Source of the DNA: an uncultured Gammaproteobacteria bacterium
GTDB lineage: Bacteria > Patescibacteriota > Microgenomatia > UBA8517
Direction of reading: 5' to 3'
Assembly (NCBI GenBank): GCA_964635715.1
Contig: CAZWNZ010000001.1
Coordinates: 10,358 to 74,357, forward strand
DNA length: 64,000 nucleotides
In this document: piece after piece, positions 1-64,000 of the stretch
How the letters are laid out: each line of letters starts with the position of its first letter
Position numbering within the stretch: position 1 is the first letter of the stretch
Notes under the pieces: generated by a model
What the model was told of the DNA's origin: nothing
The model's database searches: none
Seen by the model: the letters and a program-made list of their open reading frames with translations, nothing else
Made by a program: the position numbers and the translations under genes

Positions 1-230
1 ATTTCCTTGCCCTCTTTTATTATTTTCTCTGAAAAGAAGTCAAGCTCAGAAATATTCTCACTTTTTTGATAGGTTGGCGAGTTTTCACCCAGTACGATAT
101 CTAAAGCGCCTATTATGTTACTCTTACCAGAATTATTTTTACCGACTATTATGTTTTTTCCTTTTTGAAAATCCAAATCTATATTTCTTATTGATCTAAA
201 ACCTGTTACTTTTAATTTTGAGAGAAACAT
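1..230 (-). CDS. P-loop ATPase N-terminal fragment (AAA_15/OLD-family-like Walker A); CDS runs off the window start
   Basis: Reverse-strand translation from ATG (rc of 228-230) gives MFLSKLKVTGFRSIRNIDLDFQKGKNIIVGKNNSGKSNIIGALDIVLGENSP..., open to position 1. Walker A GKNNSGKS. Absent from the ORF track only because it is partial. Confidence 0.45.
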   Translation of the reverse strand, partial: MFLSKLKVTGFRSIRNIDLDFQKGKNIIVGKNNSGKSNIIGALDIVLGENSPTYQKSENISELDFFSEKIIKEGKE

Positions 231-718
231 CTTGCTAATAATATTCCTAATTTTGAAAACATCAAATTTTTATTTCGGCTTCTAGTCCAAGCAATAAACT
301 GGGATCAGAAATTGGGACTCGAACAAAAAACTTTTTGGAACCAATTTATTATACCCCCATCTGAATCCGCCTATGAAACTTGCATCCCAATCTCCATTGA
401 AGTCGCCCTTGTTCCAAATAACCCACTCTGGCTTTTTTAGTCTTGTTTTTCCAAAACCCATCTGTATCCGCCCATGAAATTTACTTGTGGTTTTTAACCC
501 ACTAAATTTTTAGATTTGGATTTTTGTGAGTGAATACATTTAAGAAGTCCGAATAGTCCGACCGAGATATGAATCGACGGGAGTTTGAGGACAAAGAATG
601 AATGAACAAAAATACAACCTAATAAATTTTCGTGGGAGTCTTTTCTTTCCATATATTCTTTGGACGAGCAAAGAATATATGATGGGTATTGCAAGAATGG
701 AACAAATTTTTGTTTTGG

Positions 719-1360
719 TTAAAAACCAACAGTTGCTGTTAGCCCCAGGGGGATCTCCTGAGAATCTGATATTACGGCTCGGACGTAGAGCTTTTTCCCG
801 TCACTCAAAACTTTTGTAGTCTTTCCCTTCAATTCCATTCCCAAACTTGTTATTTTGACTTTTGCTTCCTTTTCCTCCTTGAAGCTTTTTATATCCTTCT
901 CCCCAATCTCAACTTCCACATAGTAGGAGGAGGAGTCAATTATTTTGAAAGAGGAACTGGCGGGAGTGATATTTATGCCGGGAACTACATTGCTATCATC
1001 CATCACTACTCCACCTACAGGAGAAAATAGATCACAGGAGTCCACCGCTGCTTTTGCAAGTTCCACACTTTTAACAGCAGCATTTAGCATTGCCTGTTTT
1101 TCCGTTTTCAGATATTTATCTATTGCCTCAGTTGGAGAGGGATTTTTCTGATTAAATATTTCAAAGTCCGCTCTCACCTTTTCAAAATCCGCCAGTTCTC
1201 TATCCAGTGTTGTTTGGGCAACTTTGCGGTCGAGAGAAGCCAGAAGGTTTCCTTTTCTGACTGTGTCACCGGTAAATTTTTTAACGGAAACAATTTTTCC
1301 TGAAGTTGCAAAACGAACATCAACAATACGCGCTTTTACTACTCCTTTAAAAGTAGTCAT
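719..1360 (-). CDS. HlyD-family membrane-fusion / efflux adaptor protein, apparently lacking the N-terminal TM anchor
   Basis: Split biotinyl-lipoyl hairpins (GKIVSVKKFTGDTVRKGNLLASLD ... SPVGGVVMDDSNVVPGINI) separated by a coiled-coil, followed by a beta-barrel segment. No TM helix at the N-terminus. Confidence 0.55.
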   Translation of the reverse strand: MTTFKGVVKARIVDVRFATSGKIVSVKKFTGDTVRKGNLLASLDRKVAQTTLDRELADFEKVRADFEIFNQKNPSPTEAIDKYLKTEKQAMLNAAVKSVELAKAAVDSCDLFSPVGGVVMDDSNVVPGINITPASSSFKIIDSSSYYVEVEIGEKDIKSFKEEKEAKVKITSLGMELKGKTTKVLSDGKKLYVRAVISDSQEIPLGLTATVGF

Positions 1361-1536
1361 ACATTTATATTATCATTTCTTAGAAACTGCGAGAAAACTA
1401 CTAAATCCGTATGGTACAATCGATTTGTGACAGAAGGAATAAGTCCTCGCCACCACAAAATCCTGGGGAAATAATTAAAAATAATTCCCATATCCTCAAT
1501 GTATTAATTTCTATTAAATATACGACTGTATATTTA

Positions 1537-1567
1537 TCTTTAACGATGCATTGATGTATGATAAAAG
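1537..1567. repeat. 31-bp direct repeat, 5' copy flanking TrpR-like gene 1 (contains tandem ATGCAT dyads and the gene start codons)
   Basis: tctttaacgatgcattgatgtatgataaaag, near-identical to 1992-2022. Confidence 0.8.
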
Positions 1568-1976
1568 TATGCCACAAGTTTCAAAACGGAGAATAGATCC
1601 AAAAGTTGAGAAAGAACTTCAAAATTCACTGGCCTACATAATTAAAGATTTAAAAACAAAAGATGAGGTTAACGAATTTTTATCGTCAGCTCTTACCGAC
1701 ACTGAAAGAGTGATGGTCGCAAAAAGAGTATTGACCGCATATCTTCTTGAAAATGGAGTTGAAGAAAGCCAAATTGCCCAAACTCTTAAACTAACTAATT
1801 CAACAATAACCCGTTTTAAAATGTGGATCAAATTACATAAAAGTGGCTTTGATCTAGTTTTCAAAAAACTAAAGAAAAAAGGAGTTGAAGACGTTGGGAA
1901 ACAGGTACTTTTAAAAATTCTTAAATACGCTTCGAATGCAGCATTTGGCCGCGTCCCAACACCAAAAATTCCCTAA
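1551..1976 (+). CDS. TrpR/YerC-like helix-turn-helix DNA-binding protein (paralogue 1 of 3)
   Basis: LSSALTDTERVMVAKRVLTAYLLENGVEESQIAQTLKLTNSTITR matches the Trp-repressor helix pattern (LTPxERxxxxxRxxIxxxLL...SxxTIxRGS). True start is probably the ATG at 1554 or 1569. Confidence 0.6.
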   Translation: MMYDKSMPQVSKRRIDPKVEKELQNSLAYIIKDLKTKDEVNEFLSSALTDTERVMVAKRVLTAYLLENGVEESQIAQTLKLTNSTITRFKMWIKLHKSGFDLVFKKLKKKGVEDVGKQVLLKILKYASNAAFGRVPTPKIP

Positions 1977-1991
1977 TAGTTAATTTCCACT

Positions 1992-2022
1992 TCTTTAACG
2001 ATGCATTGATGCATGATAAAAA
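1992..2022. repeat. 31-bp direct repeat, 3' copy flanking TrpR-like gene 1
   Basis: tctttaacgatgcattgatgcatgataaaaa; 29/31 match to 1537-1567. Confidence 0.8.
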
Positions 2023-2450
2023 TTAAGAGAGATCTTTGAAGCGGCCAACTTCGTAAGGAGGAAAACAAATCTCGTAAGCCACTAAGGGAGTATTGCCCGC
2101 CTGCCATTGCATTGTTTCACCAACCATTACATCGACCTTCAGTTCCACACCTTCTTCTGATTCGTAAATTTTTTCCTGCTCACCTTTTGAAACGATAAGC
2201 CTTCCATTACCTGAAATGTATCCCTCAACAGTTCTGTCTCCTTTTAATACTTTTTGTAATGGAGTTTTATAACCTGGCTGAACTCTAATAATTCCCAAAT
2301 CTTTCGTCTCGTCATCATCAAATTTATAAACATCACACTCTACACCTCTACACCTTCAGAAACATTCATTGTCTCAACGAAGGATACTTTTTGTTTTTGC
2401 CCTTCAAATTCAAACTCTGTTAGATAGATTGAATCACCAACTATTTCCAT
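2023..2450 (-). pseudogene. hypothetical ~140-aa protein split by a frameshift caused by an 8-bp tandem duplication (ctctacac x2 at 2338-2353)
   Basis: Upstream frame MEIVGDSIYLTEFEFEGQKQKVSFVETMNVSEGVEV* (from ATG rc 2448-2450). Removing one 8-bp unit joins it in frame to ...ECDVYKFDDDETKDLGIIRVQPGYK... (ORF 2023-2298). Confidence 0.45.
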
Positions 2451-2482
2451 AGTTTGTATTTTACCTCAAAACCGAAGTTTTT

Positions 2483-2770
2483 TTACTTTGAAGTTTTGGC
2501 TTTTTTCTCAGAGGTTGATTTTTTAGCCTTGAATTCAGCGTATTTTTGTTTATCTGTCTTCTTTGCATGGAATTTTCCTTTACCACGCATCAAAGGAAGT
2601 CTTTTTAAGAAACTTTTCCTCATCTTCATACCTTCAAAAAGAACTCCAATATGACCCCTGCTTTTTTGTCCTTTTTGTCCACGGCTTGAGGTGTGAGATC
2701 CTTTTCCGGATCCCATTCCACGTCCGAGTCTTTTTTTGCTTTTTGTTACAACTTTCGGTAAATTTGTCAT
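2483..2770 (-). CDS. rplO: 50S ribosomal protein L15, N-terminal domain only (C-terminal domain replaced by a Lys-rich tail)
   Basis: MTNLPKVVTKSKKRLGRGMGSGKGSHTSSRGQKGQKSRGHIGVLFEGMKMRKSFLKRLPLMRGKGKF matches the L15 N-terminus (GRGxGSGxGKTxGRGxKGQKSRSG...FEGGQMPLxRRLPKRGF). The rest is a K-rich tail. No secY downstream. Confidence 0.6.
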   Translation of the reverse strand: MTNLPKVVTKSKKRLGRGMGSGKGSHTSSRGQKGQKSRGHIGVLFEGMKMRKSFLKRLPLMRGKGKFHAKKTDKQKYAEFKAKKSTSEKKAKTSK

Positions 2771-2792
2771 GTTATTTCTCCTTCGATTTCGC

Positions 2793-3284
2793 TCAGGACT
2801 TACGTTTTGTTTCAACTATTCCTGATATTGTTTCGAGTGCTTTTAAGGTTGCGTAAACGTTAGATATTTTATTCTTTGTTCCTAAAATTTTTCCAACTGC
2901 ATCCCTAATTCCGGCAGCTTCCAAAACAACCCTCATCGGTCCCCCTGCAATAATCCCGGATCCGGGAGGTGCTGGTTTCAATAAAATCTTTGCTGCAGAA
3001 AACTTTTCATTCACCGAATAAGGAATCGTTGTCCCCACAAGGGGAACCAAAATCATATTTCTTTTTGCCGCTTCGATAGATTTTCTAATAGCATTCCTTA
3101 CATCTGTAGCTTTGGCAATTCCCACCCCCACTTTTCCTTTTCTGTCGCCAACCACAACAAGAGATGAAAATCTAATTTGATTTCCACCTTTGGTTTTCTT
3201 GGAAATACGGTTTATCTGAACCACTGTTTCCTCAAACTCTTTGGGACCTTGATCGTAATTACTGTTTCTTCTATTAAATGCCAT
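2793..3284 (-). CDS. rpsE: 30S ribosomal protein S5
   Basis: S5 signature (GRxxRFxALVVVGDxxGxVGxGxGKAxEVxxAIxKA...). spc-operon position between L18 and L15; no L30 gene in the 22-nt gap to rplO. Confidence 0.93.
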   Translation of the reverse strand: MAFNRRNSNYDQGPKEFEETVVQINRISKKTKGGNQIRFSSLVVVGDRKGKVGVGIAKATDVRNAIRKSIEAAKRNMILVPLVGTTIPYSVNEKFSAAKILLKPAPPGSGIIAGGPMRVVLEAAGIRDAVGKILGTKNKISNVYATLKALETISGIVETKRKS

Positions 3285-3307
3285 TTTATTAAATTTTAAT
3301 TCCTAAA

Positions 3308-3667
3308 TTAGAATTCCAATCCTCCTTTTCTTGCTCCTTCAGCAAGGGCTTTTACCCTTCCATGAAATCTAAAACCATTTCTATCAAAAGTGACTTTCTT
3401 TATTTTCTTAACTAATGCTTTTTTTGCCAACTCTTCACCAACTTTTTCTGCAATTTGGGTTTTGGTTTCTTTGGTTTTCCCTTTAATATGAATGTCCGAA
3501 CAGGCAACTAAAGTTTTTGCCGATAAATCATCCACCAACTGCCCATAGATGTGAGCATTTGAACGGAATACAGAAAGCCTCGGACGATCCGATGTGCCAG
3601 TAATTCTAGCACGAACCCTGGTCTTTCTTTGCATATATCTTTTAGCTTTTAATTGTAAATTTTTCAT
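3308..3667 (-). CDS. rplR: 50S ribosomal protein L18
   Basis: RPRLSVFRSNAHIYGQLVDD motif; operon position. Confidence 0.92.
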   Translation of the reverse strand: MKNLQLKAKRYMQRKTRVRARITGTSDRPRLSVFRSNAHIYGQLVDDLSAKTLVACSDIHIKGKTKETKTQIAEKVGEELAKKALVKKIKKVTFDRNGFRFHGRVKALAEGARKGGLEF

Positions 3668-3670
3668 AAT

Positions 3671-4225
3671 TTAGGCGGTTCCTCCCGTCTTCGCTGCAGC
3701 GGCTTTACCCGCTTTCCTTCTGATAATTTCGTCTATGTATTTAATTCCTTTTCCTTTATATGGTTCCGGTGGTCTGGCTGCTCTAATGCTTGCAGCCGTC
3801 TGTCCGACAACTTCTCTGTTATATCCTTCGACTGTAACTATATTTTTTTCAACTTTAAAACTGATACCCTCCGGGGCTTTAATTTTTACAGGGTGTGAAT
3901 ACCCGATTGTTAAAGACAATTCTGATCCGACAATCTCAGCTCTGAAACCGGTTCCGACCAATTCCAATTTTTTACTCCACCCCGTCGACACTCCGGTAAC
4001 ATCATTATTAATAAGCGCCCTCGTTGTTCCAAAAAGGGACATTACATATTTACTATTACCTTTAGCACTTACCTGCACTTTTCCGTCAGCCACTTCGACG
4101 CCGATTTCAGGAGCAAAATGACGTTTAATTGTTCCTTTAGGGCCCGTAATGGTAACAGAGTGACCGCTTACTTCTACGGTTACTGCTGCTGGTATTATAA
4201 CTGGTTGTCTTCCGATCTTACTCAT
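3671..4225 (-). CDS. rplF: 50S ribosomal protein L6
   Basis: MSKIGRQPVIIPAAVTVEVSGHSVTITGPKG; operon position. Confidence 0.93.
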   Translation of the reverse strand: MSKIGRQPVIIPAAVTVEVSGHSVTITGPKGTIKRHFAPEIGVEVADGKVQVSAKGNSKYVMSLFGTTRALINNDVTGVSTGWSKKLELVGTGFRAEIVGSELSLTIGYSHPVKIKAPEGISFKVEKNIVTVEGYNREVVGQTAASIRAARPPEPYKGKGIKYIDEIIRRKAGKAAAAKTGGTA

Positions 4226-4308
4226 TTTTGTTTTATTCTAAATTTGTATGAAAAGCTCCGTTTATTTTACTCATGTTTTTATTTTTTATTTATAGTGAAA
4301 CTGTCAAA

Positions 4309-4689
4309 CTACCAAATTTCCGCTATTACTTCCCCTCCCGTTCTGTCTTTTATTGCCTTCAAAGATGATGTGACTCCTTTGGGAGTTGAAACAAGATAAA
4401 CTGAAGGTCCTCTTTTCTTTTCAAGTTCTTCAGTACCCATGTAAATTCTTAGACCTGGTTTTGAAACAAGTTTAAGATTCATCAATCTTGGACTTTTGTT
4501 TTTGAATGTCAAAGTTACGGTCAAAATTCCTTTTTCGTTTTTAACTGTGTCAACAAACCCCATTTTCTTTAGAGTTTCAGCAATAGCAACAAGTTTCTTG
4601 TTAGATTTAACAGTGACTTCCCTGTTTCCCGCCATTGCAACATTTTTGATTCTTATTAAAAAGTCTCCGATTGAGTAATTAGTATTCAT
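4309..4689 (-). CDS. rpsH: 30S ribosomal protein S8
   Basis: DFLIRIKNVAMAGNREV...GGEVIAEIW S8 termini. Confidence 0.93.
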   Translation of the reverse strand: MNTNYSIGDFLIRIKNVAMAGNREVTVKSNKKLVAIAETLKKMGFVDTVKNEKGILTVTLTFKNKSPRLMNLKLVSKPGLRIYMGTEELEKKRGPSVYLVSTPKGVTSSLKAIKDRTGGEVIAEIW

Positions 4690-4707
4690 ATTAGTTTTGT
4701 TCTAAAA

Positions 4708-4893
4708 TTACCAGGATGCCTTTCTGACACCCGGAATTTCACCCTTAAGCGCATGTTCTCTAAAACACAGTCTACAGATGCCGAATTTGCGCATATAGCC
4801 ACGGCCCCTACCGCAGATTTTACATCTGTTTCTATATCGTACCTTAAATTTTAGTTTTTTTGTTTCCCGAACCTCTTTTGCTGTTGTACTCAT
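4708..4893 (-). CDS. rpsZ: 30S ribosomal protein S14 type Z (zinc-binding, 61 aa)
   Basis: [24 protein letters not shown]4 motif; 61 aa; lies between rplE and rpsH. Confidence 0.9.
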
Positions 4894-5441
4894 TTTTTGT
4901 CCTCCTTGCTAAACTGCATTCCTAAAAGTTCTAATAGTTTTTTTGATTTATCAATATCTTTTGCTGTTGTAACAAACGTTACTTCCATACCATGAGGGCT
5001 CGCACTTTTTGTCGTGTCTATTTCAGGAAAAACGGTATGCTCGGCAAAACCCAGAGTATAGTTTCCCATTTTGTCAAAAGATTTTAAAGATACCCCCCTA
5101 AAATCTCTTAAACGGGGCAAAACGATCGAAAAAAGTCTGTCTAGGAAAGAATACATTCTTTCACCTCTCAAAGTTACGGAAAGCCCTACCGGCATTCCGG
5201 CACGCAAAGAAAAGCTGGCTATTGATACTTTTGCATTTCTAACCGAAGGAAATTGCCCTGTGATTGTAGCTAAATCTTTTTTGAGAGCATCCATGGCTCC
5301 CTGGTTTTTAGACAAATTACCGACTCCCATATTAACAATTACCTTCTCCATTTTTGGAACTGCAAAAGTATTGTTAACACCAAACTCTTTCACAAGAGCC
5401 TCTTTAATTTCTTTGTTATATTTTTCCTGTAATCTATTCAT
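4890..5441 (-). CDS. rplE: 50S ribosomal protein L5
   Basis: L5 family sequence ([14 protein letters not shown] ... [12 protein letters not shown]); operon position. Confidence 0.93.
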
Positions 5442-5468
5442 ATTTTATTAATTCACTGACCTGGCAAT

Positions 5469-5783
5469 TTATTTACTGTCTATTTCTTTTCCGCACTTTT
5501 TACAAAAACGTACTTTTTCTTCTCCTGCAAATTTAAATCCAATTCTGGAAACTTTTTTGCATTTTGGGCAAACCAGCGCAATCTTTCCAAATCCCAAAGC
5601 TCTTGGGATATCATAAATTCCGCCTTTTACATCCCCAAAACCTTTGACATGTTTTTTGTAAAGATTAATTCCAGGAACAATAGCTTTAGAGTCGGTCGGT
5701 AATATTTTTTCAATTTTACCATCCCTTCCTTTATCTTTACCTGCTGTTATTTTTACGTTGTCTCCTACTTTAAATTTAATCAT
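5469..5783 (-). CDS. rplX: 50S ribosomal protein L24 with C-terminal CxxC...CxxC zinc-ribbon extension
   Basis: KOW motif KVGDNVKITAGKDKGRDGKI. C-terminus CPKCKKVSRIGFKFAGEEKVRFCKKCGKEI. Start taken at MIKFKVGD (ATG rc 5781-5783). Confidence 0.88.
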   Translation of the reverse strand: MIKFKVGDNVKITAGKDKGRDGKIEKILPTDSKAIVPGINLYKKHVKGFGDVKGGIYDIPRALGFGKIALVCPKCKKVSRIGFKFAGEEKVRFCKKCGKEIDSK

Positions 5784-5810
5784 ATTCTTAATAATTACCA
5801 ATACTACCAA

Positions 5811-5911
5811 TAAGTACCAATTTCAAATTTCCAATTAATTGGGTATTTGTATTTATTTGATTATTGGTGTTCATTGGTATTTTTTTACCACGTCATCGTG
5901 GCAAGCTTTGC
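5811..5911. repeat. imperfect ~95-bp palindromic intergenic element (copy I) between rplX and rplN
   Basis: Left arm attaccaatactaccaataagtaccaatttcaaatttccaat pairs with right arm attgggtatttgtatttatttgattattggtgttcattggtattttt. Homologous to the element at 7347-7441. Confidence 0.7.
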
Positions 5912-6277
5912 TTATACTACCTCTCTCGCTAATGACGCTATCTTGTTATATCCGGCTTCTTTGATTTCTCTGGCTATGGGCCCTAAAATCCTTGTCCCCC
6001 TGGGTAGTCCTTGTTTATCAATTACAACCCCTGCATTATCATCAAATCTGATATAGCTTCCGTCTTCTCTTCTGATTTCTTTATGTGTCCTGACTATCAA
6101 AACTTTTACTTTTTCGTGATTAGCCACAACTCCCGCCGGATCGGCATCTTTGACCACACCCAGAACAACATCTCCTACTGTAGCTACCTTACCGACTCTT
6201 CCGGGAATTCCGATAATCATTATCCTTTTTGCCCCGCTATTGTCTGCCGAAACCAACATTGTTCTAAGTTGTACCAT
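5912..6277 (-). CDS. rplN: 50S ribosomal protein L14
   Basis: MVQLRTMLVSADNSGAKRIMIIGIPG; operon position. Confidence 0.93.
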   Translation of the reverse strand: MVQLRTMLVSADNSGAKRIMIIGIPGRVGKVATVGDVVLGVVKDADPAGVVANHEKVKVLIVRTHKEIRREDGSYIRFDDNAGVVIDKQGLPRGTRILGPIAREIKEAGYNKIASLAREVV

Positions 6278-6296
6278 AAGTTTAGTAATCTAGATT

Positions 6297-6545
6297 CTAA
6301 CTTCTAGCCTTCCCCCTTTCTTTTACTACTTCTGTAATTTTCCACTTCTTTAATTTTGAAACCGGCTTGCAATCACGGAACTTAACCATATCCCCAATTT
6401 TTGTACCAATCTCATCATGAACCTGATATTTAGTCGACCTTGTGAACCTCTTTTTATAAAGAGGGTGAATTTTTACTCTTTCCACTGAAACAGTTGCCGT
6501 TTTGGCTTGCTTCAGTCCTATTACTTTTCCTGTAAATATTTTCAT
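6297..6545 (-). CDS. rpsQ: 30S ribosomal protein S17
   Basis: GKVIGLKQAKTATVSVERVKIHPLYKKRF; operon position. Confidence 0.92.
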   Translation of the reverse strand: MKIFTGKVIGLKQAKTATVSVERVKIHPLYKKRFTRSTKYQVHDEIGTKIGDMVKFRDCKPVSKLKKWKITEVVKERGKARS

Positions 6546-6583
6546 ATGTTTAGATGATACTAATTTTAAATCTCATACGAATG

Positions 6584-6859
6584 TCACGAATTATTTTTTT
6601 TGTCAGAATTCGCATCATTCGTGTCGTTTTTATCAGTTTTATTCGCGTCGGTCAATTTCTCAATAATCTCTTTTTCTCGGATCAAGGTTAGTATTTTAGC
6701 AATTTCGGAAGACAAATTCCTCTTCAATTTTAAATTTTTCTCTTTTCCTCCCAAAATTTTCATTTTTGCCTTTTCTTCATCATTCTTTTTGGCAATAACA
6801 ATCTTCCTTAATTCCTTAATATTTTTACCCCTTAATTCGTTATATTCTTTCTTTTTCAT
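6584..6859 (-). CDS. rpmC: 50S ribosomal protein L29 with Lys/Asn/Asp-rich C-terminal tail
   Basis: ELRGKNIKELRKIVIAKKNDEEKAKMKILGGKEKNLKLKRNLSSEIAKILT fits L29; located between rplP and rpsQ. Confidence 0.85.
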   Translation of the reverse strand: MKKKEYNELRGKNIKELRKIVIAKKNDEEKAKMKILGGKEKNLKLKRNLSSEIAKILTLIREKEIIEKLTDANKTDKNDTNDANSDKKNNS

Positions 6860-6872
6860 AATGCTTTGGCTT

Positions 6873-6909
6873 TATATAAAATTCATCTTCATGCAAACTT
6901 GTTTGCATA
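6873..6909 (-). promoter_or_regulatory. conserved palindrome (TGCAAACTTGTTTGCA) plus TATATA-box element 14 nt upstream of rpmC; copy A of 3
   Basis: tatataaaattcatcttcatgcaaacttgtttgcata; compare 35995-36033 and 44716-44752. Confidence 0.5.
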
Positions 6910-6926
6910 ATTCTTCTGACAGAATT

Positions 6927-7346
6927 TTATATATTACCCTCCTCTCTACTAACCATTTTGACATCAATTGGTAGCTTTGCAGATGCCTTTCTAAAGGCCT
7001 CCTTGATAGCTGACGCTTCAGCACCAGCCACTTCAAATAGAATTAATCCCGGTTTAACTACCGCAACATATGTTGAAATATCTCCTTTGCCTCCACCCAT
7101 TCTTTTTCCCGCAGGTCGGCTGGTTATTGGTTTGTCGGGAAAAACTCTAACCCAGACTCTACCACCTCTTTTAAGATGGTGTGTTATTGTACGCCTTGCA
7201 GCTTCTATTTGTGCAGCCGTCACCCATGCAACCTCCTGAGCTTTCAAACCATAATCTCCAAAGGAAATTGAGTTTCCGCGGGTTGCGGGACCCTTTCTTC
7301 TGCCTCTGAACTCTTTTATATATTTTCTTCTTTTTGGTTGTAACAT
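6927..7346 (-). CDS. rplP: 50S ribosomal protein L16
   Basis: MLQPKRRKYIKEFRGRRKG...GGGKG L16 family; operon position. Confidence 0.93.
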   Translation of the reverse strand: MLQPKRRKYIKEFRGRRKGPATRGNSISFGDYGLKAQEVAWVTAAQIEAARRTITHHLKRGGRVWVRVFPDKPITSRPAGKRMGGGKGDISTYVAVVKPGLILFEVAGAEASAIKEAFRKASAKLPIDVKMVSREEGNI

Positions 7347-7441
7347 TGTTCAATTTCAAATAAATACCAATTTCAAATTCCAAATTTCCAAAACGAAGTT
7401 TGTTACGTATTGGGAATTTGTATTTATTGGTTTATTGGTAC
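7347..7441. repeat. imperfect ~95-bp palindromic intergenic element (copy II) between rpsC and rplP
   Basis: Arm aaataaataccaatttcaaattccaaatttccaa pairs with arm attgggaatttgtatttattggtttattggtacttatt. Shares ccaataagtaccaat and caaat/ccaat blocks with 5811-5911. Confidence 0.7.
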
Positions 7442-8095
7442 TTATTGTTCTCCTTTCTTGTGTATCCACACCTTAACTCCCACATACCCTCTTTTCAAAA
7501 GGGCCGGAAATTGTGCATAATCTATTTCTTCTCTCAATGTCTGAGACGGAACTGATCCCTGATGAAACTTTTCAACTCGGGAAATTTCTGCTCCATTTAT
7601 ACGTCCTGCCAATACAACTTTTATACCCAATGCCCCTCCTGCCATAACTCTTTCGATTGCCTTCTGAACGGCACGCCTATGAGGAATCCTTCGCTCCATC
7701 TCTCCGGCTATTCTTTCTGCTACTAAACATGCCGAAAGTTCGGGATTTTTAACTTCGTTAATTCTTATATCGATTTTTATATCTTTGATACTTTTACCAC
7801 GGGCTTTACTCATTATTTCCAATATGTATCTTTTAACATCTTCTATACCTGTTCCACCGCGTCCGATAACCACACCGGGTCTACTTACGGTTATAATAAC
7901 AACTATACTTTTTGGCAATCTTTCGATTTCAACAGCCGTAACTCCTGCAAGTTTAAGTCTTTTTGTTAACTCCTGACGAATTTTTATATCTTCAACCAAA
8001 AAGTTCTTAAAGTTTGCAGGGTCAGCAAACCACCTTGATTTCCAGGGAAGGTAGCTACCAATTCTTATACCGGTCGGGTTAACTTTTTGTCCCAT
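7442..8095 (-). CDS. rpsC: 30S ribosomal protein S3
   Basis: MGQKVNPTGIRIG...KH domain; operon position. Confidence 0.94.
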   Translation of the reverse strand: MGQKVNPTGIRIGSYLPWKSRWFADPANFKNFLVEDIKIRQELTKRLKLAGVTAVEIERLPKSIVVIITVSRPGVVIGRGGTGIEDVKRYILEIMSKARGKSIKDIKIDIRINEVKNPELSACLVAERIAGEMERRIPHRRAVQKAIERVMAGGALGIKVVLAGRINGAEISRVEKFHQGSVPSQTLREEIDYAQFPALLKRGYVGVKVWIHKKGEQ

Positions 8096-8613
8096 TATTT
8101 TTTCTCAGAAGAGTCACCTTTGGTTCCCCTTCTGCCTTTCCCTCCTTTTTCAGGAGCTGCAACCGTAGCTTTAACTTCTGTTTTATCATTTGTCATTTGT
8201 TTATTTGCAGATTTGCTTATGTCCGAATCAAGCTTGCTTATTTGCTTATCAGCCTTGCTGTCTCTATTCAGCGTAGTTAATACTACGCGTATGTGTGCCA
8301 TTCTCTTTTTATAAGGATGCCACATTCCTCTGGACACCGGTCTTCCTCTTTTTAAGCGGGGACCTTCTCCTATTTGGATTTCTTTGAATATCAAATCTGT
8401 ATCAGAAACTCCTTGTGCTTTCGCATTTGCAACAGCCGCCTTAATTACTTTTGCTAAATCACCGGCTGCTCTCTTTTGCACAAAAGGCAGTCTTTCCACA
8501 GCATCAATCGGCTTCATTTTTTTGATTAAAGCCACAATCAGTCTAATTTTTCTCGGGCTTTCCAAAAGAAACTTCTGTGTTGCTTTAAACTCTTTTTGAT
8601 TATTGTTTTTCAT
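8095..8613 (-). CDS. rplV: 50S ribosomal protein L22 with Lys-rich C-terminal extension
   Basis: L22 core ...AKATQKFLLESPRKIRLIVALIKKM...; operon position. Confidence 0.9.
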   Translation of the reverse strand: MKNNNQKEFKATQKFLLESPRKIRLIVALIKKMKPIDAVERLPFVQKRAAGDLAKVIKAAVANAKAQGVSDTDLIFKEIQIGEGPRLKRGRPVSRGMWHPYKKRMAHIRVVLTTLNRDSKADKQISKLDSDISKSANKQMTNDKTEVKATVAAPEKGGKGRRGTKGDSSEKK

Positions 8614-8623
8614 TTTTTTAACG

Positions 8624-8905
8624 TTAGGTCTTGTCCATGGTACGCTTTACAATTTCTCCATGTCCTCTAAATGTTCTGGTCGGAGCAAATTCACCCAAAC
8701 GATGTCCAACCATATCCTCAGTTACAAAAACATTTATAAAAACGTGTCCGTTATGAACCTGGAAATACTTTCCGACAAATCCCGGTGCAATCTGACATTT
8801 TCTCGACCACGTTTTGATAGGACTCTCTTTAAGTCCCATCCCTTTTTCTACTTTTTTGACTAATATTGGGTCTATGTACGGCCCTTTTTTAGAACTTCTT
8901 GCCAT
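8624..8905 (-). CDS. rpsS: 30S ribosomal protein S19
   Basis: [16 protein letters not shown]...[33 protein letters not shown]. Confidence 0.94.
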
Positions 8906-8916
8906 AATTTATATAT

Positions 8917-9669
8917 TTAACCTAAAACAGATCTGCCTCCACGATGTTGAACAATCATTCTATTGGAATATTTTTTCTTTGTACGGGTTTTACCTACTGC
9001 ACGCCTACCGTAAACTGTTTTTTGGTATTTCATTCCAACACTGCTTCGTCCTTCTCCTCCTCCATGCGGGTGGGCATGAGGATTCATTGCAACTCCGCGG
9101 ACACTGGGCCTAACACCCATATGTCTCTTTCGCCCTGCTTTACCAATAATTTTATTCTTTTCATCTTCATTGCCTATTTGGCCTATCTCAGCCATACATT
9201 CAGGGTCGAATCTTCTTATTTCACTCGATGGCAATTTGACTAATACCCATTTTTCTTCTTTTCCAAAGATTACCGCCACACTTCCGGCTCCTTTGACCAT
9301 CTGTCCACCTTTCCCGCTGGTTATCTCAATATTATGGATCGGTGTTCCAACCGGTATAGCTCTTAAAGGCAAGGCATTCCCCGCTTCTGTCGGGGCCACA
9401 TCGGAAGCTAGGATTTTAGACCCGACTTTAACACCAATTGGGCAAATAATGTAGCGCTTATCTCCATCCTCATATGATACAAGAGCTATGTCAGCATTTC
9501 TATTCGGATCGTATTCTATTGACCTTACAACTCCCCAAACATCTTTTTTATTTCTTCGAAAATCCACTTCACGCAAAAATCTTTTTTCGCGTCCACCCTG
9601 ATGCCTGACAGTAACTTTACCTTTAGATCTTCCTGACTTTTTAGCCAATATACTTTTTAGTTTTTTCAT
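8917..9669 (-). CDS. rplB: 50S ribosomal protein L2
   Basis: L2 hallmark ...GRNADIALVSYEDGDKRYIICP...HMGVRPSVRGVAMNPHAHPHGGGEGR. Confidence 0.95.
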   Translation of the reverse strand: MKKLKSILAKKSGRSKGKVTVRHQGGREKRFLREVDFRRNKKDVWGVVRSIEYDPNRNADIALVSYEDGDKRYIICPIGVKVGSKILASDVAPTEAGNALPLRAIPVGTPIHNIEITSGKGGQMVKGAGSVAVIFGKEEKWVLVKLPSSEIRRFDPECMAEIGQIGNEDEKNKIIGKAGRKRHMGVRPSVRGVAMNPHAHPHGGGEGRSSVGMKYQKTVYGRRAVGKTRTKKKYSNRMIVQHRGGRSVLG

Positions 9670-9678
9670 AATTTCAAA

Positions 9679-9954
9679 TTATTTCTTCCCCTCTTCAAAA
9701 ACATCAATTTTATCACCGCTTTTTAAAACCACAATTCCCTTTTTAACTGCCAATTTGTTAAATTTACGTCCTCTGGCATTTCTTCCTTTTTCCGGACCAA
9801 TTTTTGCTGTTCTAACTTCAGTGACGGTAACATCAAAAATTTGAGCAATCTTGGCAGCTACCTGTTTTTTTGTCATGAAACTATCAATTTTGAACGTATA
9901 CTTACCATTCTTTGCGTCTGCTAAACTCTTTTCTGTAAAAATTGGTTTTAACAT
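9679..9954 (-). CDS. rplW: 50S ribosomal protein L23
   Basis: MLKPIFTEKSLADAKNGKYTFKIDSFMTKKQVAAKIAQIFDV; operon position. Confidence 0.9.
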   Translation of the reverse strand: MLKPIFTEKSLADAKNGKYTFKIDSFMTKKQVAAKIAQIFDVTVTEVRTAKIGPEKGRNARGRKFNKLAVKKGIVVLKSGDKIDVFEEGKK

Positions 9955-9972
9955 ATTATTAGTCGCTAGAAA

Positions 9973-10668
9973 TTAGCCATTAGATGTCAGTTTTTTTGCC
10001 TCTTTCTTGTCTGTTTTCTTAATCAACTTCTTTTCTTTTGCCTCTTGCCCTCCACCTTTTACCTGATTTCCGAATATCTCTCCATCTACAACAATCATTC
10101 CGCCTTTGTAAATATCCAGTGCATTTGAATTCTTATAATAAACAGGTTTTGCGTTTTCTAAGTTTCTCAAATACCTGACAGCTTCTTTTGATTTTTCCGA
10201 AAGAACAAAAGTAAATTTCTTCGCTCCGGTTTCTTTCTCCAACACTTTTATCAAACTACCGGCTAATTTTGTTTTATTAAGAGACGGTATTCCTGTGACA
10301 AAAGCCATCTGTTTGTCACTGGCTTTTAAAGAAAAGGCCATAAATTTGGCTTTATTTTTAATATCGTTGGCCAGATTTAAAACTCTTTTGACAGGTCTGG
10401 GCCCTAGTGCAACCCCTCCACCGACAAACAAATTTGCCCTTCTGCTTCCGTGACGGGCTCCTCCTGTTCCTTTTTGTTTATATATCTTCTTTGTGGTTCT
10501 ATTAATTTCTGCTCTGGTTTTAGTTTTTCTAAGACCAATATGAGCCCTGTCCTCATAGACATAAATTGCCTGTGCCAAAAGGGGCATATTAACCTCCACA
10601 CTAAATTCCTTTGGCAATACCATATCTTCTGTTTTTGTTCCTTTAATCGTGTATGTTTGTATCTTCAT
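9973..10668 (-). CDS. rplD: 50S ribosomal protein L4 with Lys-rich C-terminal tail
   Basis: Uncharacteristic tail but core QKGTGGARHGSRRANLFVGGGVALGPRP is L4; operon position. Confidence 0.9.
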   Translation of the reverse strand: MKIQTYTIKGTKTEDMVLPKEFSVEVNMPLLAQAIYVYEDRAHIGLRKTKTRAEINRTTKKIYKQKGTGGARHGSRRANLFVGGGVALGPRPVKRVLNLANDIKNKAKFMAFSLKASDKQMAFVTGIPSLNKTKLAGSLIKVLEKETGAKKFTFVLSEKSKEAVRYLRNLENAKPVYYKNSNALDIYKGGMIVVDGEIFGNQVKGGGQEAKEKKLIKKTDKKEAKKLTSNG

Positions 10669-10674
10669 ATGATT

Positions 10675-11490
10675 TTAAGCTTGTGCTTGTTCTTCAGTTT
10701 TGGCTGCTTCCGGTTTTGACTCTTCTTTAACCTCTTGTCCTTCACCTTTTACACCCTCTTCTGCCGGAGCTTCGCCTTCAACCACCTGTGCTATCACTTC
10801 TTTTTCAAGATCTTTCAAGCTACCTGATTTAATTCTTTTAATCGTTACCATGGATCCTGTGGTGCCGGGAATTTGTCCCGAAATTTCAATTGTATTTGTT
10901 TTTTCATCGACTGAAATTATGTGCAAATTTTTGATGGTAACAGTCTCTCCACCCATTCTTCCAGCCATTTTTTTGCCTTTATAGACTCTTCCCGGTGTCG
11001 TAGTCTGCCCGATTGATCCCGGAGCACGTTCACGATCGCTTTGTCCATGGGTTCTTGGCCCACCTCTAAAGTGCCATCTTTTGACAACTCCTGCAAAACC
11101 TTTCCCCTTAGAAGTTCCTGTGACGGCAACAATGTCTCCGCGCTTTAATACTTCGGCAGCATTGACAATATCTCCAACTTTAAGAGCGGAACCTGTTACG
11201 GATTCCGGTTCTTTCTCAAGCCTAACCTCTCTAAGATATCTCGGGAATGAATTTGGAATTTGGAATTTGGAATTTGGAATTTTTTTGAGGTGTCCTTGAA
11301 GGGGTTTTGAAGTATTTTTTGCAGGCCTATCTGAAAATCCGAGCTGAATTGCCCAGTATCCGTCGCGTTCCTCTTTTTTAATTTGTGTCACGACACAAGG
11401 GCCCGCAATTACTTTTGTAACGGGAATCCTAAAACCTTGAACAAAGGTTTGTGAACATATTCCTTTCGATCCTAAAATAGTATTAATCAT
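10675..11490 (-). CDS. rplC: 50S ribosomal protein L3 with loop insertion encoded by a heptanucleotide repeat and an acidic C-terminal tail
   Basis: TGTSKGKGFAGVVKRWHFRGGPRTHGQS...APGSIGQTTTPGRVYKGKKMAGRMG L3 core. Insertion KIPNSKFQIPNSFPRY lies in the loop equivalent to E. coli AGVEAGRGLWEF. Confidence 0.92.
   Translation of the reverse strand: MINTILGSKGICSQTFVQGFRIPVTKVIAGPCVVTQIKKEERDGYWAIQLGFSDRPAKNTSKPLQGHLKKIPNSKFQIPNSFPRYLREVRLEKEPESVTGSALKVGDIVNAAEVLKRGDIVAVTGTSKGKGFAGVVKRWHFRGGPRTHGQSDRERAPGSIGQTTTPGRVYKGKKMAGRMGGETVTIKNLHIISVDEKTNTIEISGQIPGTTGSMVTIKRIKSGSLKDLEKEVIAQVVEGEAPAEEGVKGEGQEVKEESKPEAAKTEEQAQA
11251..11282. repeat. (atttgga)x4.5 heptanucleotide microsatellite inside the rplC coding sequence
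   Basis: atttggaatttggaatttggaatttggaattt encodes IPNSKFQIPNS on the minus strand. Confidence 0.85.
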
Positions 11491-11540
11491 TTTGGTTTTG
11501 GAGCCCGTTAGATGTGAACACTATCTAATGGGCCATTAAA

Positions 11541-11570
11541 CAACAAAAAAGCGCCTTTGCCAGGCGCTTC
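11541..11570 (-). terminator. rho-independent terminator downstream of the membrane-protein gene 11675-12664
   Basis: Minus-strand reading aagcgcc tggcaa aggcgct followed by tttttt (plus aaaaaa at 11544-11549). Confidence 0.6.
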
Positions 11571-11674
11571 CCCTGAAGCCATCCTTTCAAAGACTCTTAA
11601 TCGTGGCTAGTGTTTATCATAACCACTATCATGTTATGAGGGGAATTATATCAGAACTTCTTGAGCTCCGCAAG

Positions 11675-12664
11675 CTAAATTGCAACAATGATGGTTGAAA
11701 TCACAATGAGAAGAACAACCGGAATTGTTTTTTTGATATTTTTATAGAATATTAGCCAAAAAATAGGCACAATTGGTGCTAAATACCTGCCTAAATTTTC
11801 CAAAAAAGGAACAAGATTGATACCAAGCGTAAAAATATAAAAAGCAGTAATAATCCAAAATTCCAAGCCACGGGATTTGAGAGCCTTCCAATATAAACAA
11901 ATATAAAAAGTAATGTAAAAAAAACCCGATAGCAAAATTCTGTACCAATGCCACCTTGCAGCTCTTATAAGATCGTAGAAAAGCTGTCCCATCCCAAAGC
12001 TAATTCTTGAAGGATGCAGCGCCTCGTAAGTAAAGAGCTGATAAAAAGGATTTTTTATTCCGAAAAAATACACGTTATAGATCACTAAAAGCACAACCGG
12101 AATCAAAAAATATGGTAGGTTAAGAACAGCCTTTTTAATTTTTTTTGTCATGATCATATAAAACACCATGCCAGCAAATATGGCTATTCCTGCAATTCTG
12201 AAAGTAACCGAGATACCCAAGACCAGAAACGCCCAACGAAATAAATCTTTTTTATAGAAATAAATTGCAAGAAGCATCAAAAATACAAAAGGCATCTCGG
12301 TATCAATTAGGGAAGACAAATTGAGTAATATCGGTGGAAAAATTAGTGGCAAAAAACTATATTTTGAACCCGTTAATTTATAGAGCAAAACATAGGATCC
12401 GATTAAAGACAATATTACAACTACATAACCTGCCAGAAATGAATTTCCTGTTATAAAATGAAGCAAATAAATGACAATTGGAAGCCCGGGCAAAAGGCGC
12501 GATTCAAAAAATGAAATTTTTCCAACATTTAAAGGAAGTGTCTCCGAATAACCAACATAGTTATCTTGCTGAACAATCCCATTATTAAATCTAATAAATG
12601 CCAAAAACACCGATATTATTACGCAAAGAATAAACAATTTATGTTTGTATATTTTTGTAAGCAT
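11675..12664 (-). CDS. polytopic membrane protein, putative glycosyltransferase/polymerase (GT-C, EpsG or Wzy-like fold); inserted between rpsJ and rplC
   Basis: About 10 predicted TM helices; aromatic and Pro-rich loops (FESRLLPGLPIVIY...). No soluble domain. Adjacent to a sugar-nucleotide epimerase. Confidence 0.35.
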   Translation of the reverse strand: MLTKIYKHKLFILCVIISVFLAFIRFNNGIVQQDNYVGYSETLPLNVGKISFFESRLLPGLPIVIYLLHFITGNSFLAGYVVVILSLIGSYVLLYKLTGSKYSFLPLIFPPILLNLSSLIDTEMPFVFLMLLAIYFYKKDLFRWAFLVLGISVTFRIAGIAIFAGMVFYMIMTKKIKKAVLNLPYFLIPVVLLVIYNVYFFGIKNPFYQLFTYEALHPSRISFGMGQLFYDLIRAARWHWYRILLSGFFYITFYICLYWKALKSRGLEFWIITAFYIFTLGINLVPFLENLGRYLAPIVPIFWLIFYKNIKKTIPVVLLIVISTIIVAI

Positions 12665-12690
12665 TCGGAAGTATTATACTCTGAAACAAC

Positions 12691-13566
12691 ATGATACTTG
12701 TCACCGGTTCTTCTGGATTTATCGGCAGTAAACTTTTACCCCTTATTAGAAAGAAATATCCAAAAGAAGTTGTTACGGTTTTGAACAAAAATAATTGCAA
12801 TTTAGTAACCGGTCGGGGGCTATCGAAGCTTTCGGGAAAACCAAAAATAGTCTTTCATCTTGCTGCAACAACTGACACATCCAAAAGAGATCAGAGATGT
12901 AACGATATTGGAACCAAAAACCTTTTGAAGGCACTTCCAAGCCTCGGTCCAAAAACGCATTTTATATATACAAGCTCTCAAGTTGTATATTCGGGGAGAA
13001 GCGACACCGGAAAATTAATCACTTCAAAAACAGCTACTGCCACGAATAACAAGTACGGCAAAACTAAACTCATGGCAGAAAAAATTCTTCTTAGGGCCGC
13101 TAAAGAAAAAGGATTCAAACTGACGATAATAAGACTTCCAACTGTTTGGGGAGAAAATCCCAGAAAAAATGCTTTTTTGAATTTTTTGAGAAAACTTACT
13201 AAAAAGAATTCTATATTTTCAAGATTTGACTGGCCGGGCAAAGTTGCTCTTGTCTATGTTGAGGACGCAGTAAAATATATACTTAAGGCGGGGGAAATGC
13301 ATCCACAAACCATTTCTATAGCCGTAGAAAATCTAACTCTTGCCCAAATTTTTGAAAAAAATTACATAAATCAAGGTAAAATTTATAAGCAAATTAAGGT
13401 TCCGAACTTTGTTTGGAGCTTAGCTAGATTCTTAAGACCGTATTTAAAATATTTTGAATTTATTCTTCCAACAAGTCTTTTTAATTATCTTTGGAGAACA
13501 TCAATAATTGTGGATAGTCCCCTTGCCTGCAAGGTAAACATAAAAGGTAAAAAATTTGCCGGATAA
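12691..13566 (+). CDS. NAD-dependent epimerase/dehydratase (extended SDR family)
   Basis: N-terminal Rossmann motif MILVTGSSGFIGSKL; about 290 aa, typical of UDP-sugar epimerases and dehydratases. Confidence 0.7.
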   Translation: MILVTGSSGFIGSKLLPLIRKKYPKEVVTVLNKNNCNLVTGRGLSKLSGKPKIVFHLAATTDTSKRDQRCNDIGTKNLLKALPSLGPKTHFIYTSSQVVYSGRSDTGKLITSKTATATNNKYGKTKLMAEKILLRAAKEKGFKLTIIRLPTVWGENPRKNAFLNFLRKLTKKNSIFSRFDWPGKVALVYVEDAVKYILKAGEMHPQTISIAVENLTLAQIFEKNYINQGKIYKQIKVPNFVWSLARFLRPYLKYFEFILPTSLFNYLWRTSIIVDSPLACKVNIKGKKFAG

Positions 13567-13705
13567 TTGGTTACGGCTACCAGGAATGGGTTTTGCACCC
13601 ATTGGATTGTTAAAATGTTTTATTGTTAAATGGTTGTATGGGTAAATATCTGAAACTAAATGATATTAGCTCCTACAAAAAGGCGTTTACTTTATCAAAT
13701 TATGT

Positions 13706-13930
13706 ATGGAATATTGTAGACAAATGGAATTTCCTAGCAAAAAAGATAAGATTAACTTTTATCGTATGAGTAGGGGTTCAACTTTGGAATGTCTTGACTG
13801 GACTCAAAAGGCATATGTTAGGAAACTGATTACCAAATCTGAATATAAAAACATCATGTCAGATTTAAAAAGCATGCCCCTAGAAATTAATCAACTAATT
13901 AAATTCACGAATTTGAAGCTAAAAGAATAG
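13706..13930 (+). pseudogene. four-helix-bundle protein (TIGR02436 / '23S rRNA intervening-sequence protein' family), C-terminal fragment only
   Basis: EYCRQMEFPSKKDKINFYRMSRGSTLECLDWTQKAYVRKLI...EINQLIKF matches the family C-terminal half (AEGxxRxSxKEFxxFLxIARGSxxEL...). The N-terminal ~50 aa are missing, and an out-of-frame remnant (KKAFTLSNYVWNIVDKWNFLAKK) lies upstream. Confidence 0.45.
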
Positions 13931-13965
13931 CAATTTGACAATTTAACAATACAACAATTGAGATC

Positions 13966-14274
13966 TTACATCTTAATCTCAATGGAGACACCTGCCGGGA
14001 GGTCCATGTTTCCAAGAGAATCCACCGTACGGGGAGAGGGATCGATAATATCAATTAAACGTTTGTGAACTAAAATTTCAAAGTGTTCTTGGGCATCTTT
14101 GTCCGTAAAAGGAGACTCTTTAACAGCCATCATGGATCTTTTTGTGGGGAGAGGAATGGGGCCGATTATTTTTGCACCAGTGGCTAGAGCGGTATCAACA
14201 ATTTTTGCTGCCGCCTCATCTACTACTCTATGATCGTAGCTTTTGAGCTTTACTCTAAGTCTTGAGCTTGCCAT
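13966..14274 (-). CDS. rpsJ: 30S ribosomal protein S10
   Basis: RLRVKLKSYDHRVVDEAAAKIVDTALATGAKIIGPIPLPTK...; immediately downstream of tuf. Confidence 0.94.
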   Translation of the reverse strand: MASSRLRVKLKSYDHRVVDEAAAKIVDTALATGAKIIGPIPLPTKRSMMAVKESPFTDKDAQEHFEILVHKRLIDIIDPSPRTVDSLGNMDLPAGVSIEIKM

Positions 14275-14310
14275 TTCTGGTTAAAGTGCTGTTGTCGCCA
14301 TCTGGCGTCC

Positions 14311-15504
14311 TTATTTAATAATTTTCGTAATGACTCCATCACCTACGGTGTGGCCGCCTTCACGAATTGCAAATCTAAATCCTTCCTCTATTGCGACCGG
14401 TTGAATAAGCTTCACGGTCATTTTGGCATTGTCTCCAGGCATGACCATTTCAATTCCTTCCGGAAGTGTGGCTTCACCTGTAATGTCAGCTGTCTTGATG
14501 TAGAACTGTGGCTTGTAGCCTGTAAAGAACGGTGTGTGGCGTCCACCTTCCTCTTTGCTCAAGATATAAACTTCTGCTTCAAAATCTGTGTGGGGGGTAA
14601 GAGAACCCGGCTTGGCCAAAACCTGTCCACGCTCTACCTGGCTCTTCTCAATTCCACGAAGTAGAACTCCTACGTTATCACCCGCCTGAGCCTCATCAAG
14701 AGTCTTTCTAAACATTTCAAGTCCTGTAACAATAGACTTTTGAGTTTCCTTAAGACCAACAATTTCAATTTCTTCGTTAACTTTAATTATTCCACGATCA
14801 ACTCTTCCGGTCACAACTGTACCACGACCTTGAATCGTAAAAACATCTTCAACAGCCATCAAGAAAGGTTTGTCTGTTTCACGAACCGGATCCGGAATAT
14901 AGGTATCAACTGCATTCATTAGCTCTTCAATTTTCTTTTCTGCTTCTGCATCACCTTCTATTGCCTTAAGGGCTGATCCTCTGATAACCGGAACTTCATC
15001 ACCCGGATAACCGTATTTCTTAAGAAGTTCACGCACATCAGCTTCAACTAAATCAATAAGTTCAGGGTCAGTTACCATGTCACATTTATTTAAGAAGACC
15101 ACAATTGCCGGAACATTAACCTGTTTAGCCAAAATAACGTGTTCACGAGTTTGAGGCATTGGGCCGTCTGCCGCAGACACAACCAAAATTGCTCCATCCA
15201 TCTGAGCTGCACCGGTGATCATGTTCTTGATGTAATCGGCATGACCTGGAGCATCTATATGAGCATAATGCCTTTTTTCTGTTTCGTACTCCTGATGTGA
15301 AAGATTAATTGTAACTCCACGCTCTTTCTCTTCGGGAGCTGAGTCAATATCTTCATATTTTTTTGCTGCGGCTAAACCTTTCTTGGACAAAACCATCGTG
15401 ATAGCGCTGGTGAGGGTGGTTTTACCATGATCGACATGACCAATGGTACCAATGTTCACATGGGGTTTGCTTCTTTCAAAGTGTTGTTTTGCTTCTCCTG
15501 CCAT
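14311..15504 (-). CDS. tuf: elongation factor Tu
   Basis: [39 protein letters not shown] and related EF-Tu motifs; 397 aa. Confidence 0.97.
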
Positions 15505-15568
15505 AGGTATATATTGTATTACTTACTTTTCTAACTTACAAGAGTTAATTTCTCTTGCCCAAGATTGA

Positions 15569-15598
15569 ATTATACTCGAGGCTAAATAGGCATGTCAA
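15569..15598 (-). promoter_or_regulatory. sigma70-type promoter for tuf (TTGACA-N18-TATAAT on minus strand)
   Basis: Minus-strand cTTGACAtgcctatttagcctcgagTATAATtca; -35 at 15593-15598, -10 at 15569-15574. Confidence 0.55.
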
Positions 15599-15639
15599 GA
15601 ACTAATAATGTCTAACAATTTTGATTATAAGTTCGTAGA

Positions 15640-17808
15640 TTACCCTCTTGGCATTTCAACCTTACCGCTTTTTGCCACAACTTGGGCCGTAATGTGGCTG
15701 GGAACTATATCATAATGCGATGGTTCGACATAAGCCCTGGCTCTACCTTGAGTTAAGGACCTAAGCTTGGTGGCATATCCTGAAAGTTCGGCTAAAGGTG
15801 CCTGGGCATAAATTACAGTCTCGCCTGCTTTCTCTTCTGAGCCGGAAACCTGCGCACGTTTACTGGAAAGGTCTCCTATTACATCTCCCATATATTCACC
15901 GGGTGTAAAGACCTCAACTTTCATAATAGGTTCAAGAAGGGTCGGGTTACTGTGTTTAAATGCATCCTCAAGAGCCATTGACCCTGCAATTTTGAAAGCC
16001 ATTTCAGAAGAATCAACCTCATGGTAACTTCCGTCATAAACAACAACCCTCATGTCAACCATCGGGAATCCTGCCATAACTCCGTTCTCCATTTTTTCAA
16101 CAATCCCTTTCTCAATAGCCGGAACATATTCTGACGGAATAGCCCCACCTTTGATTTCGCTTTTGAATTCAAATCCCTCACCGCGTCCGAGAGGCTCAAG
16201 TCTAAGCAAACAGTGTCCATATTGCCCGCGACCACCTGTCTGCCTGATGTATTTTCCCTCACCTTGTCCGATCTTACCAATAGTCTCTTTATAGGCAACC
16301 TGGGGTGCACCTGTACTGGCAATAACATTAAATTCTCTTTTCATACGATCTACCAGTACTTCAAGCTGAAGTTCTCCCATACCGCTAATAATGGTTTGTC
16401 CGGTTTCGGGGTTGCTTTTGATCCTAAACGTCGGATCCTCATCCGAAAGTTTATTTAAAGCTATTCCCATTTTTTCCTGATCAATCTTAGTGGCAGGTTC
16501 AATCGCCAAAGAAATAACAGGTTCCGGGAAATTAATTGATTCAAGAATAATCGGATGAGTAGAATCACAAATCGTATCACCGGTTGAAGTGTCTTTTGTT
16601 CCCACAACTGCTACAATTTCACCGGCAAATGCTTCTTCAATAAGTTCTCTTTGGTCTGCATGAAGCAAAACCAGCTTGCCGATTCTCTCGTTTTTTTGAT
16701 TTGAAGTGTTGTAAACCTCTTGTCCGGTTTTAATTGATCCTGAATAAACTCTGACATAAACCAAACGTCCGACGTGAGGATCTGTCATTACTTTAAAAGC
16801 AAGGGCACTCATCGGAGCTTCGTTTTTCCTGTCACGCGTTTCCTCAGTGCCCGTCTTTGGGTTAGTACCGACAACGGGAGGCAAGTCGGTAGGAGACGGC
16901 AAATATTCGACTACACCATTCAAAAGAAGCTGGCTTTCAGCCGTACGATTATCACCGCCAAACACCGGGAAGAATTTTCCGGTTATAACTCCTTTTCTAA
17001 TCGCTCTTTTAATAACTGACTCATCCGGTTCTTTTCCTTCAAGGTATAGATTCAGGGCTTCATCATCAAACTCGGAGACTTTCTCTATTAGCTCGGTTCT
17101 GTATTTCTTAGCCATATCAACTAAATCTGCCGGAATTTCCTCTTCGACCAAATCATGATCTTCTACCGCTTTGTACGTAAAAGCCTTCATTTTTATAAGA
17201 TCTACCACTCCCCTATGTTCATGCTCGAGTCCGATTGGAATTATGATCGGTGAAGCATTGGCTTTGAGTCTTTCACGAATTGACTTGATTGCAGATTCGA
17301 AATCTGCACCAATTAAATTTAACTTATTAAGAACACAAATTCTCGGAACATTGTATTTGTCAGCCTGTCTCCAAACCGTTTCGGATTGACTTTCAACTCC
17401 AGTTCTGCCGTCAAAGACCATAACAGCTCCATCCAAAACTCTCAAAGATCGCTCAACCTCTGCTGTAAAGTCGATGTGGCCGGGGGTGTCGATAATATTA
17501 ATTCTGTAATGCCCGGCCTCAACTGAAGTACTTTCTTTAATATCCCAAAAAGCAGTGATAGCAGCCGAAACAATTGTTATTCCACGTTCCCGCTCTTGAG
17601 CCATCCAATCCGTAACAGTTGTTCCTTCATCAACTGAACCCAATTTATAAGTGCGCCCTGTTTCAAAAAGAAGACGTTCTGTAGTTGTAGTTTTGCCGGC
17701 ATCGATATGGGCAATAATTCCAATGTTTCTAATTTTTTCATAGGAAACATTGCGATCTTTTGTCGCAGTAATTACTATACTAGCCTTTTTCTTTGCTACT
17801 TCTGCCAT
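15640..17808 (-). CDS. fusA: elongation factor G
   Basis: AHIDAGKTTTTERLLF...; 722 aa; str-operon position. Confidence 0.97.
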   Translation of the reverse strand: MAEVAKKKASIVITATKDRNVSYEKIRNIGIIAHIDAGKTTTTERLLFETGRTYKLGSVDEGTTVTDWMAQERERGITIVSAAITAFWDIKESTSVEAGHYRINIIDTPGHIDFTAEVERSLRVLDGAVMVFDGRTGVESQSETVWRQADKYNVPRICVLNKLNLIGADFESAIKSIRERLKANASPIIIPIGLEHEHRGVVDLIKMKAFTYKAVEDHDLVEEEIPADLVDMAKKYRTELIEKVSEFDDEALNLYLEGKEPDESVIKRAIRKGVITGKFFPVFGGDNRTAESQLLLNGVVEYLPSPTDLPPVVGTNPKTGTEETRDRKNEAPMSALAFKVMTDPHVGRLVYVRVYSGSIKTGQEVYNTSNQKNERIGKLVLLHADQRELIEEAFAGEIVAVVGTKDTSTGDTICDSTHPIILESINFPEPVISLAIEPATKIDQEKMGIALNKLSDEDPTFRIKSNPETGQTIISGMGELQLEVLVDRMKREFNVIASTGAPQVAYKETIGKIGQGEGKYIRQTGGRGQYGHCLLRLEPLGRGEGFEFKSEIKGGAIPSEYVPAIEKGIVEKMENGVMAGFPMVDMRVVVYDGSYHEVDSSEMAFKIAGSMALEDAFKHSNPTLLEPIMKVEVFTPGEYMGDVIGDLSSKRAQVSGSEEKAGETVIYAQAPLAELSGYATKLRSLTQGRARAYVEPSHYDIVPSHITAQVVAKSGKVEMPRG

Positions 17809-17896
17809 ATCAGTTTGAATCTAGAATCTTGAATGTGGAATCTAGAGGACAAGAGTGATTTTAACAGGAGATTGAATCTAAATCAATAACAGATGA

Positions 17897-18330
17897 TTAA
17901 AATTTTCTATTTACTAGATGCCTATCTGTGTAAATAAGAACGTTTTGACCTTTGAAATTTAGATTATCTCTCTTTACTTTGAAACCTTGATTTTTTGCAT
18001 AATCAATTAGTGATTCTAACCAATTTACATTTGGTTTTTTAACTAAGGGTTCATCAATTACACAACAGGGTCAACCACGGTTACATCCCAGCCGTTTATA
18101 TTTAACAAAAGTGAAAGCAATCCTTTTCCACCACCAACATCTAAGGCTTTGGTGGGTTTGTATTTTTGGCTAAGCCACATCTGTAAAAGCTGAAAACGAA
18201 ACTTGTTGTTCAATCTTCGTTTTGTATTCATTAATCGGATTATACATTTTTTTAAATAATGAATTATATTATCTATTTTAATATTAATTAGTTCGATGGT
18301 TCGAACTATGGTACTATAAATATATGACAC
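17897..18330 (-). pseudogene. class I SAM-dependent methyltransferase remnant, frameshifted after motif I
   Basis: ORF 18058-18330 ends ...ALDVGGGKGLLSLLLNINGWDVTVVDPVV* (motif I). A second frame continues DEPLVKKPNVNWLESLIDYAKNQGFKVKRDNLNFKGQNVLIYTD... to a stop at 17897-17899. Confidence 0.45.
18289..18309. repeat. 21-bp direct repeat, 5' copy flanking TrpR-like gene 2 (8-4-8 dyad tagttcga-tggt-tcgaacta)
   Basis: tagttcgatggttcgaactat, identical to 18765-18785. Confidence 0.85.
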
Positions 18331-18767
18331 AAGTTTCTAGACATTTTATGAATCCTGATATTGAAAAGCGAGTTTATGAGGTATTTATAGAATCTGTTAA
18401 AAACACCAGAAATTCAAATGAAGTAATTGATTTTTTAAATGACTTACTTTCCCCTGTCGAAAAAATTATGATGGCAAAAAGAGTGGCCGTCGCATTTCTT
18501 TTACTTCAGGATAAATATACCTATGACCAAATTTCCAAAACCGTAAAGGTTAGTAGGGGTACAATTGCAAAAATTCATACCACTTTTGCTCTACAAGGAA
18601 AGGGGTATAGAAAAATTCTGGGAGATATTCTTAAAAGGAAAGTTGCGAAAATTGCATTATCGGAACTATTAGACGCGATAACTCTTCTTCCTCCAAAAGG
18701 TGCAAATCTTGGAGAATGGAAAAAGATGAAACGAAATGACAAATTAAAGAGAGAAAGTCCAATATAG
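18324..18767 (+). CDS. TrpR/YerC-like helix-turn-helix DNA-binding protein (paralogue 2 of 3)
   Basis: FLNDLLSPVEKIMMAKRVAVAFLLLQDKYTYDQISKTVKVSRGTIAKI (TrpR helix pattern). Confidence 0.6.
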   Translation: MTQVSRHFMNPDIEKRVYEVFIESVKNTRNSNEVIDFLNDLLSPVEKIMMAKRVAVAFLLLQDKYTYDQISKTVKVSRGTIAKIHTTFALQGKGYRKILGDILKRKVAKIALSELLDAITLLPPKGANLGEWKKMKRNDKLKRESPI

Positions 18768-18785
18768 TTCGATGGTTCGAACTAT
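18765..18785. repeat. 21-bp direct repeat, 3' copy flanking TrpR-like gene 2 (overlaps its TAG stop)
   Basis: tagttcgatggttcgaactat. Confidence 0.85.
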
Positions 18786-18884
18786 CGAACTACTTCGTGA
18801 GATAATCAACGATTAGATTAATTTAGTCTAATAAAAGAAACTATTAAGAAAATTACTTGAAGTCAATAGCAAAAAATGCCGATT

Positions 18885-19364
18885 CTACCAACGAAAATGA
18901 CTGAAGGCCTTATTTGCTTCTGCCACCCTTTCCATATCAGTTCTTTTCTTCACTGCCGCACCTTCGCCTTTTGCTGCATCCATTATTTCCGCTGCCAATT
19001 TTGCACCGTAAGTGTGAAATTCCGAGTTGGGTCGGGAATTAGCTGCAGCAACCAACCATCTAATAGCTAATGAGTCGCGTCTCACTCCGCGAACAGCCTG
19101 AGGAACCTGATATGCAGCACCACCGATTCTTCTTGGACGAACCTCCATAGTTGGTTTAATATTTTCCAGAGCCTGATTAAAAACTTTCAACGGATCACCA
19201 TCTGTTTTTTCTTTAATAATGTCGAATGCTTCGTAAACCTCATGTCTGGCCACTGATTTCTTACCATCAAACATACTCCTGTTAATAAGTTTAGTAACAA
19301 GCCTGCTACTGTAAAACGGATCAGGTTCTACGACTCTTACTTTAATTGCTCCTTTTCTTGCCAT
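18885..19364 (-). CDS. rpsG: 30S ribosomal protein S7
   Basis: S7 family (...MFDGKKSVARHEVYEAFD...AVRGVRRDSLAIRWLV...). Confidence 0.94.
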   Translation of the reverse strand: MARKGAIKVRVVEPDPFYSSRLVTKLINRSMFDGKKSVARHEVYEAFDIIKEKTDGDPLKVFNQALENIKPTMEVRPRRIGGAAYQVPQAVRGVRRDSLAIRWLVAAANSRPNSEFHTYGAKLAAEIMDAAKGEGAAVKKRTDMERVAEANKAFSHFRW

Positions 19365-19367
19365 ACT

Positions 19368-19784
19368 TTATTTTGATGCCCCTTTCTTTGCTCCATATTT
19401 GCTTCTTCCCGCCTGACGGCCGGAAACTCCGGTTGTATCATATCTGCCTCTAACTACATGGTATTTGACTCCGGGAAGGTCCTTAACACGCCCTCCTCTT
19501 ACCATAACAATTGAATGCTCCGCAAGTTCATGTCCTTCTCCCGGAATATAAGCTGTAATTTCCTGTTTATTGGAAAGTCTTACTCTGGCAACTTTACGAA
19601 GAGCAGAGTTCGGTTTTTTAGGTGTCATCGTACGGACAGCCAGGACAACCCCTCTTTTAAATGACGAGTGGCTATTGGAAAATTTTCTTGTCACAGCATT
19701 GAAAGACCTCTTTAATGCTGTCGTTTTAGTCTTTCTGAGAACTCTCTTTCTGCCGGTTCTTACTAATTGGTTTATTGTTGGCAT
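19368..19784 (-). CDS. rpsL: 30S ribosomal protein S12
   Basis: [14 protein letters not shown]...[18 protein letters not shown]... Confidence 0.95.
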
Positions 19785-19788
19785 ATTT

Positions 19789-22700
19789 TTAATCTTGAGA
19801 TATACGTGCTCTCTCGGGTGATACCGGGATAAGTCTGCCTATAATAACATTCTCCTTAAGGCCAACAAGGTTGTCTTCACGTCCCAAAAGGGATGCCTCA
19901 GTTAGAACATCAGTTGTTTGTTCAAATGACGCAGCTGAAAGCCAGCTGTCTGTGTAAAGAGCACGCCTGGTTATACCCAAAACAACCTGTTGTGCACTTG
20001 CGGGTTCACCTCCGGCTGCCAACACTTTATCGTTTTCTTCATCAAAATTAGTACGTGAGGTTAACTCTCCCGGAAGGAAAGGTGTATCTCCGGTGGTCAC
20101 TATTCTAACCTCATCACTCATTTTTCTAACTATAACTTCTATGTGCCTGTCGTTAATCGGAATCCCCTGTGATTCATAAACTTTCTGAATTTCATTAACA
20201 ATATATTCTTGTGCCGAACGAAGACCCTTTATCGATAATATATCTTTTATATCCAATGATCCTTTAGACAAGGCTTTTCCTGCCTCAATTAATTCTCCGT
20301 CCTCAACAGCCAACTCTAAAGTTTTTGGAATTATGTATTCCTTCTCTTCTTTAGGTGTCCCTTTGCTGGTAACTGTAACTTTCCAACCATCATCAGATTC
20401 AGAAACTCGCACTTTTCCTGTAATCTCTGAAAGTGCCGAAACAACTTTGGGAAGACGGGCTTCAACTAATTCCTCAACACGAGGAAGACCCTGGGTAACA
20501 TCAACACCTACAACACCGGCTGAATGTTTAGTACGAAGAGTAAGTTGAGTTCCGGGTTCTCCGATTGACTGAGCGGCAACAACTCCGACAGGTGAACCCA
20601 CTTCAACCAAAGATTTTGTTCCAAGATCCCATCCATAACACTTTACACAAATTCCACGTCTGGCTTTGCAGGTAAGAGGGGATCTTATAATAACCGATTC
20701 AATTCCCTCTGCATCAATCTTTTTAGCCGCTACCTCATCTATAATCTCGCCTGCTGGTACAATAACTGTCTTTTTACTCTTACCTACAACATCTTTTGCA
20801 GCAAACCTGCCCATAATTCTGGCAGCAAATGATTGTGGTCTGATTTCTTTCTTAACTTCAAAGCCTTCTTTTGCTCCACAATCATCAAGTCTAACGATAA
20901 GGTCATGTGCCACATCAACAAGTCTACGTGTAAGATAACCCGCATCAGCGGTCTTGATAGCTGTATCAGTAAGTCCCTTTCTTGATCCACGGGAGGATGT
21001 AACATATTCAAATTCGGAAAGGCCTTCTCTGAAATTGCTCTTAATGGGAAGCTCAACAATCTTACCCATAGGGTCAACTACCAAACCGCGGATGGCGGCC
21101 AGCTGTTTGACCTGATCCCTTGAGGCACGTCCGACTTTTGCGTCAATAACTATACGTATCGGGTTTGTTGGCTCCATTTCATTCCATGTTTTGTCTGCCA
21201 AATCCTCAGAAACGTCAATCCAAACTTCCTGAGTGAGGCGTCTCTTTTCTTCAGCTGTAATAAGACCCTGATTAAAGTTTTCCTCTATCTCAGAAACTTT
21301 TTTATCAGCTTCACCAAGAACCTTGGCTTTGCCTGGATAAACTTTGGCATCAAAAATTCCGAATGAAATTCCGGAAATTGTTCCACCATAAAATCCTAAA
21401 TCTTTAACATCGTCAACAAGCTGGACGACTCTTTCTCTGGACACTGTTGAGTACGCTTTAACAAACAAACCTTTTATTACAGAAGACGTAACCGACTCAT
21501 TTATGAAATCAAAATTTTCTGGCAAAACTTCATTGAAAAGAAGTCTACCGACTGTTGTCTCAATGATTTTTTTATCCAATCTAACTTGTATCTTTTGCCT
21601 AATATCAATTTTTCCGATTTGTTGAGCAAAGATTGCTTCCTCTTTATCGGAAAAAATGGTCGGGTAGACTTTAAGATCAGTGTTGGCTGATGTCAGATAG
21701 AAAACGCCAAGTGCAATTTCTTTGCTAGAAGGAGTCGCTGCCGGACCTCCATCACTAGGTTTTAACAAATTGTTTGTAGGAAGCATTAGTGTCTTAGCTT
21801 CTTCAACTGCTTTATCTGAAAGCGGAACATGTACAGCCATCTGATCTCCGTCAAAATCAGCATTAAATCCGCTACAAACTGCAGGATGAAGTCTTATAGC
21901 ACTTCCCTCAATAAGAACCGGATAGAATGATTGAATTGAAAGTTTGTGTAAAGTAGGTGCACGATTCAAAAGAACAGGATGATCTTTGGTAATTTCCTCC
22001 AAAATATCAAAAACCTCCGGCGGGCGTCTTTCGAGCATGTTCTTAGCACTTTTAACATTCGGGGCAATTCCGCGTGCAATCATTTCACGAAGCACAAACG
22101 GCTTAAACATCTCAAGAGCCATGTCTTTTGGAAGTCCGCATTGAGTAAGTTTTAATTCAGGCCCAACGATGATAACGCTACGTCCTGAGTAATCAACACG
22201 CTTACCCAAAAGATTCTGTCTAAATCTTCCTTGTTTTCCTCGAAGCATGTCTGAAAGAGATCTAAGAGGTTGTCTACCCCTAGATTTCCTGGTCGCTTTT
22301 CTTTGAGATGCATCAATCAAAGAATCCACAGCCTCCTGAAGCATTCTTTTCTCATTTCGTAGTATTATTTCAGGAGCTCCAAGACCAATAAGGTGTTTTA
22401 AACGATTATTTCTATTAATAACCCTTCTATAGAGATCATTTAAGTCAGATGTTGCAAAACGCCCACCAGAAAGCTGAACCATTGGGCGGAGGTCAGGAGG
22501 TAAAACCGGTAAGACTTTCAAAACCATCCATGCCGGATTGATTTTGGCACGCTTAAGACCATCAATAAGTTTAAGTCTTTTAACTATCTTAATATATTTC
22601 GAGCTTCCACCTTTTGTAGAATTAATCTCTTCGCGAAGCTCCTTGGCTACTTCTTCAATGTTTACTTTACCTATTGCCTCAAGAACAGCGTCAGCACCCA

Positions 22701-23508
22701 TTTTGGCTGTAAAGAATTCTGTCGCTTCATGTTCATAGAGCTCATCGTATTCCTCTTCACTTAAAATGCTTAAGGGTTTTAATCCTTTAACAATAATTGT
22801 AAGGTTGTCAAAAAGCTCGCTTGTGCGGGCGATCGTGTTTTTCTCTTCCTCATTAAGTGCGGCCTCCTTTTTTCTAAGGTTAAGTTCAATTTCAGCCAGT
22901 GCCAATGATGCCTGTTCTTTATCTTTAATTTTTGTTTCAACTTTTCCTTTCGCCTCATTTTCTTCAACTTTAAGAGCATCGCGTTTTGATTTAAAGCTCT
23001 CAGCTATCTCGTTCAAACTTTCTTCTTTTGCCTCAAGAATGTTTTTGATAGAAGCTTTCCTGCCTTCTTCATCAACTTCAGTAACCAAATACCTGGCGAA
23101 ATAAATTACCTGTTCAACTCCCCTGGGAGCCACACCCAAAAGAAGAGAGATTTTGCTGGGAGCTCCTTTGAAAAACCAAACGTGAGCAACGGGGGTGGCT
23201 AAAGTAATATGACCCATTCTTTCGCGCCTGACACGACTTTCGGTGACTTCAACTCCACATTTGTCGCAAATCACACCCTTGTATCTTATTCTCTTGTATT
23301 TTCCACAGTAACATTCCCAATCCTTTGTCGGACCAAAAATGCGCTCATCAAAAAGTCCGTCTTTTTCAGGTTTTAAGGTTCTATAATTGATAGTTTCTGG
23401 TTTAGTAATTTCTCCACGAGACCATGCACGAATCTCCTCAGGAGAGGCCAACCTTATAATTAAACTTTTAAAATCCGCTAAATTTTTAAGATCTGTTAAT
23501 TGTTCCAT
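19789..23508 (-). CDS. rpoC: DNA-directed RNA polymerase subunit beta'
   Basis: [12 protein letters not shown] catalytic motif; zinc-finger Cys cluster [23 protein letters not shown]; 1239 aa. Confidence 0.97.
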
Positions 23509-23520
23509 GAAATTCGTATT

Positions 23521-26500
23521 TTAACTCACAATCTCTGTTACTTCCATCGGACCTTTGTCTTCTGTTAACTCATCTGTTGCAACAATTTCTGCCCCGGCAG
23601 CTTCAGCCAGTTGTTCACCTTCCGCTAGATCGACAGAAGAAGTGTCTTTTACAACTACTGCACCTTTAGGATCAATTGATAAACCTAAAGAATTAAGTTC
23701 TCTAACTAAAACTTTAAAGCTTTCCGGAATTGTCGATTCTGGAATTTCTGTTCCTTTAACTATCGCTTCAAAAGCCTTTGCACGACCCAAAACATCATCG
23801 GATTTTATCGTCAACATTTCCTGCAAAGTGTGAGACGCTCTGTGTGCTTCAAGCGCCCAAACCTCCATTTCACCAAGGCGCTGACCTCCCATTTGAGCTT
23901 TACCTCCAAGAGGTTGTTGAGTAACCAAAGAATATGGACCTGTAGATCTGGCATGTGTTTTGTCTTCTACCATGTGAGTAAGTTTCATTATGTAAGAAAC
24001 TCCGACGACTGTTTCTTCCTCAAATGACTGGCCGGTTCTACCATCATAAAGCCTGGTTTTTCCATTAACCGGAAGTCCTGCCTTTTTAAGCTCGTCGGCA
24101 ATAACATCAGCATCAATTTTGTCAAAAACAGGAAGTGCTCCTTTAATTCCTTCTGATTTCAACGCCCAACCAAGGTGAGCTTCCATAAGTTGACCCAAAT
24201 TCATACGGGAAATAACAGAAAGAGGTGAAATTAGAATGTCGACCGAAGTTCCGTCCTCCAAATAAGGCATGTCTGCTACGGGCATAATTTTGCTCACAAC
24301 ACCTTTATTTCCATGACGTCCGGCAACTTTATCACCAACAGTGATCTTTCTAATTTGGGCAACTCTGATAATCACTTTCTTAATTACACCCGGGCCAAGT
24401 TCGTCACCTTTGTCGCGATCAAGAATCTGAACTTCAACAACAGTTCCACGTTCTCCATGTGGAACCCTCAAAGAAGTATCACGCACTTCTCTTGCCTTTT
24501 CTCCGAATATTGCCCTAAGAAGTCTTTCTTCCGATGTCAATTCCGTTTCACCCTTGGGGGCAATTTTACCAACTAGAATATCATTTGGTCCAACTTCAGC
24601 TCCAATCATAACAATTCCATCACTTGCCAAATTGGCAAGTTCAGCCTCGGATACATTGGGGATATCATTTGTAATTTCTTCCGGTCCAAGCTTTGTATCA
24701 ACAACTTCGGCTTCGTATTCTTCGATGTGAACAGATGTTAAAAGATCTTCTTTAACAAGCCTGTCTGAAATAAGGATTGCGTCTTCAAATCCGTAACCTC
24801 CAAGGCTGGTGTATGCGATAGTGAGGTTTCGACCCAAACCAAGTTCTCCATCTTCACTGGAAGGTCCATCTATCAAAAGATCACCGGGAACAACTTTTCC
24901 ACCCGGTTTAATTCTGGTTATTTGGTTATAGCAGGTTGAATGAGCTGTTCTTTTAAATTTTGTGAGATAGTACACCTCTTTAGTGCCGCCATCGGTCACC
25001 TCAACATCCCCATCTGTCATATCTCCGTCTTTTAGTTTCTTTTCAAGCTTAACAACCACTTTTTCGCCATCAGCAAACTCCACAACACCCGAATGTTTTG
25101 CCCTTATGACTCTCTGCATACCGGAAGAAATTTCGCCTTCCATTCCGGTTCCAACGATTGGAGATTCAGGATTCACTAAAGGAACTGCCTGACACTGCAT
25201 GTTAGATCCCATAAGTGCACGGTTTCCTTCATCATTTGCAAGAAATGGAATTAACGAAGCGGAAGCGCCAATAACCTGACGGGGTGTGACATCGATATAT
25301 TCAACCAAGTTTGCAGGACCCTCGATAAACTTTCCCTTATACCTTAGAGGTACTCTTTTGTCTGTTAGATAGCCTTTCTCATCCATACCAACTCCTGAAT
25401 GTGTGATGTAATGATCTTCTTCATCATCAGCTGTCAAATAAACAATTTCATCACTAACCTTAGCTTTTTTGCCTTCTTTAACAACTTTTTTATATAAGGT
25501 TTCTATAAAACCAAACTCATCAACCTTGGCATATAAGGCCAAATAGGTAACAAGTCCAATGTTTGGTCCCTCCGGACTTCTTATTGGATCAATTCTTCCA
25601 TATTGAGAAGCATTAACGTCACGAATAGAGAAGGATGCTCTTTCTCTATTGATTCCACCTGTTCCCAGTACGGAAACACGTCTAAGATTATCGACTTCGC
25701 TCAGGGGATTTGTGTCATCCAAAATTGTGGAAAGTTGATTACTTCTAAAAAATTCATTCAATGATGCTATTAACGGTCTGGCGTTAATTAAAGTCGCAGG
25801 AAGCGGCTTGTCATCCGGAGAAATCAAGCTCATTTTTTCCTTAACACTTCTCTCCAGCCTCAAAAGTCCGACCCTAAAAGCGTTAACAGCCACAAGCTCA
25901 CCAACGCGCCTTAATCTGCGGTTACTTAAATGGTCTATATCGTCAACTTTGCCCGATCCGTTCTGCAATCCAACAAGATAGGATATTGTGGCCACTGCAT
26001 CCTGTTTGGTTAATACCCAATTGGCTTTTTCATTAGGAATACTAATATCAAGTTTTTTGTTGATTTTAAATCTTCCGACTTTACCTAAATCATACCTTCT
26101 GCCGTCTGTAAAAAGAGATGCAAAGAGTCCCTCGGCATTTTCTAAAACCGCTGGCTCACCCGGTCTCATCTTTCTGTAAATTTCAATCAAAGCTTCCTCT
26201 CTGGTTTTTGTAGCATCTTTATTTAAAGTCGCAGTAATATATTTATGATCCTTGTCTGTATCTACAGTTTTGAACGCATCAATTATTGCCTGATCACTAT
26301 CCAAACCTAAAGCACGAAGAAATGTAGAAGCCAAAACTTTCCTGCGTCTATCAATTCTGGCATAAATAAGATCCCCCCTTGTAATCTCGAACTCAAGCCA
26401 GCTGCCGTGAAGAGGACGTACTTCGGCTTTATAAAGAATTCTTCCTGAAGAAGGATCAAGTTCACCGGAAAAATAAGCACCCGGAGATCTGACAATCTGA

Positions 26501-26892
26501 TTAATAACCGCCCTCTCAATCCCATTAATAATAAATGTTCCCGCCGAAGTCATTTGAGGAATGTCTCCTAAGAAAACATCCTGGGAGACTTCAGATCCGG
26601 TTCTTTTATTAACAAGCGTTGCGCGAATCTTTAGAGGGGAGGAATACGTTATACCTTTTTTCTGTGCAAGTCTTGGAGAAATTCCTGGAAGACCTAGTGA
26701 ATGTTCGCCCAAAAACAGCTGCCAATTTTTGCCTGTAAAATCATCGATCGGAGAAACTGTTATGAGCTCTTCTTTTATACCCTCAGATAAAAACCATTGC
26801 CAACTTTCTCTTTGTACTTGGCTTAAATTAATTTCTGGTAAATCCTTTTCCTCCTTACCAAAATTTTTGCGGGTTTGTTTTTGAACTCTCAT
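23521..26892 (-). CDS. rpoB: DNA-directed RNA polymerase subunit beta
   Basis: RpoB motifs (GDKVAGRHGNKGVVS, ...MNVGQ-like); 1123 aa; adjacent to rpoC. Confidence 0.97.
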   Translation of the reverse strand: MRVQKQTRKNFGKEEKDLPEINLSQVQRESWQWFLSEGIKEELITVSPIDDFTGKNWQLFLGEHSLGLPGISPRLAQKKGITYSSPLKIRATLVNKRTGSEVSQDVFLGDIPQMTSAGTFIINGIERAVINQIVRSPGAYFSGELDPSSGRILYKAEVRPLHGSWLEFEITRGDLIYARIDRRRKVLASTFLRALGLDSDQAIIDAFKTVDTDKDHKYITATLNKDATKTREEALIEIYRKMRPGEPAVLENAEGLFASLFTDGRRYDLGKVGRFKINKKLDISIPNEKANWVLTKQDAVATISYLVGLQNGSGKVDDIDHLSNRRLRRVGELVAVNAFRVGLLRLERSVKEKMSLISPDDKPLPATLINARPLIASLNEFFRSNQLSTILDDTNPLSEVDNLRRVSVLGTGGINRERASFSIRDVNASQYGRIDPIRSPEGPNIGLVTYLALYAKVDEFGFIETLYKKVVKEGKKAKVSDEIVYLTADDEEDHYITHSGVGMDEKGYLTDKRVPLRYKGKFIEGPANLVEYIDVTPRQVIGASASLIPFLANDEGNRALMGSNMQCQAVPLVNPESPIVGTGMEGEISSGMQRVIRAKHSGVVEFADGEKVVVKLEKKLKDGDMTDGDVEVTDGGTKEVYYLTKFKRTAHSTCYNQITRIKPGGKVVPGDLLIDGPSSEDGELGLGRNLTIAYTSLGGYGFEDAILISDRLVKEDLLTSVHIEEYEAEVVDTKLGPEEITNDIPNVSEAELANLASDGIVMIGAEVGPNDILVGKIAPKGETELTSEERLLRAIFGEKAREVRDTSLRVPHGERGTVVEVQILDRDKGDELGPGVIKKVIIRVAQIRKITVGDKVAGRHGNKGVVSKIMPVADMPYLEDGTSVDILISPLSVISRMNLGQLMEAHLGWALKSEGIKGALPVFDKIDADVIADELKKAGLPVNGKTRLYDGRTGQSFEEETVVGVSYIMKLTHMVEDKTHARSTGPYSLVTQQPLGGKAQMGGQRLGEMEVWALEAHRASHTLQEMLTIKSDDVLGRAKAFEAIVKGTEIPESTIPESFKVLVRELNSLGLSIDPKGAVVVKDTSSVDLAEGEQLAEAAGAEIVATDELTEDKGPMEVTEIVS

Positions 26893-26972
26893 TATGTTTG
26901 GAAATTAAAACAACTAAAGACCCGCCACCATGAAGCGAGACGAGCGTACCATTCACGTACGCCTAAGATGGG

Positions 26973-27000
26973 ATTATACCTATATTTTCTCCTTTGTCAA
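26973..27000 (-). promoter_or_regulatory. consensus sigma70 promoter for rpoB (TTGACA-N16-TATAAT), about 75-nt leader
   Basis: Minus-strand cTTGACAaaggagaaaatataggTATAATccc; -35 at 26995-27000, -10 at 26973-26978. Confidence 0.6.
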
Positions 27001-27117
27001 GGACAAAAAGTTACCAGTAATCAGTTATTAGTAACCAGTCAGTTAATAAAGTGGCTAAGTTACTTAGAAACTGAATTACTAACTGATTATTGAATACTGG
27101 TCAACTATTCAACTTTT

Positions 27118-28068
27118 TTATCTGAGGTATTTTGCAATATTTGCATTGTGCTCACTCAAAGTTTTTGCATAATGTATCTTGCCATTCGTATCATGAATGT
27201 AATACCAATAATTATTACTCTCGGGGTCAAGCGCCGCCTTTATTGATGAAAGTCCCGGATTGGCAATTGGGGTTGGTGGAAAGCCTTGATATTTATAAGT
27301 ATTGTATGAAGAGGTTGTCGACAAATCTTCCAATGTTAATATTGGCCACCAGTCTTTTGATGTGCCGACGGCATACTGAACCGAAGCGTCTACTTGTAAA
27401 GGCCAGCCTGCATCAAGCCTGTTAAGTAAAATTCCGGCAACAACAGGCCTTTCTCCATCTGTTTTTGTTTCTCTTTCTATTAATGATGCTAAAACTACTA
27501 CCTGAGAAAAGGAAAGACCTGAATTGTTTTTGATACCTTCTGTCTTGGCTGTAAAAGTATCTGTCATTTTCTGAACAACAAAGTCCGCTGTCACATCTCT
27601 CGGGAAAAGATAAGTTTCTGGAAATAAATATCCTTCTTTACCTTTTGAGGCCTCCAAAAATTCTGTAACAAAAGATGCATCTTTATCCAAAACCGTCACA
27701 AACTTTTGTGCAATTTCCTCCCTTCTTAATCCTTCCGGAATTGTAACCCAAAGCTCAACGGGACCTTTCATAAGTGCATTAACCGTTTGAAACAATGAAT
27801 AAGAAGGCGTTAGCATAAATTCACCGGCTTGCACTTTTCCTGTTTGACCTGAGAATTGAAGATATATTTTGAAAGCAAGCGCACTTTTGATCAGGCCTGC
27901 CGATTCAAGTTTGTTACCTATTTGTGATACAGATGACCCTTTATTTATAACAAAGTAGTCAAAATGTTCTTCTGTACTTACAGATCCGGAGTTTTTATAA
28001 AAAAAATAGCCTCCGAAGGCAGCAATAGCAATAACTACCAGGAATAAAAACACTAATATTTTTTTCAT
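27118..28068 (-). CDS. mltG: endolytic murein transglycosylase MltG (YceG-like)
   Basis: N-terminal TM; YceG motifs ...GYLFPETYLFP... and GFPPTPIANPG. Confidence 0.85.
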   Translation of the reverse strand: MKKILVFLFLVVIAIAAFGGYFFYKNSGSVSTEEHFDYFVINKGSSVSQIGNKLESAGLIKSALAFKIYLQFSGQTGKVQAGEFMLTPSYSLFQTVNALMKGPVELWVTIPEGLRREEIAQKFVTVLDKDASFVTEFLEASKGKEGYLFPETYLFPRDVTADFVVQKMTDTFTAKTEGIKNNSGLSFSQVVVLASLIERETKTDGERPVVAGILLNRLDAGWPLQVDASVQYAVGTSKDWWPILTLEDLSTTSSYNTYKYQGFPPTPIANPGLSSIKAALDPESNNYWYYIHDTNGKIHYAKTLSEHNANIAKYLR

Positions 28069-28073
28069 AAAAC

Positions 28074-28277
28074 TCAGGCCACCTCGTCAAGAAGAGCGCG
28101 CCTGTACTTATCAGTTTTGAGGTTGTGAATAAAAATCCTTCCGCATTTAACACAAGTTACTTGTTCGCCATATTTCGAATTTTTAGTTTTTCCGTCAGAA
28201 AGGGGTGTTCCACAACCAACACACCTTCCCTGAGAAAGTAGCCAGGCCTGCATTGGTGCGATTATACTTTTAAACAT
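28074..28277 (-). CDS. small zinc-ribbon protein (CxxC...CxxC), function unknown
   Basis: GRCVGCGTPLSDGKTKNSKYGEQVTCVKCG. Confidence 0.4.
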   Translation of the reverse strand: MFKSIIAPMQAWLLSQGRCVGCGTPLSDGKTKNSKYGEQVTCVKCGRIFIHNLKTDKYRRALLDEVA

Positions 28278-28423
28278 TCTAATAAATTATACCATGAAGC
28301 GCTCTAGGTCAAGCTGATAAAACCTTTGGACACAAACCGAGCCCTAAACAGAAAATCATCAACACCAAAAAAGTGTGAATCAAATCTGCCTAGGGCTCGT
28401 AAAACTATTCAAATCAAAGAGAG

Positions 28424-28972
28424 TTATTCATAAACATGGGGTCCACCAGGTGTATCACCAAGATTGGTTTCATTGTAATCAGTTACTAAAATTCCTTGAC
28501 GCCTATCCGGGGATGTTATTACAACATCCTCTTCATAATCTTCATCACCACAATGACAAAATCTAGCCTGACATTTTCCACCACAATGTTCATAAATGTA
28601 ATGACCACAATCACATTTCTCAAATTCAAATTGATCAACATTTCCAATTTGAAATTTTGAATTTCTTTCTCTTTCAATATAGTCATTCACTACTGCGTAT
28701 TTGGTACTGAAGCACCATGGAAAACATTTTGGACGACCTTTACTTCCCCTAGAAACAAGGAAACATAAACTTTCTCCTGCTTTGGGGTATGGGAGGTCAT
28801 ATGGCACATCAAGTTTACTAAAAGCAATTTCACTATTTCTGATTTCTAGCGCTCTACCGTCACCAAAATGAAGAAATATTTCAACATCTTCTCCGTCTGG
28901 CTTCACAAAACCATAACCTTTCACCTTATCAAACCAAACAACTCTTCCAAATTTTAATTCCATTTCACTCAC
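28424..28972 (-). CDS. cold-shock domain protein fused to a C-terminal Cys/His-rich (probable zinc-binding) domain
   Basis: N-terminus GRVVWFDKVKGYGFVKPDGEDVEIFLHF is a CSD; C-terminus CFPWCF...CDCGHYIYEHCGGKCQARFCHCGDEDYEE. Confidence 0.6.
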   Translation of the reverse strand: MSEMELKFGRVVWFDKVKGYGFVKPDGEDVEIFLHFGDGRALEIRNSEIAFSKLDVPYDLPYPKAGESLCFLVSRGSKGRPKCFPWCFSTKYAVVNDYIERERNSKFQIGNVDQFEFEKCDCGHYIYEHCGGKCQARFCHCGDEDYEEDVVITSPDRRQGILVTDYNETNLGDTPGGPHVYE

Positions 28973-29234
28973 TCACGTTTCGATTCTTTTGTCGCTTGCC
29001 CGCAAGGGTTCAAGTATCAGGAATCTAGCTACTTAAAAAGCAGCATTCCGAGCACAGTTTAAGTATGCCCAGAGTGCTGCCTTCAAATAGCTTTAGAGCA
29101 AGTTATCTCTTTGAAAGTTAAAGAACTTTTTGGCTAAGCTCAAGGCTATAGCCAAACTCGAATTCCAAGCAAATATAGAATTCAAGTATCCGATAGTATA
29201 ATATATCAGGGGCTAAAAATCCAGTGTATTACTG

Positions 29235-29612
29235 TTACGTAACACTAGTACACTTTGAGGATTGGCGGCTGGGTCGAAAATTATTTTTTTCAAATTTTTT
29301 ACTCCAAATAATACTAACCTCAACAAACCCTTTATTTATTAAATCTTGAGGTAAATTTTTAAAAGGACAACTACCAGCTCTCTCTAATTCACCAATAATC
29401 TTTCTTGCAATAGTAACTTGATTTTCGGTTGATTTTAAAACAGTGGCCATTTCACTAAGATTCAGGCCGGGAATACGCCTATGTTCCCAAAAATGATTTA
29501 CTAAATGAGCCGCACCATTTATATCCATTAATTGATTTTCCGGAAGGTCTTTAAGAAATGAGAGATCGAGTTCTTGTCTGGAATTGTCAGTTTCTTTTGA
29601 TTGCTCTACCAT
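29235..29612 (-). CDS. hypothetical protein, possible helix-turn-helix
   Basis: LNLSEMATVLKSTENQVTIARKIIGELERAG resembles an HTH; no confident family assignment. Confidence 0.3.
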   Translation of the reverse strand: MVEQSKETDNSRQELDLSFLKDLPENQLMDINGAAHLVNHFWEHRRIPGLNLSEMATVLKSTENQVTIARKIIGELERAGSCPFKNLPQDLINKGFVEVSIIWSKKFEKNNFRPSRQSSKCTSVT

Positions 29613-29650
29613 AACTGGAATTATATTAAGAATAATCGCAAAGTCAAAAA

Positions 29651-30034
29651 TTAGAAATTTAAATAATTTTGAAGCATTATGGCGGCGGCGTAGGCGTCTT
29701 CCATTTCTTTACGTTTCTTCCTGCCTATTCCGGCCTCTATTGATAAAGTTTGTGCATCGTGTGAAGTTAAAGTTTCGTCAAATGTTTCGACACTAATGGC
29801 CAATGGCAAATGACTAATGGCTAAAGCAAAGTTTTTACTTTCTTCTCCCATTTCTCCTTCCGAAACACCTACTACAACTTTTTCTATTTCCTCTTTTTCG
29901 ATAATTTTTTTAATCTCATTGATTAATAAATCCCCATCTTTGTATCTAATCACTTTGAGCGGTTCCGCCAACGGCCCGTCAGCCAAAGCCAACCCAACCT
30001 TACTCCTGCCATAATCAATTCCAAGTATTTTCAT
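29651..30034 (-). CDS. ruvX: Holliday-junction resolvase-like nuclease YqgF/RuvX
   Basis: MKILGIDYGRSKVGLALADGPLAEPL... RNase H-like YqgF N-terminus; ~127 aa. Confidence 0.8.
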   Translation of the reverse strand: MKILGIDYGRSKVGLALADGPLAEPLKVIRYKDGDLLINEIKKIIEKEEIEKVVVGVSEGEMGEESKNFALAISHLPLAISVETFDETLTSHDAQTLSIEAGIGRKKRKEMEDAYAAAIMLQNYLNF

Positions 30035-30121
30035 AAATTAGTATTTAGTAGTTAGAAATTAGAAACTAGATCTGGAATGTATTTTAGCAGTTCCTAACTA
30101 CTAACTTCTAGATTCCAACTC

Positions 30122-30811
30122 CTAGTCTTCGGGTGGAACCACCCTTGCCCTCACAATAAGTCTTTTCGGATATCTGGGGTCTCCCGGAGGTATGCAGGTT
30201 ACAAGAGTTATAAAAGAATCGCTGGAATCCTGATCCAGCACTTGCAAATCGGTCGGTGCAACCTCAAACATCTCTTCCACTTTGTAGGTGTATGATACGC
30301 CGTCATAATCGACGAACACAAAATCTCCGACCTTCATTGTCGGCAGCATTGTAAAAATAGAGATATAATTTTTCGGATTATTGAAAATCGGCAAAATTGA
30401 ATGACCGAATATAACAGCATTGCCGCGTTTTCCCGGAAGAGCTGTTCCCGGATATTGAATGAGGCTTTTGCTCAAATCTTCTCCGCCTATTGCCACTGTT
30501 GCCGATTCTATCTTGAGTTTTGGTATTGAGAGTGTGTAATAAGACACTTTTTCTGCGGTGAAATCCTCTACTGTTGCTCCGTTGGTAAACCAGCTGCTGG
30601 CCATGGTATCTTCTGTTCCTATGCCTGTCGATTCCGTCATAACTTTTTGTATCTGACCCTCCGAGTCGGCCAGCGGAGAAATTAGCTTGGTATAATTTTT
30701 CGAATATGTAGCATCATAGCTGACAATCGGATAAATCACCCCTATTAAAATGACTATTCCTGAAATACCTGAAATTAAAGCTGATATGCGCAATATTGTC
30801 TTTTGTTTCAT
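30122..30811 (-). CDS. sortase-family transpeptidase
   Basis: N-terminal TM; catalytic triad context IFGHS ... TLVTC ... RLIVRA. Confidence 0.7.
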   Translation of the reverse strand: MKQKTILRISALISGISGIVILIGVIYPIVSYDATYSKNYTKLISPLADSEGQIQKVMTESTGIGTEDTMASSWFTNGATVEDFTAEKVSYYTLSIPKLKIESATVAIGGEDLSKSLIQYPGTALPGKRGNAVIFGHSILPIFNNPKNYISIFTMLPTMKVGDFVFVDYDGVSYTYKVEEMFEVAPTDLQVLDQDSSDSFITLVTCIPPGDPRYPKRLIVRARVVPPED

Positions 30812-30856
30812 GCCAACAATTTTACTATATATTAATTTACAATCACTCGGGGAAAA

Positions 30857-33070
30857 TTACTCGGGTTTCACATCTACGGTAATATTCTTGGAAATTCTTG
30901 GGATGGTTTTCAAAAATCCCGGGAACTTAATTTTTAAAACAATATCCGCATGGTCAAAACCCTGAATAGAATTTAAGTATGAGGTGGCAATAGTTGTTGT
31001 CTTGCCGGATATCGTACTTTTTATCTTTTCCGCATCAACCTCAGGTAGGAAGTTTCCACCCACCACAACATCATAAACGTAATTGCCGTCTTGTTCTTCC
31101 ACAAAAGTGAACCTGAAATCTATCTGATCTGAAGTTAATATATAACCCGACGGGGATTTGTCGCCCAAAATTCCCTTTGCATATTCTAGAATTTGCTCCC
31201 TTTCTACTACCAAACCGGTAGCGTTAATTGTCAAAGCAAGCTTCAAATTGCTCGCCTGATCTCCAACATCATAATCGAAAATCTCTTTGGCAACATCCAA
31301 TCCGGCCAGGTCATTAACAAAGAGCTCGTCTGCAGAAATTTTTGCCGACAATTCCGATTTTGCATTCTGGCTAAGTTCTGTTTTCAACCCCTCCTCAAGC
31401 TCCGTTTGATCATCTTTGCTAACCGCCGAAATTTGCTGGCTACTACCGCCACTAAAGTCTGCTGTAGATGTTGCAGCAACAAGAGATTTGGAATAATTTC
31501 CAACACTAAATACTTCGCCCTTGGCTAAATTGTAGGTCGATCCAATATCATAAGCTGTGACATTCACAGTTGCAGTACCTGGGGAACCCGGCAAAATTTG
31601 ACCGGATATAGAGGCTTCATTATTTGTCAAAAATTTGAAACCTGACGAAGAAGTTAAAACTGTTCCTGACGTGAGATTTATAGCAACGCTGTTCCCGTTG
31701 GCTATCTCCACCGAACCTGACGCTTTATCACCAATAAGTTTGGTTCCTGTGGTTGATTTTGTTTTCTCACCGGACACTTCGCTTGTTACGGTTTTTGCAG
31801 GAATGATGTTGTTTTCTTGATTAAATTGATCTTTCGTACTGAATGTAATCCGCGCGCTCTCTTCCGCTCTCTTGGATGTAACATAAATAGTCACTTTAGC
31901 AGTTTGTGCAAACCACCATAAGCCAGCCACAGCCAGTAGAGCTAATCCGAGAATGGATAAGACCACCATCGGGACTCTTTTTTTCCCGGTAGAATTAATA
32001 TTTGGCTTGGAAAACATCTTGGAGAAAGAGTGGAATAGCTGTTTAGATTTGGTGAAATAATCTATATGTCCTTTTTGCGGTTGTGTGATCGGCGCTTCTA
32101 CCTGCTGAAATGGAGCTTTGGGATAAACATCAGTTGGGGGCGATTGTACAGGAACAACATTTTGGACATCTTCATTTTTCATCGAAGAAACGTCTTCCTC
32201 CAAAGCAAATCCCAAACTTTCCGCAGTCACGGGCTTTGTCTCTTCCGGTTTTTCATTTATTTCCTCATATTGAGGCTCCTCAACTTCTTTATATTCAGAC
32301 TTTTCGCTGCTGACCACTCCTTTGACGTCTCCCATCTCTGCTCCACCCGCTAAAGCTGTTGCTAATACTTTTTTATCCACACTTAAGACCTCCACCTGAG
32401 GTGTGTGTAAAAAGCTGATTTTACCTTCGCCCCAATTAGCCTGAAGCAAAGTCTGTTTTGCCTCCTCAAGCTCGCCTTCTTTTCCGTCATAGACAATGAA
32501 CCTTGTTGGTAGGGGTGATATCCCCTCAAATCTTGAAAGCCCCTCAATCACGTCATCCACCAGAGACACACTTCTTGAAACTTCCGTTGTTCCTGCCAGT
32601 TCGCCAAGTTTAAATACCGAAATTTCTAAATTTTCACCACTGGTATTCAAAACAATCGCATTAAGAGGTGATGATTCCTCGGATTTATATAAGTGAGCAA
32701 TTGCCTCAGGTAAGACAACGAATCCAACAGGAGTCAGAGAAAGCTCTGTGCAAAGTTTTTTTATTTTAAGAAGATTCTCCGGAGAAATCACTCCATCTTT
32801 TACCCATGAAGTGGAAACCCCAAAAACCGTCTTTGATGGTTCCGGATAATCCTCGGGGAGTTTTTGTATTGCCGATGAAAGAGCTGCATCAGTCGCTTCA
32901 ACCAACTCCTCATCATTTTCCCACGGAATTCCCGCCCCTATCCCGACAACCTTTGCCTCACCCTCACCTATATACCAAATTCCGGATTGCACCAAACCTT
33001 TTTCTATTACAAGTGCCCAAAAAAGCTCAGGTGGACTTTCTTTACTTGTTATCAAATCTTTAAGGTTCAT
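30857..33070 (-). CDS. large membrane protein: N-terminal cytoplasmic actin-fold (PilM/FtsA-like) domain, Pro/Glu-rich linker, one TM, ~350-aa Ser/Thr-rich extracellular domain
   Basis: N-terminus ...ALVIEKGLVQSGIWYIGEGEAKVVGIG...AIVLNTSGENLEISVFKLGELAG resembles PilM/FtsA nucleotide-binding strands. TM VVLSILGLALLAVAGLWWF at about residue 370. Confidence 0.35.
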   Translation of the reverse strand: MNLKDLITSKESPPELFWALVIEKGLVQSGIWYIGEGEAKVVGIGAGIPWENDEELVEATDAALSSAIQKLPEDYPEPSKTVFGVSTSWVKDGVISPENLLKIKKLCTELSLTPVGFVVLPEAIAHLYKSEESSPLNAIVLNTSGENLEISVFKLGELAGTTEVSRSVSLVDDVIEGLSRFEGISPLPTRFIVYDGKEGELEEAKQTLLQANWGEGKISFLHTPQVEVLSVDKKVLATALAGGAEMGDVKGVVSSEKSEYKEVEEPQYEEINEKPEETKPVTAESLGFALEEDVSSMKNEDVQNVVPVQSPPTDVYPKAPFQQVEAPITQPQKGHIDYFTKSKQLFHSFSKMFSKPNINSTGKKRVPMVVLSILGLALLAVAGLWWFAQTAKVTIYVTSKRAEESARITFSTKDQFNQENNIIPAKTVTSEVSGEKTKSTTGTKLIGDKASGSVEIANGNSVAINLTSGTVLTSSSGFKFLTNNEASISGQILPGSPGTATVNVTAYDIGSTYNLAKGEVFSVGNYSKSLVAATSTADFSGGSSQQISAVSKDDQTELEEGLKTELSQNAKSELSAKISADELFVNDLAGLDVAKEIFDYDVGDQASNLKLALTINATGLVVEREQILEYAKGILGDKSPSGYILTSDQIDFRFTFVEEQDGNYVYDVVVGGNFLPEVDAEKIKSTISGKTTTIATSYLNSIQGFDHADIVLKIKFPGFLKTIPRISKNITVDVKPE

Positions 33071-33153
33071 AAAATGTTAATAACTCAAAAATAATCGACA
33101 GAAATCTTAACTTAAATTAATAGTTTTTAGATATGGCTTTTAGTTATTCGCTT

Positions 33154-35001
33154 TTAGCTTTTAATTAAAGCGGCATATATTCTAATAATTCCTGCTCCAA
33201 TTTTCTCTTGTTTAATTATTCTAACATCCCCAATCTCACCTGTGCGAGTAACATGTGGTCCACCACACACTTCTCGACTGAAAGGAGATCCTGAGCGAGC
33301 TTCGCGAGTCGAAGGACCGATTGAATACACTTTTACTTCTTTTCCGTATTTTTCTGCAAAGAAGTGCATTGCGCCCAACTTTATTGCATCGGATAAACTC
33401 ATTGTAGTAAAACTCACTGGCAAATCTTCTTTTATCTTTTTATTCATCAGGTCCTCAACTTCTCCGACCTCTTCATCTGTAAGCTTTTGTGGATGAGAAA
33501 AATCAAATCTTAATCTTTCTGCAGTAATATGACTTCCTTTTTGTCCAACATGTTCACCCAACACTTCTCTTAGTGCCGCCTGCAATAAATGTGTAGCTGT
33601 ATGTAGTTTTGTAGTAACAATAGACGCCTCAGACAGTCCCCCCTTAAACATTCCAGCAGATGCACTTCTTGAGGCATCTTTGTGTTTTTCAAATTCCGTT
33701 TCAAAGGCATTTTTTTCTTCAGGAGAGAAACTAAAGCCATTTTGTTTTAGAATTTCTATAGTCAGCTCAAGGGGAAACCCTTCGGTTTGATAAAGATCAA
33801 AAGCGAATTCTCCATTAATTAATTTCCCGTCATTTACAGCTTTCGTTAATTTTCCAAGTCCCCGCTTTAATGCTGCTTCAAAACGAGTTGCCTCAGTTGT
33901 TAGATTCTCCTCAATAAATTGCCAATTTTTATCTACGTTGGGATAAAACTTTCTATACTCTTCTGCAATATGTGCGATAGCAAGCCCAGAAATTCCAGAT
34001 CCTAAAAGGTGAAAGTGAAACATTGCGCGCCTGATGAGTCTTCTTAATGCATAACCTTGAAGTTTGTTGCTTGGAACAACTCCCTCAGCAAGTAAATTTG
34101 TTGATGCCCGAAGGTGGTCTGCAATAATTCTAAAACTCCTATCTTTACTAGAGTCCGTGGAATAAGCTGTCCCAACTTCTTTTTCGATTTTTTGAATAAC
34201 ACCGATAAACATATCGATTTTGAAAACGTCTGGATTATCAACTAGAGCTGCTGCTGCTCGCTCCAGTCCGCCCCCAAAATCAACATTTTTTTGAGGAAGT
34301 TCTTTTAGAGACCCGTCCTCCATTTTTTGGTACTGCACAAACACTGAATTTCCTATTTCTAAAAATTTTCCACAGTCACAATTGGGATGGCAGAAGTCAC
34401 CAAACTTTGGGTCGTGGGGAACGTCGGTAAATTCATAAAAAATTTCACTATCAGGACCACCTATTTCTCCCGCTGGCATATTTGAGGGGACGCCAGCCCT
34501 ACTCCACCAATTTTTTTCTGGTCCATAAAAATGAATATGGGTTTCGGGAACACCCAGACCTTTCCATATTTCAAAAGATTCAGTGTCTTTTGGAACACCG
34601 TCTGTTCCTTCAAAAACGCTTACGTGTAGTCTTTCAGGAGAGATCCCTAATTCTTTTGTATAAAATTCCCACACAAAGGCAAGTTGTTCTTTTTTGAAAT
34701 AATCTCCCAAGCTCCAGTTGCCAAGCATTTCAAAAAAAGTTATGTGACGATTGTCCCCAACTTCCTCAAGATCCTGAAGCCTTAGTGAGGGTTGAGAATC
34801 TGTAAGTCTTACTCCTTCAGGATGTTTTTCCCCTTTCAAAAAAGGGACCAGTTGTTGCATTCCACTACTTGTAAAAAGGGTCGTTGGATCCCCTTCAATA
34901 ATAAGTGGGCTTGGAATAATTTCTTTATGTCCCTGCTTTTTAAAAAACTCTAAATATTTTTTCCTAATCTCTGTTGTAGTCATGGCTAAAGTATAGTACA
35001 A
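33154..35001 (-). CDS. alaS: alanine--tRNA ligase (catalytic and editing domains; C-Ala domain absent)
   Basis: N-terminus EIRKKYLEFFKKQGHKEIIPSPLI...LFTSSGM; editing motif HTATHLLQAAL...; 615 aa. True start probably MTTTEIR (ATG rc 34981-34983). Confidence 0.9.
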   Translation of the reverse strand: MYYTLAMTTTEIRKKYLEFFKKQGHKEIIPSPLIIEGDPTTLFTSSGMQQLVPFLKGEKHPEGVRLTDSQPSLRLQDLEEVGDNRHITFFEMLGNWSLGDYFKKEQLAFVWEFYTKELGISPERLHVSVFEGTDGVPKDTESFEIWKGLGVPETHIHFYGPEKNWWSRAGVPSNMPAGEIGGPDSEIFYEFTDVPHDPKFGDFCHPNCDCGKFLEIGNSVFVQYQKMEDGSLKELPQKNVDFGGGLERAAAALVDNPDVFKIDMFIGVIQKIEKEVGTAYSTDSSKDRSFRIIADHLRASTNLLAEGVVPSNKLQGYALRRLIRRAMFHFHLLGSGISGLAIAHIAEEYRKFYPNVDKNWQFIEENLTTEATRFEAALKRGLGKLTKAVNDGKLINGEFAFDLYQTEGFPLELTIEILKQNGFSFSPEEKNAFETEFEKHKDASRSASAGMFKGGLSEASIVTTKLHTATHLLQAALREVLGEHVGQKGSHITAERLRFDFSHPQKLTDEEVGEVEDLMNKKIKEDLPVSFTTMSLSDAIKLGAMHFFAEKYGKEVKVYSIGPSTREARSGSPFSREVCGGPHVTRTGEIGDVRIIKQEKIGAGIIRIYAALIKS

Positions 35002-35089
35002 ATTGAATCTAGAATATAGAATTTCGAATTCAGTTAAAAAACCGCAGACAGAAAAGGCTTCTTTTTTCCTAGATTCCAGATTCTAATTA

Positions 35090-35326
35090 CTAGCTCCCAC
35101 CGTGGGTTTCAAGCTTTTTATTTTTATGAAGAATCTCCATTACTGAAGTTAATTTGTCCGGCCTAATTAATCCTCCTCCCAATATTGAATCTTCCAAAAG
35201 ACTGTTTAATCTTTTCACGGCACGCCGAAGATCAATAATTATCAGCATTACTTGGATACCAACAACAACCAAAAGAAAAGTCAGACTTATTACTACGACG
35301 ATTAAAAGTGTTTGAACTGAATCCAT
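35090..35326 (-). CDS. small single-TM membrane protein
   Basis: TLLIVVVISLTFLLVVVGIQVMLIIIDL hydrophobic N-terminus. Confidence 0.35.
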   Translation of the reverse strand: MDSVQTLLIVVVISLTFLLVVVGIQVMLIIIDLRRAVKRLNSLLEDSILGGGLIRPDKLTSVMEILHKNKKLETHGGS

Positions 35327-35350
35327 AAGTTAGTAACTAGTTACTAGCCC

Positions 35351-35974
35351 CTAGTTTCTGACATTTATTTTGCGCGAAACTGTTGTTGTCTTGCCACTTC
35401 TGGATTGAGCAACAATCGTTATTTCTTCAGCACTGTCAGCAATCTCTATATTAACAGAAAATTTACCATCTTCATCTACCAATACCGGTTGATTGTCGAC
35501 GGTAATCTTAACATCTACATCCGTTGAACCAAAAACTAAAACCGAGTCACCAGCTATAATCTGTCCTTCTACAGGACTCACCACATTTATACTTGGAGGT
35601 GAAACAAATTTTTTATACTGGAAACCCAAATACCCAAGAATGAAAATAACAACAAGAGCAATTCCCAAAATAAACGTAATTCTGGGATTCCATGACTGTT
35701 TTGACGAGATATCAGGCTTAGGATTGATATTTGTTTTTGTTAAAGTGTAGTCCCGTTTAAGAATTGCTGTAGCCGTAGCTTCATCCACATCCAAGGCCGA
35801 AGCAATACTTTTAACGAATCCCAAAACAGTAGGAAAAGGCGGAAGCACCTGCCAATTTTCGTTTTCCAGATCTTTGATAAATGAAGCTTTAATTTTAGTA
35901 ATTTCCTCAAGCTTTTCGTAAGAGTACTTCTTTTCTTTTCGGGCACTAATAATTATTTGGCCAATTTTTCTCAT
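35351..35974 (-). CDS. rodZ: RodZ-like membrane protein with N-terminal helix-turn-helix
   Basis: IKASFIKDLENENWQVLPPFPTVLGFVKSIASALDVDE (RodZ HTH pattern), TM at ~residue 100, C-terminal beta domain. Confidence 0.6.
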   Translation of the reverse strand: MRKIGQIIISARKEKKYSYEKLEEITKIKASFIKDLENENWQVLPPFPTVLGFVKSIASALDVDEATATAILKRDYTLTKTNINPKPDISSKQSWNPRITFILGIALVVIFILGYLGFQYKKFVSPPSINVVSPVEGQIIAGDSVLVFGSTDVDVKITVDNQPVLVDEDGKFSVNIEIADSAEEITIVAQSRSGKTTTVSRKINVRN

Positions 35975-35994
35975 GCTTTAAACTTGTTTAAAAT

Positions 35995-36033
35995 ATATAA
36001 AACTTATCCTCTTATTGCAAACTTGTCTGCACG
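35995..36033 (-). promoter_or_regulatory. conserved palindrome (TGCAAACTTGTCTGCA) plus TATATA-box element 20 nt upstream of rodZ; copy B of 3
   Basis: tatataaaacttatcctcttattgcaaacttgtctgcac. Confidence 0.5.
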
Positions 36034-36136
36034 ATTCTACCAATTAAGTTTTATATAATATAAAAAACCTTATAAAATTCACCCTATTGTAGACTTGCTC
36101 ACATAAATTCCTGGTAGAATTTCATATTACAATTCC

Positions 36137-38251
36137 TCATTCTTGAGCAGGAGGATTTTCAGAGGAAGTTAGAAAACTTTCGGCATTTTGAACTAAAACC
36201 TCACGAGGCTTACTGCTTCCATCACTTGCAGCAATAACTCCGGCCGCCTCTAATTGATCCACAATTCTGGCTGCCCTAGCATAACCGATTGAGAGTCTTC
36301 TTTGAAGTAATGAGGCCGACGCCCTGTCATATTGGCAAACAACTTTGACAGCCTCTTTAAAAAGATCGTCGACATCTCCTTCCACACCCGGAACAGTGGA
36401 AATGCCAGATTTTGTCATTGTAGTCACCTCCTCAGTATACTGGGCATTTACTCCTTGATCTTTCAAAAAGGAAGTCAGAGCCACAACTTCTTTATCACCA
36501 ATAAATGCCCCCTGAATTCTCATTGGCTTGGCCTGCTCTGGAGGCAAATAAAGCATGTCTCCTTTTCCAAGAAGTTTTTCTGCACCCTGAGTATCCAAAA
36601 TAACACGGGAGTCTATTTGTGAAGAAACCGCAAAGGCAATTCTCGAAGGTACATTGGCTTTAATAAGACCGGTAATAACATCCACAGATGGCCTCTGTGT
36701 TGCCAAAACCATATGTATTCCGGTGGCACGCGACATTTGGGCAATTCTGGTAATTGCATCTTCAACTTCAACCGGGGAGAAAAGCATAATGTCCGCAAGT
36801 TCATCAATAAAAAGTACTATATAAGGAAGAGCCTGAAAACCGGACATTTCATTGTAGCTTTCAATATTTCTTGCCCCCGCCTGAGCAAAAAGTTTATAAC
36901 GTCTGTCCATCTCCGCCATGAGCCACCTGAGGGCTGAGATGACCTTGTCTGGTTCAACAATTACAGGAGAAAGAAGATGGGGCAAACCATTGTAACGGGT
37001 TAACTCCACACGCTTGGGATCAACAAGAATAAACTTCACTTCTGTAGGGGCAGCTCTAAAAAGAAGTGATACTAGAAAAGCGTTTATACATACAGATTTT
37101 CCCGAACCAGTTTGTCCTGCGATCAAAACGTGAGGCATTTTTCCGATATCGGCAACTATTGGTTTACCGGAAACATCAAGCCCCAAAGCAACCTCAAGTT
37201 TTGATTTAGCTCCTTGCATTTCTTGCGCCTCCATAATTTTTCTTAACGGAACAAATTCAGGAGATTTGTTTGGAAGCTCAATTCCAACAAGATTTCTGCC
37301 TGGGATAGGCGCTTCTATTCTGATAGTTCCGGTTGGGGCAGAAAGGGCAAGTGCTAAGTCTCTTTCCAGGGAAGTAATCTTGGAAAGTTTTGTACCGAGG
37401 GCAACTTCAATCGCGTATTGGGTAACAGCCGGACCAAGATTCACCTCAACTACATTAGCAGTAATTCCAAAAGATTCTAAAGTTTTTTCGATTGTTGCAG
37501 CATTTCCTTTAATGTCGCCACGATCAGCTTTTCCGCCATCAAGACCACCTAAAATATCGAATGTTGGATATTTCCAAACAGCTTCTTCACCGGGGATATT
37601 GCTAACAAGTTTTTGTTCTAATGGTTCTTTTGGAGCAGAGGATACTGGAACTGCCCCGGGTTTGGGATTTCCAAATGTATTGAAGTTCCCTCCAGAAACT
37701 TTCATCTGACCCCTTGGAAGAGTTGCTCCTCCAATTTTAATTTGAGTTTTGTTCCCGTGAATATACACACCCGACTGTCGGATAAATTCTTTAAAAATTT
37801 TATAAACCTGATCTATCGAGGTGTTGAATAAAATTATCAAACCAATTATACCCAAACCCGTAAAAATAATTCCTGCTCCGACACCCATTACAAGTGCAGC
37901 GATGGCTTCCCAAACGATAGTACCCACAATACCTGCCCTACCTAAAGCTGTTAAGGAAAGAAAAAAAAGAAGTCCTCCAACAATCACATTAGGCTGACCT
38001 AAAATAAATTTAACTTTTGACAGCAAAAAAGCAAAAGAAAGAAAAATAAAGGGCAGTAAAATTGAAGACCATGAAAAATATTCTAAAAGGAAATCGTTAA
38101 ATTTCAGAAGGATCATTCCCTGCCGGGAAAAAGAAACCAAAATCAAACCCGCTATCGAAAAGAATATAACTTGAGAAATAGAAAACGCAGTTTCTTTTTT
38201 GAGCTTTAATCTAAACGACCTTTTTGTGAATCTCTTTCTTTTCTTACTCAT
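36137..38251 (-). CDS. ftsK: DNA translocase FtsK/SpoIIIE
   Basis: N-terminal TM domain; motor domain with HVLIAGQTGSGKSVCINAFLVSLL Walker A. Start taken at MSKKRK. Confidence 0.9.
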   Translation of the reverse strand: MSKKRKRFTKRSFRLKLKKETAFSISQVIFFSIAGLILVSFSRQGMILLKFNDFLLEYFSWSSILLPFIFLSFAFLLSKVKFILGQPNVIVGGLLFFLSLTALGRAGIVGTIVWEAIAALVMGVGAGIIFTGLGIIGLIILFNTSIDQVYKIFKEFIRQSGVYIHGNKTQIKIGGATLPRGQMKVSGGNFNTFGNPKPGAVPVSSAPKEPLEQKLVSNIPGEEAVWKYPTFDILGGLDGGKADRGDIKGNAATIEKTLESFGITANVVEVNLGPAVTQYAIEVALGTKLSKITSLERDLALALSAPTGTIRIEAPIPGRNLVGIELPNKSPEFVPLRKIMEAQEMQGAKSKLEVALGLDVSGKPIVADIGKMPHVLIAGQTGSGKSVCINAFLVSLLFRAAPTEVKFILVDPKRVELTRYNGLPHLLSPVIVEPDKVISALRWLMAEMDRRYKLFAQAGARNIESYNEMSGFQALPYIVLFIDELADIMLFSPVEVEDAITRIAQMSRATGIHMVLATQRPSVDVITGLIKANVPSRIAFAVSSQIDSRVILDTQGAEKLLGKGDMLYLPPEQAKPMRIQGAFIGDKEVVALTSFLKDQGVNAQYTEEVTTMTKSGISTVPGVEGDVDDLFKEAVKVVCQYDRASASLLQRRLSIGYARAARIVDQLEAAGVIAASDGSSKPREVLVQNAESFLTSSENPPAQE

Positions 38252-38279
38252 AGTCCAATCATTGTATATCGAAGTAGGT

Positions 38280-39935
38280 TTAAACCTCAACAACAACCGG
38301 TAATATCATTGGCCTCCTGCCGGTTTTTTGGAAGAAATATCTTTCCAGGAAATCGATAGAAATATTTTTAACAATATTTGAATTTATCTTTTTCTTCTTT
38401 TGAAGAGCTTTTACAAGCTCTCTCCCCGCGTCTTCCAAAACTTTTCCATACTTTTGTTCAAAGACAAATCCACGGCTTAAGATTTCCGGGTTTTCTGTTA
38501 AGATGCCTTCATTTCTATCAAAGTGAAGTATAGCTATAACAATTCCTTCTTTGGAAAGAATATGGCGATCTCTTAGAACTACATTCCCCACATCCCCGAT
38601 TCCCAATCCATCAACTAAAACTTCTTTAACAGGAATCCTACCGGATCGCTTGGCATAATTATTGGAAAACTCTACAACATCTCCTGATTCCAGTTCTAAA
38701 ACATCTTCCTCTTTTGCCCCCATGCTTCGGGCAATCATTCCATAAGCCCTCATATGTCTCACCGTACCCCCTATCGGAATAAAATATTTAGGTTTAATCA
38801 AAGCAAAAAGCATTTCAATATCTTTCTGGCACCCGTGGCCGGAAACATGAAGATCTTCCTGAGTATCGTAATAATGGACATCAACATTATCTTCAATAAG
38901 CTTATCTACAAGGTAATCAACATTAGCCTTACTCCCGGGAGGGGCTGGGTCGGCGGAAAATATTACCGCGTCCCCTTTTCCAACCGTCAAAAAATCATGT
39001 TCCCCGATTATTAAGCGGTAAAGGGCGCTTCCGGGTTGGCCATAACAACCGGAAATAATAAAAAGGAGCTGGTTGGGTTGCATTCTGATCGCCTGTTTAG
39101 ATTTAATTACTGCTCCATTTTCATAAAAAAGATAACCAAGATCTCTTGCAATTTCTGCTTTTCTCTCAATTGATCGGCCAACAAGAACAACTTTTCTGCC
39201 TAATTTTTGAGCCACATTTATTGTTTGTTGCATGCGGCTGATGTTTGAGGAAATTGTAGTTAAATATATCTTACCTTTAATTTTTCTTGCAACTGTTTCA
39301 ATTCTGTCTTCCAACTCTCTTTCACTTTCGGTATAGCCCGGAGATGTTGAACCGAGAGCATCGGACGCTAAAGCTAAAGCTCCGCCGGAAGCAAGAGTTG
39401 CCGCCTTAACTGCGTCAAATGGTCGGCCATCAACAGGAGTCCAATCAAATTTATAATCCGGTACATGGAACATCTTGCCTTCAGGAGTATCTATGCAAAA
39501 ACCTACTCCATCCGGAACCGAATGGCTAACCCTGAAAGGAGTCACTTTAAAAACGCCAAGGCTAAGCACATCACGCTCAGGATCAAAAACTTTAAGATTT
39601 GCATCCTTAATTTCATAATCGTCCAACTTGTCCTGAATAAAGCCTGCGACTAGTTTCGTGGAATATATCGGAACACTTACTTCTTTCAGAAGAAACGGAA
39701 GAGCTCCCAGGTGATCTTCATGACCATGGGAAACCAAAACCCCCCGGAGTTTGTTCTTGTTTTTAATAATGTACGAAAAATCAGGGATAACAAGGTCGAC
39801 CCCAAACATGTCGCTATCTGGAAAACCCACGCCGCAATCAACGATTATCATATCGTTCCCGTATTCATAAACATAAAGATTCTCCGTCACACCTGTGGTG
39901 CCGGATAATGCGATGAATTTGAGTTTATTTTGCAT
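38280..39935 (-). CDS. rnj: ribonuclease J (metallo-beta-lactamase / beta-CASP)
   Basis: VSHGHEDHLGALPFLL motif; 551 aa. Confidence 0.88.
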   Translation of the reverse strand: MQNKLKFIALSGTTGVTENLYVYEYGNDMIIVDCGVGFPDSDMFGVDLVIPDFSYIIKNKNKLRGVLVSHGHEDHLGALPFLLKEVSVPIYSTKLVAGFIQDKLDDYEIKDANLKVFDPERDVLSLGVFKVTPFRVSHSVPDGVGFCIDTPEGKMFHVPDYKFDWTPVDGRPFDAVKAATLASGGALALASDALGSTSPGYTESERELEDRIETVARKIKGKIYLTTISSNISRMQQTINVAQKLGRKVVLVGRSIERKAEIARDLGYLFYENGAVIKSKQAIRMQPNQLLFIISGCYGQPGSALYRLIIGEHDFLTVGKGDAVIFSADPAPPGSKANVDYLVDKLIEDNVDVHYYDTQEDLHVSGHGCQKDIEMLFALIKPKYFIPIGGTVRHMRAYGMIARSMGAKEEDVLELESGDVVEFSNNYAKRSGRIPVKEVLVDGLGIGDVGNVVLRDRHILSKEGIVIAILHFDRNEGILTENPEILSRGFVFEQKYGKVLEDAGRELVKALQKKKKINSNIVKNISIDFLERYFFQKTGRRPMILPVVVEV

Positions 39936-39962
39936 ACTAATCTCCGATTACTAATTGTAAAT

Positions 39963-40637
39963 TTAAACAAGATTTATTTGTTCCGCTTTCGGAACCTCAT
40001 TTTTCTTATCTTGCCCTTCCGTAGCTTTACGCGAAGGATGGTCTTCCTTCATTTTACGCAATATTTCCTTTAATTGATAGAAGTCATTCTTTTCGGCTTC
40101 CAGAATGCTTCCGTTTCTAAGCGAGGCTGCAGGGTGATACATGGGAATTACAATAAATTTTTTATTATGCCAGGTAATTTCATATTTCTTTCCATGGACC
40201 TGTGAGATGAAAACATTAGGTAAAAACTTAGCCATAGAAAATCTGCCCAAAGTAATTATTACTTCCGGATTTATTATCTCAATAATCTGATCCAGATATT
40301 TGCCGTAAGCTTCAATTTCGTTCGGAAGTGGGTCACGGTTTTCCGGAGGTCTATGGTGAACAATATTTGTAATAAATACTTCTTTCCGTTCCAATCCGGC
40401 AAGAGGAAACAGTTTATCCAAAAGTTTGCCCGCTTGACCGACAAAAGGTTCCCCAATTTTATCTTCATTAAAACCCGGTCCCTCACCGATACAAAGAATT
40501 GAAGTTTCTGTATTTCCTGTACCAAAAACTAGTTTTGTAGCTCCTTTTTTAAGAGGAAGGGTTTCATCTTCATCCATCTTGTCTTTCAATAGGTGTAACA
40601 ATTTGTATCTATTTTTGTTTTTATTGTTTTTTTCCAT
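39963..40637 (-). CDS. udg: uracil-DNA glycosylase, family 4
   Basis: ILCIGEGPGFNEDKIGEPFVGQAGKLLDKL and C-terminal HPAASLRNG motifs. Confidence 0.8.
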   Translation of the reverse strand: MEKNNKNKNRYKLLHLLKDKMDEDETLPLKKGATKLVFGTGNTETSILCIGEGPGFNEDKIGEPFVGQAGKLLDKLFPLAGLERKEVFITNIVHHRPPENRDPLPNEIEAYGKYLDQIIEIINPEVIITLGRFSMAKFLPNVFISQVHGKKYEITWHNKKFIVIPMYHPAASLRNGSILEAEKNDFYQLKEILRKMKEDHPSRKATEGQDKKNEVPKAEQINLV

Positions 40638-40655
40638 AAAATTGATCCTAAATAC

Positions 40656-40679
40656 TACATTACTATATAGTAATGTAGT
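40656..40679. repeat. perfect 24-bp palindrome ctacattactat|atagtaatgtag, same family as those flanking TrpR-like gene 3; orphan copy 16 nt upstream of the udg start
   Basis: Compare cttcaatactatatagtattgaag (49195-49218) and ctacaatactatatagtattgtag (49676-49699). Confidence 0.8.
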
Positions 40680-40685
40680 GGAGTA

Positions 40686-41165
40686 TTATTCTCTCTCGTT
40701 GATAAACTCTACCTTGTTTTTAACCGTGTCATACACTGCAAAGTTTATTCCCATCACCGTTGCTCCGGGACGTATCATTTTGACAGGCGTTTCAACACTT
40801 TCATATTTTGAATGATAATGGCCATTTATTATTAAATCCAATTTTTTACCTCCAAAATATTCCCTATTATCAGATGGTTTATGAGTAATTCCAATACTCC
40901 TTCCACCAATACTAACAATCAAATATTCTTCTCCAAATTGTTTTGCTTTCTTTTTTAAATCACCAACCAGTTCACTATCCACATCTGCATTTCCCAAAAC
41001 TGTATAAAAAGGGATTCCGGAAAGTCTTACCACTTCGGCAGAAGTTGATGTATCCCAATCTCCTGCGTGAATTATGCTGTTTACTCTAATTTTTTTTGCA
41101 AAGCCGGCAATATGCTTAAGATTTGCTATGTTGCCATGACTATCCCCAATGATTAGCACCTTCAT
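40686..41165 (-). CDS. metallophosphoesterase (YfcE-like)
   Basis: MKVLIIGDSHGNI...IHAGDW...GNAD phosphoesterase motifs. Confidence 0.75.
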   Translation of the reverse strand: MKVLIIGDSHGNIANLKHIAGFAKKIRVNSIIHAGDWDTSTSAEVVRLSGIPFYTVLGNADVDSELVGDLKKKAKQFGEEYLIVSIGGRSIGITHKPSDNREYFGGKKLDLIINGHYHSKYESVETPVKMIRPGATVMGINFAVYDTVKNKVEFINERE

Positions 41166-41180
41166 TCAACCTATTGTATA

Positions 41181-42227
41181 TTACTGTGGCAAAAACTCTT
41201 TGACATTTTGTGAGGTCACATGAACACTTTGCGCTTTTCCTTCAACCATCATTCTAGCAACTTTCCTTACAACTCCATCAACGTTTCGTTCAAGTGTACG
41301 AATTCCGGCATCGTACCCTAAAGGCCTGACAATATTTGCCCAAACATCGTCATCTATTGTCAACGTTCCCGACGGAAGTCCTGCTGCTTTCATAGCAGAA
41401 GGAAGTATATATTTTTGTGCAATGGTAACCTTCTCCTGGTCAGTATAGGAAGGCATTGCAATAGGCTCAAGTCTATCCATAACAGCTGTAGCTATGTTTG
41501 TGGTATTGTTGGCAGTTGCTATAAAGAGTGCTTCCGACAAGTCGAATGGAAAATCGATATAGTGATCGGTAAAAGCATGATTTTGTTTAGGATCAAGAAG
41601 TTCAACCAAAACACCCATTATTGAACTTCTTCCTTCATCAGTTACTCTATCAATCTCATCTAAAAGTACTACGGGATTTTTGCTTTGGGTATCCCGCAGT
41701 GCTTTAATAATTTTCCCCGGCTCTGCTTCAGGATGCATTCTACTCTGTCCGCGAAGGTCGAGAGGATCTCCCATTCCACCAAAAGGAATTCTGGCAATCG
41801 GACGTCCCAAAGCCTCCGCAATTGAATATGCAATTGTTGTTTTTCCTGTACCCACCAGACCCACAAAACACAAAATTGGTGCACGGTAAACATCCGCTCC
41901 TTCACCGCGTTCCTGTTTTAATTTCATAACACTCATGTATTCCAAAACACGGGTCTTAATATCAGCAAGGCCAAAGTGGTGTTTTTCCAAAATTACTTTT
42001 GCATTTTCCAGGTCCAGTGTGTCCTGCGTCCTTTTATTCCATGGGAGAAACGTAATCCAATCGATATACTTTTCCATCCTATCGTACTCAGGCAGAAATG
42101 ATGATGAGCTGGTAAGCTTTGAGAGCTGATTGAGACGGGTTAAAACCATCTCACGAAGTTTATCCGGCAAATCGGCAGTTTTAATTTTCTCAATTAAAGT
42201 AGTAATTTCCTGGGCAGCAGAATCCAT
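41181..42227 (-). CDS. Lon-like AAA+ ATPase module without the N-terminal LAN domain or the S16 protease domain
   Basis: YIDWITFLPWNK...HFGLADIKTRVLEYM...ILCFVGLVGTGKTTIAYSIAEALGRP...PVVLLDEIDRV...LFIATANN...MDRLEP track the Lon middle and AAA+ region. ORF ends at 348 aa, directly abutting the next gene. Confidence 0.65.
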   Translation of the reverse strand: MDSAAQEITTLIEKIKTADLPDKLREMVLTRLNQLSKLTSSSSFLPEYDRMEKYIDWITFLPWNKRTQDTLDLENAKVILEKHHFGLADIKTRVLEYMSVMKLKQERGEGADVYRAPILCFVGLVGTGKTTIAYSIAEALGRPIARIPFGGMGDPLDLRGQSRMHPEAEPGKIIKALRDTQSKNPVVLLDEIDRVTDEGRSSIMGVLVELLDPKQNHAFTDHYIDFPFDLSEALFIATANNTTNIATAVMDRLEPIAMPSYTDQEKVTIAQKYILPSAMKAAGLPSGTLTIDDDVWANIVRPLGYDAGIRTLERNVDGVVRKVARMMVEGKAQSVHVTSQNVKEFLPQ

Positions 42228-42353
42228 AATTTTTAATTATCAATTATCAATTTACATTGAATTTACAATGAATTCAATTTCCAAACGATTTGAAAATTTA
42301 AAAAATGAAAATTTGTTGAAAATTGCAAACTGAAAACTGAAAATTACTTTTGT

Positions 42354-44696
42354 TTAGAAGTCTTTCTTCTCGGAGACTAATCTACTGGTTGGAAAATGGG
42401 GCCCACCCGATCTGTCTGAATTTGATGAAAAACCGCTTCTTCTGTCTCCTCCACCGAATCCGCCTCGGGAAACACCCCTGTCTCCACCTCTTGAAAAGCC
42501 GCCCCGGGAACCACCCCTTGAAAATCCACCACGACTTCCTCCACCGAATCCGCCTCGGGAACCACCCCTGTCTCCACCAAAACCTCCGCGTGGCCTTTCT
42601 TCTCTGGGCTTGTCCTTAGTAGGATCCATATTCATTGAAAGATTGATTCTTCCTTGATCGTCAACTTCTTTTACTCTAACTTGAACTTTTTGCCCAATGT
42701 GAACAACATCCCCAGCATCTTTTACAAATCCTTCCTGACCCATGTCAGTTACATGAACCATTCCATCTTTTCCGGGAAGTATATTTACAAAAGCTCCAAA
42801 AGACATCAATCTTACAACTTCTCCTTCATAAATTTCTCCAGCTTTAACTTCTTTTGCAAAACCGGTAACCCAGGCAATTGCCTTCTCCATCTTTTCTGGA
42901 TCTACTCCGGAAACACTAACACCTCCGTCGTCATTTACGTCAACTTGAGTTCCTGTATCCGCCATCAACTTCTTGATATTCTTGCCGCTTGGCCCTATGA
43001 ATTCTCCAATTCTATCAACAGGAATTTTTACAACCTTAATCTTTGGGGCATATTCTGAAACTGTTTTTCGGGATTCTGGAAGAGTTTCAATGATTTTTTT
43101 CATTATCTCGGCCCTTGCCTCTTTTGCTTGTGCAAGTCCCTTTTCCAAAACATCGGAAGTAATATTAAGAGCTTTGCAGTCCATTTGAAGAGCTGTAATA
43201 CCGACATTCGTTCCCGCAACTTTGAAGTCCATGTCTCCATTGAAATCCTCAATTCCCATGAGATCTGTCAAAACTGCAAAATTCTTTTCATCTTCTATAA
43301 TAAGACCCATTGCAATTCCGGCAACAGGGGCCTTAATCGGAACTCCGGCATCCATCAAAGAAAGTGTTGAACCAACAACTGACGCCATTGAAGTGGATCC
43401 ATTTGAACTCATAACTTCAGATACAACTCTTATTGCATAAGGAAACTCTTCCTGTGAAGGAATAACGGGCAAAAGTGCTCGTTCGGCAAGAGCACCATGT
43501 CCAATTTCACGCCTATTTGGTTGCCCAACACGGCCAGTTTCTCCTGTTGCATAAGGAGGCATGGAATAGTGGTGCATATAATGTTTTTCTTCTTCACCTT
43601 CGGCACTTTCCAAAAGCTGTCCCATGGATTCGCTCCCAAGTGTTGCAACTGAAAGAACTTGAGTTTGACCTCTGGAAAATATCGCACTACCATGGGTTCT
43701 TGGTAAAATTCCCACTTCTCCGTTTAATTTCCTAAGTTCGGTTACTTTTCTACCATCCGGTCTTATTCCTTTTTTCAATATTTGTTCTCTTATATAGTCT
43801 TTCTTCATATGATCGACTATTTCTAAAACAAACTTTTTGTCTTCTTCCTTGTCAAACTGAGTTTTTATTGCTTCAACAAATTCTGAGTATTCGTTAGATG
43901 GGCCATCATGATTGGCCATATTCTTAACCAGACCGGCCATTTTGTCTCCAACTAACTTTTTAACTTGATTTTCAAGATCTGCCGAAGGCTTTATCTCCTT
44001 ATAAACTTCTCTTTCTACACCCTTTTCTTTAGCTAGCTCTTCAATCAATTTAAGAACTGCTTTACTTTCTTTTTCAGCAAACTTGATCCCACCAATAATT
44101 TGTTCTTCTGTAACCTCCTTGGCTCCTGCCTCAACCATCAAAACAGCATCCTTGGTTGAAGAAACTGTCAAATCCATCGGTGAAGTTTCAAAATCAGTGG
44201 AAGTTGGATTCACTATATATTTATCATCCTTCATTCCGATAGACAGAGGAGCAATCGGGCCTTTCCAGGGTAGAGGGCTAAGGTGAATTGCGGCACTTCC
44301 CGCAATGGCACCCAATATCTTAGGGTCATTTTCTCCATCAACAGAAAGAACCATAATAACAAGTTGAACTTCTTTTTTATAAGTCTTAGGGAAAAGAGGA
44401 CGAATCGAACGATCGATTAAGCGTCCTGCTAAAATCTCTTCATCTGTTGGTCTACCCTCACGCTTTACCCAGCGGCTGCCTTTAATACGGCCTCCTGCAT
44501 AAAGCCTTTCCTGGTATTCAACAGAAAGTGGAAAATAATCCATTTCCATTTTAAGAGGAGCCACAGCAACAGTAGCTAAAACGACCGTGTCTCCAATGCG
44601 AGCCATTACTTCGCCAGCGGCTTGTTCAGCAAGGTTACCTGTGGTTAAGGTAAGTGTACGTCCACCTAATTCGATGGACTTCTCAATTTTTTTCAT
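42354..44696 (-). CDS. pnp: polynucleotide phosphorylase with C-terminal RGG/RG-repeat tail
   Basis: Two RNase PH domains, KH and S1 (GEIYEGEVVRLMSFGAFVNI...). Tail GGFGGDRGGSRGGFGGGSRGGFSRGGSRGGFSRGGDRGVSRGGFGGGDRR. Confidence 0.93.
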   Translation of the reverse strand: MKKIEKSIELGGRTLTLTTGNLAEQAAGEVMARIGDTVVLATVAVAPLKMEMDYFPLSVEYQERLYAGGRIKGSRWVKREGRPTDEEILAGRLIDRSIRPLFPKTYKKEVQLVIMVLSVDGENDPKILGAIAGSAAIHLSPLPWKGPIAPLSIGMKDDKYIVNPTSTDFETSPMDLTVSSTKDAVLMVEAGAKEVTEEQIIGGIKFAEKESKAVLKLIEELAKEKGVEREVYKEIKPSADLENQVKKLVGDKMAGLVKNMANHDGPSNEYSEFVEAIKTQFDKEEDKKFVLEIVDHMKKDYIREQILKKGIRPDGRKVTELRKLNGEVGILPRTHGSAIFSRGQTQVLSVATLGSESMGQLLESAEGEEEKHYMHHYSMPPYATGETGRVGQPNRREIGHGALAERALLPVIPSQEEFPYAIRVVSEVMSSNGSTSMASVVGSTLSLMDAGVPIKAPVAGIAMGLIIEDEKNFAVLTDLMGIEDFNGDMDFKVAGTNVGITALQMDCKALNITSDVLEKGLAQAKEARAEIMKKIIETLPESRKTVSEYAPKIKVVKIPVDRIGEFIGPSGKNIKKLMADTGTQVDVNDDGGVSVSGVDPEKMEKAIAWVTGFAKEVKAGEIYEGEVVRLMSFGAFVNILPGKDGMVHVTDMGQEGFVKDAGDVVHIGQKVQVRVKEVDDQGRINLSMNMDPTKDKPREERPRGGFGGDRGGSRGGFGGGSRGGFSRGGSRGGFSRGGDRGVSRGGFGGGDRRSGFSSNSDRSGGPHFPTSRLVSEKKDF

Positions 44697-44715
44697 AATT
44701 TAAATTTATTTAAGT

Positions 44716-44752
44716 TATATAAAACTTATCTTCTTGCAAATTTATTTGCATA
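44716..44752 (-). promoter_or_regulatory. conserved palindrome (TGCAAATTTATTTGCA) plus TATATA-box element 20 nt upstream of pnp; copy C of 3
   Basis: tatataaaacttatcttcttgcaaatttatttgcata. Confidence 0.5.
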
Positions 44753-44788
44753 ACATTAGTGACAAAGTTTTATATTATTATTCAATTT

Positions 44789-45058
44789 TTATTTATCTAA
44801 CTTTAACTCTGTGAGGAGTTTTTTGTAGCGTTCTTCATCGCGTCTGTGTAAGTAGCTCAGGAGTCTTCTCCTTTTGGCTACCATAGAAAGAAGCCCGCGA
44901 CGGCTATGAACATCTTTTTTGTGTTCTTTAAGGTGTAATACCAATTTGTCGATTTTAATGGAAAGAAGGGCAACTTGAACTTCAGGAGAACCTGTATCGC
45001 CTTTTTCTCTGGCAAATTTCTTTATTACGTCTACTTTTTCGTCTTTAGCTAATGCCAT
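44789..45058 (-). CDS. rpsO: 30S ribosomal protein S15
   Basis: GDTGSPEVQVALLSIKIDKLVLHLKEHKKDVHSRRGLL. Confidence 0.93.
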   Translation of the reverse strand: MALAKDEKVDVIKKFAREKGDTGSPEVQVALLSIKIDKLVLHLKEHKKDVHSRRGLLSMVAKRRRLLSYLHRRDEERYKKLLTELKLDK

Positions 45059-45152
45059 TTTAGTGTCATGAGAATCAATGTAAGGCTATTTCAAGCCAAA
45101 CTTTGATTTCATCTTTGTGTATTATATCAGGCTTCGAATCAAAACGCAAAGG

Positions 45153-46130
45153 TTAACTTACGTTAGTCCCTTTAAAAATCTTTGGCTGGAGCCAATCGTC
45201 GGGAGGATTAATATCAGGCGTTTCTACGCCCATTTCTCCTGAAGGTTTGTTGGGCTGAGTTTCAACCTGTGCAATAGGAGTCACTTGTTGCACTTGCTTA
45301 CTGGCCGTGACTTCGGCTGAGACTGGCTCTACTTTTTGTACTTGTTCGCCATATGGTCTTGCTGGAATCGAGCCGACAGGAAAGCCAGCCGGACTTAATC
45401 TGGTCCTGGGTGATCTTTGTGCATTATTCCTCAAAAGATAGGCGAAAGTCTCAAATGTATCAGCAGTAACTTCCGGATTTGCAAAGTTGCTGCTTCCATC
45501 TTCAATTCCCATAACTAAATTTGTTGCCACATCGGTATCTACTGTTAATCCATTATCCTTTATTAAAACCGCCATCAGTTCGCTTGTTGTGGCACTTGGC
45601 TTTGCAAAGGATAAAATTTCACGCTTAGCTTCCAAGGCTCTTGTTCCTATGTGTACCACTTTTGAATTGGCCAAATCGGTCAAAGACAAAATTGGAAAAT
45701 GTGTTTCATTTGCCCCACCGATTAAAATTATCAAATCGGCTGCAGTTCCTGAGTAATCAATTGTTATCTGTTCCTTCTGCGGTGCGGTAAAACCGCTTTT
45801 TGGAGTGACTGTAAGTTTAAATTCTCCACCTTCAATATCGTAACCAACTTTATCTATGTTTGCAGCTTCATAATTAGCAAACTTAATAGTTAGATTTTTC
45901 TTTCCTAATTCTTGGCTTATTTTATTTATCCCAATAAGTCTATTAAATCCCACCATCATTGGTGTCGGGCAAAAAATGCTAATATCTTTTCTTTCATGAA
46001 TTGAAAGATAAAGAGCAAGACCTGCCGCAACTTGATCAAAATATGGTTTGGTTGGCAATGCTATGAGAACAGAGGACGCCGAATCAACTAATGATAAAAA
46101 ATTATTTTCCATTTTGTGGTAAGTAATCAA
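45153..46130 (-). CDS. NrnA/DHH-like protein with degenerate catalytic motifs and a Pro/Gln-rich C-terminal tail
   Basis: Architecture parallels NrnA (VLIALPTKPYFDQVAAGLALYL...DLIILIGGANETHF), but DHH and HxH..PDxD residues are replaced. Located between infB and rpsO. Confidence 0.35.
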   Translation of the reverse strand: MITYHKMENNFLSLVDSASSVLIALPTKPYFDQVAAGLALYLSIHERKDISIFCPTPMMVGFNRLIGINKISQELGKKNLTIKFANYEAANIDKVGYDIEGGEFKLTVTPKSGFTAPQKEQITIDYSGTAADLIILIGGANETHFPILSLTDLANSKVVHIGTRALEAKREILSFAKPSATTSELMAVLIKDNGLTVDTDVATNLVMGIEDGSSNFANPEVTADTFETFAYLLRNNAQRSPRTRLSPAGFPVGSIPARPYGEQVQKVEPVSAEVTASKQVQQVTPIAQVETQPNKPSGEMGVETPDINPPDDWLQPKIFKGTNVS

Positions 46131-46152
46131 TATTGGAGCAGTTTTTTTCCAA

Positions 46153-47580
46153 TTACTTAGTGACCGATACTATCACGTCTCCGATAGTAAAATCAAGTTG
46201 AGGATCAATGATCACACCAAATTCTTCCGATTGACCTACGGATGGGATCTCCTGTTTTTGTTTTCTTATTGAGACAGCTTTTCCTTTTCCAATTTCTTTT
46301 TCTCCTCTTTGCAAAACAAGCAAGTCGCCCTTTGTAATTCTTCCGGAAACAACTTTACATCCTGCAACCTTTTTATTATCAAACGGGAAAGATGCAAGAA
46401 CTTCCGCTCTTCCAAGAATCTCAACCCTTCCTTTTTTTAAAATCTCTTCAAGTTTTTGCAAAAGCTCATAAATAATTTGAAATCTTTCAACTTTAACTTT
46501 TTCCGCCTCGGCAAGCTTAACTATGTCTGCAGAAATTTTTGATTCGAAGGCAAAAACGTAAGCATTGCCTGTTTTTGCATCAATAACATCCGAACATGTA
46601 ACATCCCCGACACCTTGCCCGACAACAACTATTTTGGGCGGAAGTGAGGCAATAATTGCTTCCAAAGAACCGGCGTTATCGGCTTTAATGATTACAGGTA
46701 TCTCGTCATTAGAAAGCCTTCTTAAATCAAAGGTTCCACGGATTTTTTTCTCGATCTTTTGGGGTTCGTGAGGTTCTTTTGTAATTGAAACTCCAACAGA
46801 GGGCACTTCAGAAAAGCCACATATTCTGGCAGGATCCCCTGGCAAGACTTCCTTAATAGATTTTCCTTTGTCATCAAACAAAGCCCTTATTTTGCAACAT
46901 ATTTTTTCGGCATAGACTGTCTCACCAACTTTCAAACTTCCATTTCTAACAACCACCGAGGCTACTGGTCCCATTTTATCTTTCCCGGATTCGATAACTA
47001 CAGCTTCCAGTGGGGCATTTATATTCCCTTTCAATTCGGCTACATCTGCCATAAGAATAAGTATTTCCAAAAGTTCGGAGATTCCATTGTTTGTTTTTGC
47101 TGAAACCGAGATAAATGGAACATCGCCCCCTCTGCCCTCGAAGAATACACCTTCTTTTTCCAATTCGCCTTGAAGGTGTTCGGAGCTTGCACCAGCAACA
47201 TCAGATTTTGTTCCGGCTACCACAAATGGAATTCCGGCCTCTTTAATAATTTCGAGGGCTTCCATTGTTTGTGGTTTTACACCATCATCTTGGGCAACAA
47301 CCAAGATAGCCAAATCAGCTACTTTAGCACCTCTTCCACGCATCTTAGAAAATGCTGCATGACCTGGAGTATCTATGAAAACGATAGAACTAGTTTTCCC
47401 TTCTGCTGCAGTAAAATCAATTTTTGAAGCACCAATTTTTTGAGTGATTCCACCCGCCTCGCGTGCAGTAATATTGGTTTTTCGAATCGTATCAAGAAGT
47501 GTGGTTTTTCCATGATCAACATGCCCAAGTACTACTACGATAGGCGAACGACTATTTATCTCTGAAATATTTTTATCCAT
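46153..47580 (-). CDS. infB: translation initiation factor IF-2 (short form)
   Basis: [23 protein letters not shown]-domain, then beta-barrel domains; 475 aa. Confidence 0.92.
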   Translation of the reverse strand: MDKNISEINSRSPIVVVLGHVDHGKTTLLDTIRKTNITAREAGGITQKIGASKIDFTAAEGKTSSIVFIDTPGHAAFSKMRGRGAKVADLAILVVAQDDGVKPQTMEALEIIKEAGIPFVVAGTKSDVAGASSEHLQGELEKEGVFFEGRGGDVPFISVSAKTNNGISELLEILILMADVAELKGNINAPLEAVVIESGKDKMGPVASVVVRNGSLKVGETVYAEKICCKIRALFDDKGKSIKEVLPGDPARICGFSEVPSVGVSITKEPHEPQKIEKKIRGTFDLRRLSNDEIPVIIKADNAGSLEAIIASLPPKIVVVGQGVGDVTCSDVIDAKTGNAYVFAFESKISADIVKLAEAEKVKVERFQIIYELLQKLEEILKKGRVEILGRAEVLASFPFDNKKVAGCKVVSGRITKGDLLVLQRGEKEIGKGKAVSIRKQKQEIPSVGQSEEFGVIIDPQLDFTIGDVIVSVTK

Positions 47581-47680
47581 AGTTTTATTTATTCTAAAAG
47601 TAAGAATCTAGTAGCTAGAAGTTAGTAGCTAGGAGTATCAAAAAGTTTGAAGGTGAAAAAATAATTTGATAGTTTTCATT

Positions 47681-48847
47681 TTACTCAGACTTTTTTGGTT
47701 CTTCTGCCACCTCGCCCTCTGACTGACTAGATGTCTCACTGTTTTGTTCCGATTCAACTTTTTCTTCTTTTATTGGTTCTTCTTTTATTGGGTCTTCCTT
47801 TACCTCTTGCCCTTCACCAATCACTTCGACAGCTTCACCGTTGCCCTCTACTTCAATTCTGTAGCCGGTCAATTTTGCAGTCAATCTTACATTTTGCCCG
47901 TCTTTTCCGATAGCAACTGAGAGCTGATCTTCAGGAGCCGTTACTCTTGCCGTCTTTGTTTCCTCATTAATCGAAACAGACAAATCTTCAGCTGGCGAAA
48001 GAGAAGATTTTATGAGCTCGGCGACATCTTCACTCCAGGAAATGACATCAACTCTTTCTCCACCGATTTCATTTGTAACAGCCTGAACTCTGACACCCTT
48101 TTGCCCTACACAACTTCCCACAGGGTCCACGCCGGTTTGTTCCGAAAAAACTGCAACTTTTGTCCTAACACCGGCTTCTCTGGCAATTGCTTTTATTACT
48201 ACTGAACCAGATCCTATCTCAGGCACCTCTCTGGCAAAAAGTTTAGCTACGAATTCAGGTGAAGATCTAGACAAAAAGATTTCCTTACCTCTTGGAGTTT
48301 CGTCAATTTCTTTAATTAAAAACGTTAAACGTTGATTCAAATTCAACCTCTCGTTGGGAATCCTATTGTCAACCAAAAGGATCGCTTCGGTTCTTCCCAG
48401 ATCAATTCTGACATTTGGTCCATCGAATCTTAATACCAATCCTGTAACTAAAGATCCCACTTTCTCCTGGAATTCCTCCATAATTACACCTTTTTCAGCC
48501 TCGCGAATTTTTTGATGAATTACCTGCTTTGCAGTTTGAGCCGCAATTCTTCCAAATCCGGGCGGAGTCACATCATGTTTCCCTTTTTTAGCCTCTTTGA
48601 TCTGTTCTTCTGTGGCGTCCTCAGCAGGCAATTCCCACGCAAAAACTTTCGTTTCACCATCCACAGGATCAATAACCGCGTCATAATCAAAACTGTCAAC
48701 TTCGACACCTTGCTCTTTTGCATCTCTCTTGTAAGCGGCAATTATTGCCTGTTTGATTGTTTCTATTATCACGTTGGCGTCTAGCCCACGTTCTGCGGCT
48801 ATTGCTTTTAGCGCTTGGCTAAATTCTGTTCTTGCTGTTTGTTGCAT
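47681..48847 (-). CDS. nusA: transcription termination/antitermination factor NusA with acidic C-terminal tail
   Basis: MQQTARTEFSQALKAIAAERGLDANVIIETIKQAI N-terminus, S1 and KH domains. The ORF-track start (48880) would translate the upstream hairpin, so the start is taken at ATG rc 48845-48847. Confidence 0.88.
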   Translation of the reverse strand: MQQTARTEFSQALKAIAAERGLDANVIIETIKQAIIAAYKRDAKEQGVEVDSFDYDAVIDPVDGETKVFAWELPAEDATEEQIKEAKKGKHDVTPPGFGRIAAQTAKQVIHQKIREAEKGVIMEEFQEKVGSLVTGLVLRFDGPNVRIDLGRTEAILLVDNRIPNERLNLNQRLTFLIKEIDETPRGKEIFLSRSSPEFVAKLFAREVPEIGSGSVVIKAIAREAGVRTKVAVFSEQTGVDPVGSCVGQKGVRVQAVTNEIGGERVDVISWSEDVAELIKSSLSPAEDLSVSINEETKTARVTAPEDQLSVAIGKDGQNVRLTAKLTGYRIEVEGNGEAVEVIGEGQEVKEDPIKEEPIKEEKVESEQNSETSSQSEGEVAEEPKKSE

Positions 48848-48853
48848 ATTATT

Positions 48854-48878
48854 AAAAAAAGGTGGGACGAGTCCCACC
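48854..48878 (-). terminator. intrinsic terminator-like hairpin plus U-tract immediately upstream of the nusA start codon (candidate attenuator)
   Basis: Minus-strand ttggtgggactcgtcccacc followed by ttttttt. Stem ggtggga/tcccacc with loop ctcg. Confidence 0.5.
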
Positions 48879-49194
48879 AAATCAAATACTCAATTCCAGA
48901 TACAAGTTTAACTCATTAAAGCTAAAAACTCAAGCTACATAAGTAAGTTAATTTTGAGTATTAGTCTTCCCGAACATCTGCTGAAGTTCTTTTTCCGTCG
49001 GGTTTCTTTTTTCCTATTCACATTTTTTCATTAACCTGCAAATAGGACAGTCATCAATAATACAATTATTGCTTGATACCATAATGGCGTCACCTACTTT
49101 TTTACTGGATGTTTTCATCCTACCGTTTATAAATTTATATCATTCAAATCTGCAAATATTCAAGTGATTATTTTTATGATATATTGAATATATA

Positions 49195-49218
49195 CTTCAA
49201 TACTATATAGTATTGAAG
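49195..49218. repeat. perfect 24-bp palindrome cttcaatactat|atagtattgaag, 4 nt upstream of the TrpR-like gene 3 start
   Basis: Self-complementary by inspection. Confidence 0.85.
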
Positions 49219-49222
49219 TGCT

Positions 49223-49672
49223 ATGACTAAAATTTCAAAATTGCCATTAAGATCTGATGTTTGGAATCGGATTTTTGATTTGTTCGTCAGTACCCTATCC
49301 AACCAAAGAGATAAAAAGAAATTATCAAATTTTATTAATGATTTTTTCTCGCCAACTGAAAGAATAATGTTTGCAAAAAGGTTGGCTATTGCGGTTCTGG
49401 TCGCAAAAGGCCAAGATTATCAAAGTATCCACGAAATTTTGAAAGTAAGTCCACCAACTATTGCAAAACTTAGTTTAAGAATCAAATATATGGGGGAGGG
49501 TTTAAACCCTGTTATTAGAGATATTTTTAAGAGTCAGGCGTTGCAAATTATATGGAAAGAAACTGAAGATCTGTTTGATTTGCCAACAAAAGGTAACTTA
49601 AAATCGCCCGAAAGATTTAAAAGAAAACTTCGAAGAGTGAAGCAAATTAATAAAATGAGATCGGAATTTTAA
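49223..49672 (+). CDS. TrpR/YerC-like helix-turn-helix DNA-binding protein (paralogue 3 of 3)
   Basis: FINDFFSPTERIMFAKRLAIAVLVAKGQDYQSIHEILKVSPPTIAKL. Confidence 0.6.
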   Translation: MTKISKLPLRSDVWNRIFDLFVSTLSNQRDKKKLSNFINDFFSPTERIMFAKRLAIAVLVAKGQDYQSIHEILKVSPPTIAKLSLRIKYMGEGLNPVIRDIFKSQALQIIWKETEDLFDLPTKGNLKSPERFKRKLRRVKQINKMRSEF

Positions 49673-49675
49673 CTA

Positions 49676-49704
49676 CTACAATACTATATAGTATTGTAGT
49701 TTTT
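49676..49704 (+). terminator. perfect 24-bp palindrome ctacaatactat|atagtattgtag plus TTTTT; 3' copy of the gene-3 flanking repeat and probable terminator
   Basis: Begins 3 nt after the TAA stop; followed by ttttt at 49700-49704. Confidence 0.6.
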
Positions 49705-49734
49705 AGGCACAAAATTACATTAATTTCATCAAAT

Positions 49735-50229
49735 TTATGAGATTAATCGTTTGGCTTCTTCCAAAAAAACTAAGTCTCTTTGTTGAATAAATTTACCTTC
49801 ATAATTATTTGATTTGTCATTTTTGATGGCTTCGATGACTCCATTTAATGTCATCCAAACAAGTCGGTGACCTTCTTCAATCTCTTTAGACTCCCAGTGG
49901 GGAGTTCCTTTAGATTTTATTTTTCCTAAATAACAATACGAAGTCTGATAAAGATAAAGTTTGGATCGATATTCTTCCACTTTTCCGATCTCTCCTATAA
50001 TTTCTATTTCACATCCAGTTTCTTCCTTTATCTCTCTTTTACAGGCAGTTATTTCATCTTCATCTTTTTCAATCCCGCCGCCAGGTAATTTATAATAATT
50101 ATATTTAGATACGAATTCGAGAGGAATCTGATCATTCTCATCAAAAGCTACAGCACGAGATGCAAAACGTTTCCAATTATTTTTATTTTCTTTGTACGGT
50201 TTATCTTCTATATATTTTAGAAGTCTCAT
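49735..50229 (-). CDS. NUDIX hydrolase
   Basis: Nudix box [25 protein letters not shown]. Confidence 0.8.
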
Positions 50230-51104
50230 AATTCCACTTTTTCCATCTTTTCGATAATTTCTTTTTGTTCCCTTGAGAGTTTTTCAGGAACAATTACATT
50301 GATTCTCACATATTCATCTCCTTTACCACGACCGTGGAGATGGGTAACACCACGCTCGCGAAGCCTCATCATTGTTCCACCCTGAGTCCCCGGGCGGATT
50401 TTTAACTTTAGTTCACCATCGATTGTTGGCACTTTAATTTCCCCACCTAAAGCGGCTAAAGAAAATGAAATACCAATCGAAACGTAAATATCGTCATCCT
50501 GCCTGTCAAAAAGCGTATCCGGTTTAATGTTTATGGACAACCTAAAATCGCCAAAATCAATTGTTGCCCCTTCATAAATACCTGCCGGGATTTTAATTTT
50601 TCTTTTTTTGCCTCCAATTGAAACCTCTTTACTAACACCTTTTACTGCGTCCATAAAAGAAATCGATATTGAGTACCTTGGCTTGGGTCTCCGACCCTGA
50701 GCGGAGCTGAACGGGTTTCCGCCTCCAAAAAAGGCTTCAAAAATATCAAACGGATCTCCAAAACCACCCTCACCAAACGGCGAACCGCCACCACTAGTAT
50801 ATGTATAGGTAAACGGGCTGCCCTGACCCCCGAATCCACCCGCAAAAGGATTTCCGCCGGGAGCTCCACCTGGAGTAAATGCAGCGTGTCCATATTGATC
50901 GTAGGCAGATTTCTTCCCCGGATCGGAAAGCACTTGATAAGCCTCATTTATCTCTTTAAATTTCTTCTCGGCAGTCTCTTTATCGTCTTTATGACGGTCA
51001 GGATGCCACTCCAAAGCTGCCTTTCTATAGGCTTTTTTTATCTCATCAGCGGAAGAACTTTTTGATACCCCGAGGATATCGTAGTAATCAGATTTTGTGG
51101 CCAT
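50226..51104 (-). CDS. dnaJ: DnaJ-family co-chaperone (J-domain, G/F region, C-terminal substrate-binding domains; no CxxCxGxG zinc finger)
   Basis: [33 protein letters not shown] with HPD motif; Gly/Phe-rich linker. Confidence 0.85.
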
Positions 51105-51115
51105 TTTAATGGAGA

Positions 51116-53050
51116 TTACTCTACAACTTCACCCTCTTCAACCCCTTCGGCAGGCTCAGGGCTTTTAGCTTTCTCGTCTTTTTCTGACTCATCACTCTTT
51201 TCCTCATCACTCCCTCGACTTTGCTCGGGACCTGCAGAGCCCTTGTCTCCTTCGGCATACATGGCTTGTCCAATCTGACTTAAAGTATCCGAAAGGTCTT
51301 TTGTAACTGCCTCGATATCCTCTTTGCTTGAATCTTCCTTCCCGACAACTTCTTTGACTTTAGCAACTTTTTCCTCGACCTTGGTTTTAACATCAGCTGG
51401 AACCTTGTCCCCTGCATCTTTCAGGGCTTTTTCTGCTGTTGCAACCATAGCATCGGCGTTATTTTTGATCTTGATAGTTTCGGCTTTCTTTTCATCTTCC
51501 TCTTTGTGCTTTTCTGCCTCTTCCTGCATTCTTTTAATCTCATCATCGGAAAGCCCAACTGCACCTGTAATTTTGATGTTTTGAGTCTTACTGGTTGCTT
51601 TATCTTTTGCTGTCACAGTCAAAATTCCAGAAGCATCCATGTCAAAAATAACTTCAACCTGGGGAACTCCACGGGGTGCAGGAGGAATTCCGTCAAGAAT
51701 AAATGTTCCAAGAGTTTTATTATCTGTACTCATTGGCCTCTCACCCTGAGTTACAACAATTTGAACCTGAGTTTGATTATCGGCAGCCGTTGAAAAGACT
51801 TCTGTTTTAGAGGTTGGAACAGTTGTGTTTCTTGGAATCATGGGAGTGGCCACTCCGCCAAGAGTTTCAATTGCAAGAGTTAAGGGTGTAACATCCAATA
51901 AAAGAATATCTTTGACTTCGCCTCCCAAGACTCCCCCTTGGATTGCAGCACCAACCGCAACAACTTCATCTGGATTTACCGACTGATTCGGATCTTTGCC
52001 AAAAAAGTTTCTAACGGTTTCGACAACTTTAGGCATTCTGGTCATTCCACCCACCATAACTATCTCATTAATGTCGTGCGCATCAAGCTTTGCATCTTTC
52101 AAACAAAGCTCAACAGGCTTAAGGGTTTTTTGGATAAGTTCATCAACAAGCCCTTCCATTTTGGAACGGGTGAGCTTCATTGTTAGATGAAGCGGTTGAC
52201 CATCTTTTTGAGTTATATAAGGTTGGTTAATTTCGACCTCCGAAGCCGCAGAGAGCTCAATTTTAGCTTTTTCAGCGGCGTCACGTACTCTTTGGTAGGC
52301 TTGAGTATCTGCTTTAAGATCTACACCCTGCTCTTTTTTGAACTCAGAAACAATATAATCAACTATCACTGCATCAAAATCATCTCCCCCAAGGTGTGTG
52401 TCACCGTTTGTGGCTTTAACTTCAATAACACCATCCCCAATTTCAAGAATCGAAATGTCAAATGTTCCTCCACCAAGATCATACACAGCAATTTTTTCAG
52501 AGTTTTTCTTGTCAAGTCCGTAAGCAAGTGCAGCAGCTGTTGGTTCATTAATAATTCTTTCAACTTTAAGTCCGGCAATTTCACCTGCTTGTTTTGTTGC
52601 CTGGCGCTGTGCATCATCAAAATATGCCGGAACTGTAATAACAGCTTGTTCGACTTTTTCTCCTAAATGTTTTTCTGCGTCTTTCTTAAGCTTCATCAAA
52701 ATTCTGGAACTTATTTCTTGGGGAGTGTAGTTCTTACCCTCAATTTCGATATCAGCCATACCATTTTTTCCTTCGGTAATCTTGTAAGGAACCATATCGA
52801 TTGTTCTTTTAACCTCCTTGTCTTCAAATCTTCTCCCCATCATGCGTTTTGCTGAATATACTGTGTTTTTGGAATTAAGAATCATTTGACGCTTAGCCAC
52901 ATCTCCAACTAGATTTTTAATAGGTTCAACCACTGAAGGCGTTGTGTTTTTGCCGGTATCTACTGCCGGAATAACTTTCGGACGACCACCTTCCATTACT
53001 GCCACGCAGCTATTTGTTGTACCTAAATCGATTCCAATAATTTTACTCAT
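51116..53050 (-). CDS. dnaK: molecular chaperone DnaK (Hsp70)
   Basis: [14 protein letters not shown]..., DLGGGTFD and other Hsp70 signatures; 644 aa. Confidence 0.97.
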
Positions 53051-53085
53051 ATGTTTTTATAATTTTATATTATTCTCGATATATT

Positions 53086-53547
53086 TTAATTATTAATTTT
53101 AGACACCTTTACTTTTGCGTGTCTAATTACTTGTCCATCTTTAAATTTCCAACCTTTCAAAACTAACTCTGAAATAGTATTATCTCGCTCTCCAGCCGTA
53201 ACTTCAATAGCGTCCATGTTGTTTGTATCAAATTCATCCCCAATTTTAGGGCTTATTTCAACCAAACCCTCCTCATTTAGTACCTTTTTAAATTCACCTA
53301 TGCAAATTGCAAAGCCTGCATCTTGCAAATGAGTTTGTGCGTTCTCGAGATTGTCTAAAACCGGTAAAAGTTTTGTAATAATCCCGATTGAGGTCACCTT
53401 ACTTAACACCTCACGCTCTTTTTCAACCCTTTTTACTAAATTATCGTAATCCGCGAGTGTGCGAAGAAGCTGAGCCTTCAAAAGTTCTGCCTCTTCATTT
53501 ACTCTTTTCCCTGTTTTTAATGTATTTCCCTTTTTTGTTTTTTCCAT
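53086..53547 (-). CDS. grpE: nucleotide exchange factor GrpE
   Basis: Coiled-coil N-terminus and GrpE C-terminal domain; lies between hrcA and dnaK. Confidence 0.85.
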   Translation of the reverse strand: MEKTKKGNTLKTGKRVNEEAELLKAQLLRTLADYDNLVKRVEKEREVLSKVTSIGIITKLLPVLDNLENAQTHLQDAGFAICIGEFKKVLNEEGLVEISPKIGDEFDTNNMDAIEVTAGERDNTISELVLKGWKFKDGQVIRHAKVKVSKINN

Positions 53548-53598
53548 ATGTTTTCTCCATCCACTAAATACTATATCCTAGATTCTAGCTACTAATTT

Positions 53599-54369
53599 CT
53601 ATTTATTGGCTACTTCCTCAATCATGTTTCCAAAATATCTCAAAATCGGAATCGCTGTCGCATAGTTGGCTCTTGCAGGCCCAATGATTCCCAACGCACC
53701 TCTTCTCCCTTTAATCTTGAAGTGTGTGGAAATTATTCCGGTCGGCGCAAGTCCAGGAATTCCCAGCTCTTCCCCAAAAAGAACGGCCAAGGGCGATGCC
53801 GGCTCAAATCCAAAAAATAATTTATCTAATTCATCCAGTTCTTCAAAGACCGAAAAAAGACTTTGACAAGTCATAACATCTGAAAATTCAGGATTTTCAA
53901 AAATATATGAATGACCTGCGTACCAAAACCTATCCTTTTTATCATTTTTTGGAGAATCATCTTTAATCCCTGCTACTGCAAGAGATCTTGTTCTTGTAGC
54001 AAGTGCACGGGTGGCCTCGTCCATAAGTTCATCCAAATCGTCCCTGGAGTCCCAAACTTCTTCTTTTGCCTTAACTTCGTCGATTACACTCATTTGTTTT
54101 TCTTCCATGAGTTGATTTATATAAAACTTCATAGCAACAGGTGTCGGAACACGGCCGGCTGAAGCATGGGGTTGTTTAAGAAAATTTAATTTTGTCAGAG
54201 AAACCATCTCGTTCCTGATAGTCGCGGGAGAAATACCCAGGTTATATTTTTTATCCAAAGCCTCTGAACCAACAGGTTCGGCCGTAGCAATATATTCATC
54301 AACTATCGTCTTCAAAATTTGTGTCTGCCTTGATGTAAGTCCTTCAGTCATATTAGCAGTATCGTACAT
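53599..54369 (-). CDS. hrcA: heat-inducible transcription repressor HrcA
   Basis: LTSRQTQILKTIVDEYIATAEPVGSEAL N-terminal wHTH; heads the grpE-dnaK-dnaJ operon. Alternative start at ATG rc 54349-54351. Confidence 0.85.
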   Translation of the reverse strand: MYDTANMTEGLTSRQTQILKTIVDEYIATAEPVGSEALDKKYNLGISPATIRNEMVSLTKLNFLKQPHASAGRVPTPVAMKFYINQLMEEKQMSVIDEVKAKEEVWDSRDDLDELMDEATRALATRTRSLAVAGIKDDSPKNDKKDRFWYAGHSYIFENPEFSDVMTCQSLFSVFEELDELDKLFFGFEPASPLAVLFGEELGIPGLAPTGIISTHFKIKGRRGALGIIGPARANYATAIPILRYFGNMIEEVANK

Positions 54370-54379
54370 CGAGTGCTAA
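54353..54379 (-). promoter_or_regulatory. CIRCE-like inverted repeat (TTAGCAGTA-N9-GAGTGCTAA) overlapping the hrcA translation start
   Basis: Plus strand ttagcagta tcgtacatc gagtgctaa; consensus is TTAGCACTC-N9-GAGTGCTAA (7/9 + 9/9). Confidence 0.65.
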
Positions 54380-54400
54380 TTAATGTCAATACCATAAATT

Positions 54401-56161
54401 TTAAGACCCGCTTGGGGTTTCTGTGGTTGGGGTAATTGGTTCTTCCTCTTTGGATGGAAGCGATGGAAAAACTCTCTTGGTAATAATTCTTTTGGCTAAA
54501 TTCAAAAAATACTTAGCTTCATCGACACGGAATAAAAGCGACAAAAGAGTGTAAATAATTAGTCCTACCAAAAAAGTAACAGTTGTAAGAATTATCACGT
54601 TACCTGTATAGCGAGTATCCAGTACAAATTTTTCGAAAGGAAAAGTGTTGGTAGCATCAATTCCGCTTAAAAAAGAAAGCCTTTTAACCCATACGGACTT
54701 ATCAAAAATTTTGAGCATAAAGAACATTGCAGTTCCAGAAACAACTGTTGCCATAAAAATCTTCAGGGTATGAATAACAAATCTCAAATCGACTATCTTT
54801 TCAATCTTTTTATTGATCAAAACAAGTAAAATTACAGATTCGACAAGTGTGCTGATAGCAAAAGATGCAGCCAGCGCCCAAACTCCCAAACCAAGACCTC
54901 TTATCAGAATAAAATCTGCGACAACTAAAATAGTTAATCCAACAAACGATACTTTTACCGGAGTTTTTGTATCGTTTAATGCAAAAAAAGAACGGGTAAG
55001 AATCGACATCAAAGTCTGAAAAACAACGGATATCGCAAAAACCGAAAGAATCGTTCCGGTCTGAACGGTAGAATTCCAATCAAAGATCTTTGTTCCATAA
55101 ATAAGTCTAACAACGGGAATTCTTAAAGCGATCAAGGCTGCCGATATTGGAAGTGTAAAAAACATTGCTTGATAAATTGCGGATAGGAGAATCTTTCTGA
55201 ACTCTTTTTTATTGTTGTCCACATCGGAAAGCATTGGTAGTACAGCCTTTGCGAGGGAAGTACCGAAGAGACTTACTGGTAAAAGTTGTAATGAATTGGC
55301 AAAAGTATAGTAGGTATAAGATGCCTGTGAAATTATTGATGAAAGAAAAAGTTCAGCACTTTTCCCCACCTGGTCAAATGCTAAATCAACTACTCTGGGA
55401 AAGGCTAATTGTCCGATTTTTTTGACGTTGTCATCAGGTTTAAAATTCCAAGTGAATCTAAACCCAAGTTTGCGCGAAAGAGGGTATTGAATAATAAAAT
55501 GTGCAAAAGCTCCTATAACTACTCCAACCGCAGGGGCAATCAATCCCAAGCGTGGGGTGAGAACAACAGTCCCAAAAATTATACCCAAATTATAAAAAAT
55601 CGGCGCCAGAGCGGGAATCAAAAAGCGCCTTAATGATTCCAAAACTCCGGTTAAAACATAACTAATTACAAAAAAACCCTGTGCAGCGAAAAGAATTCTG
55701 GCAAGAAAAGCTATTTGGTTCGTTTCGTAATCCCCATAACCAGGAGCAATTACTGAGTAAATCTGGGGGGCAAAAACTCCTATTATCAATACCGCAAAAG
55801 CAAAAATTGCAAGCCCTATTGAGACCACCTTACCAGCAAGTTGCCAAGCTTGCGCTTCACCATTTTTTAATGTCTTCGTGAAAATGGGTATAAAAGCTGA
55901 TGAAAAAGTCCCAAAAACCAACACTTGAAATACTGCATCCGGAAGTCTGAATGCAGCAAAGAAAAGTGATAACGATTCCGGAGTAAAATAGCTGGCCAAA
56001 ACTCTTTGTCTGACAAGTCCCAGGATCATAGAGATGGCAATCATTACCATGATAAGTGTCGCTGCAGAAAGAACTGTGTTTTGTTGGGAATTTATTATTT
56101 TTTTGCTCCTGGATATCAAGTTTTCCATAACTCTCTGTTGATATTCTAGCCTCTTTGTCAT
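54401..56161 (-). CDS. murJ: lipid II flippase MurJ (MviN)
   Basis: ~14 TM helices; MurJ-like N-terminus ...LGLVRQRVLASYFTPESLSLFFAAFRLPD... Confidence 0.85.
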   Translation of the reverse strand: MTKRLEYQQRVMENLISRSKKIINSQQNTVLSAATLIMVMIAISMILGLVRQRVLASYFTPESLSLFFAAFRLPDAVFQVLVFGTFSSAFIPIFTKTLKNGEAQAWQLAGKVVSIGLAIFAFAVLIIGVFAPQIYSVIAPGYGDYETNQIAFLARILFAAQGFFVISYVLTGVLESLRRFLIPALAPIFYNLGIIFGTVVLTPRLGLIAPAVGVVIGAFAHFIIQYPLSRKLGFRFTWNFKPDDNVKKIGQLAFPRVVDLAFDQVGKSAELFLSSIISQASYTYYTFANSLQLLPVSLFGTSLAKAVLPMLSDVDNNKKEFRKILLSAIYQAMFFTLPISAALIALRIPVVRLIYGTKIFDWNSTVQTGTILSVFAISVVFQTLMSILTRSFFALNDTKTPVKVSFVGLTILVVADFILIRGLGLGVWALAASFAISTLVESVILLVLINKKIEKIVDLRFVIHTLKIFMATVVSGTAMFFMLKIFDKSVWVKRLSFLSGIDATNTFPFEKFVLDTRYTGNVIILTTVTFLVGLIIYTLLSLLFRVDEAKYFLNLAKRIITKRVFPSLPSKEEEPITPTTETPSGS

Positions 56162-56220
56162 ATACTAACAACCACAAATGAATTTTAGATTTTAAATTTA
56201 AAATTCCGAGTTAACTAGCC

Positions 56221-56514
56221 ATGCCAGTAACAAAAACAGCAAAGAGAGCCCTCAGGGGTTCGAAAAATAAAGCAGAAGTAAATAAGCTTTTAATAAAAAG
56301 GCTTGAGATTGCTATCCGTATGGCAAAAAAGTCTAAATCTCCCAAAGAAGTTCTGACTGCAACTTCTCTAGCTGATCGTGCCGCAAAAAAAAGAATCATT
56401 CATAAAAATAAAGCGGCTAGAGTTAAATCCCAACTAGCAAAATTGATTACTGCAAACAAAGTTTCAAAGATTAAAAAAACCACTTCTAAAAAAGTTTCTT
56501 CTAATAAGAAATAA
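56221..56514 (+). CDS. rpsT: 30S ribosomal protein S20
   Basis: TKTAKRALRGSKNKAEVNKLLIKRLEIAIRMA...KRIIHKNKAARVKSQLAKLI matches S20 (...KGLIHKNKAARHK...). Confidence 0.85.
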   Translation: MPVTKTAKRALRGSKNKAEVNKLLIKRLEIAIRMAKKSKSPKEVLTATSLADRAAKKRIIHKNKAARVKSQLAKLITANKVSKIKKTTSKKVSSNKK

Positions 56515-56577
56515 TTTGCTTCTTTCACGCATTTACATGTGCTATATTGGTTTAAGGCCGTGTGTCTTATATAGTTT

Positions 56578-57108
56578 ATGCCCAAAAATAAAGCAATCAA
56601 TTTACTGCCTTTAGAGGAGTTTAACGCTTCAACCACCGGCCGTGTTCTAAAATGGGCGACAGGAACTTTCCGTGTGATTGTAATTATCACTGAAATGGTT
56701 GTTATGGGAGCTTTTTTGTCACGGTTCTGGCTGGATGCCCAAAATTCAACTCTAAACAACGCAATAAAAGCAAAAAGTGCCCAAATTTCCGCACAAACTG
56801 ATTTAGAGCAGCGTTTCAGAAACACTCAATTAAAACTGAATGTATTTAAACAAATTGATCAAAGTAATAATTTATCTTCTTATGTTGACAACATTACCAG
56901 CAAGGTTCCTGAAAATATCACTTTATCAAAAATATCCATTGAGAAAGAGGCTATATCTATTACGGGTTCGTCTTTATCGGATTATGATATCGCGGTATTT
57001 ATAGCCAGTCTGCAAAATCCACCATTTAAAGAGGCTGTTTTAAGTCAGGTGGGTTCATCTGAAAACAATCCCGGAGAAACCAATTTTACAGTGAGCGCGA
57101 TTTATTAA
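56578..57108 (+). CDS. pilN: type IV pilus assembly protein PilN-like
   Basis: INLLP signature at residues 7-11, TM, coiled-coil, C-terminal ferredoxin-like periplasmic region. Confidence 0.65.
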   Translation: MPKNKAINLLPLEEFNASTTGRVLKWATGTFRVIVIITEMVVMGAFLSRFWLDAQNSTLNNAIKAKSAQISAQTDLEQRFRNTQLKLNVFKQIDQSNNLSSYVDNITSKVPENITLSKISIEKEAISITGSSLSDYDIAVFIASLQNPPFKEAVLSQVGSSENNPGETNFTVSAIY

Positions 57109-57112
57109 TACT

Positions 57113-57772
57113 ATGGCATCAGGTTGGAGATCATCATATTACCGATATAAACAACTGTTTCTAAATGTTTCTGCCACTTATAAAAAGAGGTCGGATCTTC
57201 GTGCGTTTTTGGAAATAGTTTTGTCGTTAATTGCAGTAATCATTTTCGTAGTTTTTGCATTAAAACCTACCGCCTTAACCATTATTAGTCTTGTCCAACA
57301 GATAAAAGAAGAGAAAAAGGTTCTAACCTCACTCAACCAAAAGGTCAGTGACTTGCAAAAAGCATCCACTCTTTTAACCCAAAATCAAATGTTTTTGGAT
57401 AACATTAATCTTGCCATCTCCACTACACCAAGTCCTGATATATTTGCAAAACAAATATTGGGAATGTCTGCCAAAAATAATGTTGAGCTGATGGCTTTAT
57501 CCATTAACGAAGTTGTTATAATTGGGAACACAAAAAAGATAGTTTCCAAAGAAACAGAACCATTGCCTGAGAATGCTAACGAAATTGGATACTCGATCAG
57601 TATAAAAGGCGGTTTTGCCAATATAAACACATTTTTAAAAGATATTGAAAATCTCAGAACAATATCGAAAATAGACAGCCTCACAATTAGCTCTTCCATA
57701 AGTGACTCTGGAAGGGTTATAGTGGCTGTAATTTCAGGTAGAATTCCTTATTTGGAACAAGTCAAAAAATGA
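57113..57772 (+). CDS. pilO: type IV pilus assembly protein PilO-like
   Basis: Short cytoplasmic N-terminus, TM (LEIVLSLIAVIIFVVFAL), coiled-coil, C-terminal domain; follows pilN with a 4-nt gap. Confidence 0.55.
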   Translation: MASGWRSSYYRYKQLFLNVSATYKKRSDLRAFLEIVLSLIAVIIFVVFALKPTALTIISLVQQIKEEKKVLTSLNQKVSDLQKASTLLTQNQMFLDNINLAISTTPSPDIFAKQILGMSAKNNVELMALSINEVVIIGNTKKIVSKETEPLPENANEIGYSISIKGGFANINTFLKDIENLRTISKIDSLTISSSISDSGRVIVAVISGRIPYLEQVKK

Positions 57773-58137
57773 AAAAAAATCGTCTCCCCAAACCAATAAC
57801 CATACTAATATTGACACTTTTAACTGCAGTACTTTGGGTAGGTTTAAATATATATAGAACTTTTACAATTAAGCCGGATGCTCCTGTTCCTGAAAGTGTA
57901 TCCAATCCTTTGAATCCGGTACTCAACACTGAAGTCATTCAGCAAATAGAATCCGCTATTTACATTCCCGATTCTGAAATTCCACAAATTGGTACAAACA
58001 TTCAAATAACAGCGACACCCCTGCCTGTGCTGACCGAGGAGGAAATGACCGAAGCTGAAACAGGATCCGAAACTGAATCAACCGAAAGCGGATCTTTTCA
58101 GGCAACTGAAGATGAAACAACAACCGAAGAAAAATGA
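57769..58137 (+). CDS. small signal-anchored protein with acidic Glu/Thr-rich tail
   Basis: TM ITILILTLLTAVLWVGL; C-terminus EEEMTEAETGSETESTESGSFQATEDETTTEEK. 4-nt overlaps with both neighbouring genes. Confidence 0.4.
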   Translation: MKKNRLPKPITILILTLLTAVLWVGLNIYRTFTIKPDAPVPESVSNPLNPVLNTEVIQQIESAIYIPDSEIPQIGTNIQITATPLPVLTEEEMTEAETGSETESTESGSFQATEDETTTEEK

Positions 58138-59507
58138 TAAAGAAAAAAAATATACCAACAATACTTGGAATACTGCTTCTTTTGGGTGGCGTATTTACCG
58201 GTGTGATTCTTCTTAAGAACAATCAACTGTTCAGAATAGGTGCAAGTTCCACAGCAGCTCCCAAGGATGTAAGAGTCAGTAGTGTTTCTGATTCCACAGC
58301 TACCATTACTTGGGTCACCGGAGAACCCACATCGGCTTTTATTTCTTATGGTACCGATGAAAATACCGGAACCGTTATTAATGAGACAGAAAATGACCAA
58401 AAATATACCACTCACAGTATCACTATTACAGGTCTTTCTGCCAGTTCCACCTATTACTTAAAAATAAACTCTAACGGCACAACATTTGACAACAATGGGG
58501 TTCCTTGGCAATTTATTACAGGTGAAAATCTACCTCTAAGCCAGAAGTCGATTCCGATATCTGGATCCGTTATCTCCGCGTCAGGAACATCCATGAAAAG
58601 GGCAATTGTTTACATAACTATAAACGGTTATGTGATTTCAACAATGACCTCAGAAAATGGAACTTTTGTTTTACAAATCGGATCCGCCAGAACTCCCGAT
58701 CTTTCCGCTTATGCAGATATTGATCTTGAGAAAACCCTTCTGGAAATTTCGGTTACGGCGGAGACCGGAGAAACTGCAATTGCAAAAATCTTTTCTCAAT
58801 CCGCAAACCCAATTCCTGCATTAATAATTGGCCAAGATCAAGATTTCAGAAATTTGGAACCTTTATCCAACGGTTTAAATCCAGATGCCAATCTTAGCCT
58901 TCCTGAAAGTGCGACGGCTGAGTCTAAACTTGATGTCAGTCAATCCGAAACTATTTCTACAACAACCCTAACCTTGGACAGTATTACTGAAGGAGAGGTA
59001 ATCACCAGCAATCAACCTCAACTTTTCGGGGATGGGCCAAAAGGAACCGAGATTACAATTACTATTCACTCCGACACGGAAATTTCAGGATCGGCAGTTG
59101 TTTCATCAAGTGGCCTGTGGAATTGGTCGCTTCCAACCGATCTTTCTCCCGGTGCTCACACAATTACTATTTCCTGGATCGACTCACTAGGCATTGCCAG
59201 AACTCTAACCAGAAATTTTATCGTCCAAGCCGGTGAATTGCCTGCATTTGAAGCATCACCATCAGGCACTCCTACGACGACGCCAAAACCAAGTCAAACT
59301 CCTTCCCCCACACCAATTCCAAGTGCGACAAAAACTCCCTTAGCTACCAAAAGCCCAACCCCAAAGCCGACTGCTATTCCAACCACAACTCCGGAATCTT
59401 TACCTGAATCTGGAATCTTGACTCCGACTCTTCTACTATCTATGATGGGGATAGGCGTAATAACCTTTGCTTTTTATATTTGGAAAAAATCAGAAGATGA
59501 GTCCTAA
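58134..59507 (+). CDS. cell-surface protein: signal anchor, fibronectin type III-like domain, Pro/Thr-rich stalk, C-terminal LPESG sorting signal
   Basis: FN3-like APKDVRVSSVSDSTATITWVTGEPTSAFISYG...YYLKINS. C-terminus TPESLPESGILTPTLLLSMMGIGVITFAFYIWKKSEDES (LPxxG + hydrophobic + charged tail). Confidence 0.65.
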   Translation: MIKKKNIPTILGILLLLGGVFTGVILLKNNQLFRIGASSTAAPKDVRVSSVSDSTATITWVTGEPTSAFISYGTDENTGTVINETENDQKYTTHSITITGLSASSTYYLKINSNGTTFDNNGVPWQFITGENLPLSQKSIPISGSVISASGTSMKRAIVYITINGYVISTMTSENGTFVLQIGSARTPDLSAYADIDLEKTLLEISVTAETGETAIAKIFSQSANPIPALIIGQDQDFRNLEPLSNGLNPDANLSLPESATAESKLDVSQSETISTTTLTLDSITEGEVITSNQPQLFGDGPKGTEITITIHSDTEISGSAVVSSSGLWNWSLPTDLSPGAHTITISWIDSLGIARTLTRNFIVQAGELPAFEASPSGTPTTTPKPSQTPSPTPIPSATKTPLATKSPTPKPTAIPTTTPESLPESGILTPTLLLSMMGIGVITFAFYIWKKSEDES

Positions 59508-59542
59508 ATTGAATCTAGAATTATAAATTACTAATAATATCC

Positions 59543-60820
59543 ATGCCCAACCAAGATCCAACAAACAACAATCCTCCCCAAGAGAATACCCCGGTAAATC
59601 CTGTAAGTTCGGTCTCTTTTTCACCTCAGGCAGATTTACCGCCATTACCGCCGGAATTCCAAAATCTGGAAGGCAGTCAAGTTAATCCACCAACCGCCAA
59701 CTCAACGTCGTCATCCGATCCTACAGGAGATTCTGGTTCTGCAGCGCCGCCGCCAGCTTTTGCAAATATTGCCCCTGCTCCAAAGAAAAAGTTTGGAACC
59801 AAAAAAATAATTGCCACGATTTTAGGAATAATCGGGCTTGTGGGAGCGGTCGGAGCAGGAACATATCTTGTTGGACAAAAACAACTATTTCAACAAAAAG
59901 CCGACACACTATATGAATGTTCAAATGCTTACTGTGTAAGGTGTACTTGCGGATGTACATCATCCAATGCAGATTGCAGTGGACCAACTAATTGTAACCC
60001 CGATTGTCCAACCGCCACTCCAGTTTCAACGGACAGGCCTAATACATGCGAAGAAAATGGTTTTACATGTAAAACACCTGGCGGTGATGGTCATTGTCCA
60101 ACAGGGTCATATGATCGATCTGGAACATGTGCTAATGGTGTGTGTTGTTATACTCCATCCGACCCAGAACCCACATCCAGAACAGGATGGGGAATCGGAG
60201 AAGCTTGCACTAATACATCAGGAACGGGAACTCAGTGTGTTCTTGCTATTTGCCCATATGGGTGTGAAGGTAGTTGTGATTCTAACGATCCGGGTGTTAC
60301 TTTGAAATATGGAAATTGTGAGACACTTGCAAGTGAAGTGCTGAGTACTTGTGGCCAAGTTGATTTAGTTAATTCTTCAGGTGTTTATTGTGATGTTGAT
60401 CCATCGGATGGTATAGATGCTCAAATAACATGTCCTCAACCCAGATGTGCTGTTGATGATACACCTACGAGTGAGCCTAAATCTTCACCAACCCCAACTC
60501 CCACCACCGCTGCACCCTACTGCGCTGCCGTAAAAGCTTACGATACAGAATGGGAAGTACTTTCCTCAACCGACTTGACATCTCTATCAGAAGGATCTGT
60601 TGTTAACTTCTGTGTATCGGGTCTTCCATTATCCAATTCTTTCGACAAAGCTCAATTTACTATCAACGGTGTTAAACAAACTGAGACCTCTGTAAACAGA
60701 CCTCAATCGGCAGAGACAACTTATTACAACGAGTTCTGTCAGTCTTATACAATACCAAGCGGAACAACAACGTTTACTGTCACGGGTCAGATTCACCACT
60801 CTACGCTCGGGTGGTTTTAA
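59543..60820 (+). CDS. membrane-anchored protein: Pro-rich cytoplasmic N-terminus, one TM, large Cys-rich extracellular domain
   Basis: TM IIATILGIIGLVGAVGAGTYLV; more than 40 Cys in CxxC/CC clusters (CSNAYCVRCTCGCTSSNADCSGPTNCNPDCPT...). Confidence 0.5.
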   Translation: MPNQDPTNNNPPQENTPVNPVSSVSFSPQADLPPLPPEFQNLEGSQVNPPTANSTSSSDPTGDSGSAAPPPAFANIAPAPKKKFGTKKIIATILGIIGLVGAVGAGTYLVGQKQLFQQKADTLYECSNAYCVRCTCGCTSSNADCSGPTNCNPDCPTATPVSTDRPNTCEENGFTCKTPGGDGHCPTGSYDRSGTCANGVCCYTPSDPEPTSRTGWGIGEACTNTSGTGTQCVLAICPYGCEGSCDSNDPGVTLKYGNCETLASEVLSTCGQVDLVNSSGVYCDVDPSDGIDAQITCPQPRCAVDDTPTSEPKSSPTPTPTTAAPYCAAVKAYDTEWEVLSSTDLTSLSEGSVVNFCVSGLPLSNSFDKAQFTINGVKQTETSVNRPQSAETTYYNEFCQSYTIPSGTTTFTVTGQIHHSTLGWF

Positions 60821-60826
60821 AAATAT

Positions 60827-61423
60827 ATGAAAAAACCTGTTAGCAAAATCGGAACAATTTTAATAATAATAGCCACAGTCATTCTGGCTGGAATTGCGAT
60901 TTTTACAGCCTACAGATTGTATCAACTTAGACAAACCTCTGTCGCACCTAATGTTCCCAGCAGCATGCCAAAGGCTGAAGAATCAACTGCAAGCCCTGCT
61001 CCCACTAGCAATTGTTCCCTATCGTTTACCATATCGACATCCACTCCTACCACTACAGCCACAGCTACAGCTACTGCAACAGCCACAGCAACTGCGACGG
61101 CTACAGCTACTGCAACAGCCACGCCAACTTCATCCGGTACTCCGAACTCTTGCGGTGGAACTTGTGGAAGTAATACTAATTGTGGATCAGGTCTTTACTG
61201 TTATAACGGTTACTGTCGTAATCCATCGTGTTCTAATGAAATAGATTGTGTCTGTCCGACAGGCACCTCTACGGCCACAGCAACTGCGACAGCAAAAAGT
61301 TCCACCCCAACTTCTACACCTGAAGAAGTCACTCTTCCCGAGTCAGGTACAGGCTGGACGACTTTCATGGGTATCGGAGTCGGAATGTTGGTTGTTCTAG
61401 GATCAATTCTTTTAGCTCTCTAA
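60827..61423 (+). CDS. cell-surface protein with (Thr-Ala)n repeat, small Cys-knot module and C-terminal LPESG sorting signal
   Basis: TTATATATATATATATATATATATPT; CGGTCGSNTNCGSGLYCYNGYCRNPSCSNEIDCVCP; C-terminus EEVTLPESGTGWTTFMGIGVGMLVVLGSILLAL. Confidence 0.65.
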   Translation: MKKPVSKIGTILIIIATVILAGIAIFTAYRLYQLRQTSVAPNVPSSMPKAEESTASPAPTSNCSLSFTISTSTPTTTATATATATATATATATATATATPTSSGTPNSCGGTCGSNTNCGSGLYCYNGYCRNPSCSNEIDCVCPTGTSTATATATAKSSTPTSTPEEVTLPESGTGWTTFMGIGVGMLVVLGSILLAL

Positions 61424-61430
61424 TTTCATT

Positions 61431-61718
61431 GTGAATAAAATTACAAACTTTCTGAAACCAGGCATCGAATTTGCCAAAACAAATTTAGATACCATTATCG
61501 TTGTTCTTATCTCAGTCGGAATTTTCTTTCTTGGATACTATGTTACTGTTTATTCACTAGGAAAGCTGAAACCAAAGATCGTTTCTTATTATCCTTTTGA
61601 TAAATTTTTCCCAAAATCTGGGCGTTGGTCCGTGATGTATTTTTTAATTACAGTTCTTCTTTTGGGAGCTCTGGTTTATATAATTATAAAGGGAGGCTTC
61701 TATCTAGCACCGGCTTAA
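61431..61718 (+). CDS. small two-TM membrane protein
   Basis: Two hydrophobic helices (IIVVLISVGIFFLGYYV; VMYFLITVLLLGALVYIII). Confidence 0.35.
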   Translation: MNKITNFLKPGIEFAKTNLDTIIVVLISVGIFFLGYYVTVYSLGKLKPKIVSYYPFDKFFPKSGRWSVMYFLITVLLLGALVYIIIKGGFYLAPA

Positions 61719-61720
61719 AA

Positions 61721-64000
61721 TTATCTCCAGCTTGCTACCCAGTAGTAACTTTTGTCTAACCAAAGTGGAACTTGGAGTCCTGCCCAGTGTGGATAAAAAT
61801 AAATAAATGACAAAATGCAAATAGGCACAACGAAATACATTGCCTTTGGAAATCGTCTTAGTAAATAACCTATTGCAATACTCATAAATGGTATCGAGGG
61901 AAGATAGTGATAGAAAAACATTATCCTGGGAGATGCTGCCCACGGAGCAAAAAATATTAAATAACTAAATACCACAAAACCAAGCCTTTTATTTTTTTCA
62001 AGATAGGAAAAAACCGCACACAAGCAAATTGAGGCAATCCCAATCCAAAAAACAAAGGGATTACCCATTGCATATATTCGGGAAACCACCCCTCCGATTT
62101 CACTACTTGTGTAAAGATAAATTGGTCGAATCAAAAACGGCCAGGTCCACCATGAAGATGTGTAAGGATGTGTGGCTTCTAAGCCTGTGTGATACCACCA
62201 TATTTGCTTCTGCATGCCCCACCATATAGTCAAATTGTGCCCTGTTGTAAACATCGGTAAGTAGGATAAAAGGTAAATGATAAAAGGTAAAAGTAAAAAC
62301 CAAAGAATTGAGGGATTAAACTTATTTTTTCTTTTAAGCCATAGAACAAAAATTATCGGAGCCGCCCAAAGAGCTGACCACTTGGAAGAAAGTGCCAAAC
62401 CATAAAAAATAGCCGAAAAAAGATCTTTTTGTTTCATGAACATATAGATCGACAGGAGAGAAAAGAAAAGAATGTAGCTATCATTCATACCTATTCTATT
62501 CATAACCAAGGGAAGTCCGTCCAGCGAAAAAACTCCGGCAGAAATAAGACCAACAGTCTCATCTTTAAATATTTTCTTTGCTATTAAATAGATCAAATAA
62601 ACCGACCCTACACCCAAAATGGCGCCCGGGATTCTCCAACCAAATGAATTTTGGCCAAAAATGCTCATTCCAAGAACCATTCCAAGTTTTGCCAATGGCG
62701 GGTGTGTCCACTCATAAGCAAAGCCCTCAGGAGGAGTATTCCACCACTCCCAAGCCTTGGCAGAATCTTCTCCCATCATTGTTACTGCGGTAAAAGCATG
62801 ATAGACCTCGTCAAAATACATTTCCGTAGGACTCCCCAAGTTAAACACACGGACGGCAAAGGCGAAGGCTAAAATCACATAAAGAATGTACTTGGATTTA
62901 ATTTTCGAAAGTTTGATTTCAGGTAAATTGGAAATGTCCTGTGTTCGATCTTCTTTTCTAGAACCTGAAAAAAAGCGATTAATATGTAACCGCATTTTCT
63001 TCCAACCGATCTTGTAATTTTTAAAGATAACAATAAACATATATACCAAAAGTCCCACACCAACTACTTCGATAAATTTGACCAGAAGCTCAGGATAAAC
63101 TTCTACAAAATCATTAACAATCCATTGATAGGAATAAATAAGATTTAACAAATAAATTACTGAATAGCCGGCATAAGGAATAATAAATAAAGGATTTTCG
63201 ATCGTCAAAATTGCCAGAGGCGCAAATACAGGCAAGAGATGTCTTTCATGCATCCTGGTAAAAAACATAAAACTTGCCGCAAACACAAAGGCTATTAGAC
63301 TATAATAATTGATCTTGGTTTTAAATTTTTTAATTATTAAAAGTGCCGTCATTGCCAAAACAAAAATATAACCTCCGAATTGAAAATAAATATTATCCGG
63401 CTTCCAAAAACCAAAAAGTCCCCAGAAATTAAAAGAGTTTACTGAAGTATAAGGATATTGCCCCGCAGAAAGATTTAGGCGGCTAAGTATAAATGGAATT
63501 AAGTCTCCCTTAGCAAAAGGCACAAATCCCAAAATAAACAGAGCCATCCCCACAAAAACATACTGAATCATTTTTGCAAAACTCCATTTATTCTTAATCA
63601 TCATTAACACAATAATAGGCAAAATAAACGCTGCCTGAGGCTTTATTAAAGTTCCAACAGAAAGAATAATTGCAGATAAAATAAAATTACTATTCAGGAA
63701 ATATACTACAGCGACGGATGCAAGTGCGGTTAAAGAGTCTACTTGCCCCCAAAGTGAAGAATTTATAAAAACCGCCGGATTAAAAATATAGATTAAAGAT
63801 CCGATAAATCCCCATTTTTGGTTTTTATTTTTTGCTAAAATTTTATATATCAAATAACCCGTCAAAAGGTCTGCAAAAATTGCCGGTAATTTATAAAGCA
63901 TAACTTGCGGAATAATTCCTAACAGATTCACTTTTTCTAACAACCGAAGAATATATAAATATCCGGGTAGGTAATCGCACCAGGAACTGTAGAAATTTTT
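61721..64000 (-). CDS. very large polytopic membrane glycosyltransferase: N-terminal GT-C-like module fused to a C-terminal PMT/GT39-like module; 5' end beyond window
   Basis: C-terminal half carries PMT-family motifs MYFDEVYHAFTA ... EWTHPPLAKL. More than 20 TM helices. Reading frame stays open to position 64000. Confidence 0.55.
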   Translation of the reverse strand, partial: KNFYSSWCDYLPGYLYILRLLEKVNLLGIIPQVMLYKLPAIFADLLTGYLIYKILAKNKNQKWGFIGSLIYIFNPAVFINSSLWGQVDSLTALASVAVVYFLNSNFILSAIILSVGTLIKPQAAFILPIIVLMMIKNKWSFAKMIQYVFVGMALFILGFVPFAKGDLIPFILSRLNLSAGQYPYTSVNSFNFWGLFGFWKPDNIYFQFGGYIFVLAMTALLIIKKFKTKINYYSLIAFVFAASFMFFTRMHERHLLPVFAPLAILTIENPLFIIPYAGYSVIYLLNLIYSYQWIVNDFVEVYPELLVKFIEVVGVGLLVYMFIVIFKNYKIGWKKMRLHINRFFSGSRKEDRTQDISNLPEIKLSKIKSKYILYVILAFAFAVRVFNLGSPTEMYFDEVYHAFTAVTMMGEDSAKAWEWWNTPPEGFAYEWTHPPLAKLGMVLGMSIFGQNSFGWRIPGAILGVGSVYLIYLIAKKIFKDETVGLISAGVFSLDGLPLVMNRIGMNDSYILFFSLLSIYMFMKQKDLFSAIFYGLALSSKWSALWAAPIIFVLWLKRKNKFNPSILWFLLLPFIIYLLSYLPMFTTGHNLTIWWGMQKQIWWYHTGLEATHPYTSSWWTWPFLIRPIYLYTSSEIGGVVSRIYAMGNPFVFWIGIASICLCAVFSYLEKNKRLGFVVFSYLIFFAPWAASPRIMFFYHYLPSIPFMSIAIGYLLRRFPKAMYFVVPICILSFIYFYPHWAGLQVPLWLDKSYYWVASWR

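Follow-up and report, generated by a model that had tools for sequence, protein, structure and literature searches.

Why should the gene for a small DNA-binding protein carry one and the same sequence before its start codon and again behind its stop, and why should three such genes in a single 64-kb stretch of DNA (the window, i.e. the whole of the sequence analysed here) each do so with a sequence of its own? The preliminary description of this DNA reported a 31-bp repeat pair flanking a TrpR-like gene (P1) and two paralogues (P2 and P3) flanked likewise by different, paralogue-specific repeats, and it offered two explanations, either that the two ends of each gene carry operators to which its own protein binds, or that the units are small cassettes which insert or recombine. 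The observation itself was reproduced. The P1 pair (D4, 29/31 positions identical) came up when the whole window was searched for repeats without bias, and so did the pairs that flank P2 (D5) and P3 (D6). The three paralogues are 25-35% identical pairwise, and tblastn against the whole window found no fourth copy. The genes and their associated sites are listed in Table 1.

Table 1. Genes of the three paralogues and their palindromic sites, in window coordinates; a colon separates the two arms of a palindrome.
Feature	Position	Strand	Description
P1 5' repeat copy	1537..1567	+	quasi-palindrome, core ATGCAT-TG-ATGTAT; TCTTTAACGATGCATTGATGTATGATAAAAG
P1 gene, TrpR/YerC-like HTH protein, 135 aa	1569..1976	+	Pfam PF01371, conserved MPQVSK start, AF2 model
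P1 3' repeat copy	1992..2022	+	core is the exact dyad ATGCAT-TG-ATGCAT; ends in GATGCATGATAAAAA
P2 5' copy	18289..18316	+	hybrid palindrome AGTTCGATGGTTC:GAACTATGGTACT, centre TTCGAA
P2 gene, TrpR/YerC-like, 147 aa	18324..18767	+	convergent with rpsG; orthologues in same position
P2 3' copy	18765..18792	+	near-perfect 26-bp palindrome AGTTCGATGGTTC:GAACTATCGAACT; stop codon overlapped
P3 5' copy	49193..49219	+	perfect 26-bp palindrome ACTTCAATACTAT:ATAGTATTGAAGT
P3 gene, TrpR/YerC-like, 149 aa	49223..49672	+	between nusA and NUDIX-dnaJ
P3 3' copy	49674..49700	+	perfect palindrome ACTACAATACTAT:ATAGTATTGTAGT
Third P3-type site	40654..40679	.	perfect palindrome ACTACATTACTAT:ATAGTAATGTAGT; candidate extra target of P3

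The P1 repeat had been thought to carry the initiation codon of its gene (TTG 1551 or ATG 1554). This is contradicted by an N-terminus of the form M-[TPSA]-[QK]-[VI]-S, aligned to ATG 1569, in 89/89 complete homologues, by the public 135-residue model of the protein (P0056), which starts at the same ATG, and by the P1 orthologues L008 and L009, in which in-frame stop codons separate the palindrome ATG from the conserved one. The start indicated for P1 is ATG 1569, at the head of the conserved MxQVSK N-terminus, not 1551. Given this conserved start and the orthologue stop codons, the repeat finishes 2 nt 5' of the start, and occupies positions -32 to -2 relative to it; the 3' copy begins 16 nt past the stop codon. 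The core ATGCAT-TG-ATG(T/C)AT sits within a longer quasi-palindrome. The hexamer TATGAT (1557-1562) lies within the 5' copy at -12 to -7, and this copy likely overlaps a leaderless promoter. The '6-codon mini-ORF' pointed out in the 3' copy as the 5' end of the gene duplicated is a by-product of the duplication.

At P3 the palindrome is the 26-mer ACT(T/A)CAATACTAT:ATAGTATTG(A/T)AGT, of which the 5' and 3' copies differ in one compensated pair. The P2 and P3 cores are expected by chance only 0.02-0.03 times per window, and a search of the whole window found each palindrome essentially confined to its own gene. The third P3-type site is flanked by the stop of a phosphoesterase gene (40686-41165, minus strand) and the start of a UDG-family gene (39963-40637, minus strand), its centre lying ~29 bp before the UDG ATG and at ~+19 after the phosphoesterase stop. 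A 32-bp palindrome at 29223-29254 is unrelated; all other long near-perfect palindromes of the window are paralogue sites.

The three proteins pass the gathering threshold of Pfam PF01371, Trp_repressor (P1 39.6, P2 48.4 and P3 41.0 bits; threshold 27), and miss the equivalog cut-offs of both NCBIfam TIGR02531, YerC/YecD (HisR) (22.3, 32.9 and 22.5 bits; cut-off 42.2), and NCBIfam TIGR01321, TrpR (20.8, 21.4 and 16.5 bits; cut-off 67.25). By profile score they are members of the Pfam TrpR family in a distinct subfamily outside the YerC/HisR and TrpR equivalogs. The AF2 model of the P1 protein (pLDDT 87.7) has the TrpR-like all-helical fold with its HTH, and the best Foldseek matches are 3FRW (TM 0.90 on target, rmsd 1.4), 3G1C, 3KOR and E. 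coli TrpR; 3frw is also matched by profile among PDB sequences, at 4.8e-15. Compared with its TrpR-fold relatives the model has a predicted extra C-terminal helix (residues 109-124) and a tail. A profile search with the protein family returned 1,875 clusters (50% identity) at E <=1e-10, indicating a large family, with homologues from Patescibacteria, many of them labelled Woesebacteria. TrpR and HisR/YerC bind lineage-specific 20-bp palindromes that overlap promoters, with frequent autoregulation, and Bacillus YerC is HisR, a repressor (PMC9413887).

Is the bracket a peculiarity of this window or a property of the family? In all, 98 homologous loci were gathered. Subgroup alignments served for the locus search, the mixed alignment of the three paralogue groups being too divergent. 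Flank statistics refer to 84 genes with both flanks, from part of these loci plus the three window genes, and a flank was counted as shared when the 120-nt stretches upstream of the start and downstream of the stop gave an ungapped match score of at least 14. On this measure the flank is shared in 69/84 family genes as against 5/242 other genes in the same DNA, and the bracket persists down to ~30% protein identity. The shared element in family loci is always a palindrome, ~24-30 bp in length, most commonly centred 16 bp upstream of the ATG and, behind the gene, 16 bp downstream of the stop. The palindrome sequence is lineage-specific (e.g. ACTTNAATACTATATAGTATTNAAGT, ACTTCGATGTTTCGAAACATCGAAGT, ATGTTACCATGTTTCGAAACATGGTAACAT and TTATCATGCATTAATGCATGATAA), and particular HTH sequences go with particular palindromes, SPPTIAK with ACTAT:ATAGT, SDPTIAK with ACTGT:ACAGT, VSLGTVSK with GTTTC:GAAAC, VGLETVSK with GTTCT:AGAAC and LTNSTITR with ATGCATT:AATGCAT. 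As gene and sites are linked and share their ancestry this covariation is confounded, and is supportive without being proof.

A regulon search in the locus flanks (387 kb) found five cases of an extra copy only, and third copies were seen past the stops of other genes in L077 (at +17) and L056 (at +31). L005, the only clear single-site member among loci with long flanks, has no 3' copy; its 5' palindrome is perfect over 34 bp, its leader includes an SD, and the gene that follows is co-directional. At one P3 locus (L066/L067) the HTH has been lost by internal deletion and both palindromes are kept. An origin of the 3' copy from tandem family genes was rejected, since only L060 has a neighbouring second gene. 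Two reservations attached to the preliminary description, that the repeats might be generic promoter or terminator sequences or might be missing around orthologous genes, fall away: the repeats are no such generic sequences, and orthologues do carry them. The bracket conserved at 69/84 loci, the lineage-specific palindromes and their tracking of the HTH give comparative support to the first of its two explanations, cognate operators at both gene ends.

The recurrence of one sequence at both ends of a gene, and of three sequences at three paralogues, speaks for a sequence-specific reader, with the HTH dimer that each gene encodes as the natural candidate. It is likely, from comparison of the sites, that the palindromes are DNA sites read by this dimer. 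Alternatively the palindromes would work purely as nucleic-acid structures without a protein, with a terminator or stabiliser hairpin at the 3' end and a further structure at the 5' end. As RNA the P2 and P3 copies do form good folds (-14 to -15 kcal/mol, z -3.8 to -5.1), divergence between copies and between orthologues is symmetric and compensatory, and TTTTT comes after the P3 3' copy. However, hairpins need neither a common sequence at the two gene ends nor a paralogue-specific one, and the P1 copies, which fold no better than shuffles (z -0.2 and +0.8), are kept at both ends in 9/9 P1-group loci despite this. A hairpin loop needs no pairing at its centre, but in 124 non-redundant sites the four innermost pairs are self-complementary in 94-96%, which argues for symmetry at the DNA level, and arm mismatches in these sites have no G.U bias. 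T-runs (at least 5 T in the 8 nt past the palindrome) are present at 8/62 3' copies only. A pattern scan of the three window 3' copies found neither terminator-like sites nor a canonical intrinsic terminator, and canonical promoter and terminator scans of the window gave counts at chance level. Rfam 15 has 0 matches at gathering score in the whole window, and transcription probably starts downstream of the 5' copy. A role as structure without protein is therefore very improbable.

The two copies of a pair are under unlike constraints. Arm mismatches number 98 in 5' copies and 62 in 3' copies. In the P1 group the right half-site of the 5' copy has a T in 8/9 loci (giving ATGTAT and TATGAT) and that of the 3' copy a C, again in 8/9, which completes the exact ATGCAT dyad and weakens the -10-like hexamer. 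TTGAC stands just 5' of the palindrome in the 5' copies of several lineages and is rare before 3' copies. Three of the four P2 arms in the window are of one type, the promoter-proximal arm (the right arm of the 5' copy) being of the ancestral type with TACTAT at -12 to -7. The mismatch excess, the P1 T/C split, TTGAC and the P2 arms together suggest that the 5' copy has to serve as operator and promoter at once and that the 3' copy is a purer binding site. A promoter-like match, TTGAAT-16-TATAGT, also precedes P3 (49184-49211). Gene starts in the window were read individually by eye, the automatic start and SD picker being unreliable and left out, and none of the three genes has a Shine-Dalgarno sequence before it. 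TATAAT-like hexamers 6-8 nt before the ATG occur at several other first genes in the window and related loci. These features make it probable that the transcripts are leaderless and that the 5' palindrome lies across the core promoter, where it would serve autorepression.

Differences between the copies of one gene are also concerted on both arms (61 pair positions compared to 18.6 expected, 36 of them fully compensatory), as in L095, where AGTACCATAGTTC:GAACTATGGTACT at the 5' end is answered by AGTTCGATAGTTC:GAACTATCGAACT at the 3' end. Such concerted change is not predicted by half-site readout of one protein, and may reflect quasi-palindrome template-switch correction, selection for a cruciform or hairpin, or a second binder.

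The explanation we favour is that each gene would stand by itself as a one-gene unit, probably transcribed into a leaderless mRNA, and would encode a dimeric HTH repressor of the TrpR/HisR(YerC) kind from a Patescibacteria subfamily. The 5' palindrome, centred at about -16, would cover the spacer and the -10 element of the gene's own promoter, and binding of the gene product there would turn off its own transcription by promoter occlusion. The 3' palindrome, centred at about +16 past the stop, would provide a second and usually more perfect cognate site devoid of promoter elements, i.e. a high-affinity auxiliary operator which keeps the repressor beside its gene, and a loop of ~480 bp joining this site to the weaker promoter operator would make self-control tight and cooperative. 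As a whole, this explanation by paired cognate operators, autorepression and a looping 3' copy seems to us evenly balanced between right and wrong. Looping as the role of the 3' copy is put forward tentatively, as a possibility that falls somewhat short of an even chance. The two cognate operators in cis that looping calls for are present at the 69/84 loci, and centre-to-centre distances have no helical phasing (Rayleigh p >=0.18), which is not required at ~480 bp. Looping leaves unexplained the tight coupling of the 3' copy to the stop codon and the third copies past the stops of other genes.

A protein-dependent boundary would account better for this coupling and for the third copies (L077, L056 and the window). 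In this main rival explanation the 3' copy (and for traffic from outside the 5' copy too) would be a protein-bound roadblock, a factor-assisted terminator or an insulator; the 3' site would end the transcript and exclude RNA polymerase of the surrounding operon, and contact with the promoter would not be involved. The 3' centre lies at +15 to +17 in 29/62 loci, with the stop codon within the left arm in several, and the third copies also lie behind stops, those of other genes. Canonical intrinsic terminators are absent at these gene ends, the 3' copies are the better palindromes, and both neighbours lie on the opposite strand for 16/54 family genes, compared to 20/206 other genes, an arrangement in which a stop signal would prevent head-on read-through. 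However, a roadblock whose edge is 0-3 nt past the stop would, from known footprints, be expected to halt polymerase in the last codons and so yield non-stop mRNA. Furthermore, a co-directional gene with its own promoter follows in 16/62 loci, and the L005 gene is in an operon without a 3' copy. A boundary function for the 3' copy is on balance unlikely, if far from negligible.

What lies beyond the 3' copy bears on a further possibility, that it is the operator of an outward-facing second promoter, serving either the next gene or an antisense RNA directed into the convergent neighbour. A co-directional ORF does start 13-42 nt from the 3' centre in 8/62 loci, with the geometry of the regulator's own start; TATAAA and an ATG follow the third copy in L077, and the third P3-type site of the window is at a plausible UDG promoter. 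But within 200 nt a co-directional ORF is lacking at 38/62 loci, and at 16 more the ORF has its own -10 well beyond the palindrome. Moreover, the neighbours of all three window genes are convergent, TTGAC is rare before 3' copies, and the C that weakens the -10 hexamer is in the 3' copy in 8/9 P1-group loci. By these counts the 3' copy does not as a rule serve as operator for the following gene, and there is only a slim chance that an outward promoter accounts for it.

The second explanation in the preliminary description, cassettes that insert or recombine, is not supported, given the fixed positions of P2 and P3, the lack of a recombinase and of phage, plasmid or viral matches, and the private palindromes. 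In such small repeat-bounded mobile or recombining units the two copies would be recombination sites (dif/pdif- or attC-like) or terminal repeats recognised by the HTH. Where asymmetry decides, the copies are indeed direct rather than inverted (20 vs 7, p=0.02), and the P2 copies of the window have a common derived left arm, implying sequence exchange between them. P1 orthologues (64-80% identity) occur in at least five different contexts, the lone inverted orientation is enriched, and IS630 transposase is weakly similar in its N-terminal HTH and there only (E=2.5e-5, below cut-off); an inversion would presumably leave the symmetric -16/+16 geometry intact. However, P2 and P3 are constant in position and orientation. 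All P2 loci (9/9, window included) are between fusA and rpsG, adjacent to rpsG on the side facing fusA, a variable ORF intervening. All P3 loci (7/7, window included) are adjoined by nusA and/or dnaJ on the same side and strand, with both present at five (L013, L015, L016, L067 and the window). No orientation inversion was seen among syntenic orthologues, and neither a target-site duplication nor an empty site was seen. The HTH protein is the only ORF of the unit, which has no recombinase, and has itself no catalytic domain; it has no matches in phage, plasmid or IMG/VR viral collections. Each palindrome type occurs once per window, and a second family gene is nearby at a single locus (L060). 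Mobile cassettes are accordingly a highly improbable explanation.

The view that all three genes interrupt conserved operons is borne out only in part by their neighbours in the window, in which P1 follows an L15-like gene and a 91-aa ORF, P2 is between rpsG and fusA together with a methyltransferase remnant, and P3 has the neighbours given in Table 1. Across family loci neighbour orientation is mixed. A more inclusive reading would see in the bracket a new kind of regulatory module in Patescibacteria, a leaderless one-gene module bound at both ends, its 5' copy a promoter switch and its 3' copy a protein-dependent boundary, with sequence exchange between the copies (concerted evolution) letting the module duplicate, flip or relocate while its geometry is kept. 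We think this reading possible but doubtful.

Hardly any work has been done on how transcription is controlled in the Candidate Phyla Radiation, and the family described here presents a concrete and testable regulatory architecture in ~1,900 protein clusters. As every protein is accompanied by its probable site, in duplicate and at fixed positions, the family constitutes a large natural table of HTH variants and operators, from which the recognition code of the TrpR fold could be learned and orthogonal repressor-operator parts drawn. If the module bound at both ends is true, the family would supply hundreds of naturally orthogonal repressor-operator pairs. If the 3' copy is a protein-dependent boundary, it would show how terminator-poor genomes delimit head-on units inside ribosomal-protein operons.

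TrpR of E. coli and HisR/YerC of Firmicutes have the same fold and belong to the same family, as dimeric HTH repressors with ~20-bp promoter-overlapping palindromes and lineage-specific motifs. The window proteins differ from these in having several paralogues per genome, longer palindromes (24-30 bp) and the extra C-terminal helix and tail. To our knowledge a second operator copy past the stop codon has not been described for TrpR, and we know of no looping in the TrpR family. The second copy right after the stop codon is a difference from HisR also, no such copy being reported in PMC9413887. Literature searches on TrpR-like/YerC proteins in Patescibacteria, or on flanking palindromes, yielded nothing beyond this HisR paper (PMC9413887). 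No description of paired operators locked in position around a putatively leaderless one-gene unit turned up in the literature searched.

Likenesses to other systems are more partial. Acinetobacter pdif modules, integron cassettes and the terminal repeats of IS630/Tc1 elements all define repeat-bounded units, and there too a short gene unit lies between similar imperfect palindromes, with the weak IS630 HTH similarity as a further resemblance. The window units differ in being without recombinase or transposase, in the kept synteny of P2 and P3, in having one unit per palindrome type, and in not being on mobile replicons. The C proteins of restriction-modification systems are small HTH dimers that act at palindromic boxes at their own promoters, often with leaderless transcripts, and in this they resemble the self-contained autoregulatory unit proposed here. 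However, C proteins are of an Xre-like family, and C-boxes are upstream only, with no 3' copy. Looping repressors with auxiliary operators include lambda CI, acting at OR and OL around cI-rexAB, LacI (O1/O2/O3), GalR (OE/OI) and DeoR, and in lambda the repressor gene is itself between two operator regions. These systems and the window genes have in common a promoter operator and a second, distal cognate operator a few hundred bp away. What sets the window genes apart is a distal site tied to the stop codon of the repressor gene, and the putative loop would contain exactly one small gene.

Copies of the paralogue-specific palindromes are found beyond the pairs that bracket P1, P2 and P3, the three TrpR-like HTH genes of the window. 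A third P3-type palindrome, with the same sequence as the 5' operator in P3 orthologues L013-L016 (L-numbers denote homologous loci from other Patescibacteria), lies after the stop of a phosphoesterase gene and before a UDG-family gene's start, and it is a candidate additional P3 target. Extra cognate copies are also present beyond the next gene in L056 and L077, and in L087 and L088 the cognate palindrome occurs twice downstream of the regulator's stop. In L066 and L067 the P3 orthologue has lost its HTH core by internal deletion, yet the palindromes are intact on both flanks.

Features of the window and of homologous loci (coordinates local to each locus)
Feature	Position	Strand	Remark
P3-type palindrome ACTACATTACTATATAGTAATGTAGT	window 40654-40679		perfect, 26 bp
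Calcineurin-like phosphoesterase gene	window 40686-41165	-	
UDG-family gene	window 39963-40637	-	
Extra cognate palindrome	L056 3488-3514		directly past stop of next gene, an aminotransferase
Extra cognate palindrome	L077 3931-3957		directly past stop of next gene, SNase-like
P3 orthologue with deletion	L066 279-566; L067 3001-3288		between nusA and NUDIX-dnaJ
Near-palindrome AGTGTATTACTGTTACGTAACACTAGTACACT	window 29223-29254		32 bp; unrelated to P1-P3 sites
Inverted repeat TAAATATAC-GACT-GTATATTTA	window 1516-1537		distinct from P1 repeat
L15-like gene	window 2483-2815	-	110 aa, short
91-aa ORF	window 2023-2298	-	between L15-like gene and P1
First genes with TATAAT-like hexamer	window starts 1360, 12664, 29612, 41165	-	
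First genes with TATAAT-like hexamer	L008, L009, L021, L070, L072		downstream genes
ORF in fusA-P2 slot	window 18058-18231	-	
ORF in fusA-P2 slot	L092 657-1391; L093 982-1419; L094 700-1362		

The window has other repeats as well. An ORF of 125 aa (29235-29612, -), without a Pfam match and with an HTH-looking segment, is overlapped at its 3' end by the 32-bp near-palindrome; no counterpart was seen at the ORF's 5' end. Two coding tandem repeats, one of eight 36-nt units with a 12-nt ACAGCNACNGCN periodicity (61037-61306), the other of three 42-nt units (42447-42578), are likewise unrelated to the palindrome brackets. The inverted repeat abutting the P1 repeat on its 5' side, within the divergent intergenic region, is not conserved among P1 orthologues.

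Around P1, the L15-like gene gave no Pfam match at E 0.01 and the 91-aa ORF no family match of any kind. The end of the spc operon is rearranged in the lineage of the window and L008, secY being absent after the L15-like gene in both (L008, 1317-2870). At least two P1-group genes adjoin efflux genes of MacB/FtsX-ABC-HlyD type, located at 1133-3877 in L098 and at 719-1360 (-) in the window; judging from ORF sizes, L007 (4018-5948) is possibly a third case. The orientation of the efflux genes relative to the P1-group gene varies between loci, and the adjacency may reflect a functional link or coincidence.

Across all loci, 16 of 54 TrpR-like genes are antiparallel to both neighbours, compared with 20 of 206 other genes (Fisher p=6e-4); P1, P2 and P3 are each a lone + gene amid a run of - genes. 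In many first genes a TATAAT-like hexamer precedes the ATG by 6-8 nt and there is no Shine-Dalgarno sequence, a pattern suggestive of frequent leaderless mRNAs in these genomes.

At the P2 locus, the ORF in the slot between fusA and P2 differs from genome to genome. In the window the slot is occupied by what is left of a SAM-dependent methyltransferase, 57 aa from its N-terminus (TehB/Methyltransf_23 matches), probably a pseudogene. The P2 5' copy of the window (18289-18316), compared with 18765-18792 and with L092 and L095, now has a left arm of 3'-copy type, and a window-specific A-to-G change is common to the left arms only of both P2 copies. These features are evidence that the two copies have exchanged sequence, by gene conversion or unequal crossover.

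Follow-up and report, generated by a model that had tools for sequence, protein, structure and literature searches.

The spacer between rplN and rplX in the window, by which we mean the whole 64-kb stretch of DNA that was analysed, holds an imperfect palindrome of CCAAT-type units (copy I) that very probably belongs to a dispersed intergenic repeat family and was acquired by insertion. The best reading of our results, and in our view a fairly probable one, is a new REPIN-, BOX- or MITE-like intergenic repeat that is transcribed with the operon. For the family we observed both presence/absence polymorphism and near-identical copies at separate loci; since the latter lie at other loci and in other genomes, they require movement or transfer.

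Structure and setting of the palindrome

A ribosomal protein operon of the S10/spc type lies on the minus strand of the window and runs from rplC (10675-11490) to rpsE (2793-3284); copy I stands between its cistrons for L14 and L24, and a second element, copy II, between those for S3 and L16 (Table 1). The window has a G+C content of 36-43%, and its GC skew is in keeping with the strand of its genes. It encodes both RNase J and PNPase, no rnc gene was found within its 64 kb, and a scan for tRNA and tmRNA genes found none. The S3 homologues are labelled Microgenomates or Patescibacteria in the source records; one MAG with two copies bears a Gammaproteobacteria label, as given in its source. A sequence identical to that of the window is found in a separate Logan assembly of run SRR8925806 (L001), which may share source data with the window. 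As a separate observation, rplC carries an in-frame TTCCAAA x4 run.

Upstream, the spacer is bounded by the TAA stop of rplN (5912-5914, minus strand). At its other end a mechanically called ORF (5469-5810) opens at a TTG (5810) inside copy I; the true start of rplX is the ATG at 5783, because rplX of all relatives begins with ATGATTAAATTTAAA.

Table 1. Positions of the two window copies and their neighbouring features, and loci of family members in other genomes
Feature	Locus	Position	Strand	Basis
Copy I, CCAAT-module imperfect palindrome, 92 nt	window, rplN-rplX spacer	5790..5881	-	inverted repeats, folds, nhmmer, identity to L031
Separate GC-rich hairpin (UUGCCACG-AUGA-CGUGGUAA)	window, just past rplN stop, then A-run	5885..5904	-	fold
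Copy II	window, within rpsC-rplP spacer 7347-7441	7353..7441	-	BLAST, fold, alignment, nhmmer
rplN (L14), upstream cistron of copy I	window	5912..6277	-	ORFs and PF00238
rplX (L24), downstream cistron of copy I	window	5469..5783	-	ORFs and PF17136 (KOW); start kept in relatives
rplN-rplX intercistronic spacer, 128 nt	window	5784..5911	-	ORFs, Pfam of the same genes in L001, comparison with relatives
rpsC (S3), upstream of copy II	window	7442..8095	-	ORFs and annotation in L001
rplP (L16), downstream of copy II	window	6927..7346	-	ORFs and annotation in L001
Family member	rpsC-rplP spacer, L009 (distant Patescibacterium; S3 60% identical to that of the window)			
Family members	rplK-rplA spacer, L031 and L034 (L1 55% identical between them)			
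Family member	groES-groEL, L077			
Family member	rpsA-like (S1)-radA, L039			
Family member	tRNA-binding protein-ftsH, L052			
Family member	response regulator-histidine kinase pair, L053			
Family members, two copies in 4.4 kb	topA/dprA, L069			
Family member	ligase/Fic, L066			
Family member	two glycosyltransferases GT2-GT39, L004			
Family member	queA><capA (convergent), L008			
Family member	membrane protein><efp (convergent), L035			
GC-richer variants, at least 4 in 6.8 kb	L033			

Copy I has its tip at ~5836/5837 and its main stem at 5796-5879. Read on the mRNA strand, the 5' arm strings together the units ACCAAT, GAACACCAAT, AATCAAAT, AAATACAAAT and ACCCAAT, the tip reads CCAA-UUAA-UUGG (~5831-5842), and the 3' arm continues with ATTGGAA, ATTTGAA, ATTGGTACTT, ATTGGTAGT and ATTGGTAATT. 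Within it a repeat search resolves inverted repeats that are nested, with 77% complementarity over 22 nt and 78% over 18 nt. The sequence quoted for the element in the preliminary description is present, but the coordinates given there, 5811-5911, are shifted with respect to both the spacer and the palindrome.

The palindrome of copy I is well beyond chance. A long hairpin on the minus-strand transcript, as had been proposed, is indeed predicted: the RNA fold of the spacer on this strand reaches -30.2 kcal/mol (z = -4.31), and none of 200 shuffled sequences was equally stable. The corresponding values are -29.8 kcal/mol (z = -3.70) for RNA of the plus strand and -19.4 kcal/mol (z = -4.64) for single-stranded DNA, and among all window spacers of at least 40 nt the fold z-score of the rplN-rplX spacer is one of the most negative. 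Seven CCAAT/ATTGG motifs fall within 120 nt at copy I, out of 183 across the 64 kb, and the next densest windows of 120 nt contain four. The GC-rich hairpin that lies beside it (CCACG-ATGA-CGTGG plus outer pairs) is unrelated to the repeat family and occurs a single time in all sequence searched by BLAST; relatives have different small hairpins in its place.

Copy II, the homologous element that had been noticed between rpsC and rplP, was recovered by BLAST as well as by nhmmer. It is the sole other BLAST match to copy I in the window (E = 2e-5 and 4e-4), and the family profile likewise finds exactly two matches there, copy I (5790-5882, E = 6e-19) and copy II (E = 4e-12). Both copies, two per 64 kb, sit in one operon. 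Copy II begins immediately 3' of the rpsC stop and has an extended loop, ACGTAACAAACTTCGTT; in the alignment both arms are common to the two copies, with 57 invariant columns, and copy II has 21 nt extra at the tip and loop. Its fold is the weaker one (-17.4 kcal/mol, z = -2.0).

Comparison with relatives and the dispersed family

The same operon was compared in relatives whose S3 is 88-94% identical to that of the window, and four more relatives were reached through L24. The rplN-rplX spacer measures 6-28 nt in six genomes (L017, L021, L023, L027, L028 and L009), 13 nt in L087, and 47-52 nt, including a small unrelated hairpin, in three others (L086, L090 and L093), which bears out the earlier remark that the two genes normally lie a few nucleotides apart. 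The rpsC-rplP spacer is 5, 8, 12, 17 and 37 nt long in five relatives. No copy was found with the family profile (nhmmer) in 168 kb of the relatives' loci, and the elements are absent from relatives with S3 88-91% identical. Among the relatives, only L025/L026, the closest one with S3 at 94% and assemblies from two separate samples, has an orthologue of copy II, in which there is one additional TACCAATAA unit. The contigs of L025/L026 end before rplN, and a search for an orthologue of copy I through L24 homologues found none, only spacers of 13 nt or an unrelated small hairpin. By comparison of these spacers, copies I and II are to be read as lineage-specific insertions into the rplN-rplX and rpsC-rplP spacers.

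An exact-pattern scan of the GTDB species genomes and another of JGI metagenomes, followed by nhmmer, brought together about 20 elements of the same build at distinct loci, so that further copies do exist, one more in the window and the others elsewhere. Matches of the pattern scans that were judged to be chance or coding sequence (about 10 of 15 in genomes and about 35 of 52 in metagenomes) were discarded. Family members range from 68 to 133 nt, with a median of 92 nt. In the 5' arm, units of 7 and 10 nt that close with CCAAT or CAAAT follow one another, and in the 3' arm units that open with ATTGG or ATTTG; from one CAAT- or ATTG-type unit to the next, distances of 7 and 10 nt are the most frequent. 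Each half thus comprises three to five degenerate CCAAT/CAAAT units of 7 or 10 nt, and not a single REP of 20-40 nt with a conserved head. At the two ends the units are inverted relative to each other (AATACCAAT ... ATTGGTAATT), but the inversion extends over the whole element, and its ends vary by whole units. The loop of copy II, AACAAACTTCGTT, recurs in L025 and in one of the two L069 copies (3758-3867). A fold is predicted for every member, at -11 to -50 kcal/mol, and is poor for those of L030 (-11) and L077 (-14).

Loci were typed by mechanical ORF calls combined with translation or Pfam (Table 1). Ribosomal operons are only one setting of the family. It resides in Microgenomates-type (CPR) Patescibacteria, in the short spacers of same-direction or convergent genes: by the mechanical ORF calls all elements are extragenic, 16 of them in same-direction spacers, three in convergent ones and none in divergent ones. 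With nhmmer, the better strand of each element leads the other by 25-30 bits, and in same-direction contexts the orientation thus defined is sense in 13 cases and antisense in three (P = 0.02), or 10 to 3 (P = 0.09) when each locus is counted once. Matches in Calothrix (L007, L010) were set aside as unrelated or at most distant: they are runs of a CCCAAT heptamer beside GGAGTTA repeats and have no inverted arm. A scan of viral contigs with AATAAATACAAATNNCCAAT gave five matches, none of them palindromic and all attributable to chance. Dispersed palindromic repeats of CPR/Patescibacteria were nowhere described in the literature that we searched, and the family is apparently undescribed so far.

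Spread is implied by the element in the rplK-rplA spacer of L031, which differs from copy I at ~4 positions over ~90 nt (~95% identity) and has in addition a 47-nt insertion in its left arm. The preliminary description had offered an RNase processing site, an attenuator or a MITE-like insertion, and the last of these guesses is the best: since the family is dispersed, it was right in its general direction, and insertion and dispersal are both borne out, but neither a target-site duplication nor a parent insertion sequence was found. The borders of copy I, copy II and the L031 element show no direct repeat that would mark a target-site duplication; their flanks are rich in A and T, the empty sites have diverged too far to be compared base by base, and no clean boundary of terminal inverted repeats can be defined. 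Neither a transposase nor a RAYT is found by Pfam among ~40 scanned proteins of the window, which is a small part of the genome if contigs with related S3 genes, of 0.77-0.95 Mb, are a guide, and no insertion sequence was seen by eye in the loci inspected. Three TrpR-like genes of the window were considered as a mobile cassette and rejected; they are only 22-27% identical and therefore old paralogues.

Whether mobilisation is of a REPIN- or MITE-like kind we regard as evenly balanced. The family would spread, or would once have spread, like REPINs, BOX elements or MITEs, in the form of mobile DNA that is non-autonomous, and the vehicle would probably be a single-strand hairpin that is recognised by a protein encoded elsewhere. 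Such a vehicle would fit both the absent target-site duplication and the shared polarity. Since genes of such genomes mostly follow the direction of replication, and skew and strand agree in the window, the bias in polarity could reflect either the transcription or the replication strand; an origin from the replication strand would fit a single-strand, hairpin-dependent transposition of the IS200/RAYT type.

Sequence constraint, pairing and competing explanations

The orthologous pair formed by copy II and its counterpart in L025 differs by five substitutions in 95 nt and by one 9-nt unit, and its loops are identical. At four-fold sites the same two genomes differ by 42% in S3, 46% in L16, 35% in S19 and 56% in L2, and under the silent-site rate such conservation has a binomial P < 1e-11. 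We therefore conclude that copy II, the one copy and the one orthologous pair to which this test applies, is under constraint at the sequence level. A recent exchange of the segment is unlikely, because the coding flanks diverge normally within 15 nt. Across the family, the conservation of AAATACAAAT-NN-CCAAT in the tip-proximal part of the left arm is partly imposed by the search patterns. The adjacent rplP-rpmC spacer (67 nt) is likewise conserved (63/67) and represents another motif that recurs, with a hairpin that covaries. An old copy so strongly conserved is unexpected for a decaying selfish insertion, and in this respect speaks against a mobile repeat.

Pairing between the arms gives a different picture. 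On the mRNA strand, transition mismatches between the arms comprise 35 G-U and 40 A-C, with no strand bias towards G-U, and neither strand folds better than the other. Native pairs of arms are no more stable than chimeras between elements (means of -22.8 and -23.5 kcal/mol), and rank 9 to 20 out of 20 except in two GC-rich outliers. RNAalifold, applied to 18 members, recovers only a core of five pairs (CCAAT/ATTGG), with no compensatory change. Given that covariation, arm-to-arm matching and G-U bias are all missing, a selected RNA structure is not demonstrated. A sequence that is constrained while its pairing is not suggests recognition by a sequence-specific factor; this could be a mobilising enzyme that keeps up the family consensus, or a host protein that binds RNA or DNA.

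A scan for promoters and terminators over 4000-12000 gave no site at 5784-5911 or 7347-7441, and the likely terminator and promoter region of the operon lies upstream of rplC. Because copy I stands inside the operon and no promoter or terminator accompanies it, it should be transcribed together with its neighbours. In the mRNA it would form a long, mismatched, AU-rich hairpin, which would bring the stop of rplN and the start of rplX within ~30 unpaired nucleotides. Our best guess is that such an intercistronic hairpin would act as a barrier to, or a substrate of, RNases (compare the RNase J and PNPase of the window, and the cleavage of Correia hairpins by RNase III), and copy I may also serve as a spacer that still permits re-initiation on rplX. 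That the element has a significant effect at the RNA level is possible but rather doubtful.

Several alternatives to a mobile intergenic repeat have to be weighed against these observations. The hairpin may be a selected cis-acting RNA element that was recruited for the control of the operon, either as a site of processing or stabilisation (RNase III/RNase J) or for the tuning of re-initiation, in which case mobility was merely the route of arrival; we consider this unlikely. In its favour, copy II is conserved at ~95% against a four-fold divergence of 35-56%, and the same spacers have been filled repeatedly: that of rpsC-rplP in the lineage of the window and L025, in L009 and, by an unrelated palindrome of GGTAAA units, in L027, and that of rplK-rplA in both L031 and L034. 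Furthermore, the family often occurs in operons that are highly expressed (ribosomal at three sites, groESL and rpsA), its polarity is biased towards the sense strand, and small hairpins with true compensatory changes exist in other spacers of these operons. Against a selected RNA stand the lack of covariation, of arm-to-arm matching and of an excess of G-U over A-C, the fact that most close relatives do without the element, the existence of antisense copies and of copies between ordinary genes, and the copy of L009, which has lost most of its 3' arm.

A further possibility, and a decidedly speculative one, is a CPR-specific intercistronic control element that is recognised by its sequence: a common RNA- or DNA-binding factor would read the CCAAT units and co-ordinate processing, decay or re-initiation across core operons (ribosomal, groESL, rpsA), the element having been spread by mobility and kept by selection. 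Such an element would jointly explain old, near-identical copies where silent sites are saturated, refilled spacers in distant lineages and the absence of compensatory pairing.

Alternatively, the palindrome might consist of head-to-head binding sites and represent, at the DNA level, an array for a sequence-specific protein, be it a nucleoid-associated protein, a gyrase-type factor as for the BIMEs of E. coli, or a small helix-turn-helix regulator such as the three TrpR-like paralogues of the window. The constraint falls on sequence and not on pairing, mismatches are symmetric between the strands, CCAAT/ATTGG units recur at a spacing of 7 and 10 nt, and both arms as well as the loop are kept in the orthologous pair of copy II, all of which agrees with such an array. 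We nevertheless hold it to be improbable: the binding proteins named are candidates, none having been identified as the partner, the mixed spacing of 7 and 10 nt does not place the sites strictly in helical phase, and copies are entirely missing from divergent, promoter-containing spacers, where an array for a transcription factor would be expected.

Very little speaks for an origin in situ, by replication slippage and template switching of CCAAT-type units, of a local palindrome that never moved. The arms do consist of tandem units of 7 and 10 nt, the number of units varies between orthologues (the one extra TACCAATAA of L025), the TTCCAAA x4 run of rplC stays in frame, and palindromes of different heptamers are found in other spacers; but a ~90-nt copy that is ~95% identical lies at another locus in another genome, and separate loci share traits of sub-families, for example the loop common to copy II, L025 and L069. 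Slippage probably remodels the copies without explaining their distribution. Least tenable is an operon-specific autoregulatory leader, riboswitch or attenuator, for which one may cite that the element folds inside a ribosomal protein operon, but which is already contradicted by the distribution of the family (groES-groEL, topA-dprA, a two-component pair, glycosyltransferases), by its absence from close relatives and its unconserved position relative to the gene, by the lack of any Rfam match at the gathering threshold in the whole window (for 5600-7600 at E <= 1, only snoRNA noise at E = 0.94), and by an AU-rich stem that is followed by AAUUAUUAAGAAU and has no U-tract on the minus strand (a T7 run lies on the plus, antisense, strand) and no terminator call, so that the attenuator role envisaged earlier is not supported.

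Comparison with known elements and significance

Among known systems, the mobile repeat that we favour would, by analogy, work most like REP/REPIN, BOX and Correia-type elements. REPs are sequences of 20-40 nt with a GTAG-type head. REPINs are hairpin-forming inverted doublets that are mobilised by RAYTs (PMC3116915). Our elements resemble both in being small, extragenic, imperfect palindromes with inverted halves that form hairpins in single-stranded DNA or mRNA, and in being polar, non-coding and, in the stretches from the window, L069 and L033, multi-copy, located in operons or at the 3' ends of genes and showing no target-site duplication (PMC3116915; PMC12306157). They differ in that their halves are strings of 7- and 10-nt CCAAT units, that no RAYT is seen among the window proteins scanned, that their density in the window is low and that their hosts belong to another phylum.

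With BOX elements, for which we know of no transposase, the family shares a modular, intergenic build with a varying number of internal units, stable predicted hairpins and co-transcription, as expected for our elements. There is no sequence relation between the two, and in our family units of 7-10 nt of a single motif (CCAAT) build both arms, unlike BOX of Streptococcus pneumoniae with its three box types A, B and C of ~45-60 nt (Martin et al. 1992; Croucher et al. 2011). Correia elements (NEMIS) and other bacterial MITEs resemble the family in their size class, in being built as inverted repeats, in lying between genes and within operons, and in the co-transcription expected of it. Correia elements possess terminal inverted repeats of 26 nt, internal promoters or an IHF site, and a target duplication of TA, none of which is demonstrable in the present family. 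RNase III cuts their hairpins and thereby alters transcript levels (PMC10969869).

The TAACTGA heptamers of Beggiatoaceae, Cyanobacteria and Bacteroidetes and the cyanobacterial STRR are 7-nt repeats located just upstream of start codons, also inside ribosomal operons; they are scattered patchily over the phylogeny, their mechanism is not known, and they form direct tandem arrays of a single heptamer, with one inverted case reported (PMC4679880). Short units and an intra-operon position are common to these repeats and ours, in which, by contrast, the units are degenerate, mixed between 7 and 10 nt and arranged in two inverted arms. In the intercistronic RNase III sites of phage T7 and the intra-operon REP stabilisers of E. 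coli, imperfect hairpins segment or stabilise polycistronic mRNA. These show how the element would work if it acts as RNA, but they are unique and locus-specific, or GC-rich, and have experimental support, whereas the present element is predicted from its sequence. We also considered a TIGR array, an idea suggested by short CCA-containing repeats of CPR. TIGR arrays consist of two alternating repeats of 8-12 nt with spacers of ~9 nt, in units of ~36 nt that are repeated 5-15 times beside a tas gene with a Nop domain (PMC12045711). This candidate was rejected, since here units of 7-10 nt without spacers form one palindrome in a ribosomal context.

Small palindromic intergenic repeats are a known class, of which this member, to judge from its sequence and from the descriptions we could find, appears to be new to the phylum. 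The genomes of CPR/Patescibacteria are compact and of small size, and little work has been devoted to their non-coding DNA. In the cell's most conserved operon, inserts of ~90 nt that form hairpins have entered, and have then been preserved, between cistrons which in relatives lie 5-37 nt apart and are probably translationally coupled. It is this strong sequence conservation, together with the repeated filling of the same intercistronic sites in core operons, that makes the family noteworthy. In practical terms, such inserts explain overlong spacers and spurious extended ORF starts, as at the TTG inside copy I, in annotated CPR ribosomal operons. If the constraint is functional, the family would open a way into the post-transcriptional control of organisms that cannot be grown by themselves. 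If it reflects a selfish element, even minimal genomes bear REPIN- or BOX-like parasites, and these could serve as a marker to type strains and to trace exchange among CPR lineages.

Hairpin motifs in operon spacers

A recurring intergenic motif, distinct from the CCAAT-module palindromic element, is present in two spacers of the window and in one of a relative (locus L017), always in the order TTCTGTCAG, hairpin, GAAGATGAATTTTATATA. The arms of its hairpin covary across the three copies compared. The rplP/rpmC copy is identical at 63 of 67 positions to that of the closest relative (L025), although silent sites (four-fold degenerate codon positions of the flanking genes) are near-saturated between the two. 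This motif could represent an internal promoter or operator, or alternatively an RNA motif.

Other small hairpins occupy ribosomal operon spacers of relatives (see table); one of these, with GAGAT and GAC at its ends, shows compensatory stem changes among three lineages (L086, L090 and L093).

Coordinates of the features discussed (window, or loci of other genomes where indicated)
Feature	Position	Strand	Details
TrpR-family (PF01371) genes (n = 3)	1551-1976, 18324-18767, 49223-49672	+	
262-nt spacer	28973-29234	- (fold)	5' of cold-shock-domain protein gene (28424-28972)
737-aa protein	30857-33070		weak Baseplate_J-like match (E = 3e-5), among housekeeping genes
Structured 184-nt region	11491-11674		5' of rplC, z = -3.6
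Second motif, rplP/rpmC	6860-6926	-	arms ATGCAAAC/GTTTGCAT
Second motif, rpsO/pnp	44715-44753		arms ATGCAAAT/ATTTGCAA
Second motif, rpmC/rpsQ	L017 11348-11418		arms ACGTGAAC/GTTCACGG
GAGAT-stem-loop-stem-GAC hairpin	L086 491-539, L090 446-497, L093 11-57		rplN/rplX spacer
GATCCTGAAATAAATTCAGGAT small hairpin element	L025 1736-1769 and 657-690; L023 12035-12062		two spacers in L025; rplN/rplX in L023
TTAGTAG/CTACTAA palindrome, imperfect	30035-30121		sortase/ruvX spacer, RNA fold z = -4.3
TTCCAAA x4 run	11250-11285		within rplC, encodes IPNSKFQIPNS
Calothrix (MAG) repeat	L007 2430-2560, L010 2110-2240		shared 20-mer AATAAATACAAATTCCCAAT

Operon ends, structured spacers and TrpR-family genes

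The spc operon of the window ends abruptly past rpsE (700-3300); what follows is a pair of ORFs (110 and 91 aa) that match no Pfam family, then an oppositely oriented TrpR-like gene and an HlyD-like gene. Because three relatives (L021, L023, L027) instead carry rplO-like, secY, adk, map, infA, rpsM, rpsK and rpsD at the corresponding position, the gene order suggests a rearrangement or insertion there in the lineage of the window. The structured region upstream of rplC is probably the boundary of the operon; it contains a terminator-like hairpin (11573-11545), then promoter-like hexamers (11518-11489).

The strongest intergenic structure within the window (-86.8 kcal/mol, z = -6.5) is predicted for the spacer preceding the cold-shock gene. 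This spacer matches no Rfam family; it may correspond to an extended, structured 5' UTR.

All three TrpR-family genes run counter to the minus-strand gene flow of the window, one of them within the str operon between rpsG and fusA. Pairwise identity among the three is just 22-27%, which rules out a recent mobile cassette; judging from this divergence, they are old paralogues.

Repeats and palindromes of short units

Compared with five relatives, the heptamer run inside rplC lengthens a variable loop of L3 by 5 residues; its CCAAA-type unit is the one also used in the arms of the CCAAT element. In the two loci of the cyanobacterium Calothrix, CCCAAT-type heptamers follow the 20-mer shared with the CPR CCAAT family and GGAGTTA tandem repeats adjoin, but there is no inverted arm.

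The sortase/ruvX palindrome differs from the CCAAT element in its heptamers, and occurs only once across all sequence compared (the window and the loci of other genomes). Further palindromes are built from GGTAAA units in the rpsC/rplP spacer of L027, and from ACTAGT/CCTAAT units in the rplV/rpsC spacer of L025. Palindromes made of short tandem units thus seem to be a general habit in these genomes.

Follow-up and report, generated by a model that had tools for sequence, protein, structure and literature searches.

Small dispersed intergenic hairpin repeats are a familiar phenomenon in bacteria other than the CPR/Patescibacteria, whose genomes are tiny, streamlined and usually called poor in mobile DNA. 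RNase III processing signals of the phage T7 R1.1 type and the hairpin of the E. coli rpsO–pnp junction, an RNase III/PNPase autoregulatory site, are intercistronic structures of ∼50–60 nt, situated just upstream of the initiation region of the next gene; their lower and upper stems, with an asymmetric internal loop in between, make up about two helical turns. To our knowledge, promoters, RNA processing and translation signals of CPR/Patescibacteria are essentially uncharacterised.

Among the dispersed repeats, the CREE/NEMIS of Neisseria are small non-coding elements, bounded by inverted repeats and with TATA-rich ends, that lie in intergenic positions within transcription units; their sites vary between strains, they are co-transcribed as hairpins that RNase III can bind or cleave, and their ends can form outward −10/−35 promoters (PMC2649163, PMC2229807). 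REPs are 20–40 bp long, are marked at one end by a GTAG or CGTC tag and go together with RAYT transposases; REPs, BIMEs and REPINs are thought to stabilise mRNA 3′-ends and are absent at orthologous sites of relatives (PMC3733652).

We have analysed a hairpin repeat found in a 64-kb stretch of DNA; we refer to the whole stretch as the window. Like CREE, the repeat is bounded by inverted repeats, has TATA-rich ends, is intergenic in transcription units and occupies variable sites. There is no sequence similarity between the two, and their hosts are Neisseria on the one hand and a CPR bacterium on the other. CREE are ∼100–155 bp long, have terminal repeats of 26 bp, duplicate a TA target and contain an IHF site, whereas the hairpin repeat has ∼60–85 nt, no duplication seen and asymmetric ends, with a tail on one side. 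As in REPs and BIMEs, short imperfect palindromes are found between genes that are probably co-transcribed, sometimes in tandem (copies B′ and B in the window; copies I1 and I2 in the related locus L099). Unlike REPs, the repeat is longer and nested, its ends TATATAAAA and TTTTATATA are untagged, and no RAYT was seen. The T7 R1.1 and E. coli rpsO–pnp hairpins resemble it in shape and position only, with copy C sharing the rpsO–pnp junction; its stems are far more A/U-rich than those signals. A gene for RNase III was not located in the sequence examined.

Sequence motif and extent of the repeat

On the minus strand at 6873–6907 (site A) TGCAAACAAGTTTGCA is followed by TGAAGATGAATTTTA and then by TATATA, with 13 nt separating TATATA from the ATG (6859–6857) of the gene at the rpmC position. 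The palindrome–spacer–TATATA architecture is repeated on the minus strand at 35994–36031 (site B) and 44716–44750 (site C). The pattern TGCARAYWWRTTTGCA-N7-10-RARTTTTATATA gave 3 matches in the 64-kb window versus 0.00 expected from 100 dinucleotide shuffles, and TGCA-N8-TGCA has no occurrence in the 64 kb outside the three sites. The repeated motif is real and far above chance, which confirms the repeated module proposed in the initial annotation. That annotation had described a ∼40-bp element in three copies. In an alignment of both strands of the three sites, TATATAAAA was seen on the upstream side of the palindrome as the mirror image of TTTTATATA. Since the upstream arm (T)ATATAAAAYYY is complementary to RRRTTTTATAT(A), the unit is a ∼60-nt nested inverted repeat; the architecture described earlier is real, but it covers only the 3′ two-thirds of this hairpin. 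The outer-arm pattern ATATAAAAYYY-N30-45-RRRTTTTATAT picks out exactly sites A, B and C (3 matches versus 0 expected).

A covariance model (R1) was built from nine copies. Applied to the whole window with filters off, it returned copies A, B and C, a fourth, decayed copy (B′) that adjoins B, and no copy beyond these. The number of copies in the window is four, as against the three given earlier. The features in the window are as follows.

6873–6933, minus strand: copy A, complete nested hairpin separating rplP (L16) from the gene at the rpmC position, identified by sequence and covariance model
6922–6933, minus strand: copy A, 5′ arm of the outer stem P1, TATATAAAATTC, holding the rplP stop codon (6929–6927)
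6892–6907, minus strand: copy A, inner palindrome P2, TGCAAACAAGTTTGCA, with a 6–7-bp stem and a CAAG loop
6873–6884, minus strand: copy A, 3′ arm of the outer stem P1, GAATTTTATATA, the TATATA box of the initial annotation
6860–6872, minus strand: copy A, tail AAGCCAAAGCATT from the hairpin to the ATG at 6859
35994–36057, minus strand: copy B, full element, situated between ftsK and the RodZ-like HTH gene; P2 is TGCAGACAAGTTTGCA with one G·U; 70.9 bits
35975–35993, minus strand: copy B, tail with a small AA-centred palindrome P3 (TTTAAAC-AA-GTTTAAA), then GC and the ATG
36064–36132, minus strand: copy B′, decayed tandem copy directly upstream of B; P2 is TGTGAGCAAGTCTACA; 72.1 bits, E ∼1e-13
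44716–44775, minus strand: copy C, full element, situated between rpsO and pnp; P2 is TGCAAATAAATTTGCA; 74.7 bits
44697–44715, minus strand: copy C, tail with a small palindrome P3 (TTAAAT-AA-ATTTAA), then ATT and the ATG

Copy A matches the model at 6868–6937 with 80.3 bits (E ∼1e-15), and its RNA fold has −20.7 kcal/mol (z = −5.1). The 3′ half of its P2 is the TTTGCA that had been read as a −35-like hexamer. A small hairpin was sought in the tail of copy A and none convincing was seen there, in contrast to most other copies. In copy C the P2 stem shows a compensatory change of C-G to U-A. Copy B′ is nearest in type to copy F, which comes from the same ftsK–HTH junction of a relative (L094).

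Structure of the hairpin unit

The unit is ∼60 nt long, or ∼85 nt counting the tail. The terminal inverted repeats, 11–12-bp arms TATATAAAAYYY and RRRTTTTATATA, are present in every copy and pair to form the A/U-rich outer stem P1 of 12 bp (UAUAUAAAAYYY/RRRUUUUAUAUA). A 1-nt bulge follows, then three pairs, P1b (GUC/GAU, AUC/GGU or ACC/GGU), and then an asymmetric internal loop with ∼10 nt in its 5′ strand (consensus CAGNAAUUUA, also written CAGNAATTTA) and ∼4 purine-rich nt in its 3′ strand. The inner stem P2 (TGCAAA/TTTGCA) has 6–9 bp and is closed by a CAAG or UAAA loop. The long spacer is invariably on the upstream side of P2, the unpaired loop sequences are conserved, and the distance from the inner palindrome to TATATA is fixed at 15 nt. 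With 12 bp in P1, 3 bp in P1b, 6–9 bp in P2 and an asymmetric loop, the hairpin has about two turns of interrupted helix and is, as to shape only, of the RNase III type. Folded as RNA, the three window copies have −12 to −21 kcal/mol, with z-scores from −2.3 to −5.1; over the copies the A/U-rich stems are of moderate stability only (−7 to −21 kcal/mol). As a separate observation, the IHF consensus WATCARNNNNTTR has a perfect match in the 5′ loop of copy D only.

In most copies P1 is separated from the start codon by a short tail, with a small AA-centred palindrome such as TTTAAAC-AA-GTTTAAA or TTTTGAT-AA-ATCAAAA. Stems of at least 6 bp were present in 8 of 13 tails, as compared with 6–9% of shuffles and upstream control regions. 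Thermodynamically, these small stems are weak. Some subfamilies have an additional 13–19-nt tail outside the 3′ arm, and an 18–19-nt tail, TTTT(T)GATAAATCAAAAGC, abuts the ATG at two unrelated junctions. In all copies the box is 6–19 nt upstream of the start codon, and stop codons are found 0–20 nt from the outer stem or inside it. There are also ‘type-2’ copies (the second copy in L099, L100 at 8707–8780 and a shortened one in L097), which retain P1, the motif of the 5′ loop and an end resembling TATAAT, with P2 swapped for another short hairpin (...TTCAAAGAATCTCTTGGAA...).

Gene context and host

Site A is flanked upstream by the gene of L16 (Pfam) and downstream by a 91-aa ORF, which is L29 by position and by a sub-threshold Pfam match only (E = 0.12). 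Copies B′ and B are situated between FtsK and an HTH_25/RodZ-like protein, annotated earlier as rodZ, and copy C between S15 (rpsO) and PNPase (pnp), both of which were confirmed. The L16 of the window ends in ...EEGNI*, and that of relatives in ...EEE* or ...REE*: as the rplP stop falls within the 5′ arm of copy A, L16 is two codons longer than in the relatives. An exact-protein look-up of the window L16 gave no record.

Gene clusters of the window include rpoB-rpoC-rpsL-rpsG-fusA-tuf-S10/spc and hrcA-grpE-dnaK-dnaJ. For its RNase J and S3 the nearest entries are ‘Candidatus Microgenomates/Woesebacteria’; the host is thus a Microgenomates-like bacterium of the CPR/Patescibacteria. An SD-like motif precedes 10 of the 70 window genes, thus its lack before the genes associated with the element is nothing special. 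Near-consensus TTGACA-N17-TATAAT promoters are present in the genome, some of them just 7–8 nt before an ATG. At loci A, B and C we found zero terminator-like sites; since the genes there are tightly spaced on the same strand, the elements are very probably co-transcribed with them. According to GC skew the minus strand is the leading strand over the whole window, so transcription and replication are co-oriented and their effects on orientation are inseparable in the window. At least two other intergenic hairpin-repeat families occur in the window, likewise at junctions that are short in relatives.

Several candidates were rejected. Intrinsic terminators do not fit, given the A/U-rich stems and the mixed sequence that follows in place of a T run. 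The sequence is different from the CIRCE/HrcA operator, and hrcA has its own TTAGCACTC element. A hairpin bridging a displaced SD to the AUG would suit copies M, E and F (effective spacing 6–7 nt) and fails for A, C, D, H and K; the low number of genes with an SD-like motif weighs further against it, and we keep it as a minor speculation.

Distribution among relatives

Collection-wide motif scans yielded three true relatives (L078, L089 and L091). From genome contigs 86 stretches were obtained with only L078 being a true relative; almost all others had matched by chance or were ordinary terminators, in which a TGCA...TGCA stem precedes a T run. Six stretches came from metagenomes, two of them real (L089 and L091) and one (L087) a possible distant or degenerate relative, the others being chance matches. 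In the viral contig collection 8 pattern matches were found, with 0 supported by the covariance model; the element is absent there. A search of the whole window against Rfam gave 0 families at the gathering score, and around site B only noise (E > 1).

The relatives' loci around the RNase J and S3 homologues were compared junction by junction. Taking the window and the relatives together, six distinct junctions were observed to hold copies. At rplP–rpmC only the window has one; L102, L103 and L104 have an empty junction of 8–18 nt. One junction downstream, rpmC–rpsQ holds a copy in L102 and L104 and is empty in the window and in L103. The ftsK–HTH junction is occupied in 5 of 9 sampled lineages, namely in the window and L099, each with two copies in tandem, and in L091, L094 and L100; it is empty in L097, L101, L113 and L114. 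The rpsO–pnp junction is filled in the window, L097 and L100, and empty in L094 and L099 (17–19 nt there) as well as in L101, L113 and L114. A copy is present at rpsB–tsf (S2 and EF-Ts, confirmed by Pfam) in L078/L089. Finally, between the genes for an AAA protein and a metallophosphoesterase L100 is filled (TATACAATAGGTGAA, then 85 nt, then ATG) and the window is empty (TATACAATAGGTTGA abutting ATG). At this clean empty/filled pair no target-site duplication was found; none was evident at the remaining junctions, and a 1–2-nt TA duplication could escape notice in the A/T-rich context. Such turnover was seen among relatives whose sampled RNase J and S3 are at least 83% identical to those of the window, and in L101, L113 and L114, with RNase J identity of 80–81%, no element was present at the sampled junctions. 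As far as sampled, the family is restricted to a narrow clade of Microgenomates-like CPR bacteria.

All copies have one orientation relative to the flanking genes (sense). Identity between copies tracks subfamily rather than locus: copy F (ftsK–HTH, L094) and copy K (rpmC–rpsQ, L104) are 93% identical, as are copies D (rpsB–tsf) and H (rpsO–pnp) at 90%, whereas F is just 70–75% identical to the orthologous copies B and E.

Pairing and strand specificity

Pairing statistics were derived from an 11-copy MAFFT alignment. Standard pairs accounted for 94.2% of the stem cells, versus 27–50% when the partner was slid by 1–3 columns. Changes on both sides were observed in 8 of 22 pairs, with a shuffle mean of 3.8 and 0 of 500 shuffles reaching this number; as the copies share ancestry, these shuffle statistics overstate independence and the counts are not independent events. 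The inner triplet of P1 appears as TTC/GAA, CTT/AAG, CCC/GGG and TCC/GGA, several of these variants being found at the single orthologous ftsK–HTH junction, and P2 appears as TGCAAAC/GTTTGCA, TGCAAAT/ATTTGCA, TGTGAAC/GTTCACA and CGTGAAC/GTTCACG. The earlier remark that the dyad stays palindromic through compensatory changes is therefore borne out, with covariation in both stems.

The pairing is better on one strand. Among non-Watson-Crick cells we counted 14 G·U versus 2 A·C when reading the sense strand, and the sense RNA was more stable than the antisense RNA in 14 of 15 copies (Wilcoxon p ∼0.001). At the same loci the covariance model scored 70–84 bits in sense and 21–36 bits in antisense, thus the element is directional. 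This sense-strand signal suggests that an RNA hairpin is what is maintained. Of the two options left by the initial annotation, an operator overlapping a −35-like hexamer or an RNA hairpin, the second is the better supported, by the covariation, the 14:2 excess of G·U and the 14 of 15 sense folds. Alternatively, it could be DNA that keeps the pairing, either as a single-strand hairpin or through ‘quasipalindrome correction’ by template switching; G·T is the most tolerated mismatch in DNA hairpins too.

Alternative explanations

The element could be an internal sigma-70 promoter module, with the 3′ half of P2 as −35 and TATATA(A/T)T of the 3′ arm as −10 at a spacing of 17 nt; we regard this as unlikely. 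Transcripts from such a module would start with a very short leader or lack one, and an operator or activator site could overlap with it in the palindrome. TTTGCA or TTCACA-N17-TATAAT/TATAAA/TATATT does occur in copies A, C, D, E, F, H, I1, J and K, in the asymmetric spacer only the sense side fits (antisense spacing would be ∼22 nt), and the placement of the box before the start codon in every copy would agree with the leaderless geometry that is in use in this genome, where consensus promoters stand 7–8 nt before an ATG. The conserved loop sequences and the fixed 15-nt distance would fit a promoter or a protein-binding site as well. The match behind the −35/−10 idea is present in most type-1 copies and absent in some copies, and it is weak: only copy B passes a 9/12 sigma-70 scan and the total of hits is not above shuffles, copies A and C are without T at position 6 of the −10, and genuine promoters in the genome have 11–12 of 12 matches. 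No −35 at all is present in copy G and the type-2 copies, in which the outer stem and TATAAT are retained, and a promoter leaves unexplained both the covariation of the upstream arm with the −10 region and the sense-strand G·U mismatches. As to the operator, the variant TGTGA-N6-TCACA is identical to the CRP-type consensus, which counts in favour of this reading, and makes copies F and K look like class II CRP/FNR sites, with a 16-bp dyad overlapping the −35-like hexamer. The dyad centre, however, would be near −37.5 rather than −41.5, and the dyad is variable in a pair-preserving way or missing, at sites that are not kept at orthologous junctions. The palindrome differs even between B and B′ in one genome, so there is no single operator. 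Paired positions distinguish the four variants of the dyad, and type-2 copies have another sequence in its place; an inner palindrome so varied or replaced argues against an operator, and the regulon that it was proposed to define is not supported. Sites upstream of orthologous genes are not conserved at rplP–rpmC, rpmC–rpsQ, ftsK–HTH or rpsO–pnp. With rplP–rpmC empty in three relatives, site A is not a conserved regulatory site, and a conserved internal regulated start in the S10 operon is not supported: an internal promoter at rplP–rpmC or rpmC–rpsQ that only part of the relatives possess is no conserved regulatory feature.

Unlikely too, in our view, is that the repeat is selfish DNA devoid of RNA function, a hairpin-ended non-autonomous transposon of the IS200/IS605-derived palindrome-associated or REP type, whose transposase would need single-stranded DNA hairpins and whose uniform orientation would follow the replication strand, not transcription. 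Presence/absence polymorphism, clustering of copies by subfamily and the lack of a target-site duplication at the only clean pair of empty and filled sites are in line with this, as are the tolerance of G·T in DNA hairpins and the asymmetric ends, of which the left is a large hairpin and the right a small one with a fixed ...AAAGC; the leading strand being the minus strand across the window, the two kinds of orientation are inseparable here. Counting against it, no HUH/Y1 transposase or RAYT was found in the window or in ∼300 kb of the relatives' loci, nor a transposase among the scanned window ORFs, there is no constant tetranucleotide 5′ of the left end, and the GTAG/CGTC tag is absent. The compensatory changes going on in place at the orthologous ftsK–HTH junction (TTC/GAA, TCC/GGA, CCC/GGG) point to selection after insertion, though templated repair could mimic them. 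A conserved cis-regulatory RNA leader of the downstream genes (ribosomal-protein or PNPase autoregulation, or a riboswitch) is very improbable: a structured, covarying RNA does stand directly upstream of start codons, and copy C is at rpsO–pnp, but the downstream genes are unrelated (L29, S17, EF-Ts, PNPase, a RodZ-like protein and a phosphoesterase), the element is missing at orthologous junctions in close relatives, and no Rfam family was matched.

Two further candidates were set aside. Judged by eye, the core sequences are unfit for an integron attC or a dif-type recombination site. Small plus-strand ORFs of the window proved to be TrpR/YerC-like, not TnpA; these TrpR-like paralogs have no link to the element as its cognate regulator, and the dyad is not conserved.

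Probable nature and role of the element

Copy A is probably a member of a lineage-specific family of small dispersed palindromic, MITE/REP-like elements that form a hairpin, not a regulon operator. As for MITEs, unrelated loci hold similar non-coding copies, the copies have terminal inverted repeats, and orthologous sites are found both filled and empty. As there is no GTAG/CGTC tag, the size is wrong and no target duplication is visible, we file the family only under small dispersed palindromic intergenic repeats, or MITE-like elements. Presence/absence and the similarity of copies among the sampled loci suggest that it is mobile.

The element fills a short stop-to-start gap between co-directional genes in constant orientation, comes and goes among close relatives and spreads, or is copied as a unit, from locus to locus. 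The operon mRNA would include it and would fold there as an interrupted hairpin of ∼22–24 bp, and selection would preserve the pairing of the sense strand. By analogy, a role in processing or stability seems the likeliest effect, the intercistronic stem-loop possibly serving as a processing site for a dsRNase of RNase III type or as a stabiliser or insulator; alternatively, the hairpin may be merely a fold that renders the insertion harmless. Occupancy of the ftsK–HTH junction in 5 of the 9 lineages could reflect a locus-specific function there. TTTGCA/TTCACA-N17-TATAAT in the 3′ half may give a weak outward promoter as a by-product, a possible side property like that of the Correia elements (PMC2649163).

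One could go further and speculate, at what we consider improbable odds, that the element is a self-spreading cassette of operon punctuation, a portable RNA module which unites a hairpin for dsRNase processing or for stabilisation with an SD-independent initiation tail and rewires cistron expression. The initiation tail would be made of the A/U-rich 3′ arm and the small hairpin ending in ...AAAGC-AUG, and insertion exactly between stop and start would re-set the expression of cistrons in core operons, even in S10/spc. Because stop codons are so close to the outer stem or inside it, the terminating ribosome of the upstream gene would melt this stem, coupling downstream initiation to upstream translation.

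Significance

A literature search on CPR intergenic palindromic repeats, Patescibacteria promoters and leaderless mRNAs found nothing relevant, and TIGR-Tas arrays, which were considered, are tandem guide arrays, not single junction hairpins. With no match in the literature or in Rfam, the hairpin repeat is apparently undescribed in CPR bacteria. The repeat is also a caution when regulons are predicted from motifs, since what recurs as ‘palindrome + TATA’ can be a dispersed repeat and not an operator.

Several hairpin-repeat families colonise the stop-to-start junctions of highly conserved operons (S10/spc, rpsO-pnp, rpsB-tsf), and it is notable that a streamlined CPR genome has multiple such families inside its ribosomal-protein operons. 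If the hairpins are merely tolerated, they would be useful as strain-level markers; if they are processed or alter the expression of their neighbours, they would provide cheap, portable re-tuning of operons in organisms that are poor in regulators.

Repeats in the S10/spc operon

The L16 reading frame extends two codons into element A, the copy of the nested hairpin repeat at the rplP|rpmC junction (window 6927-6938), and ends ...EEGNI*, as against ...EEE* or ...REE* in relatives; the extension is preceded by an apparent 1-nt deletion ahead of the ancestral TAA. Insertion of element A has remodelled the C-terminus of ribosomal protein L16.

Hairpins of a third repeat family, long and G·U-rich (CCAATAAATACAAATWCCCAA...TTGGAAATTTGRAATTTGAAATTGGTA), occupy the L14|L24 and S3|L16 junctions of the same operon:

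5811-5911, third-family hairpin
7347-7441, third-family hairpin

Since these junctions are just 5-28 nt long in the relatives' loci L102-L104, the operon carries three separate hairpin insertions.

We also saw that rpsJ (S10, 13966-14274) lies ∼2.5 kb away from rplC (L3), with non-ribosomal genes between them (window 10675-14274), namely an opposite-strand epimerase and a gene for a 329-aa protein, for which no Pfam match was found. This stretch is similarly interrupted in L102-L104.

TrpR-like paralogs and a second hairpin family

Three TrpR/YerC-YecD-like HTH paralogs run antisense to the operons around them:

1551-1976, plus strand, TrpR/YerC-YecD-like gene
18324-18767, plus strand, TrpR/YerC-YecD-like gene
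49223-49672, plus strand, TrpR/YerC-YecD-like gene

They are divergent (22-27% identical), and one matches the N-terminus of the IS630 transposase, but below threshold. One paralog separates rpsG from fusA; these two genes are directly adjacent in the relative's locus L103, as are NUDIX and nusA in L094.

The gene at 49223-49672 is bracketed by two copies of a second hairpin-repeat family (ACTACAWTACTATATAGTAWTGTAGT), all three copies of which form perfect stems of 11-12 bp (z about -4.1 to -4.6):

40649-40683, second-family copy
49189-49223, second-family copy
49671-49705, second-family copy

The first of these fills the junction between the UDG and metallophosphoesterase genes, which in relatives overlap instead.

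CTAG-rich motifs, GAATCTAGA / TCTAGATTC and variants, were found again in many intergenic regions of the window:

17809-18057, CTAG-rich motifs
30035-30121, CTAG-rich motifs
35002-35089, CTAG-rich motifs
47581-47680, CTAG-rich motifs
53548-53598, CTAG-rich motifs
59508-59542, CTAG-rich motifs

They may represent another repeat or a binding motif; TrpR-type operators typically have CTAG cores.

Taxonomic label of a relative

Genome GCA_964606975.1 (CAZSGY01; L078 and L097) shows synteny with the window, its RNase J being 87% identical. It is titled 'uncultured Gammaproteobacteria bacterium'; as this is a Microgenomates-like CPR genome, the Gammaproteobacteria label looks wrong.

Expression signals

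Candidate control sites include two near-consensus sigma-70 promoters and a CIRCE half-site:

29613-29650, minus strand, TTGACT-N17-TATAAT
28278-28423, minus strand, TTGACC-N17-TATAAT
about 54370-54392, minus strand, CIRCE half-site TTAGCACTC

Both promoters end only 7-8 nt before an ATG, which implies that this CPR genome makes mRNAs that are leaderless or nearly so. Throughout the window, regions upstream of genes are mostly A/U-rich, with an SD-like motif 4-18 nt before the start in only 10 of the 70 predicted genes. Because the CIRCE half-site stands directly 5′ of the point where hrcA is predicted to start, classical HrcA/CIRCE control of the heat-shock operon appears to have been retained.

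Follow-up and report, generated by a model that had tools for sequence, protein, structure and literature searches.

The 95-nt spacer between rpsC and rplP in the window (the whole stretch of DNA analyzed here, 64 kb in length) is occupied by an imperfect, A+T-rich palindrome, designated copy II, which we regard, with a probability of about 0.5, as a vertically inherited and selectively maintained member of a low-copy palindromic-repeat family that would act as an intercistronic RNA hairpin. A second member, copy I, lies in the rplN-rplX spacer, and the host of both copies is an uncultured Microgenomates (CPR) bacterium. On the best reading of the data, the family is new, low in copy number, built from 8- to 10-base units, and at home in Microgenomates-group CPR bacteria. 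The central observation is that copy II is ∼8-fold less changed than the neighboring synonymous sites when compared with its ortholog in the nearest sampled relative, and the sequence comparison suggests that it is either old and conserved or else was reinserted very precisely.

Architecture and predicted folding of copy II

The sequence and the open reading frames (ORFs) place the rpsC-rplP spacer exactly at positions 7347 to 7441 of the minus strand, between the rpsC stop codon (7442 to 7444) and the rplP ATG (7346 to 7344). The initial annotation had described a palindromic element in this spacer, and its interval indeed coincides with the exact spacer and contains three complementary arm pairs. 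Inverted-repeat search gave 7359-7378/7409-7428 (20 nt, 85% complementary) and 7376-7395/7406-7425 (20 nt, 80%), while the pair 7359-7371/7434-7446 (13 nt, 92%) prolongs the stem as far as the stop codon of rpsC. The parts of copy II are as follows.

7347-7441, minus strand: copy II, the entire rpsC-rplP spacer (ORFs; homology with copy I; 104-nt ortholog in L091/L092)
7442-7444, minus strand: rpsC stop codon TAA, paired inside the hairpin base (13-nt arm pair, ORFs, fold)
7409-7446, minus strand: 5' arm in mRNA sense, AATAAGTACCAATAAACCAATAAATACAAATTCCCAAT (inverted-repeat pairs, folds, family alignment)
7393-7408, minus strand: apex module, ACGTAACAAACTTCGT (in the L091 ortholog; missing from copy I)
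7359-7392, minus strand: 3' arm in mRNA sense, TTTGGAAATTTGGAATTTGAAATTGGTATTTATT (inverted repeats, folds, alignment)
7347-7358, minus strand: unpaired 12-nt tail from the hairpin to the rplP ATG, TGAAATTGAACA (sequence, L091 comparison)

The arms are degenerate unit arrays, AATAARTACC-like on the 5' side and complementary to this on the 3' side, and copy II is palindromic throughout, with outermost arms of 13 nt and the 16-nt apex as its sole distinct core. The 5' arm, a nearly G-free array of 8- to 10-nt AATAARTACC-type units, begins with the final rpsC codon together with the stop, and the 3' arm contains GGAATTT heptamer units resembling those of the rplC repeat (described below). In a relative (L075), the apex module takes the form ACGTAACAAAGTTACG, which pairs better than that of copy II. 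The tail has the same 12-nt length in copies I and II and is devoid of a Shine-Dalgarno motif in copy II (7347 to 7358). Copy II, which is 95 nt long at 26% G+C and devoid of any credible ORF, has the size and composition of a MITE (50 to 500 bp, noncoding, A+T rich).

The predicted RNA fold of copy II in mRNA sense has an energy of −17.4 kcal/mol (z = −2.0), or −22.7 kcal/mol with nine rpsC bases added, versus −20.0 kcal/mol (z = −2.6) for the opposite strand, and copy I folds at −19.8 kcal/mol (z = −2.66). Considering these modest z-scores, the structure of copy II is just moderately above chance for such a composition. Because the antisense folds are equal or better, the mRNA copies show no G-U signature pointing to sense-RNA selection, and fold energy is uninformative as to their selected strand; the orientation of the palindrome relative to transcription is uninformative as well, because the CCAAT-rich arm leads on either strand. 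The rRNA copies of the family (described below) fold at −29 and −32 kcal/mol in sense, versus −18 and −20 kcal/mol in antisense.

Copy II would be transcribed within the ribosomal-protein polycistron, where its A+U-rich imperfect hairpin would fill the entire spacer; with the rpsC stop codon in its base and 12 nt from its end to the rplP AUG, the hairpin would keep the two cistrons effectively near each other. Judged by the analogy of REP, ERIC, and Correia elements, copy II would most likely act as an intercistronic RNA stem-loop, which might serve as an RNase III-type double-strand-specific processing site or as a barrier to 3' exonucleases. Such a stem-loop could split the long S10-spc transcript into segments whose relative stabilities it would set; since ribosomal proteins are required in equal amounts, a differential-stability device in this operon would be without obvious benefit.

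Homology of the two spacers and likeness to the rplC repeat

Copy I, a differently structured member of the family, is located 1.5 kb downstream of copy II. The features concerned are as follows.

5796-5879, minus strand: copy I hairpin, 84 nt, in the rplN-rplX spacer (alignment, fold of −19.8 kcal/mol, empty relatives)
5784-5795, minus strand: copy I tail, 12 nt, from the hairpin to the rplX ATG (sequence)
5885-5911, minus strand: older, separate rplN-rplX module, GCAAAGCTTG plus the G+C hairpin CCACG-ATGA-CGTGG (common to L035)
11244-11281, minus strand: in-frame heptamer repeat of rplC, (ATTCCAA)4 in sense, encoding KIPNSKFQIPNSF (sequence, alignment)

Local alignment of the copy I spacer (5784 to 5911) with copy II scored 67, versus 21.2 ± 3.9 (maximum, 40) for 2,000 dinucleotide-preserving shuffles and at most 32 for the remaining spacers of the window, which were used as natural controls. 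The proposal that the two spacers hold copies of one element was thus upheld, while the outcome named beforehand as its refutation, a likeness no better than that of random A+T-rich DNA, failed to appear, the shuffles and the other spacers both scoring lower; chance likeness is ruled out and copies I and II are homologous. Consistently, blastn-short matched copy II to copy I with one hit per arm (E = 2e−5 and 3e−4), the aligned identity of the two copies is 90%, and the 15-mer CCAATAAGTACCAAT occurs four times with up to two mismatches, all inside the two spacers (0.16 expected). These two copies are the only ones that blastn-short, nhmmer, and a motif-cluster scan detected in the 64-kb window. 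The module at 5885 to 5911, of which L066 has a compensatory version, lies outside the repeat element.

The sharing of a ttccaaatt block by copies I and II was not borne out, as the exact block is found in copy II and rplC but not in copy I. A link to the rplC repeat had also been suggested, and the part of it that stands is the heptamer units that rplC has in common with copy II: the two aligned with a score of 47 versus 18.5 ± 3.2 (0 of 1,000 shuffles reaching it), and the match to copy I was weaker (28 versus 17.0 ± 2.7; 2 of 1,000 shuffles). This likeness is a match of low-complexity units. The encoded KIPNSKFQIPNSF occupies an RplC loop of variable length that holds differing tandem repeats in differing lineages, which points to a general repeat-prone process and falls short of proving common descent with copy II.

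Insertion history and conservation

Among ∼100 related loci, the rpsC-rplP and rplN-rplX gaps are almost all 0 to 37 bases long, which identifies copies I and II as lineage-specific insertions and agrees with the earlier claim that both had been inserted. Where both genes could be placed in metagenome loci, the rpsC-rplP gap was ≤26 nt in 59 of 66, and the copy II element was found in none; the nearer relatives have gaps of 5, 12, 17, 22, and 37 nt at this junction. In relatives lacking copy I, the rplN-rplX gap amounts to 9 nt (L017), 36 nt (L035, which falls outside the L091 lineage), and 11 nt (L098). An RplX search and two look-ups found no ortholog of copy I, only other hairpins or empty sites.

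A neighbor-joining tree built from RpsC plus RplP pairs the window with L091 as its sister, and copy II is confined to this pair. L091, the nearest sampled relative (94% in RpsC), has an orthologous copy II of 104 nt, and this ortholog is represented by two independent samples (L091 and L092). Relative to L091, copy II shows five substitutions in 95 aligned nt, two of which are the last two bases of the tail, plus an indel of one 9-nt unit, while 63 of 144 fourfold-degenerate sites in the flanking genes differ (44%); the argument for selection is drawn from this one orthologous pair. Third codon positions within 150 nt on each side differ by 36 to 38%, and no co-converted flanks were seen in the same 150 nt on either side. 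Such divergence is at odds with recent activity of copy II, which the initial annotation had suspected. Changes fell on ∼4 of 41 unpaired positions and on 1 of 54 paired positions; since the unpaired positions are conserved too, a sequence-specific partner fits better than a mere hairpin. Moreover, distant family copies keep the 5' arm and have a 3' arm of variable length, indicating that pairing is not the sole constraint.

One insertion in an ancestor most simply accounts for the apex and both junctions being common to the window and L091, and the comparisons indicate that the element probably entered an rpsC-rplP gap of formerly 5 to 12 nt in the ancestor that the two share. L087, a distant host, carries a related copy at rpsC-rplP with a similar 3' end, AATTGAAC, so that a separate precise insertion in two lineages is conceivable. 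In addition, the sister lineage L098 has an unrelated palindrome at the rpsC-rplP junction, and L091 has an extra palindrome in rplV-rpsC.

The family in other genomes

Scanning 185,000 genomes with a pattern derived from the ribosomal-operon copies revealed relatives in several Gottesmanbacteria, one Chisholmbacteria genome, and a further genome of the Patescibacteria, the exact matches elsewhere numbering one or two per genome. Members of the family occupy other intra-operon junctions, helix tips of 16S rRNA, and surface loops of proteins. Family copies lie in the rpsK-rpsD spacer of L090 and the atpD-atpC spacer of L083, and others fall within a promoter region or within coding genes. The cmscan alignment shows the L084 16S rRNA gene to have 139 nt instead of 3 nt around model position 832 and 149 nt instead of 4 nt around position 1157, the latter site holding 110 nt in L085; like an intervening sequence (IVS), these copies put an extended hairpin where the rRNA helix would have its terminal loop. 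In L086, the SufC protein bears a 15-residue in-frame insert, KIITTNKPINTNKYQ, encoded by a CCAATAA array and absent from the solved SufC chains 2d2e and 2d3w, and a second in-frame family insert is probable in a PBP2-like protein. In-frame insertion into conserved genes, the mark of Rickettsia palindromic elements (RPEs), is thus a property of the family and not of copy II itself.

The two family copies within the L084 16S rRNA gene are identical at 105 of 106 positions, near-identical paralogs that show the family to be capable of making new copies of itself. The left arm of copy I matches L087 at 41 of 44 positions, L090 at 40 of 44, and copy II at 32 of 39, with an RplP identity of just 64% between the host of copy I and that of the L087 and L090 copies. 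The presence of copies at differing sites in other Microgenomates/Patescibacteria genomes supports the view that the repeat family has moved. Thus, the initial annotation's notion of a mobile repeat family is borne out by the copies at other sites, while its wording "active or recently active" is unfit for copy II.

Within ∼570 kb of related loci, blastn-short, nhmmer, and the motif-cluster scan found no copy beyond the pattern hits; the relative in L075 fell below nhmmer significance and was recognized by a 13-mer and a 10-mer in the same order. With two copies in 64 kb and none but the pattern hits in ∼570 kb, a high-copy dispersed repeat is excluded. Viral contigs yielded zero family matches, and a phage vector was set aside on this ground. 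Full-text searches of the CPR literature returned no description of such repeats.

Comparison with known classes of element

No intrinsic terminator (G+C-rich stem plus T run) was found in 7347 to 7446 or 5784 to 5911 by a scan that recovered a canonical terminator at 11573 to 11545, and the minus strand of either spacer contains no sigma-70-type promoter (TTGACA, 16 to 18 nt, TATAAT), the total of promoter-like sites equaling the shuffle expectation. An internal promoter or intrinsic terminator is ruled out for both spacers, which have no consensus site. Close TTGACA-N17-TATAAT matches were seen by eye in the spacers 15505 to 15639, 26893 to 27117, and 28278 to 28423. A known RNA family is ruled out as well, since no part of the window matched Rfam 15 at the gathering score and only chance-level matches (E = 1 to 8) were obtained around the two spacers.

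Comparison of filled with empty sites gave no clear direct repeat that could be a target-site duplication, and the element boundaries are not fixable because the left junction is always AATAA(A/G)T, which resembles the repeat unit. No transposase is obvious among the ORFs of the 64-kb window, which look like housekeeping genes by their inspected N-terminal sequences. Copy II departs from REP/REPIN elements in its 26% G+C, its two copies in 64 kb, and its one or two exact pattern matches per genome. It agrees with ERIC-like elements in being an imperfect palindrome of ∼100 nt, in its transcribed spacers, in its polymorphic presence, and in a sequence that is kept across species.

In phage T4 gene 38, a hairpin brings a Shine-Dalgarno motif near the AUG. 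Restoration of such proximity is unsupported as the main role here: the 3' end of rpsC contains AAAGGAG, yet this lies ∼15 nt plus the helix end from the rplP AUG, the ancestral Shine-Dalgarno motif of copy I is 128 nt and two hairpins away, and relatives with a 36-nt spacer are already without a nearby motif.

Alternative explanations

A purely selfish, still-active, nonautonomous mobile element of the MITE or REPIN kind, favoring a few conserved junctions, is a possible though unlikely explanation, under which the likeness to L091 would reflect a recent precise independent insertion or master-copy constraint rather than host function. Patchy presence and absence in close relatives, the 99% identical paralogs within one 16S rRNA gene, an element tree in conflict with the host tree, the occupied junction in distant L087, the unrelated palindrome of L098 at the same junction and the extra one in rplV-rpsC of L091 all agree with it, as do the rRNA and in-frame SufC insertions, such as promiscuous selfish DNA would show. 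However, the idiosyncratic 16-nt apex and both junctions are common to the window and L091, copies are few (two in 64 kb; one or two pattern matches per genome), viral contigs are without matches, and neither a target-site duplication in the available comparisons nor an obvious transposase among the window ORFs (N-terminal sequences) was recognized. An origin in place, by slippage amplifying a seed to tandem units and template switching making the inverted arm, cannot yield the 91 to 93% identity of a complex 44-nt arm in hosts at 64% RplP identity, nor the 90% identity of the two window copies, and we consider it very unlikely, even though spacers of the window and its relatives often hold palindromes of differing 7- to 10-nt units, the tandem repeat of the rplC loop differs lineage by lineage, and copy II differs from its ortholog by exactly one 9-nt unit. 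Slippage accounts for array change after insertion, not for the source of the family.

Slightly more doubtful again is a DNA-level binding array of CCAAT/ATTGG boxes ∼10 bp apart, through which a regulator or nucleoid protein would control transcription of the ribosomal-protein cluster. The 8- to 10-bp spacing of the units, the conservation of the whole sequence including RNA-unpaired bases, and the conservation of 5' arm sequence, not pairing, between distant genomes are all compatible with it, and TrpR-like paralogs are encoded at 1554 to 1976, 18324 to 18767, and 49223 to 49672; naming one of these three proteins, which lie on the opposite strand beside translation operons, as the ligand is pure conjecture. 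The 16S rRNA and in-frame SufC copies are hard to square with an operator role, and there is no promoter-like site in or beside the element. The conservation of copy II and the rRNA copies that fold far better in the sense strand, as a selected RNA should, also suit an autoregulatory mimic, a hairpin that would serve both as an rRNA expansion segment and as a ribosomal-protein mRNA decoy for one bound protein and so couple their syntheses. Five of nine family hits of the unbiased genome scan, and both window copies too, fall in 16S rRNA or ribosomal-protein junctions, but the pattern came from ribosomal-operon copies and several hits are mutually nonindependent; moreover, rRNA and mRNA copies were never seen within one genome, other copies lie in the ATP synthase operon, a promoter region, and coding genes, and no Rfam ribosomal-protein leader matched, making this the least probable of the readings. 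Scarcely better is the chance that a mobile palindrome was repeatedly recruited as a portable regulatory RNA, placed at 16S helix tips as an expansion segment and within the polycistrons for ribosomal proteins and ATP synthase as a decoy; if true, one hairpin-binding protein would couple ribosomal-protein output to rRNA and ribosome assembly in CPR bacteria.

Significance and relation to known systems

Mobile DNA is usually said to be scarce in the small, tightly packed genomes of CPR/Patescibacteria. Here, a single repeat family underlies expanded junctions within the cell's most conserved operon, extended hairpins at 16S helix tips, and short in-frame inserts in essential proteins, with at least one copy kept nearly unchanged amid 44%-diverged synonymous sites. 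This offers a testable handle on the spread of such elements among uncultured bacteria and on a processing or regulatory role of hairpins in ribosomal-protein operons. In practice, the insertions alter the spacer and rRNA lengths used for annotating and binning these lineages.

In cyanobacterial STRRs (short tandemly repeated repetitive heptamer arrays), intergenic DNA carries 7-nt units in tandem, some of them of the CCCCAAT type. The present family resembles them in its tandem intergenic heptamers; they differ in belonging to another phylum and in being chiefly tandem arrays with no conserved palindrome of defined complex sequence. REP/BIME/REPIN elements are, like this family, extragenic imperfect palindromes inside operons, and the long hairpin from two inverted parts is REPIN-like. 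REP RNA hairpins protect upstream mRNA and tune expression within an operon; REPs are G+C rich, 20 to 40 nt long, present in hundreds per genome, and linked with a RAYT (Y1 transposase) gene. The present element, in contrast, has 26% G+C and two copies in 64 kb, and inspection of the N-terminal ORF sequences of the window revealed no RAYT.

Correia elements of Neisseria and other MITEs share with the family their small size, noncoding and A+T-rich nature, and hairpin formation upon cotranscription. The defining hallmarks of MITEs, namely terminal inverted repeats flanking a nonpalindromic core, target-site duplications, and a parent insertion sequence, were not demonstrable for the family of copy II. 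RNase III cleaves Correia transcripts (PMC10969869), and a work in the reference list of that review describes the MITE Chunjie as sitting within an operon that it leaves unbroken. Rickettsia palindromic elements likewise inhabit a reduced genome, between genes and in frame within conserved proteins (PMC10969869). Comparable here are the 15-residue SufC insert, the probable PBP2-like insert, and the repeat-encoded RplC loops. RPEs are about 100 to 150 bp long and encode a conserved peptide, whereas the coding copies here are one-armed arrays only, and the sequences are unrelated.

Classical IVSs are found mainly in 23S helices 25 and 45. The L084 and L085 copies are like IVSs in turning 16S terminal loops into extended hairpins of 110 to 149 nt. 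Tsurumaki et al. (2024) reported many short (<200 bp), uncharacterized rRNA insertions in CPR bacteria that are neither introns nor ORF bearing (PMC11270868), a report that draws no tie between these and repeats in mRNA spacers. The ERIC/IRU elements of enterobacteria (127-bp imperfect palindromes) parallel the family as palindromes of ∼100 nt in transcribed spacers, often intra-operon, present or absent at orthologous sites, of low to moderate copy number, with the sequence kept and no known transposase. They belong to another phylum and are unrelated in sequence, whereas here the arms gain and lose whole 8- to 10-nt units and members also occupy the tips of rRNA helices and in-frame positions within proteins. 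The resemblance to ERIC elements, which affect mRNA decay (PMC10969869), is functional only, without sequence relationship.

Structure and genomic setting of copy II

The 95 nt that separate the rpsC stop codon from the rplP ATG corresponded exactly to 7347-7441 (26% G+C) and formed an imperfect palindrome with three arm pairs, two of 20 nt (85% and 80% complementary) and one of 13 nt (92%), the last and outermost of which extends to 7446 and takes in the rpsC stop codon. The palindromic element proposed for this spacer was thus confirmed, and in mRNA sense it is composed as follows.

5' arm: (AATAA)GTACCAATAAACCAATAAATACAAATTCCCAAT, nearly G-free
Apex: ACGTAACAAACTTCGT, 16 nt
3' arm: TTTGGAAATTTGGAATTTGAAATTGGTATTTATT
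Tail: TGAAATTGAACA, 12 nt, preceding the AUG

The predicted mRNA fold reached -17.4 kcal/mol (z = -2.0); adding the end of rpsC lowered this to -22.7 kcal/mol. The opposite strand folded equally well. Considering this modest z value and the equal antisense fold, the hairpin is real but weak and is not singled out by pairing alone.

The genes around copy II make up a closely packed ribosomal-protein cluster and are all on the minus strand, in the following order.

Minus strand: rplC, rplD, rplW, rplB, rpsS, rplV, rpsC, rplP, rpmC, rpsQ, rplN, rplX, rplE, rpsN, rpsH, rplF, rplR, rpsE, rplO

In the window, rpmD was absent between rpsE and rplO, and a lack of L30 has been reported for CPR bacteria (PMC7143001). 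The closest named homologs of RpsC and RplX belong to Candidatus Microgenomates or Microgenomates-group bacteria, and the identical sequence was also recovered in an independent Logan assembly (L001). Moreover, the minus strand holds nearly all genes of the window, and the plus strand shows strong and uniform skews over most of the 64 kb (GC, about -0.1 to -0.3; AT, down to -0.23), a strand disparity similar to that known from a complete Microgenomates genome (PMC7143001).

Copies I and II as insertions of one element

Copy I, the 128-nt rplN-rplX spacer (5784-5911), aligned to copy II along both arms with a local score of 67, far above the random A+T-rich level (21.2 ± 3.9, maximum 40, in 2000 dinucleotide-preserving shuffles), and other intergenic regions of the window scored at most 32 against either copy, indicating that the two spacers are homologous. 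Their common sequence reads ACCAATAA.C.AATAAATACAAAT.CCCAAT followed by AATTTGAAATTGGTA.TTATT, and the apex module is not in copy I. Copy I lacks the TTCCAAATT block that the initial annotation considered shared by the two copies; the block is present in copy II, and rplC has four occurrences. No third copy was found in the 64-kb window.

To place these spacers among relatives, 80 metagenome loci with RplP relatives (62 to 93% identity) were fetched and all spacers from rplV to rplE were measured. The rpsC-rplP gap was at most 26 nt in 59 of the 66 loci in which both genes could be placed, and the rplN-rplX gap was at most 36 nt in 48 of 53; closer relatives, identified via RpsC, had rpsC-rplP gaps of 5, 12, 17, 22 and 37 nt. 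Together with the homology of the two spacers, these short gaps bear out the proposal of two insertions of one element, and on sequence comparison both copies are insertions. In one relative (L035), the rplN-rplX spacer is only 36 nt long, with GCAAAGCTTGCCACGATGACGTGGTAATAAAAAAAT equal to the first 27 nt of the window spacer and then leading straight to ATG. Those 27 nt (5885-5911), immediately 3' of rplN, comprise GCAAAGCTTG and a G+C hairpin, CCACG-ATGA-CGTGG, for which another relative (L066) carries a compensatory variant (CAACTT-AAG-AAGTTG). The L035 and L066 versions show that this small hairpin is older and separate and that the ~90 nt downstream of it are an addition. In L016, L021 and L031, GCAAAGCTT/GCGAAGCTT also opens the rpsC-rplP spacer.

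Neighbour-joining analysis of RpsC plus RplP placed the window and its nearest sampled relative (L091/L092) as sisters, and these were the sole carriers of copy II. The rpsC-rplP junction of L098, the next lineage on the tree, holds an unrelated palindrome (4411-4491) of 81 nt, made up of AAGGTAA units, and L091 carries a 77-nt palindrome (2211-2287) in rplV-rpsC, where the window has none. One 42-nt element (GAGTTTCGAGTTTCGAAATTCG...) occupies both rplV-rpsC and rpsQ-rplN in L027, and L058 and L059 have in common an AGAGC-rich palindrome in the ribosomal-protein operon. These varied short-unit palindromes show that the operon junctions have been invaded repeatedly in this clade. Motifs resembling GAATTTCGAAT also occur in L051, L059 and L077.

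Distribution and architecture of the family

A degenerate 25-nt pattern for the 5' arm, based on copy I, copy II and a related element in L075, was scanned against 185,579 species (one genome each) and matched 10 sites at 9 loci. A match in a Clostridia membrane-protein gene was apparently due to chance. The remaining hosts were three Candidatus Gottesmanbacteria genomes plus a fourth contig, one Chisholmbacteria, one "Patescibacteria group" and one Gammaproteobacteria-labelled bin, a label that may be wrong. Their sites are as follows.

L087: rpsC-rplP spacer, the junction of copy II; host RplP only 64% identical to that of the window
L090 (contig shared with L087): rpsK-rpsD spacer
L083: spacer from atpD to probable atpC
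L088: between divergent genes
L084, 341-520 and 791-980: two copies within the 16S rRNA gene
L085, 1-110: one copy within the 16S rRNA gene
L086, 1380-2168: in frame in SufC (Chisholmbacteria)
L082, 3639-5561: in frame in a PBP2-like protein (Gammaproteobacteria-labelled bin)

Against the Rfam model, L084 is expanded at two helix terminal loops, from 3 to 139 nt near position 832 and from 4 to 149 nt near 1157, and L085 has 110 nt at the second. The two L084 copies were identical at 105 of 106 positions, direct evidence that copying took place recently inside one genome. One of them has the flanks GAAGACTTT.AGA and ATCGTCG in common with the L085 copy, so the 16S rRNA inserts may themselves be composite units of larger size. 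Directly after the 16S gene, at L084 1415-1506, there is a match to group II intron D1-D4 (37 bits; gathering threshold, 35). In the coding copies, only the 5'-arm array is present, and the SufC insert (KIITTNKPINTNKYQ) falls at a gap position relative to solved SufC structures. The array-encoded peptide TTNKPINTN is in frame in both proteins, and the PBP2-like gene holds a second heptamer array (AATTCAA AATTAAG AATTCAG AATTGAG). No family copy was found in the viral contigs searched. In addition, rRNA and ribosomal-protein genes, ~2% of a genome, hold five of nine family sites plus both window copies, a strong enrichment that is only a lead, the pattern being ribosomal-operon derived and several matches non-independent.

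The family is built from 5'-side units (for example AATAAGTACC, AATAAATACC and AATAATCC) and 3'-side units (for example GGTATTTATT and GGATTATT), and copies differ mostly by whole units; copy II and its L091 ortholog, for instance, are one TACCAATAA unit apart. The 5' arm is far more conserved than the 3' arm, and the right arm of L087 is only ~16 nt. The copy I 5' arm matches L087 at 41/44 and L090 at 40/44 positions but copy II at only 32/39, a conflict between element and host trees that points to either inter-lineage movement or very strong sequence constraint.

The rplC repeat (11244-11281, minus strand) encodes KIPNSKFQIPNSF through (ATTCCAA)4, and close relatives are ~five residues shorter there; other tandem repeats occupy the same RplC loop in L050 ((CAAAACT)n), L062 (14-mer) and L018 (16-mer). 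This L3 loop is hypervariable, with lineage-specific in-frame tandem or palindromic repeats adding 5 to 17 residues (window, L018, L023/L024, L042, L046, L050 and L062). The suggested kinship with copy II holds at the level of alignment, as the copy II 3' arm carries complementary GGAATTT units and the score is significant (47 versus 18.5 ± 3.2). What these units establish is membership of one repeat-prone class of sequence; descent of the rplC insert from the palindrome is not proved by them.

Other repeats and motifs in the window

A second conserved spacer motif lies between rplP and rpmC (6860-6926), where the hairpin ATGCAAAC-AAG-TTTGCAT is followed ~12 nt on by TTTTATATAA. It differs from L091 at 4/67 positions (synonymous sites, ~40%), has a compensatory version in L093 (CGTGAAC-AAG-TTCACG) and a similar one in L005, and has paralogs (35975-36136 and 44697-44788) upstream of gene 35351-35974 and of a pnp-like gene (after rpsO). 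A non-canonical promoter/operator and an RNA element are both conceivable roles for it. Further intergenic palindromes (30035-30121, 34984-35089, 42228-42353, ~26990-27117, 17809-17850 and 47581-47680), mostly just downstream of genes, are made of different 7-nt units (GAATCTA, AGTTAGT, TTTTCAG, CAGTTAGTAAT and others); the one at ~27000 ends in a T run before an apparent canonical TTGACA/TATAAT promoter. These may be the lineage's long A+U-rich terminators or 3' hairpins.

Three small paralogous proteins (plus strand; 1554-1976, 18324-18767 and 49223-49672) run opposite to the general gene direction and adjoin translation operons. The first has a Pfam Trp_repressor match (in L001), and a shared conserved stretch (repeat family D5) is the only link between it and the others. 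Near-perfect palindromes of 27 to 31 nt (TACTACATTACTATATAGTAATGTAGT) flank gene 49223-49672 (49189-49219 and 49670-49700) and recur at 40649-40679. A 12-nt-periodic coding repeat (ACAGCNACAGCN...; Thr/Ala-rich, low complexity) lies at 61037-61306 within the plus-strand gene 60827-61423.

Sequence conservation and age of copy II

L091 and L092, from different samples, have an identical 104-nt spacer, from which the window differs by 5 substitutions over 95 aligned positions and one 9-nt indel. In the flanking genes, 93/654 positions of rpsC and 74/420 of rplP differ, as do 63/144 fourfold-degenerate sites. Third positions within 150 nt of the spacer differ at 18/50 before and 19/50 after it; ordinary synonymous divergence continues up to both junctions in the alignment, so a co-converted tract is absent. 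Three of the five changes fall at one stem mismatch (C·A to U·G beside a new G·A) and two are the final bases ahead of the AUG, with no change in the apex loop or internal loops.

The window and L091 copies might be precise independent re-insertions at a preferred site, in keeping with the occupation of the same junction by the distant L087 copy. Since they share both apex and junctions, orthology by descent is the more economical reading. If orthologous, copy II would evolve ~8 times more slowly than synonymous sites and would be under purifying selection. The "active or recently active" family of the initial annotation is therefore upheld for mobility and recent copying (L084), but copy II itself is old and conserved (5/95 versus 63/144). 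Overall, the initial interpretation is partly supported: the repeat family is real and there is evidence that it has moved, but copy II is old and conserved rather than recently inserted.

Possible function

No sigma-70-like promoter or terminator-like site was detected in either spacer, although the same scan recovered a canonical terminator upstream of rplC, and an internal promoter or terminator was rejected for both. Other window spacers have close TTGACA-N17-TATAAT matches by eye. Rfam gave no match, and a hairpin that rejoins a split ribosome-binding site fitted poorly. The element would lie within a transcription unit, its hairpin extending from the stop codon across the spacer and ending 12 nt short of the following AUG (the tail is equally long in both window copies), so that the cistrons would remain effectively adjacent and insertion into an essential operon would be tolerated. 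REP hairpins shield upstream mRNA. RNase III cleaves Correia elements, and ERIC elements change the decay of mRNA (PMC10969869). Given this RNA-level behaviour of comparable elements, we favour, and infer, a role for copy II as a hairpin for intercistronic mRNA processing or stability on which selection has come to act; the family's function and mechanism of spread we likewise infer. Two observations weaken this reading. Unpaired bases are conserved too, and the 5' arm is conserved more than the pairing is, a pattern that hints at a sequence-specific partner, protein or RNA. The mRNA copies showed no sense-strand G-U signature, whereas the rRNA copies are predicted to fold far better in sense (-29 and -32 kcal/mol) than in antisense (-18 and -20 kcal/mol).

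Comparison with known systems

Full-text literature searches turned up no account of palindromic intergenic repeats in CPR/Patescibacteria. Among the rRNA insertions of CPR bacteria, Tsurumaki et al. 2024 (PMC11270868) report many that are uncharacterised, lack an ORF and are short (<200 bp), and propose that some may be IVS-like; the present family identifies at least some of them and ties them to mRNA-spacer repeats. By type, the element falls among the small palindromic repeats represented by REP, ERIC, Correia and RPE. Whereas REPs are defined by high G+C content, high copy number and a RAYT, copy II has 26% G+C and the window two copies in 64 kb; MITEs are defined by target duplication and a parent insertion sequence, features on which the element is not assignable to that class.
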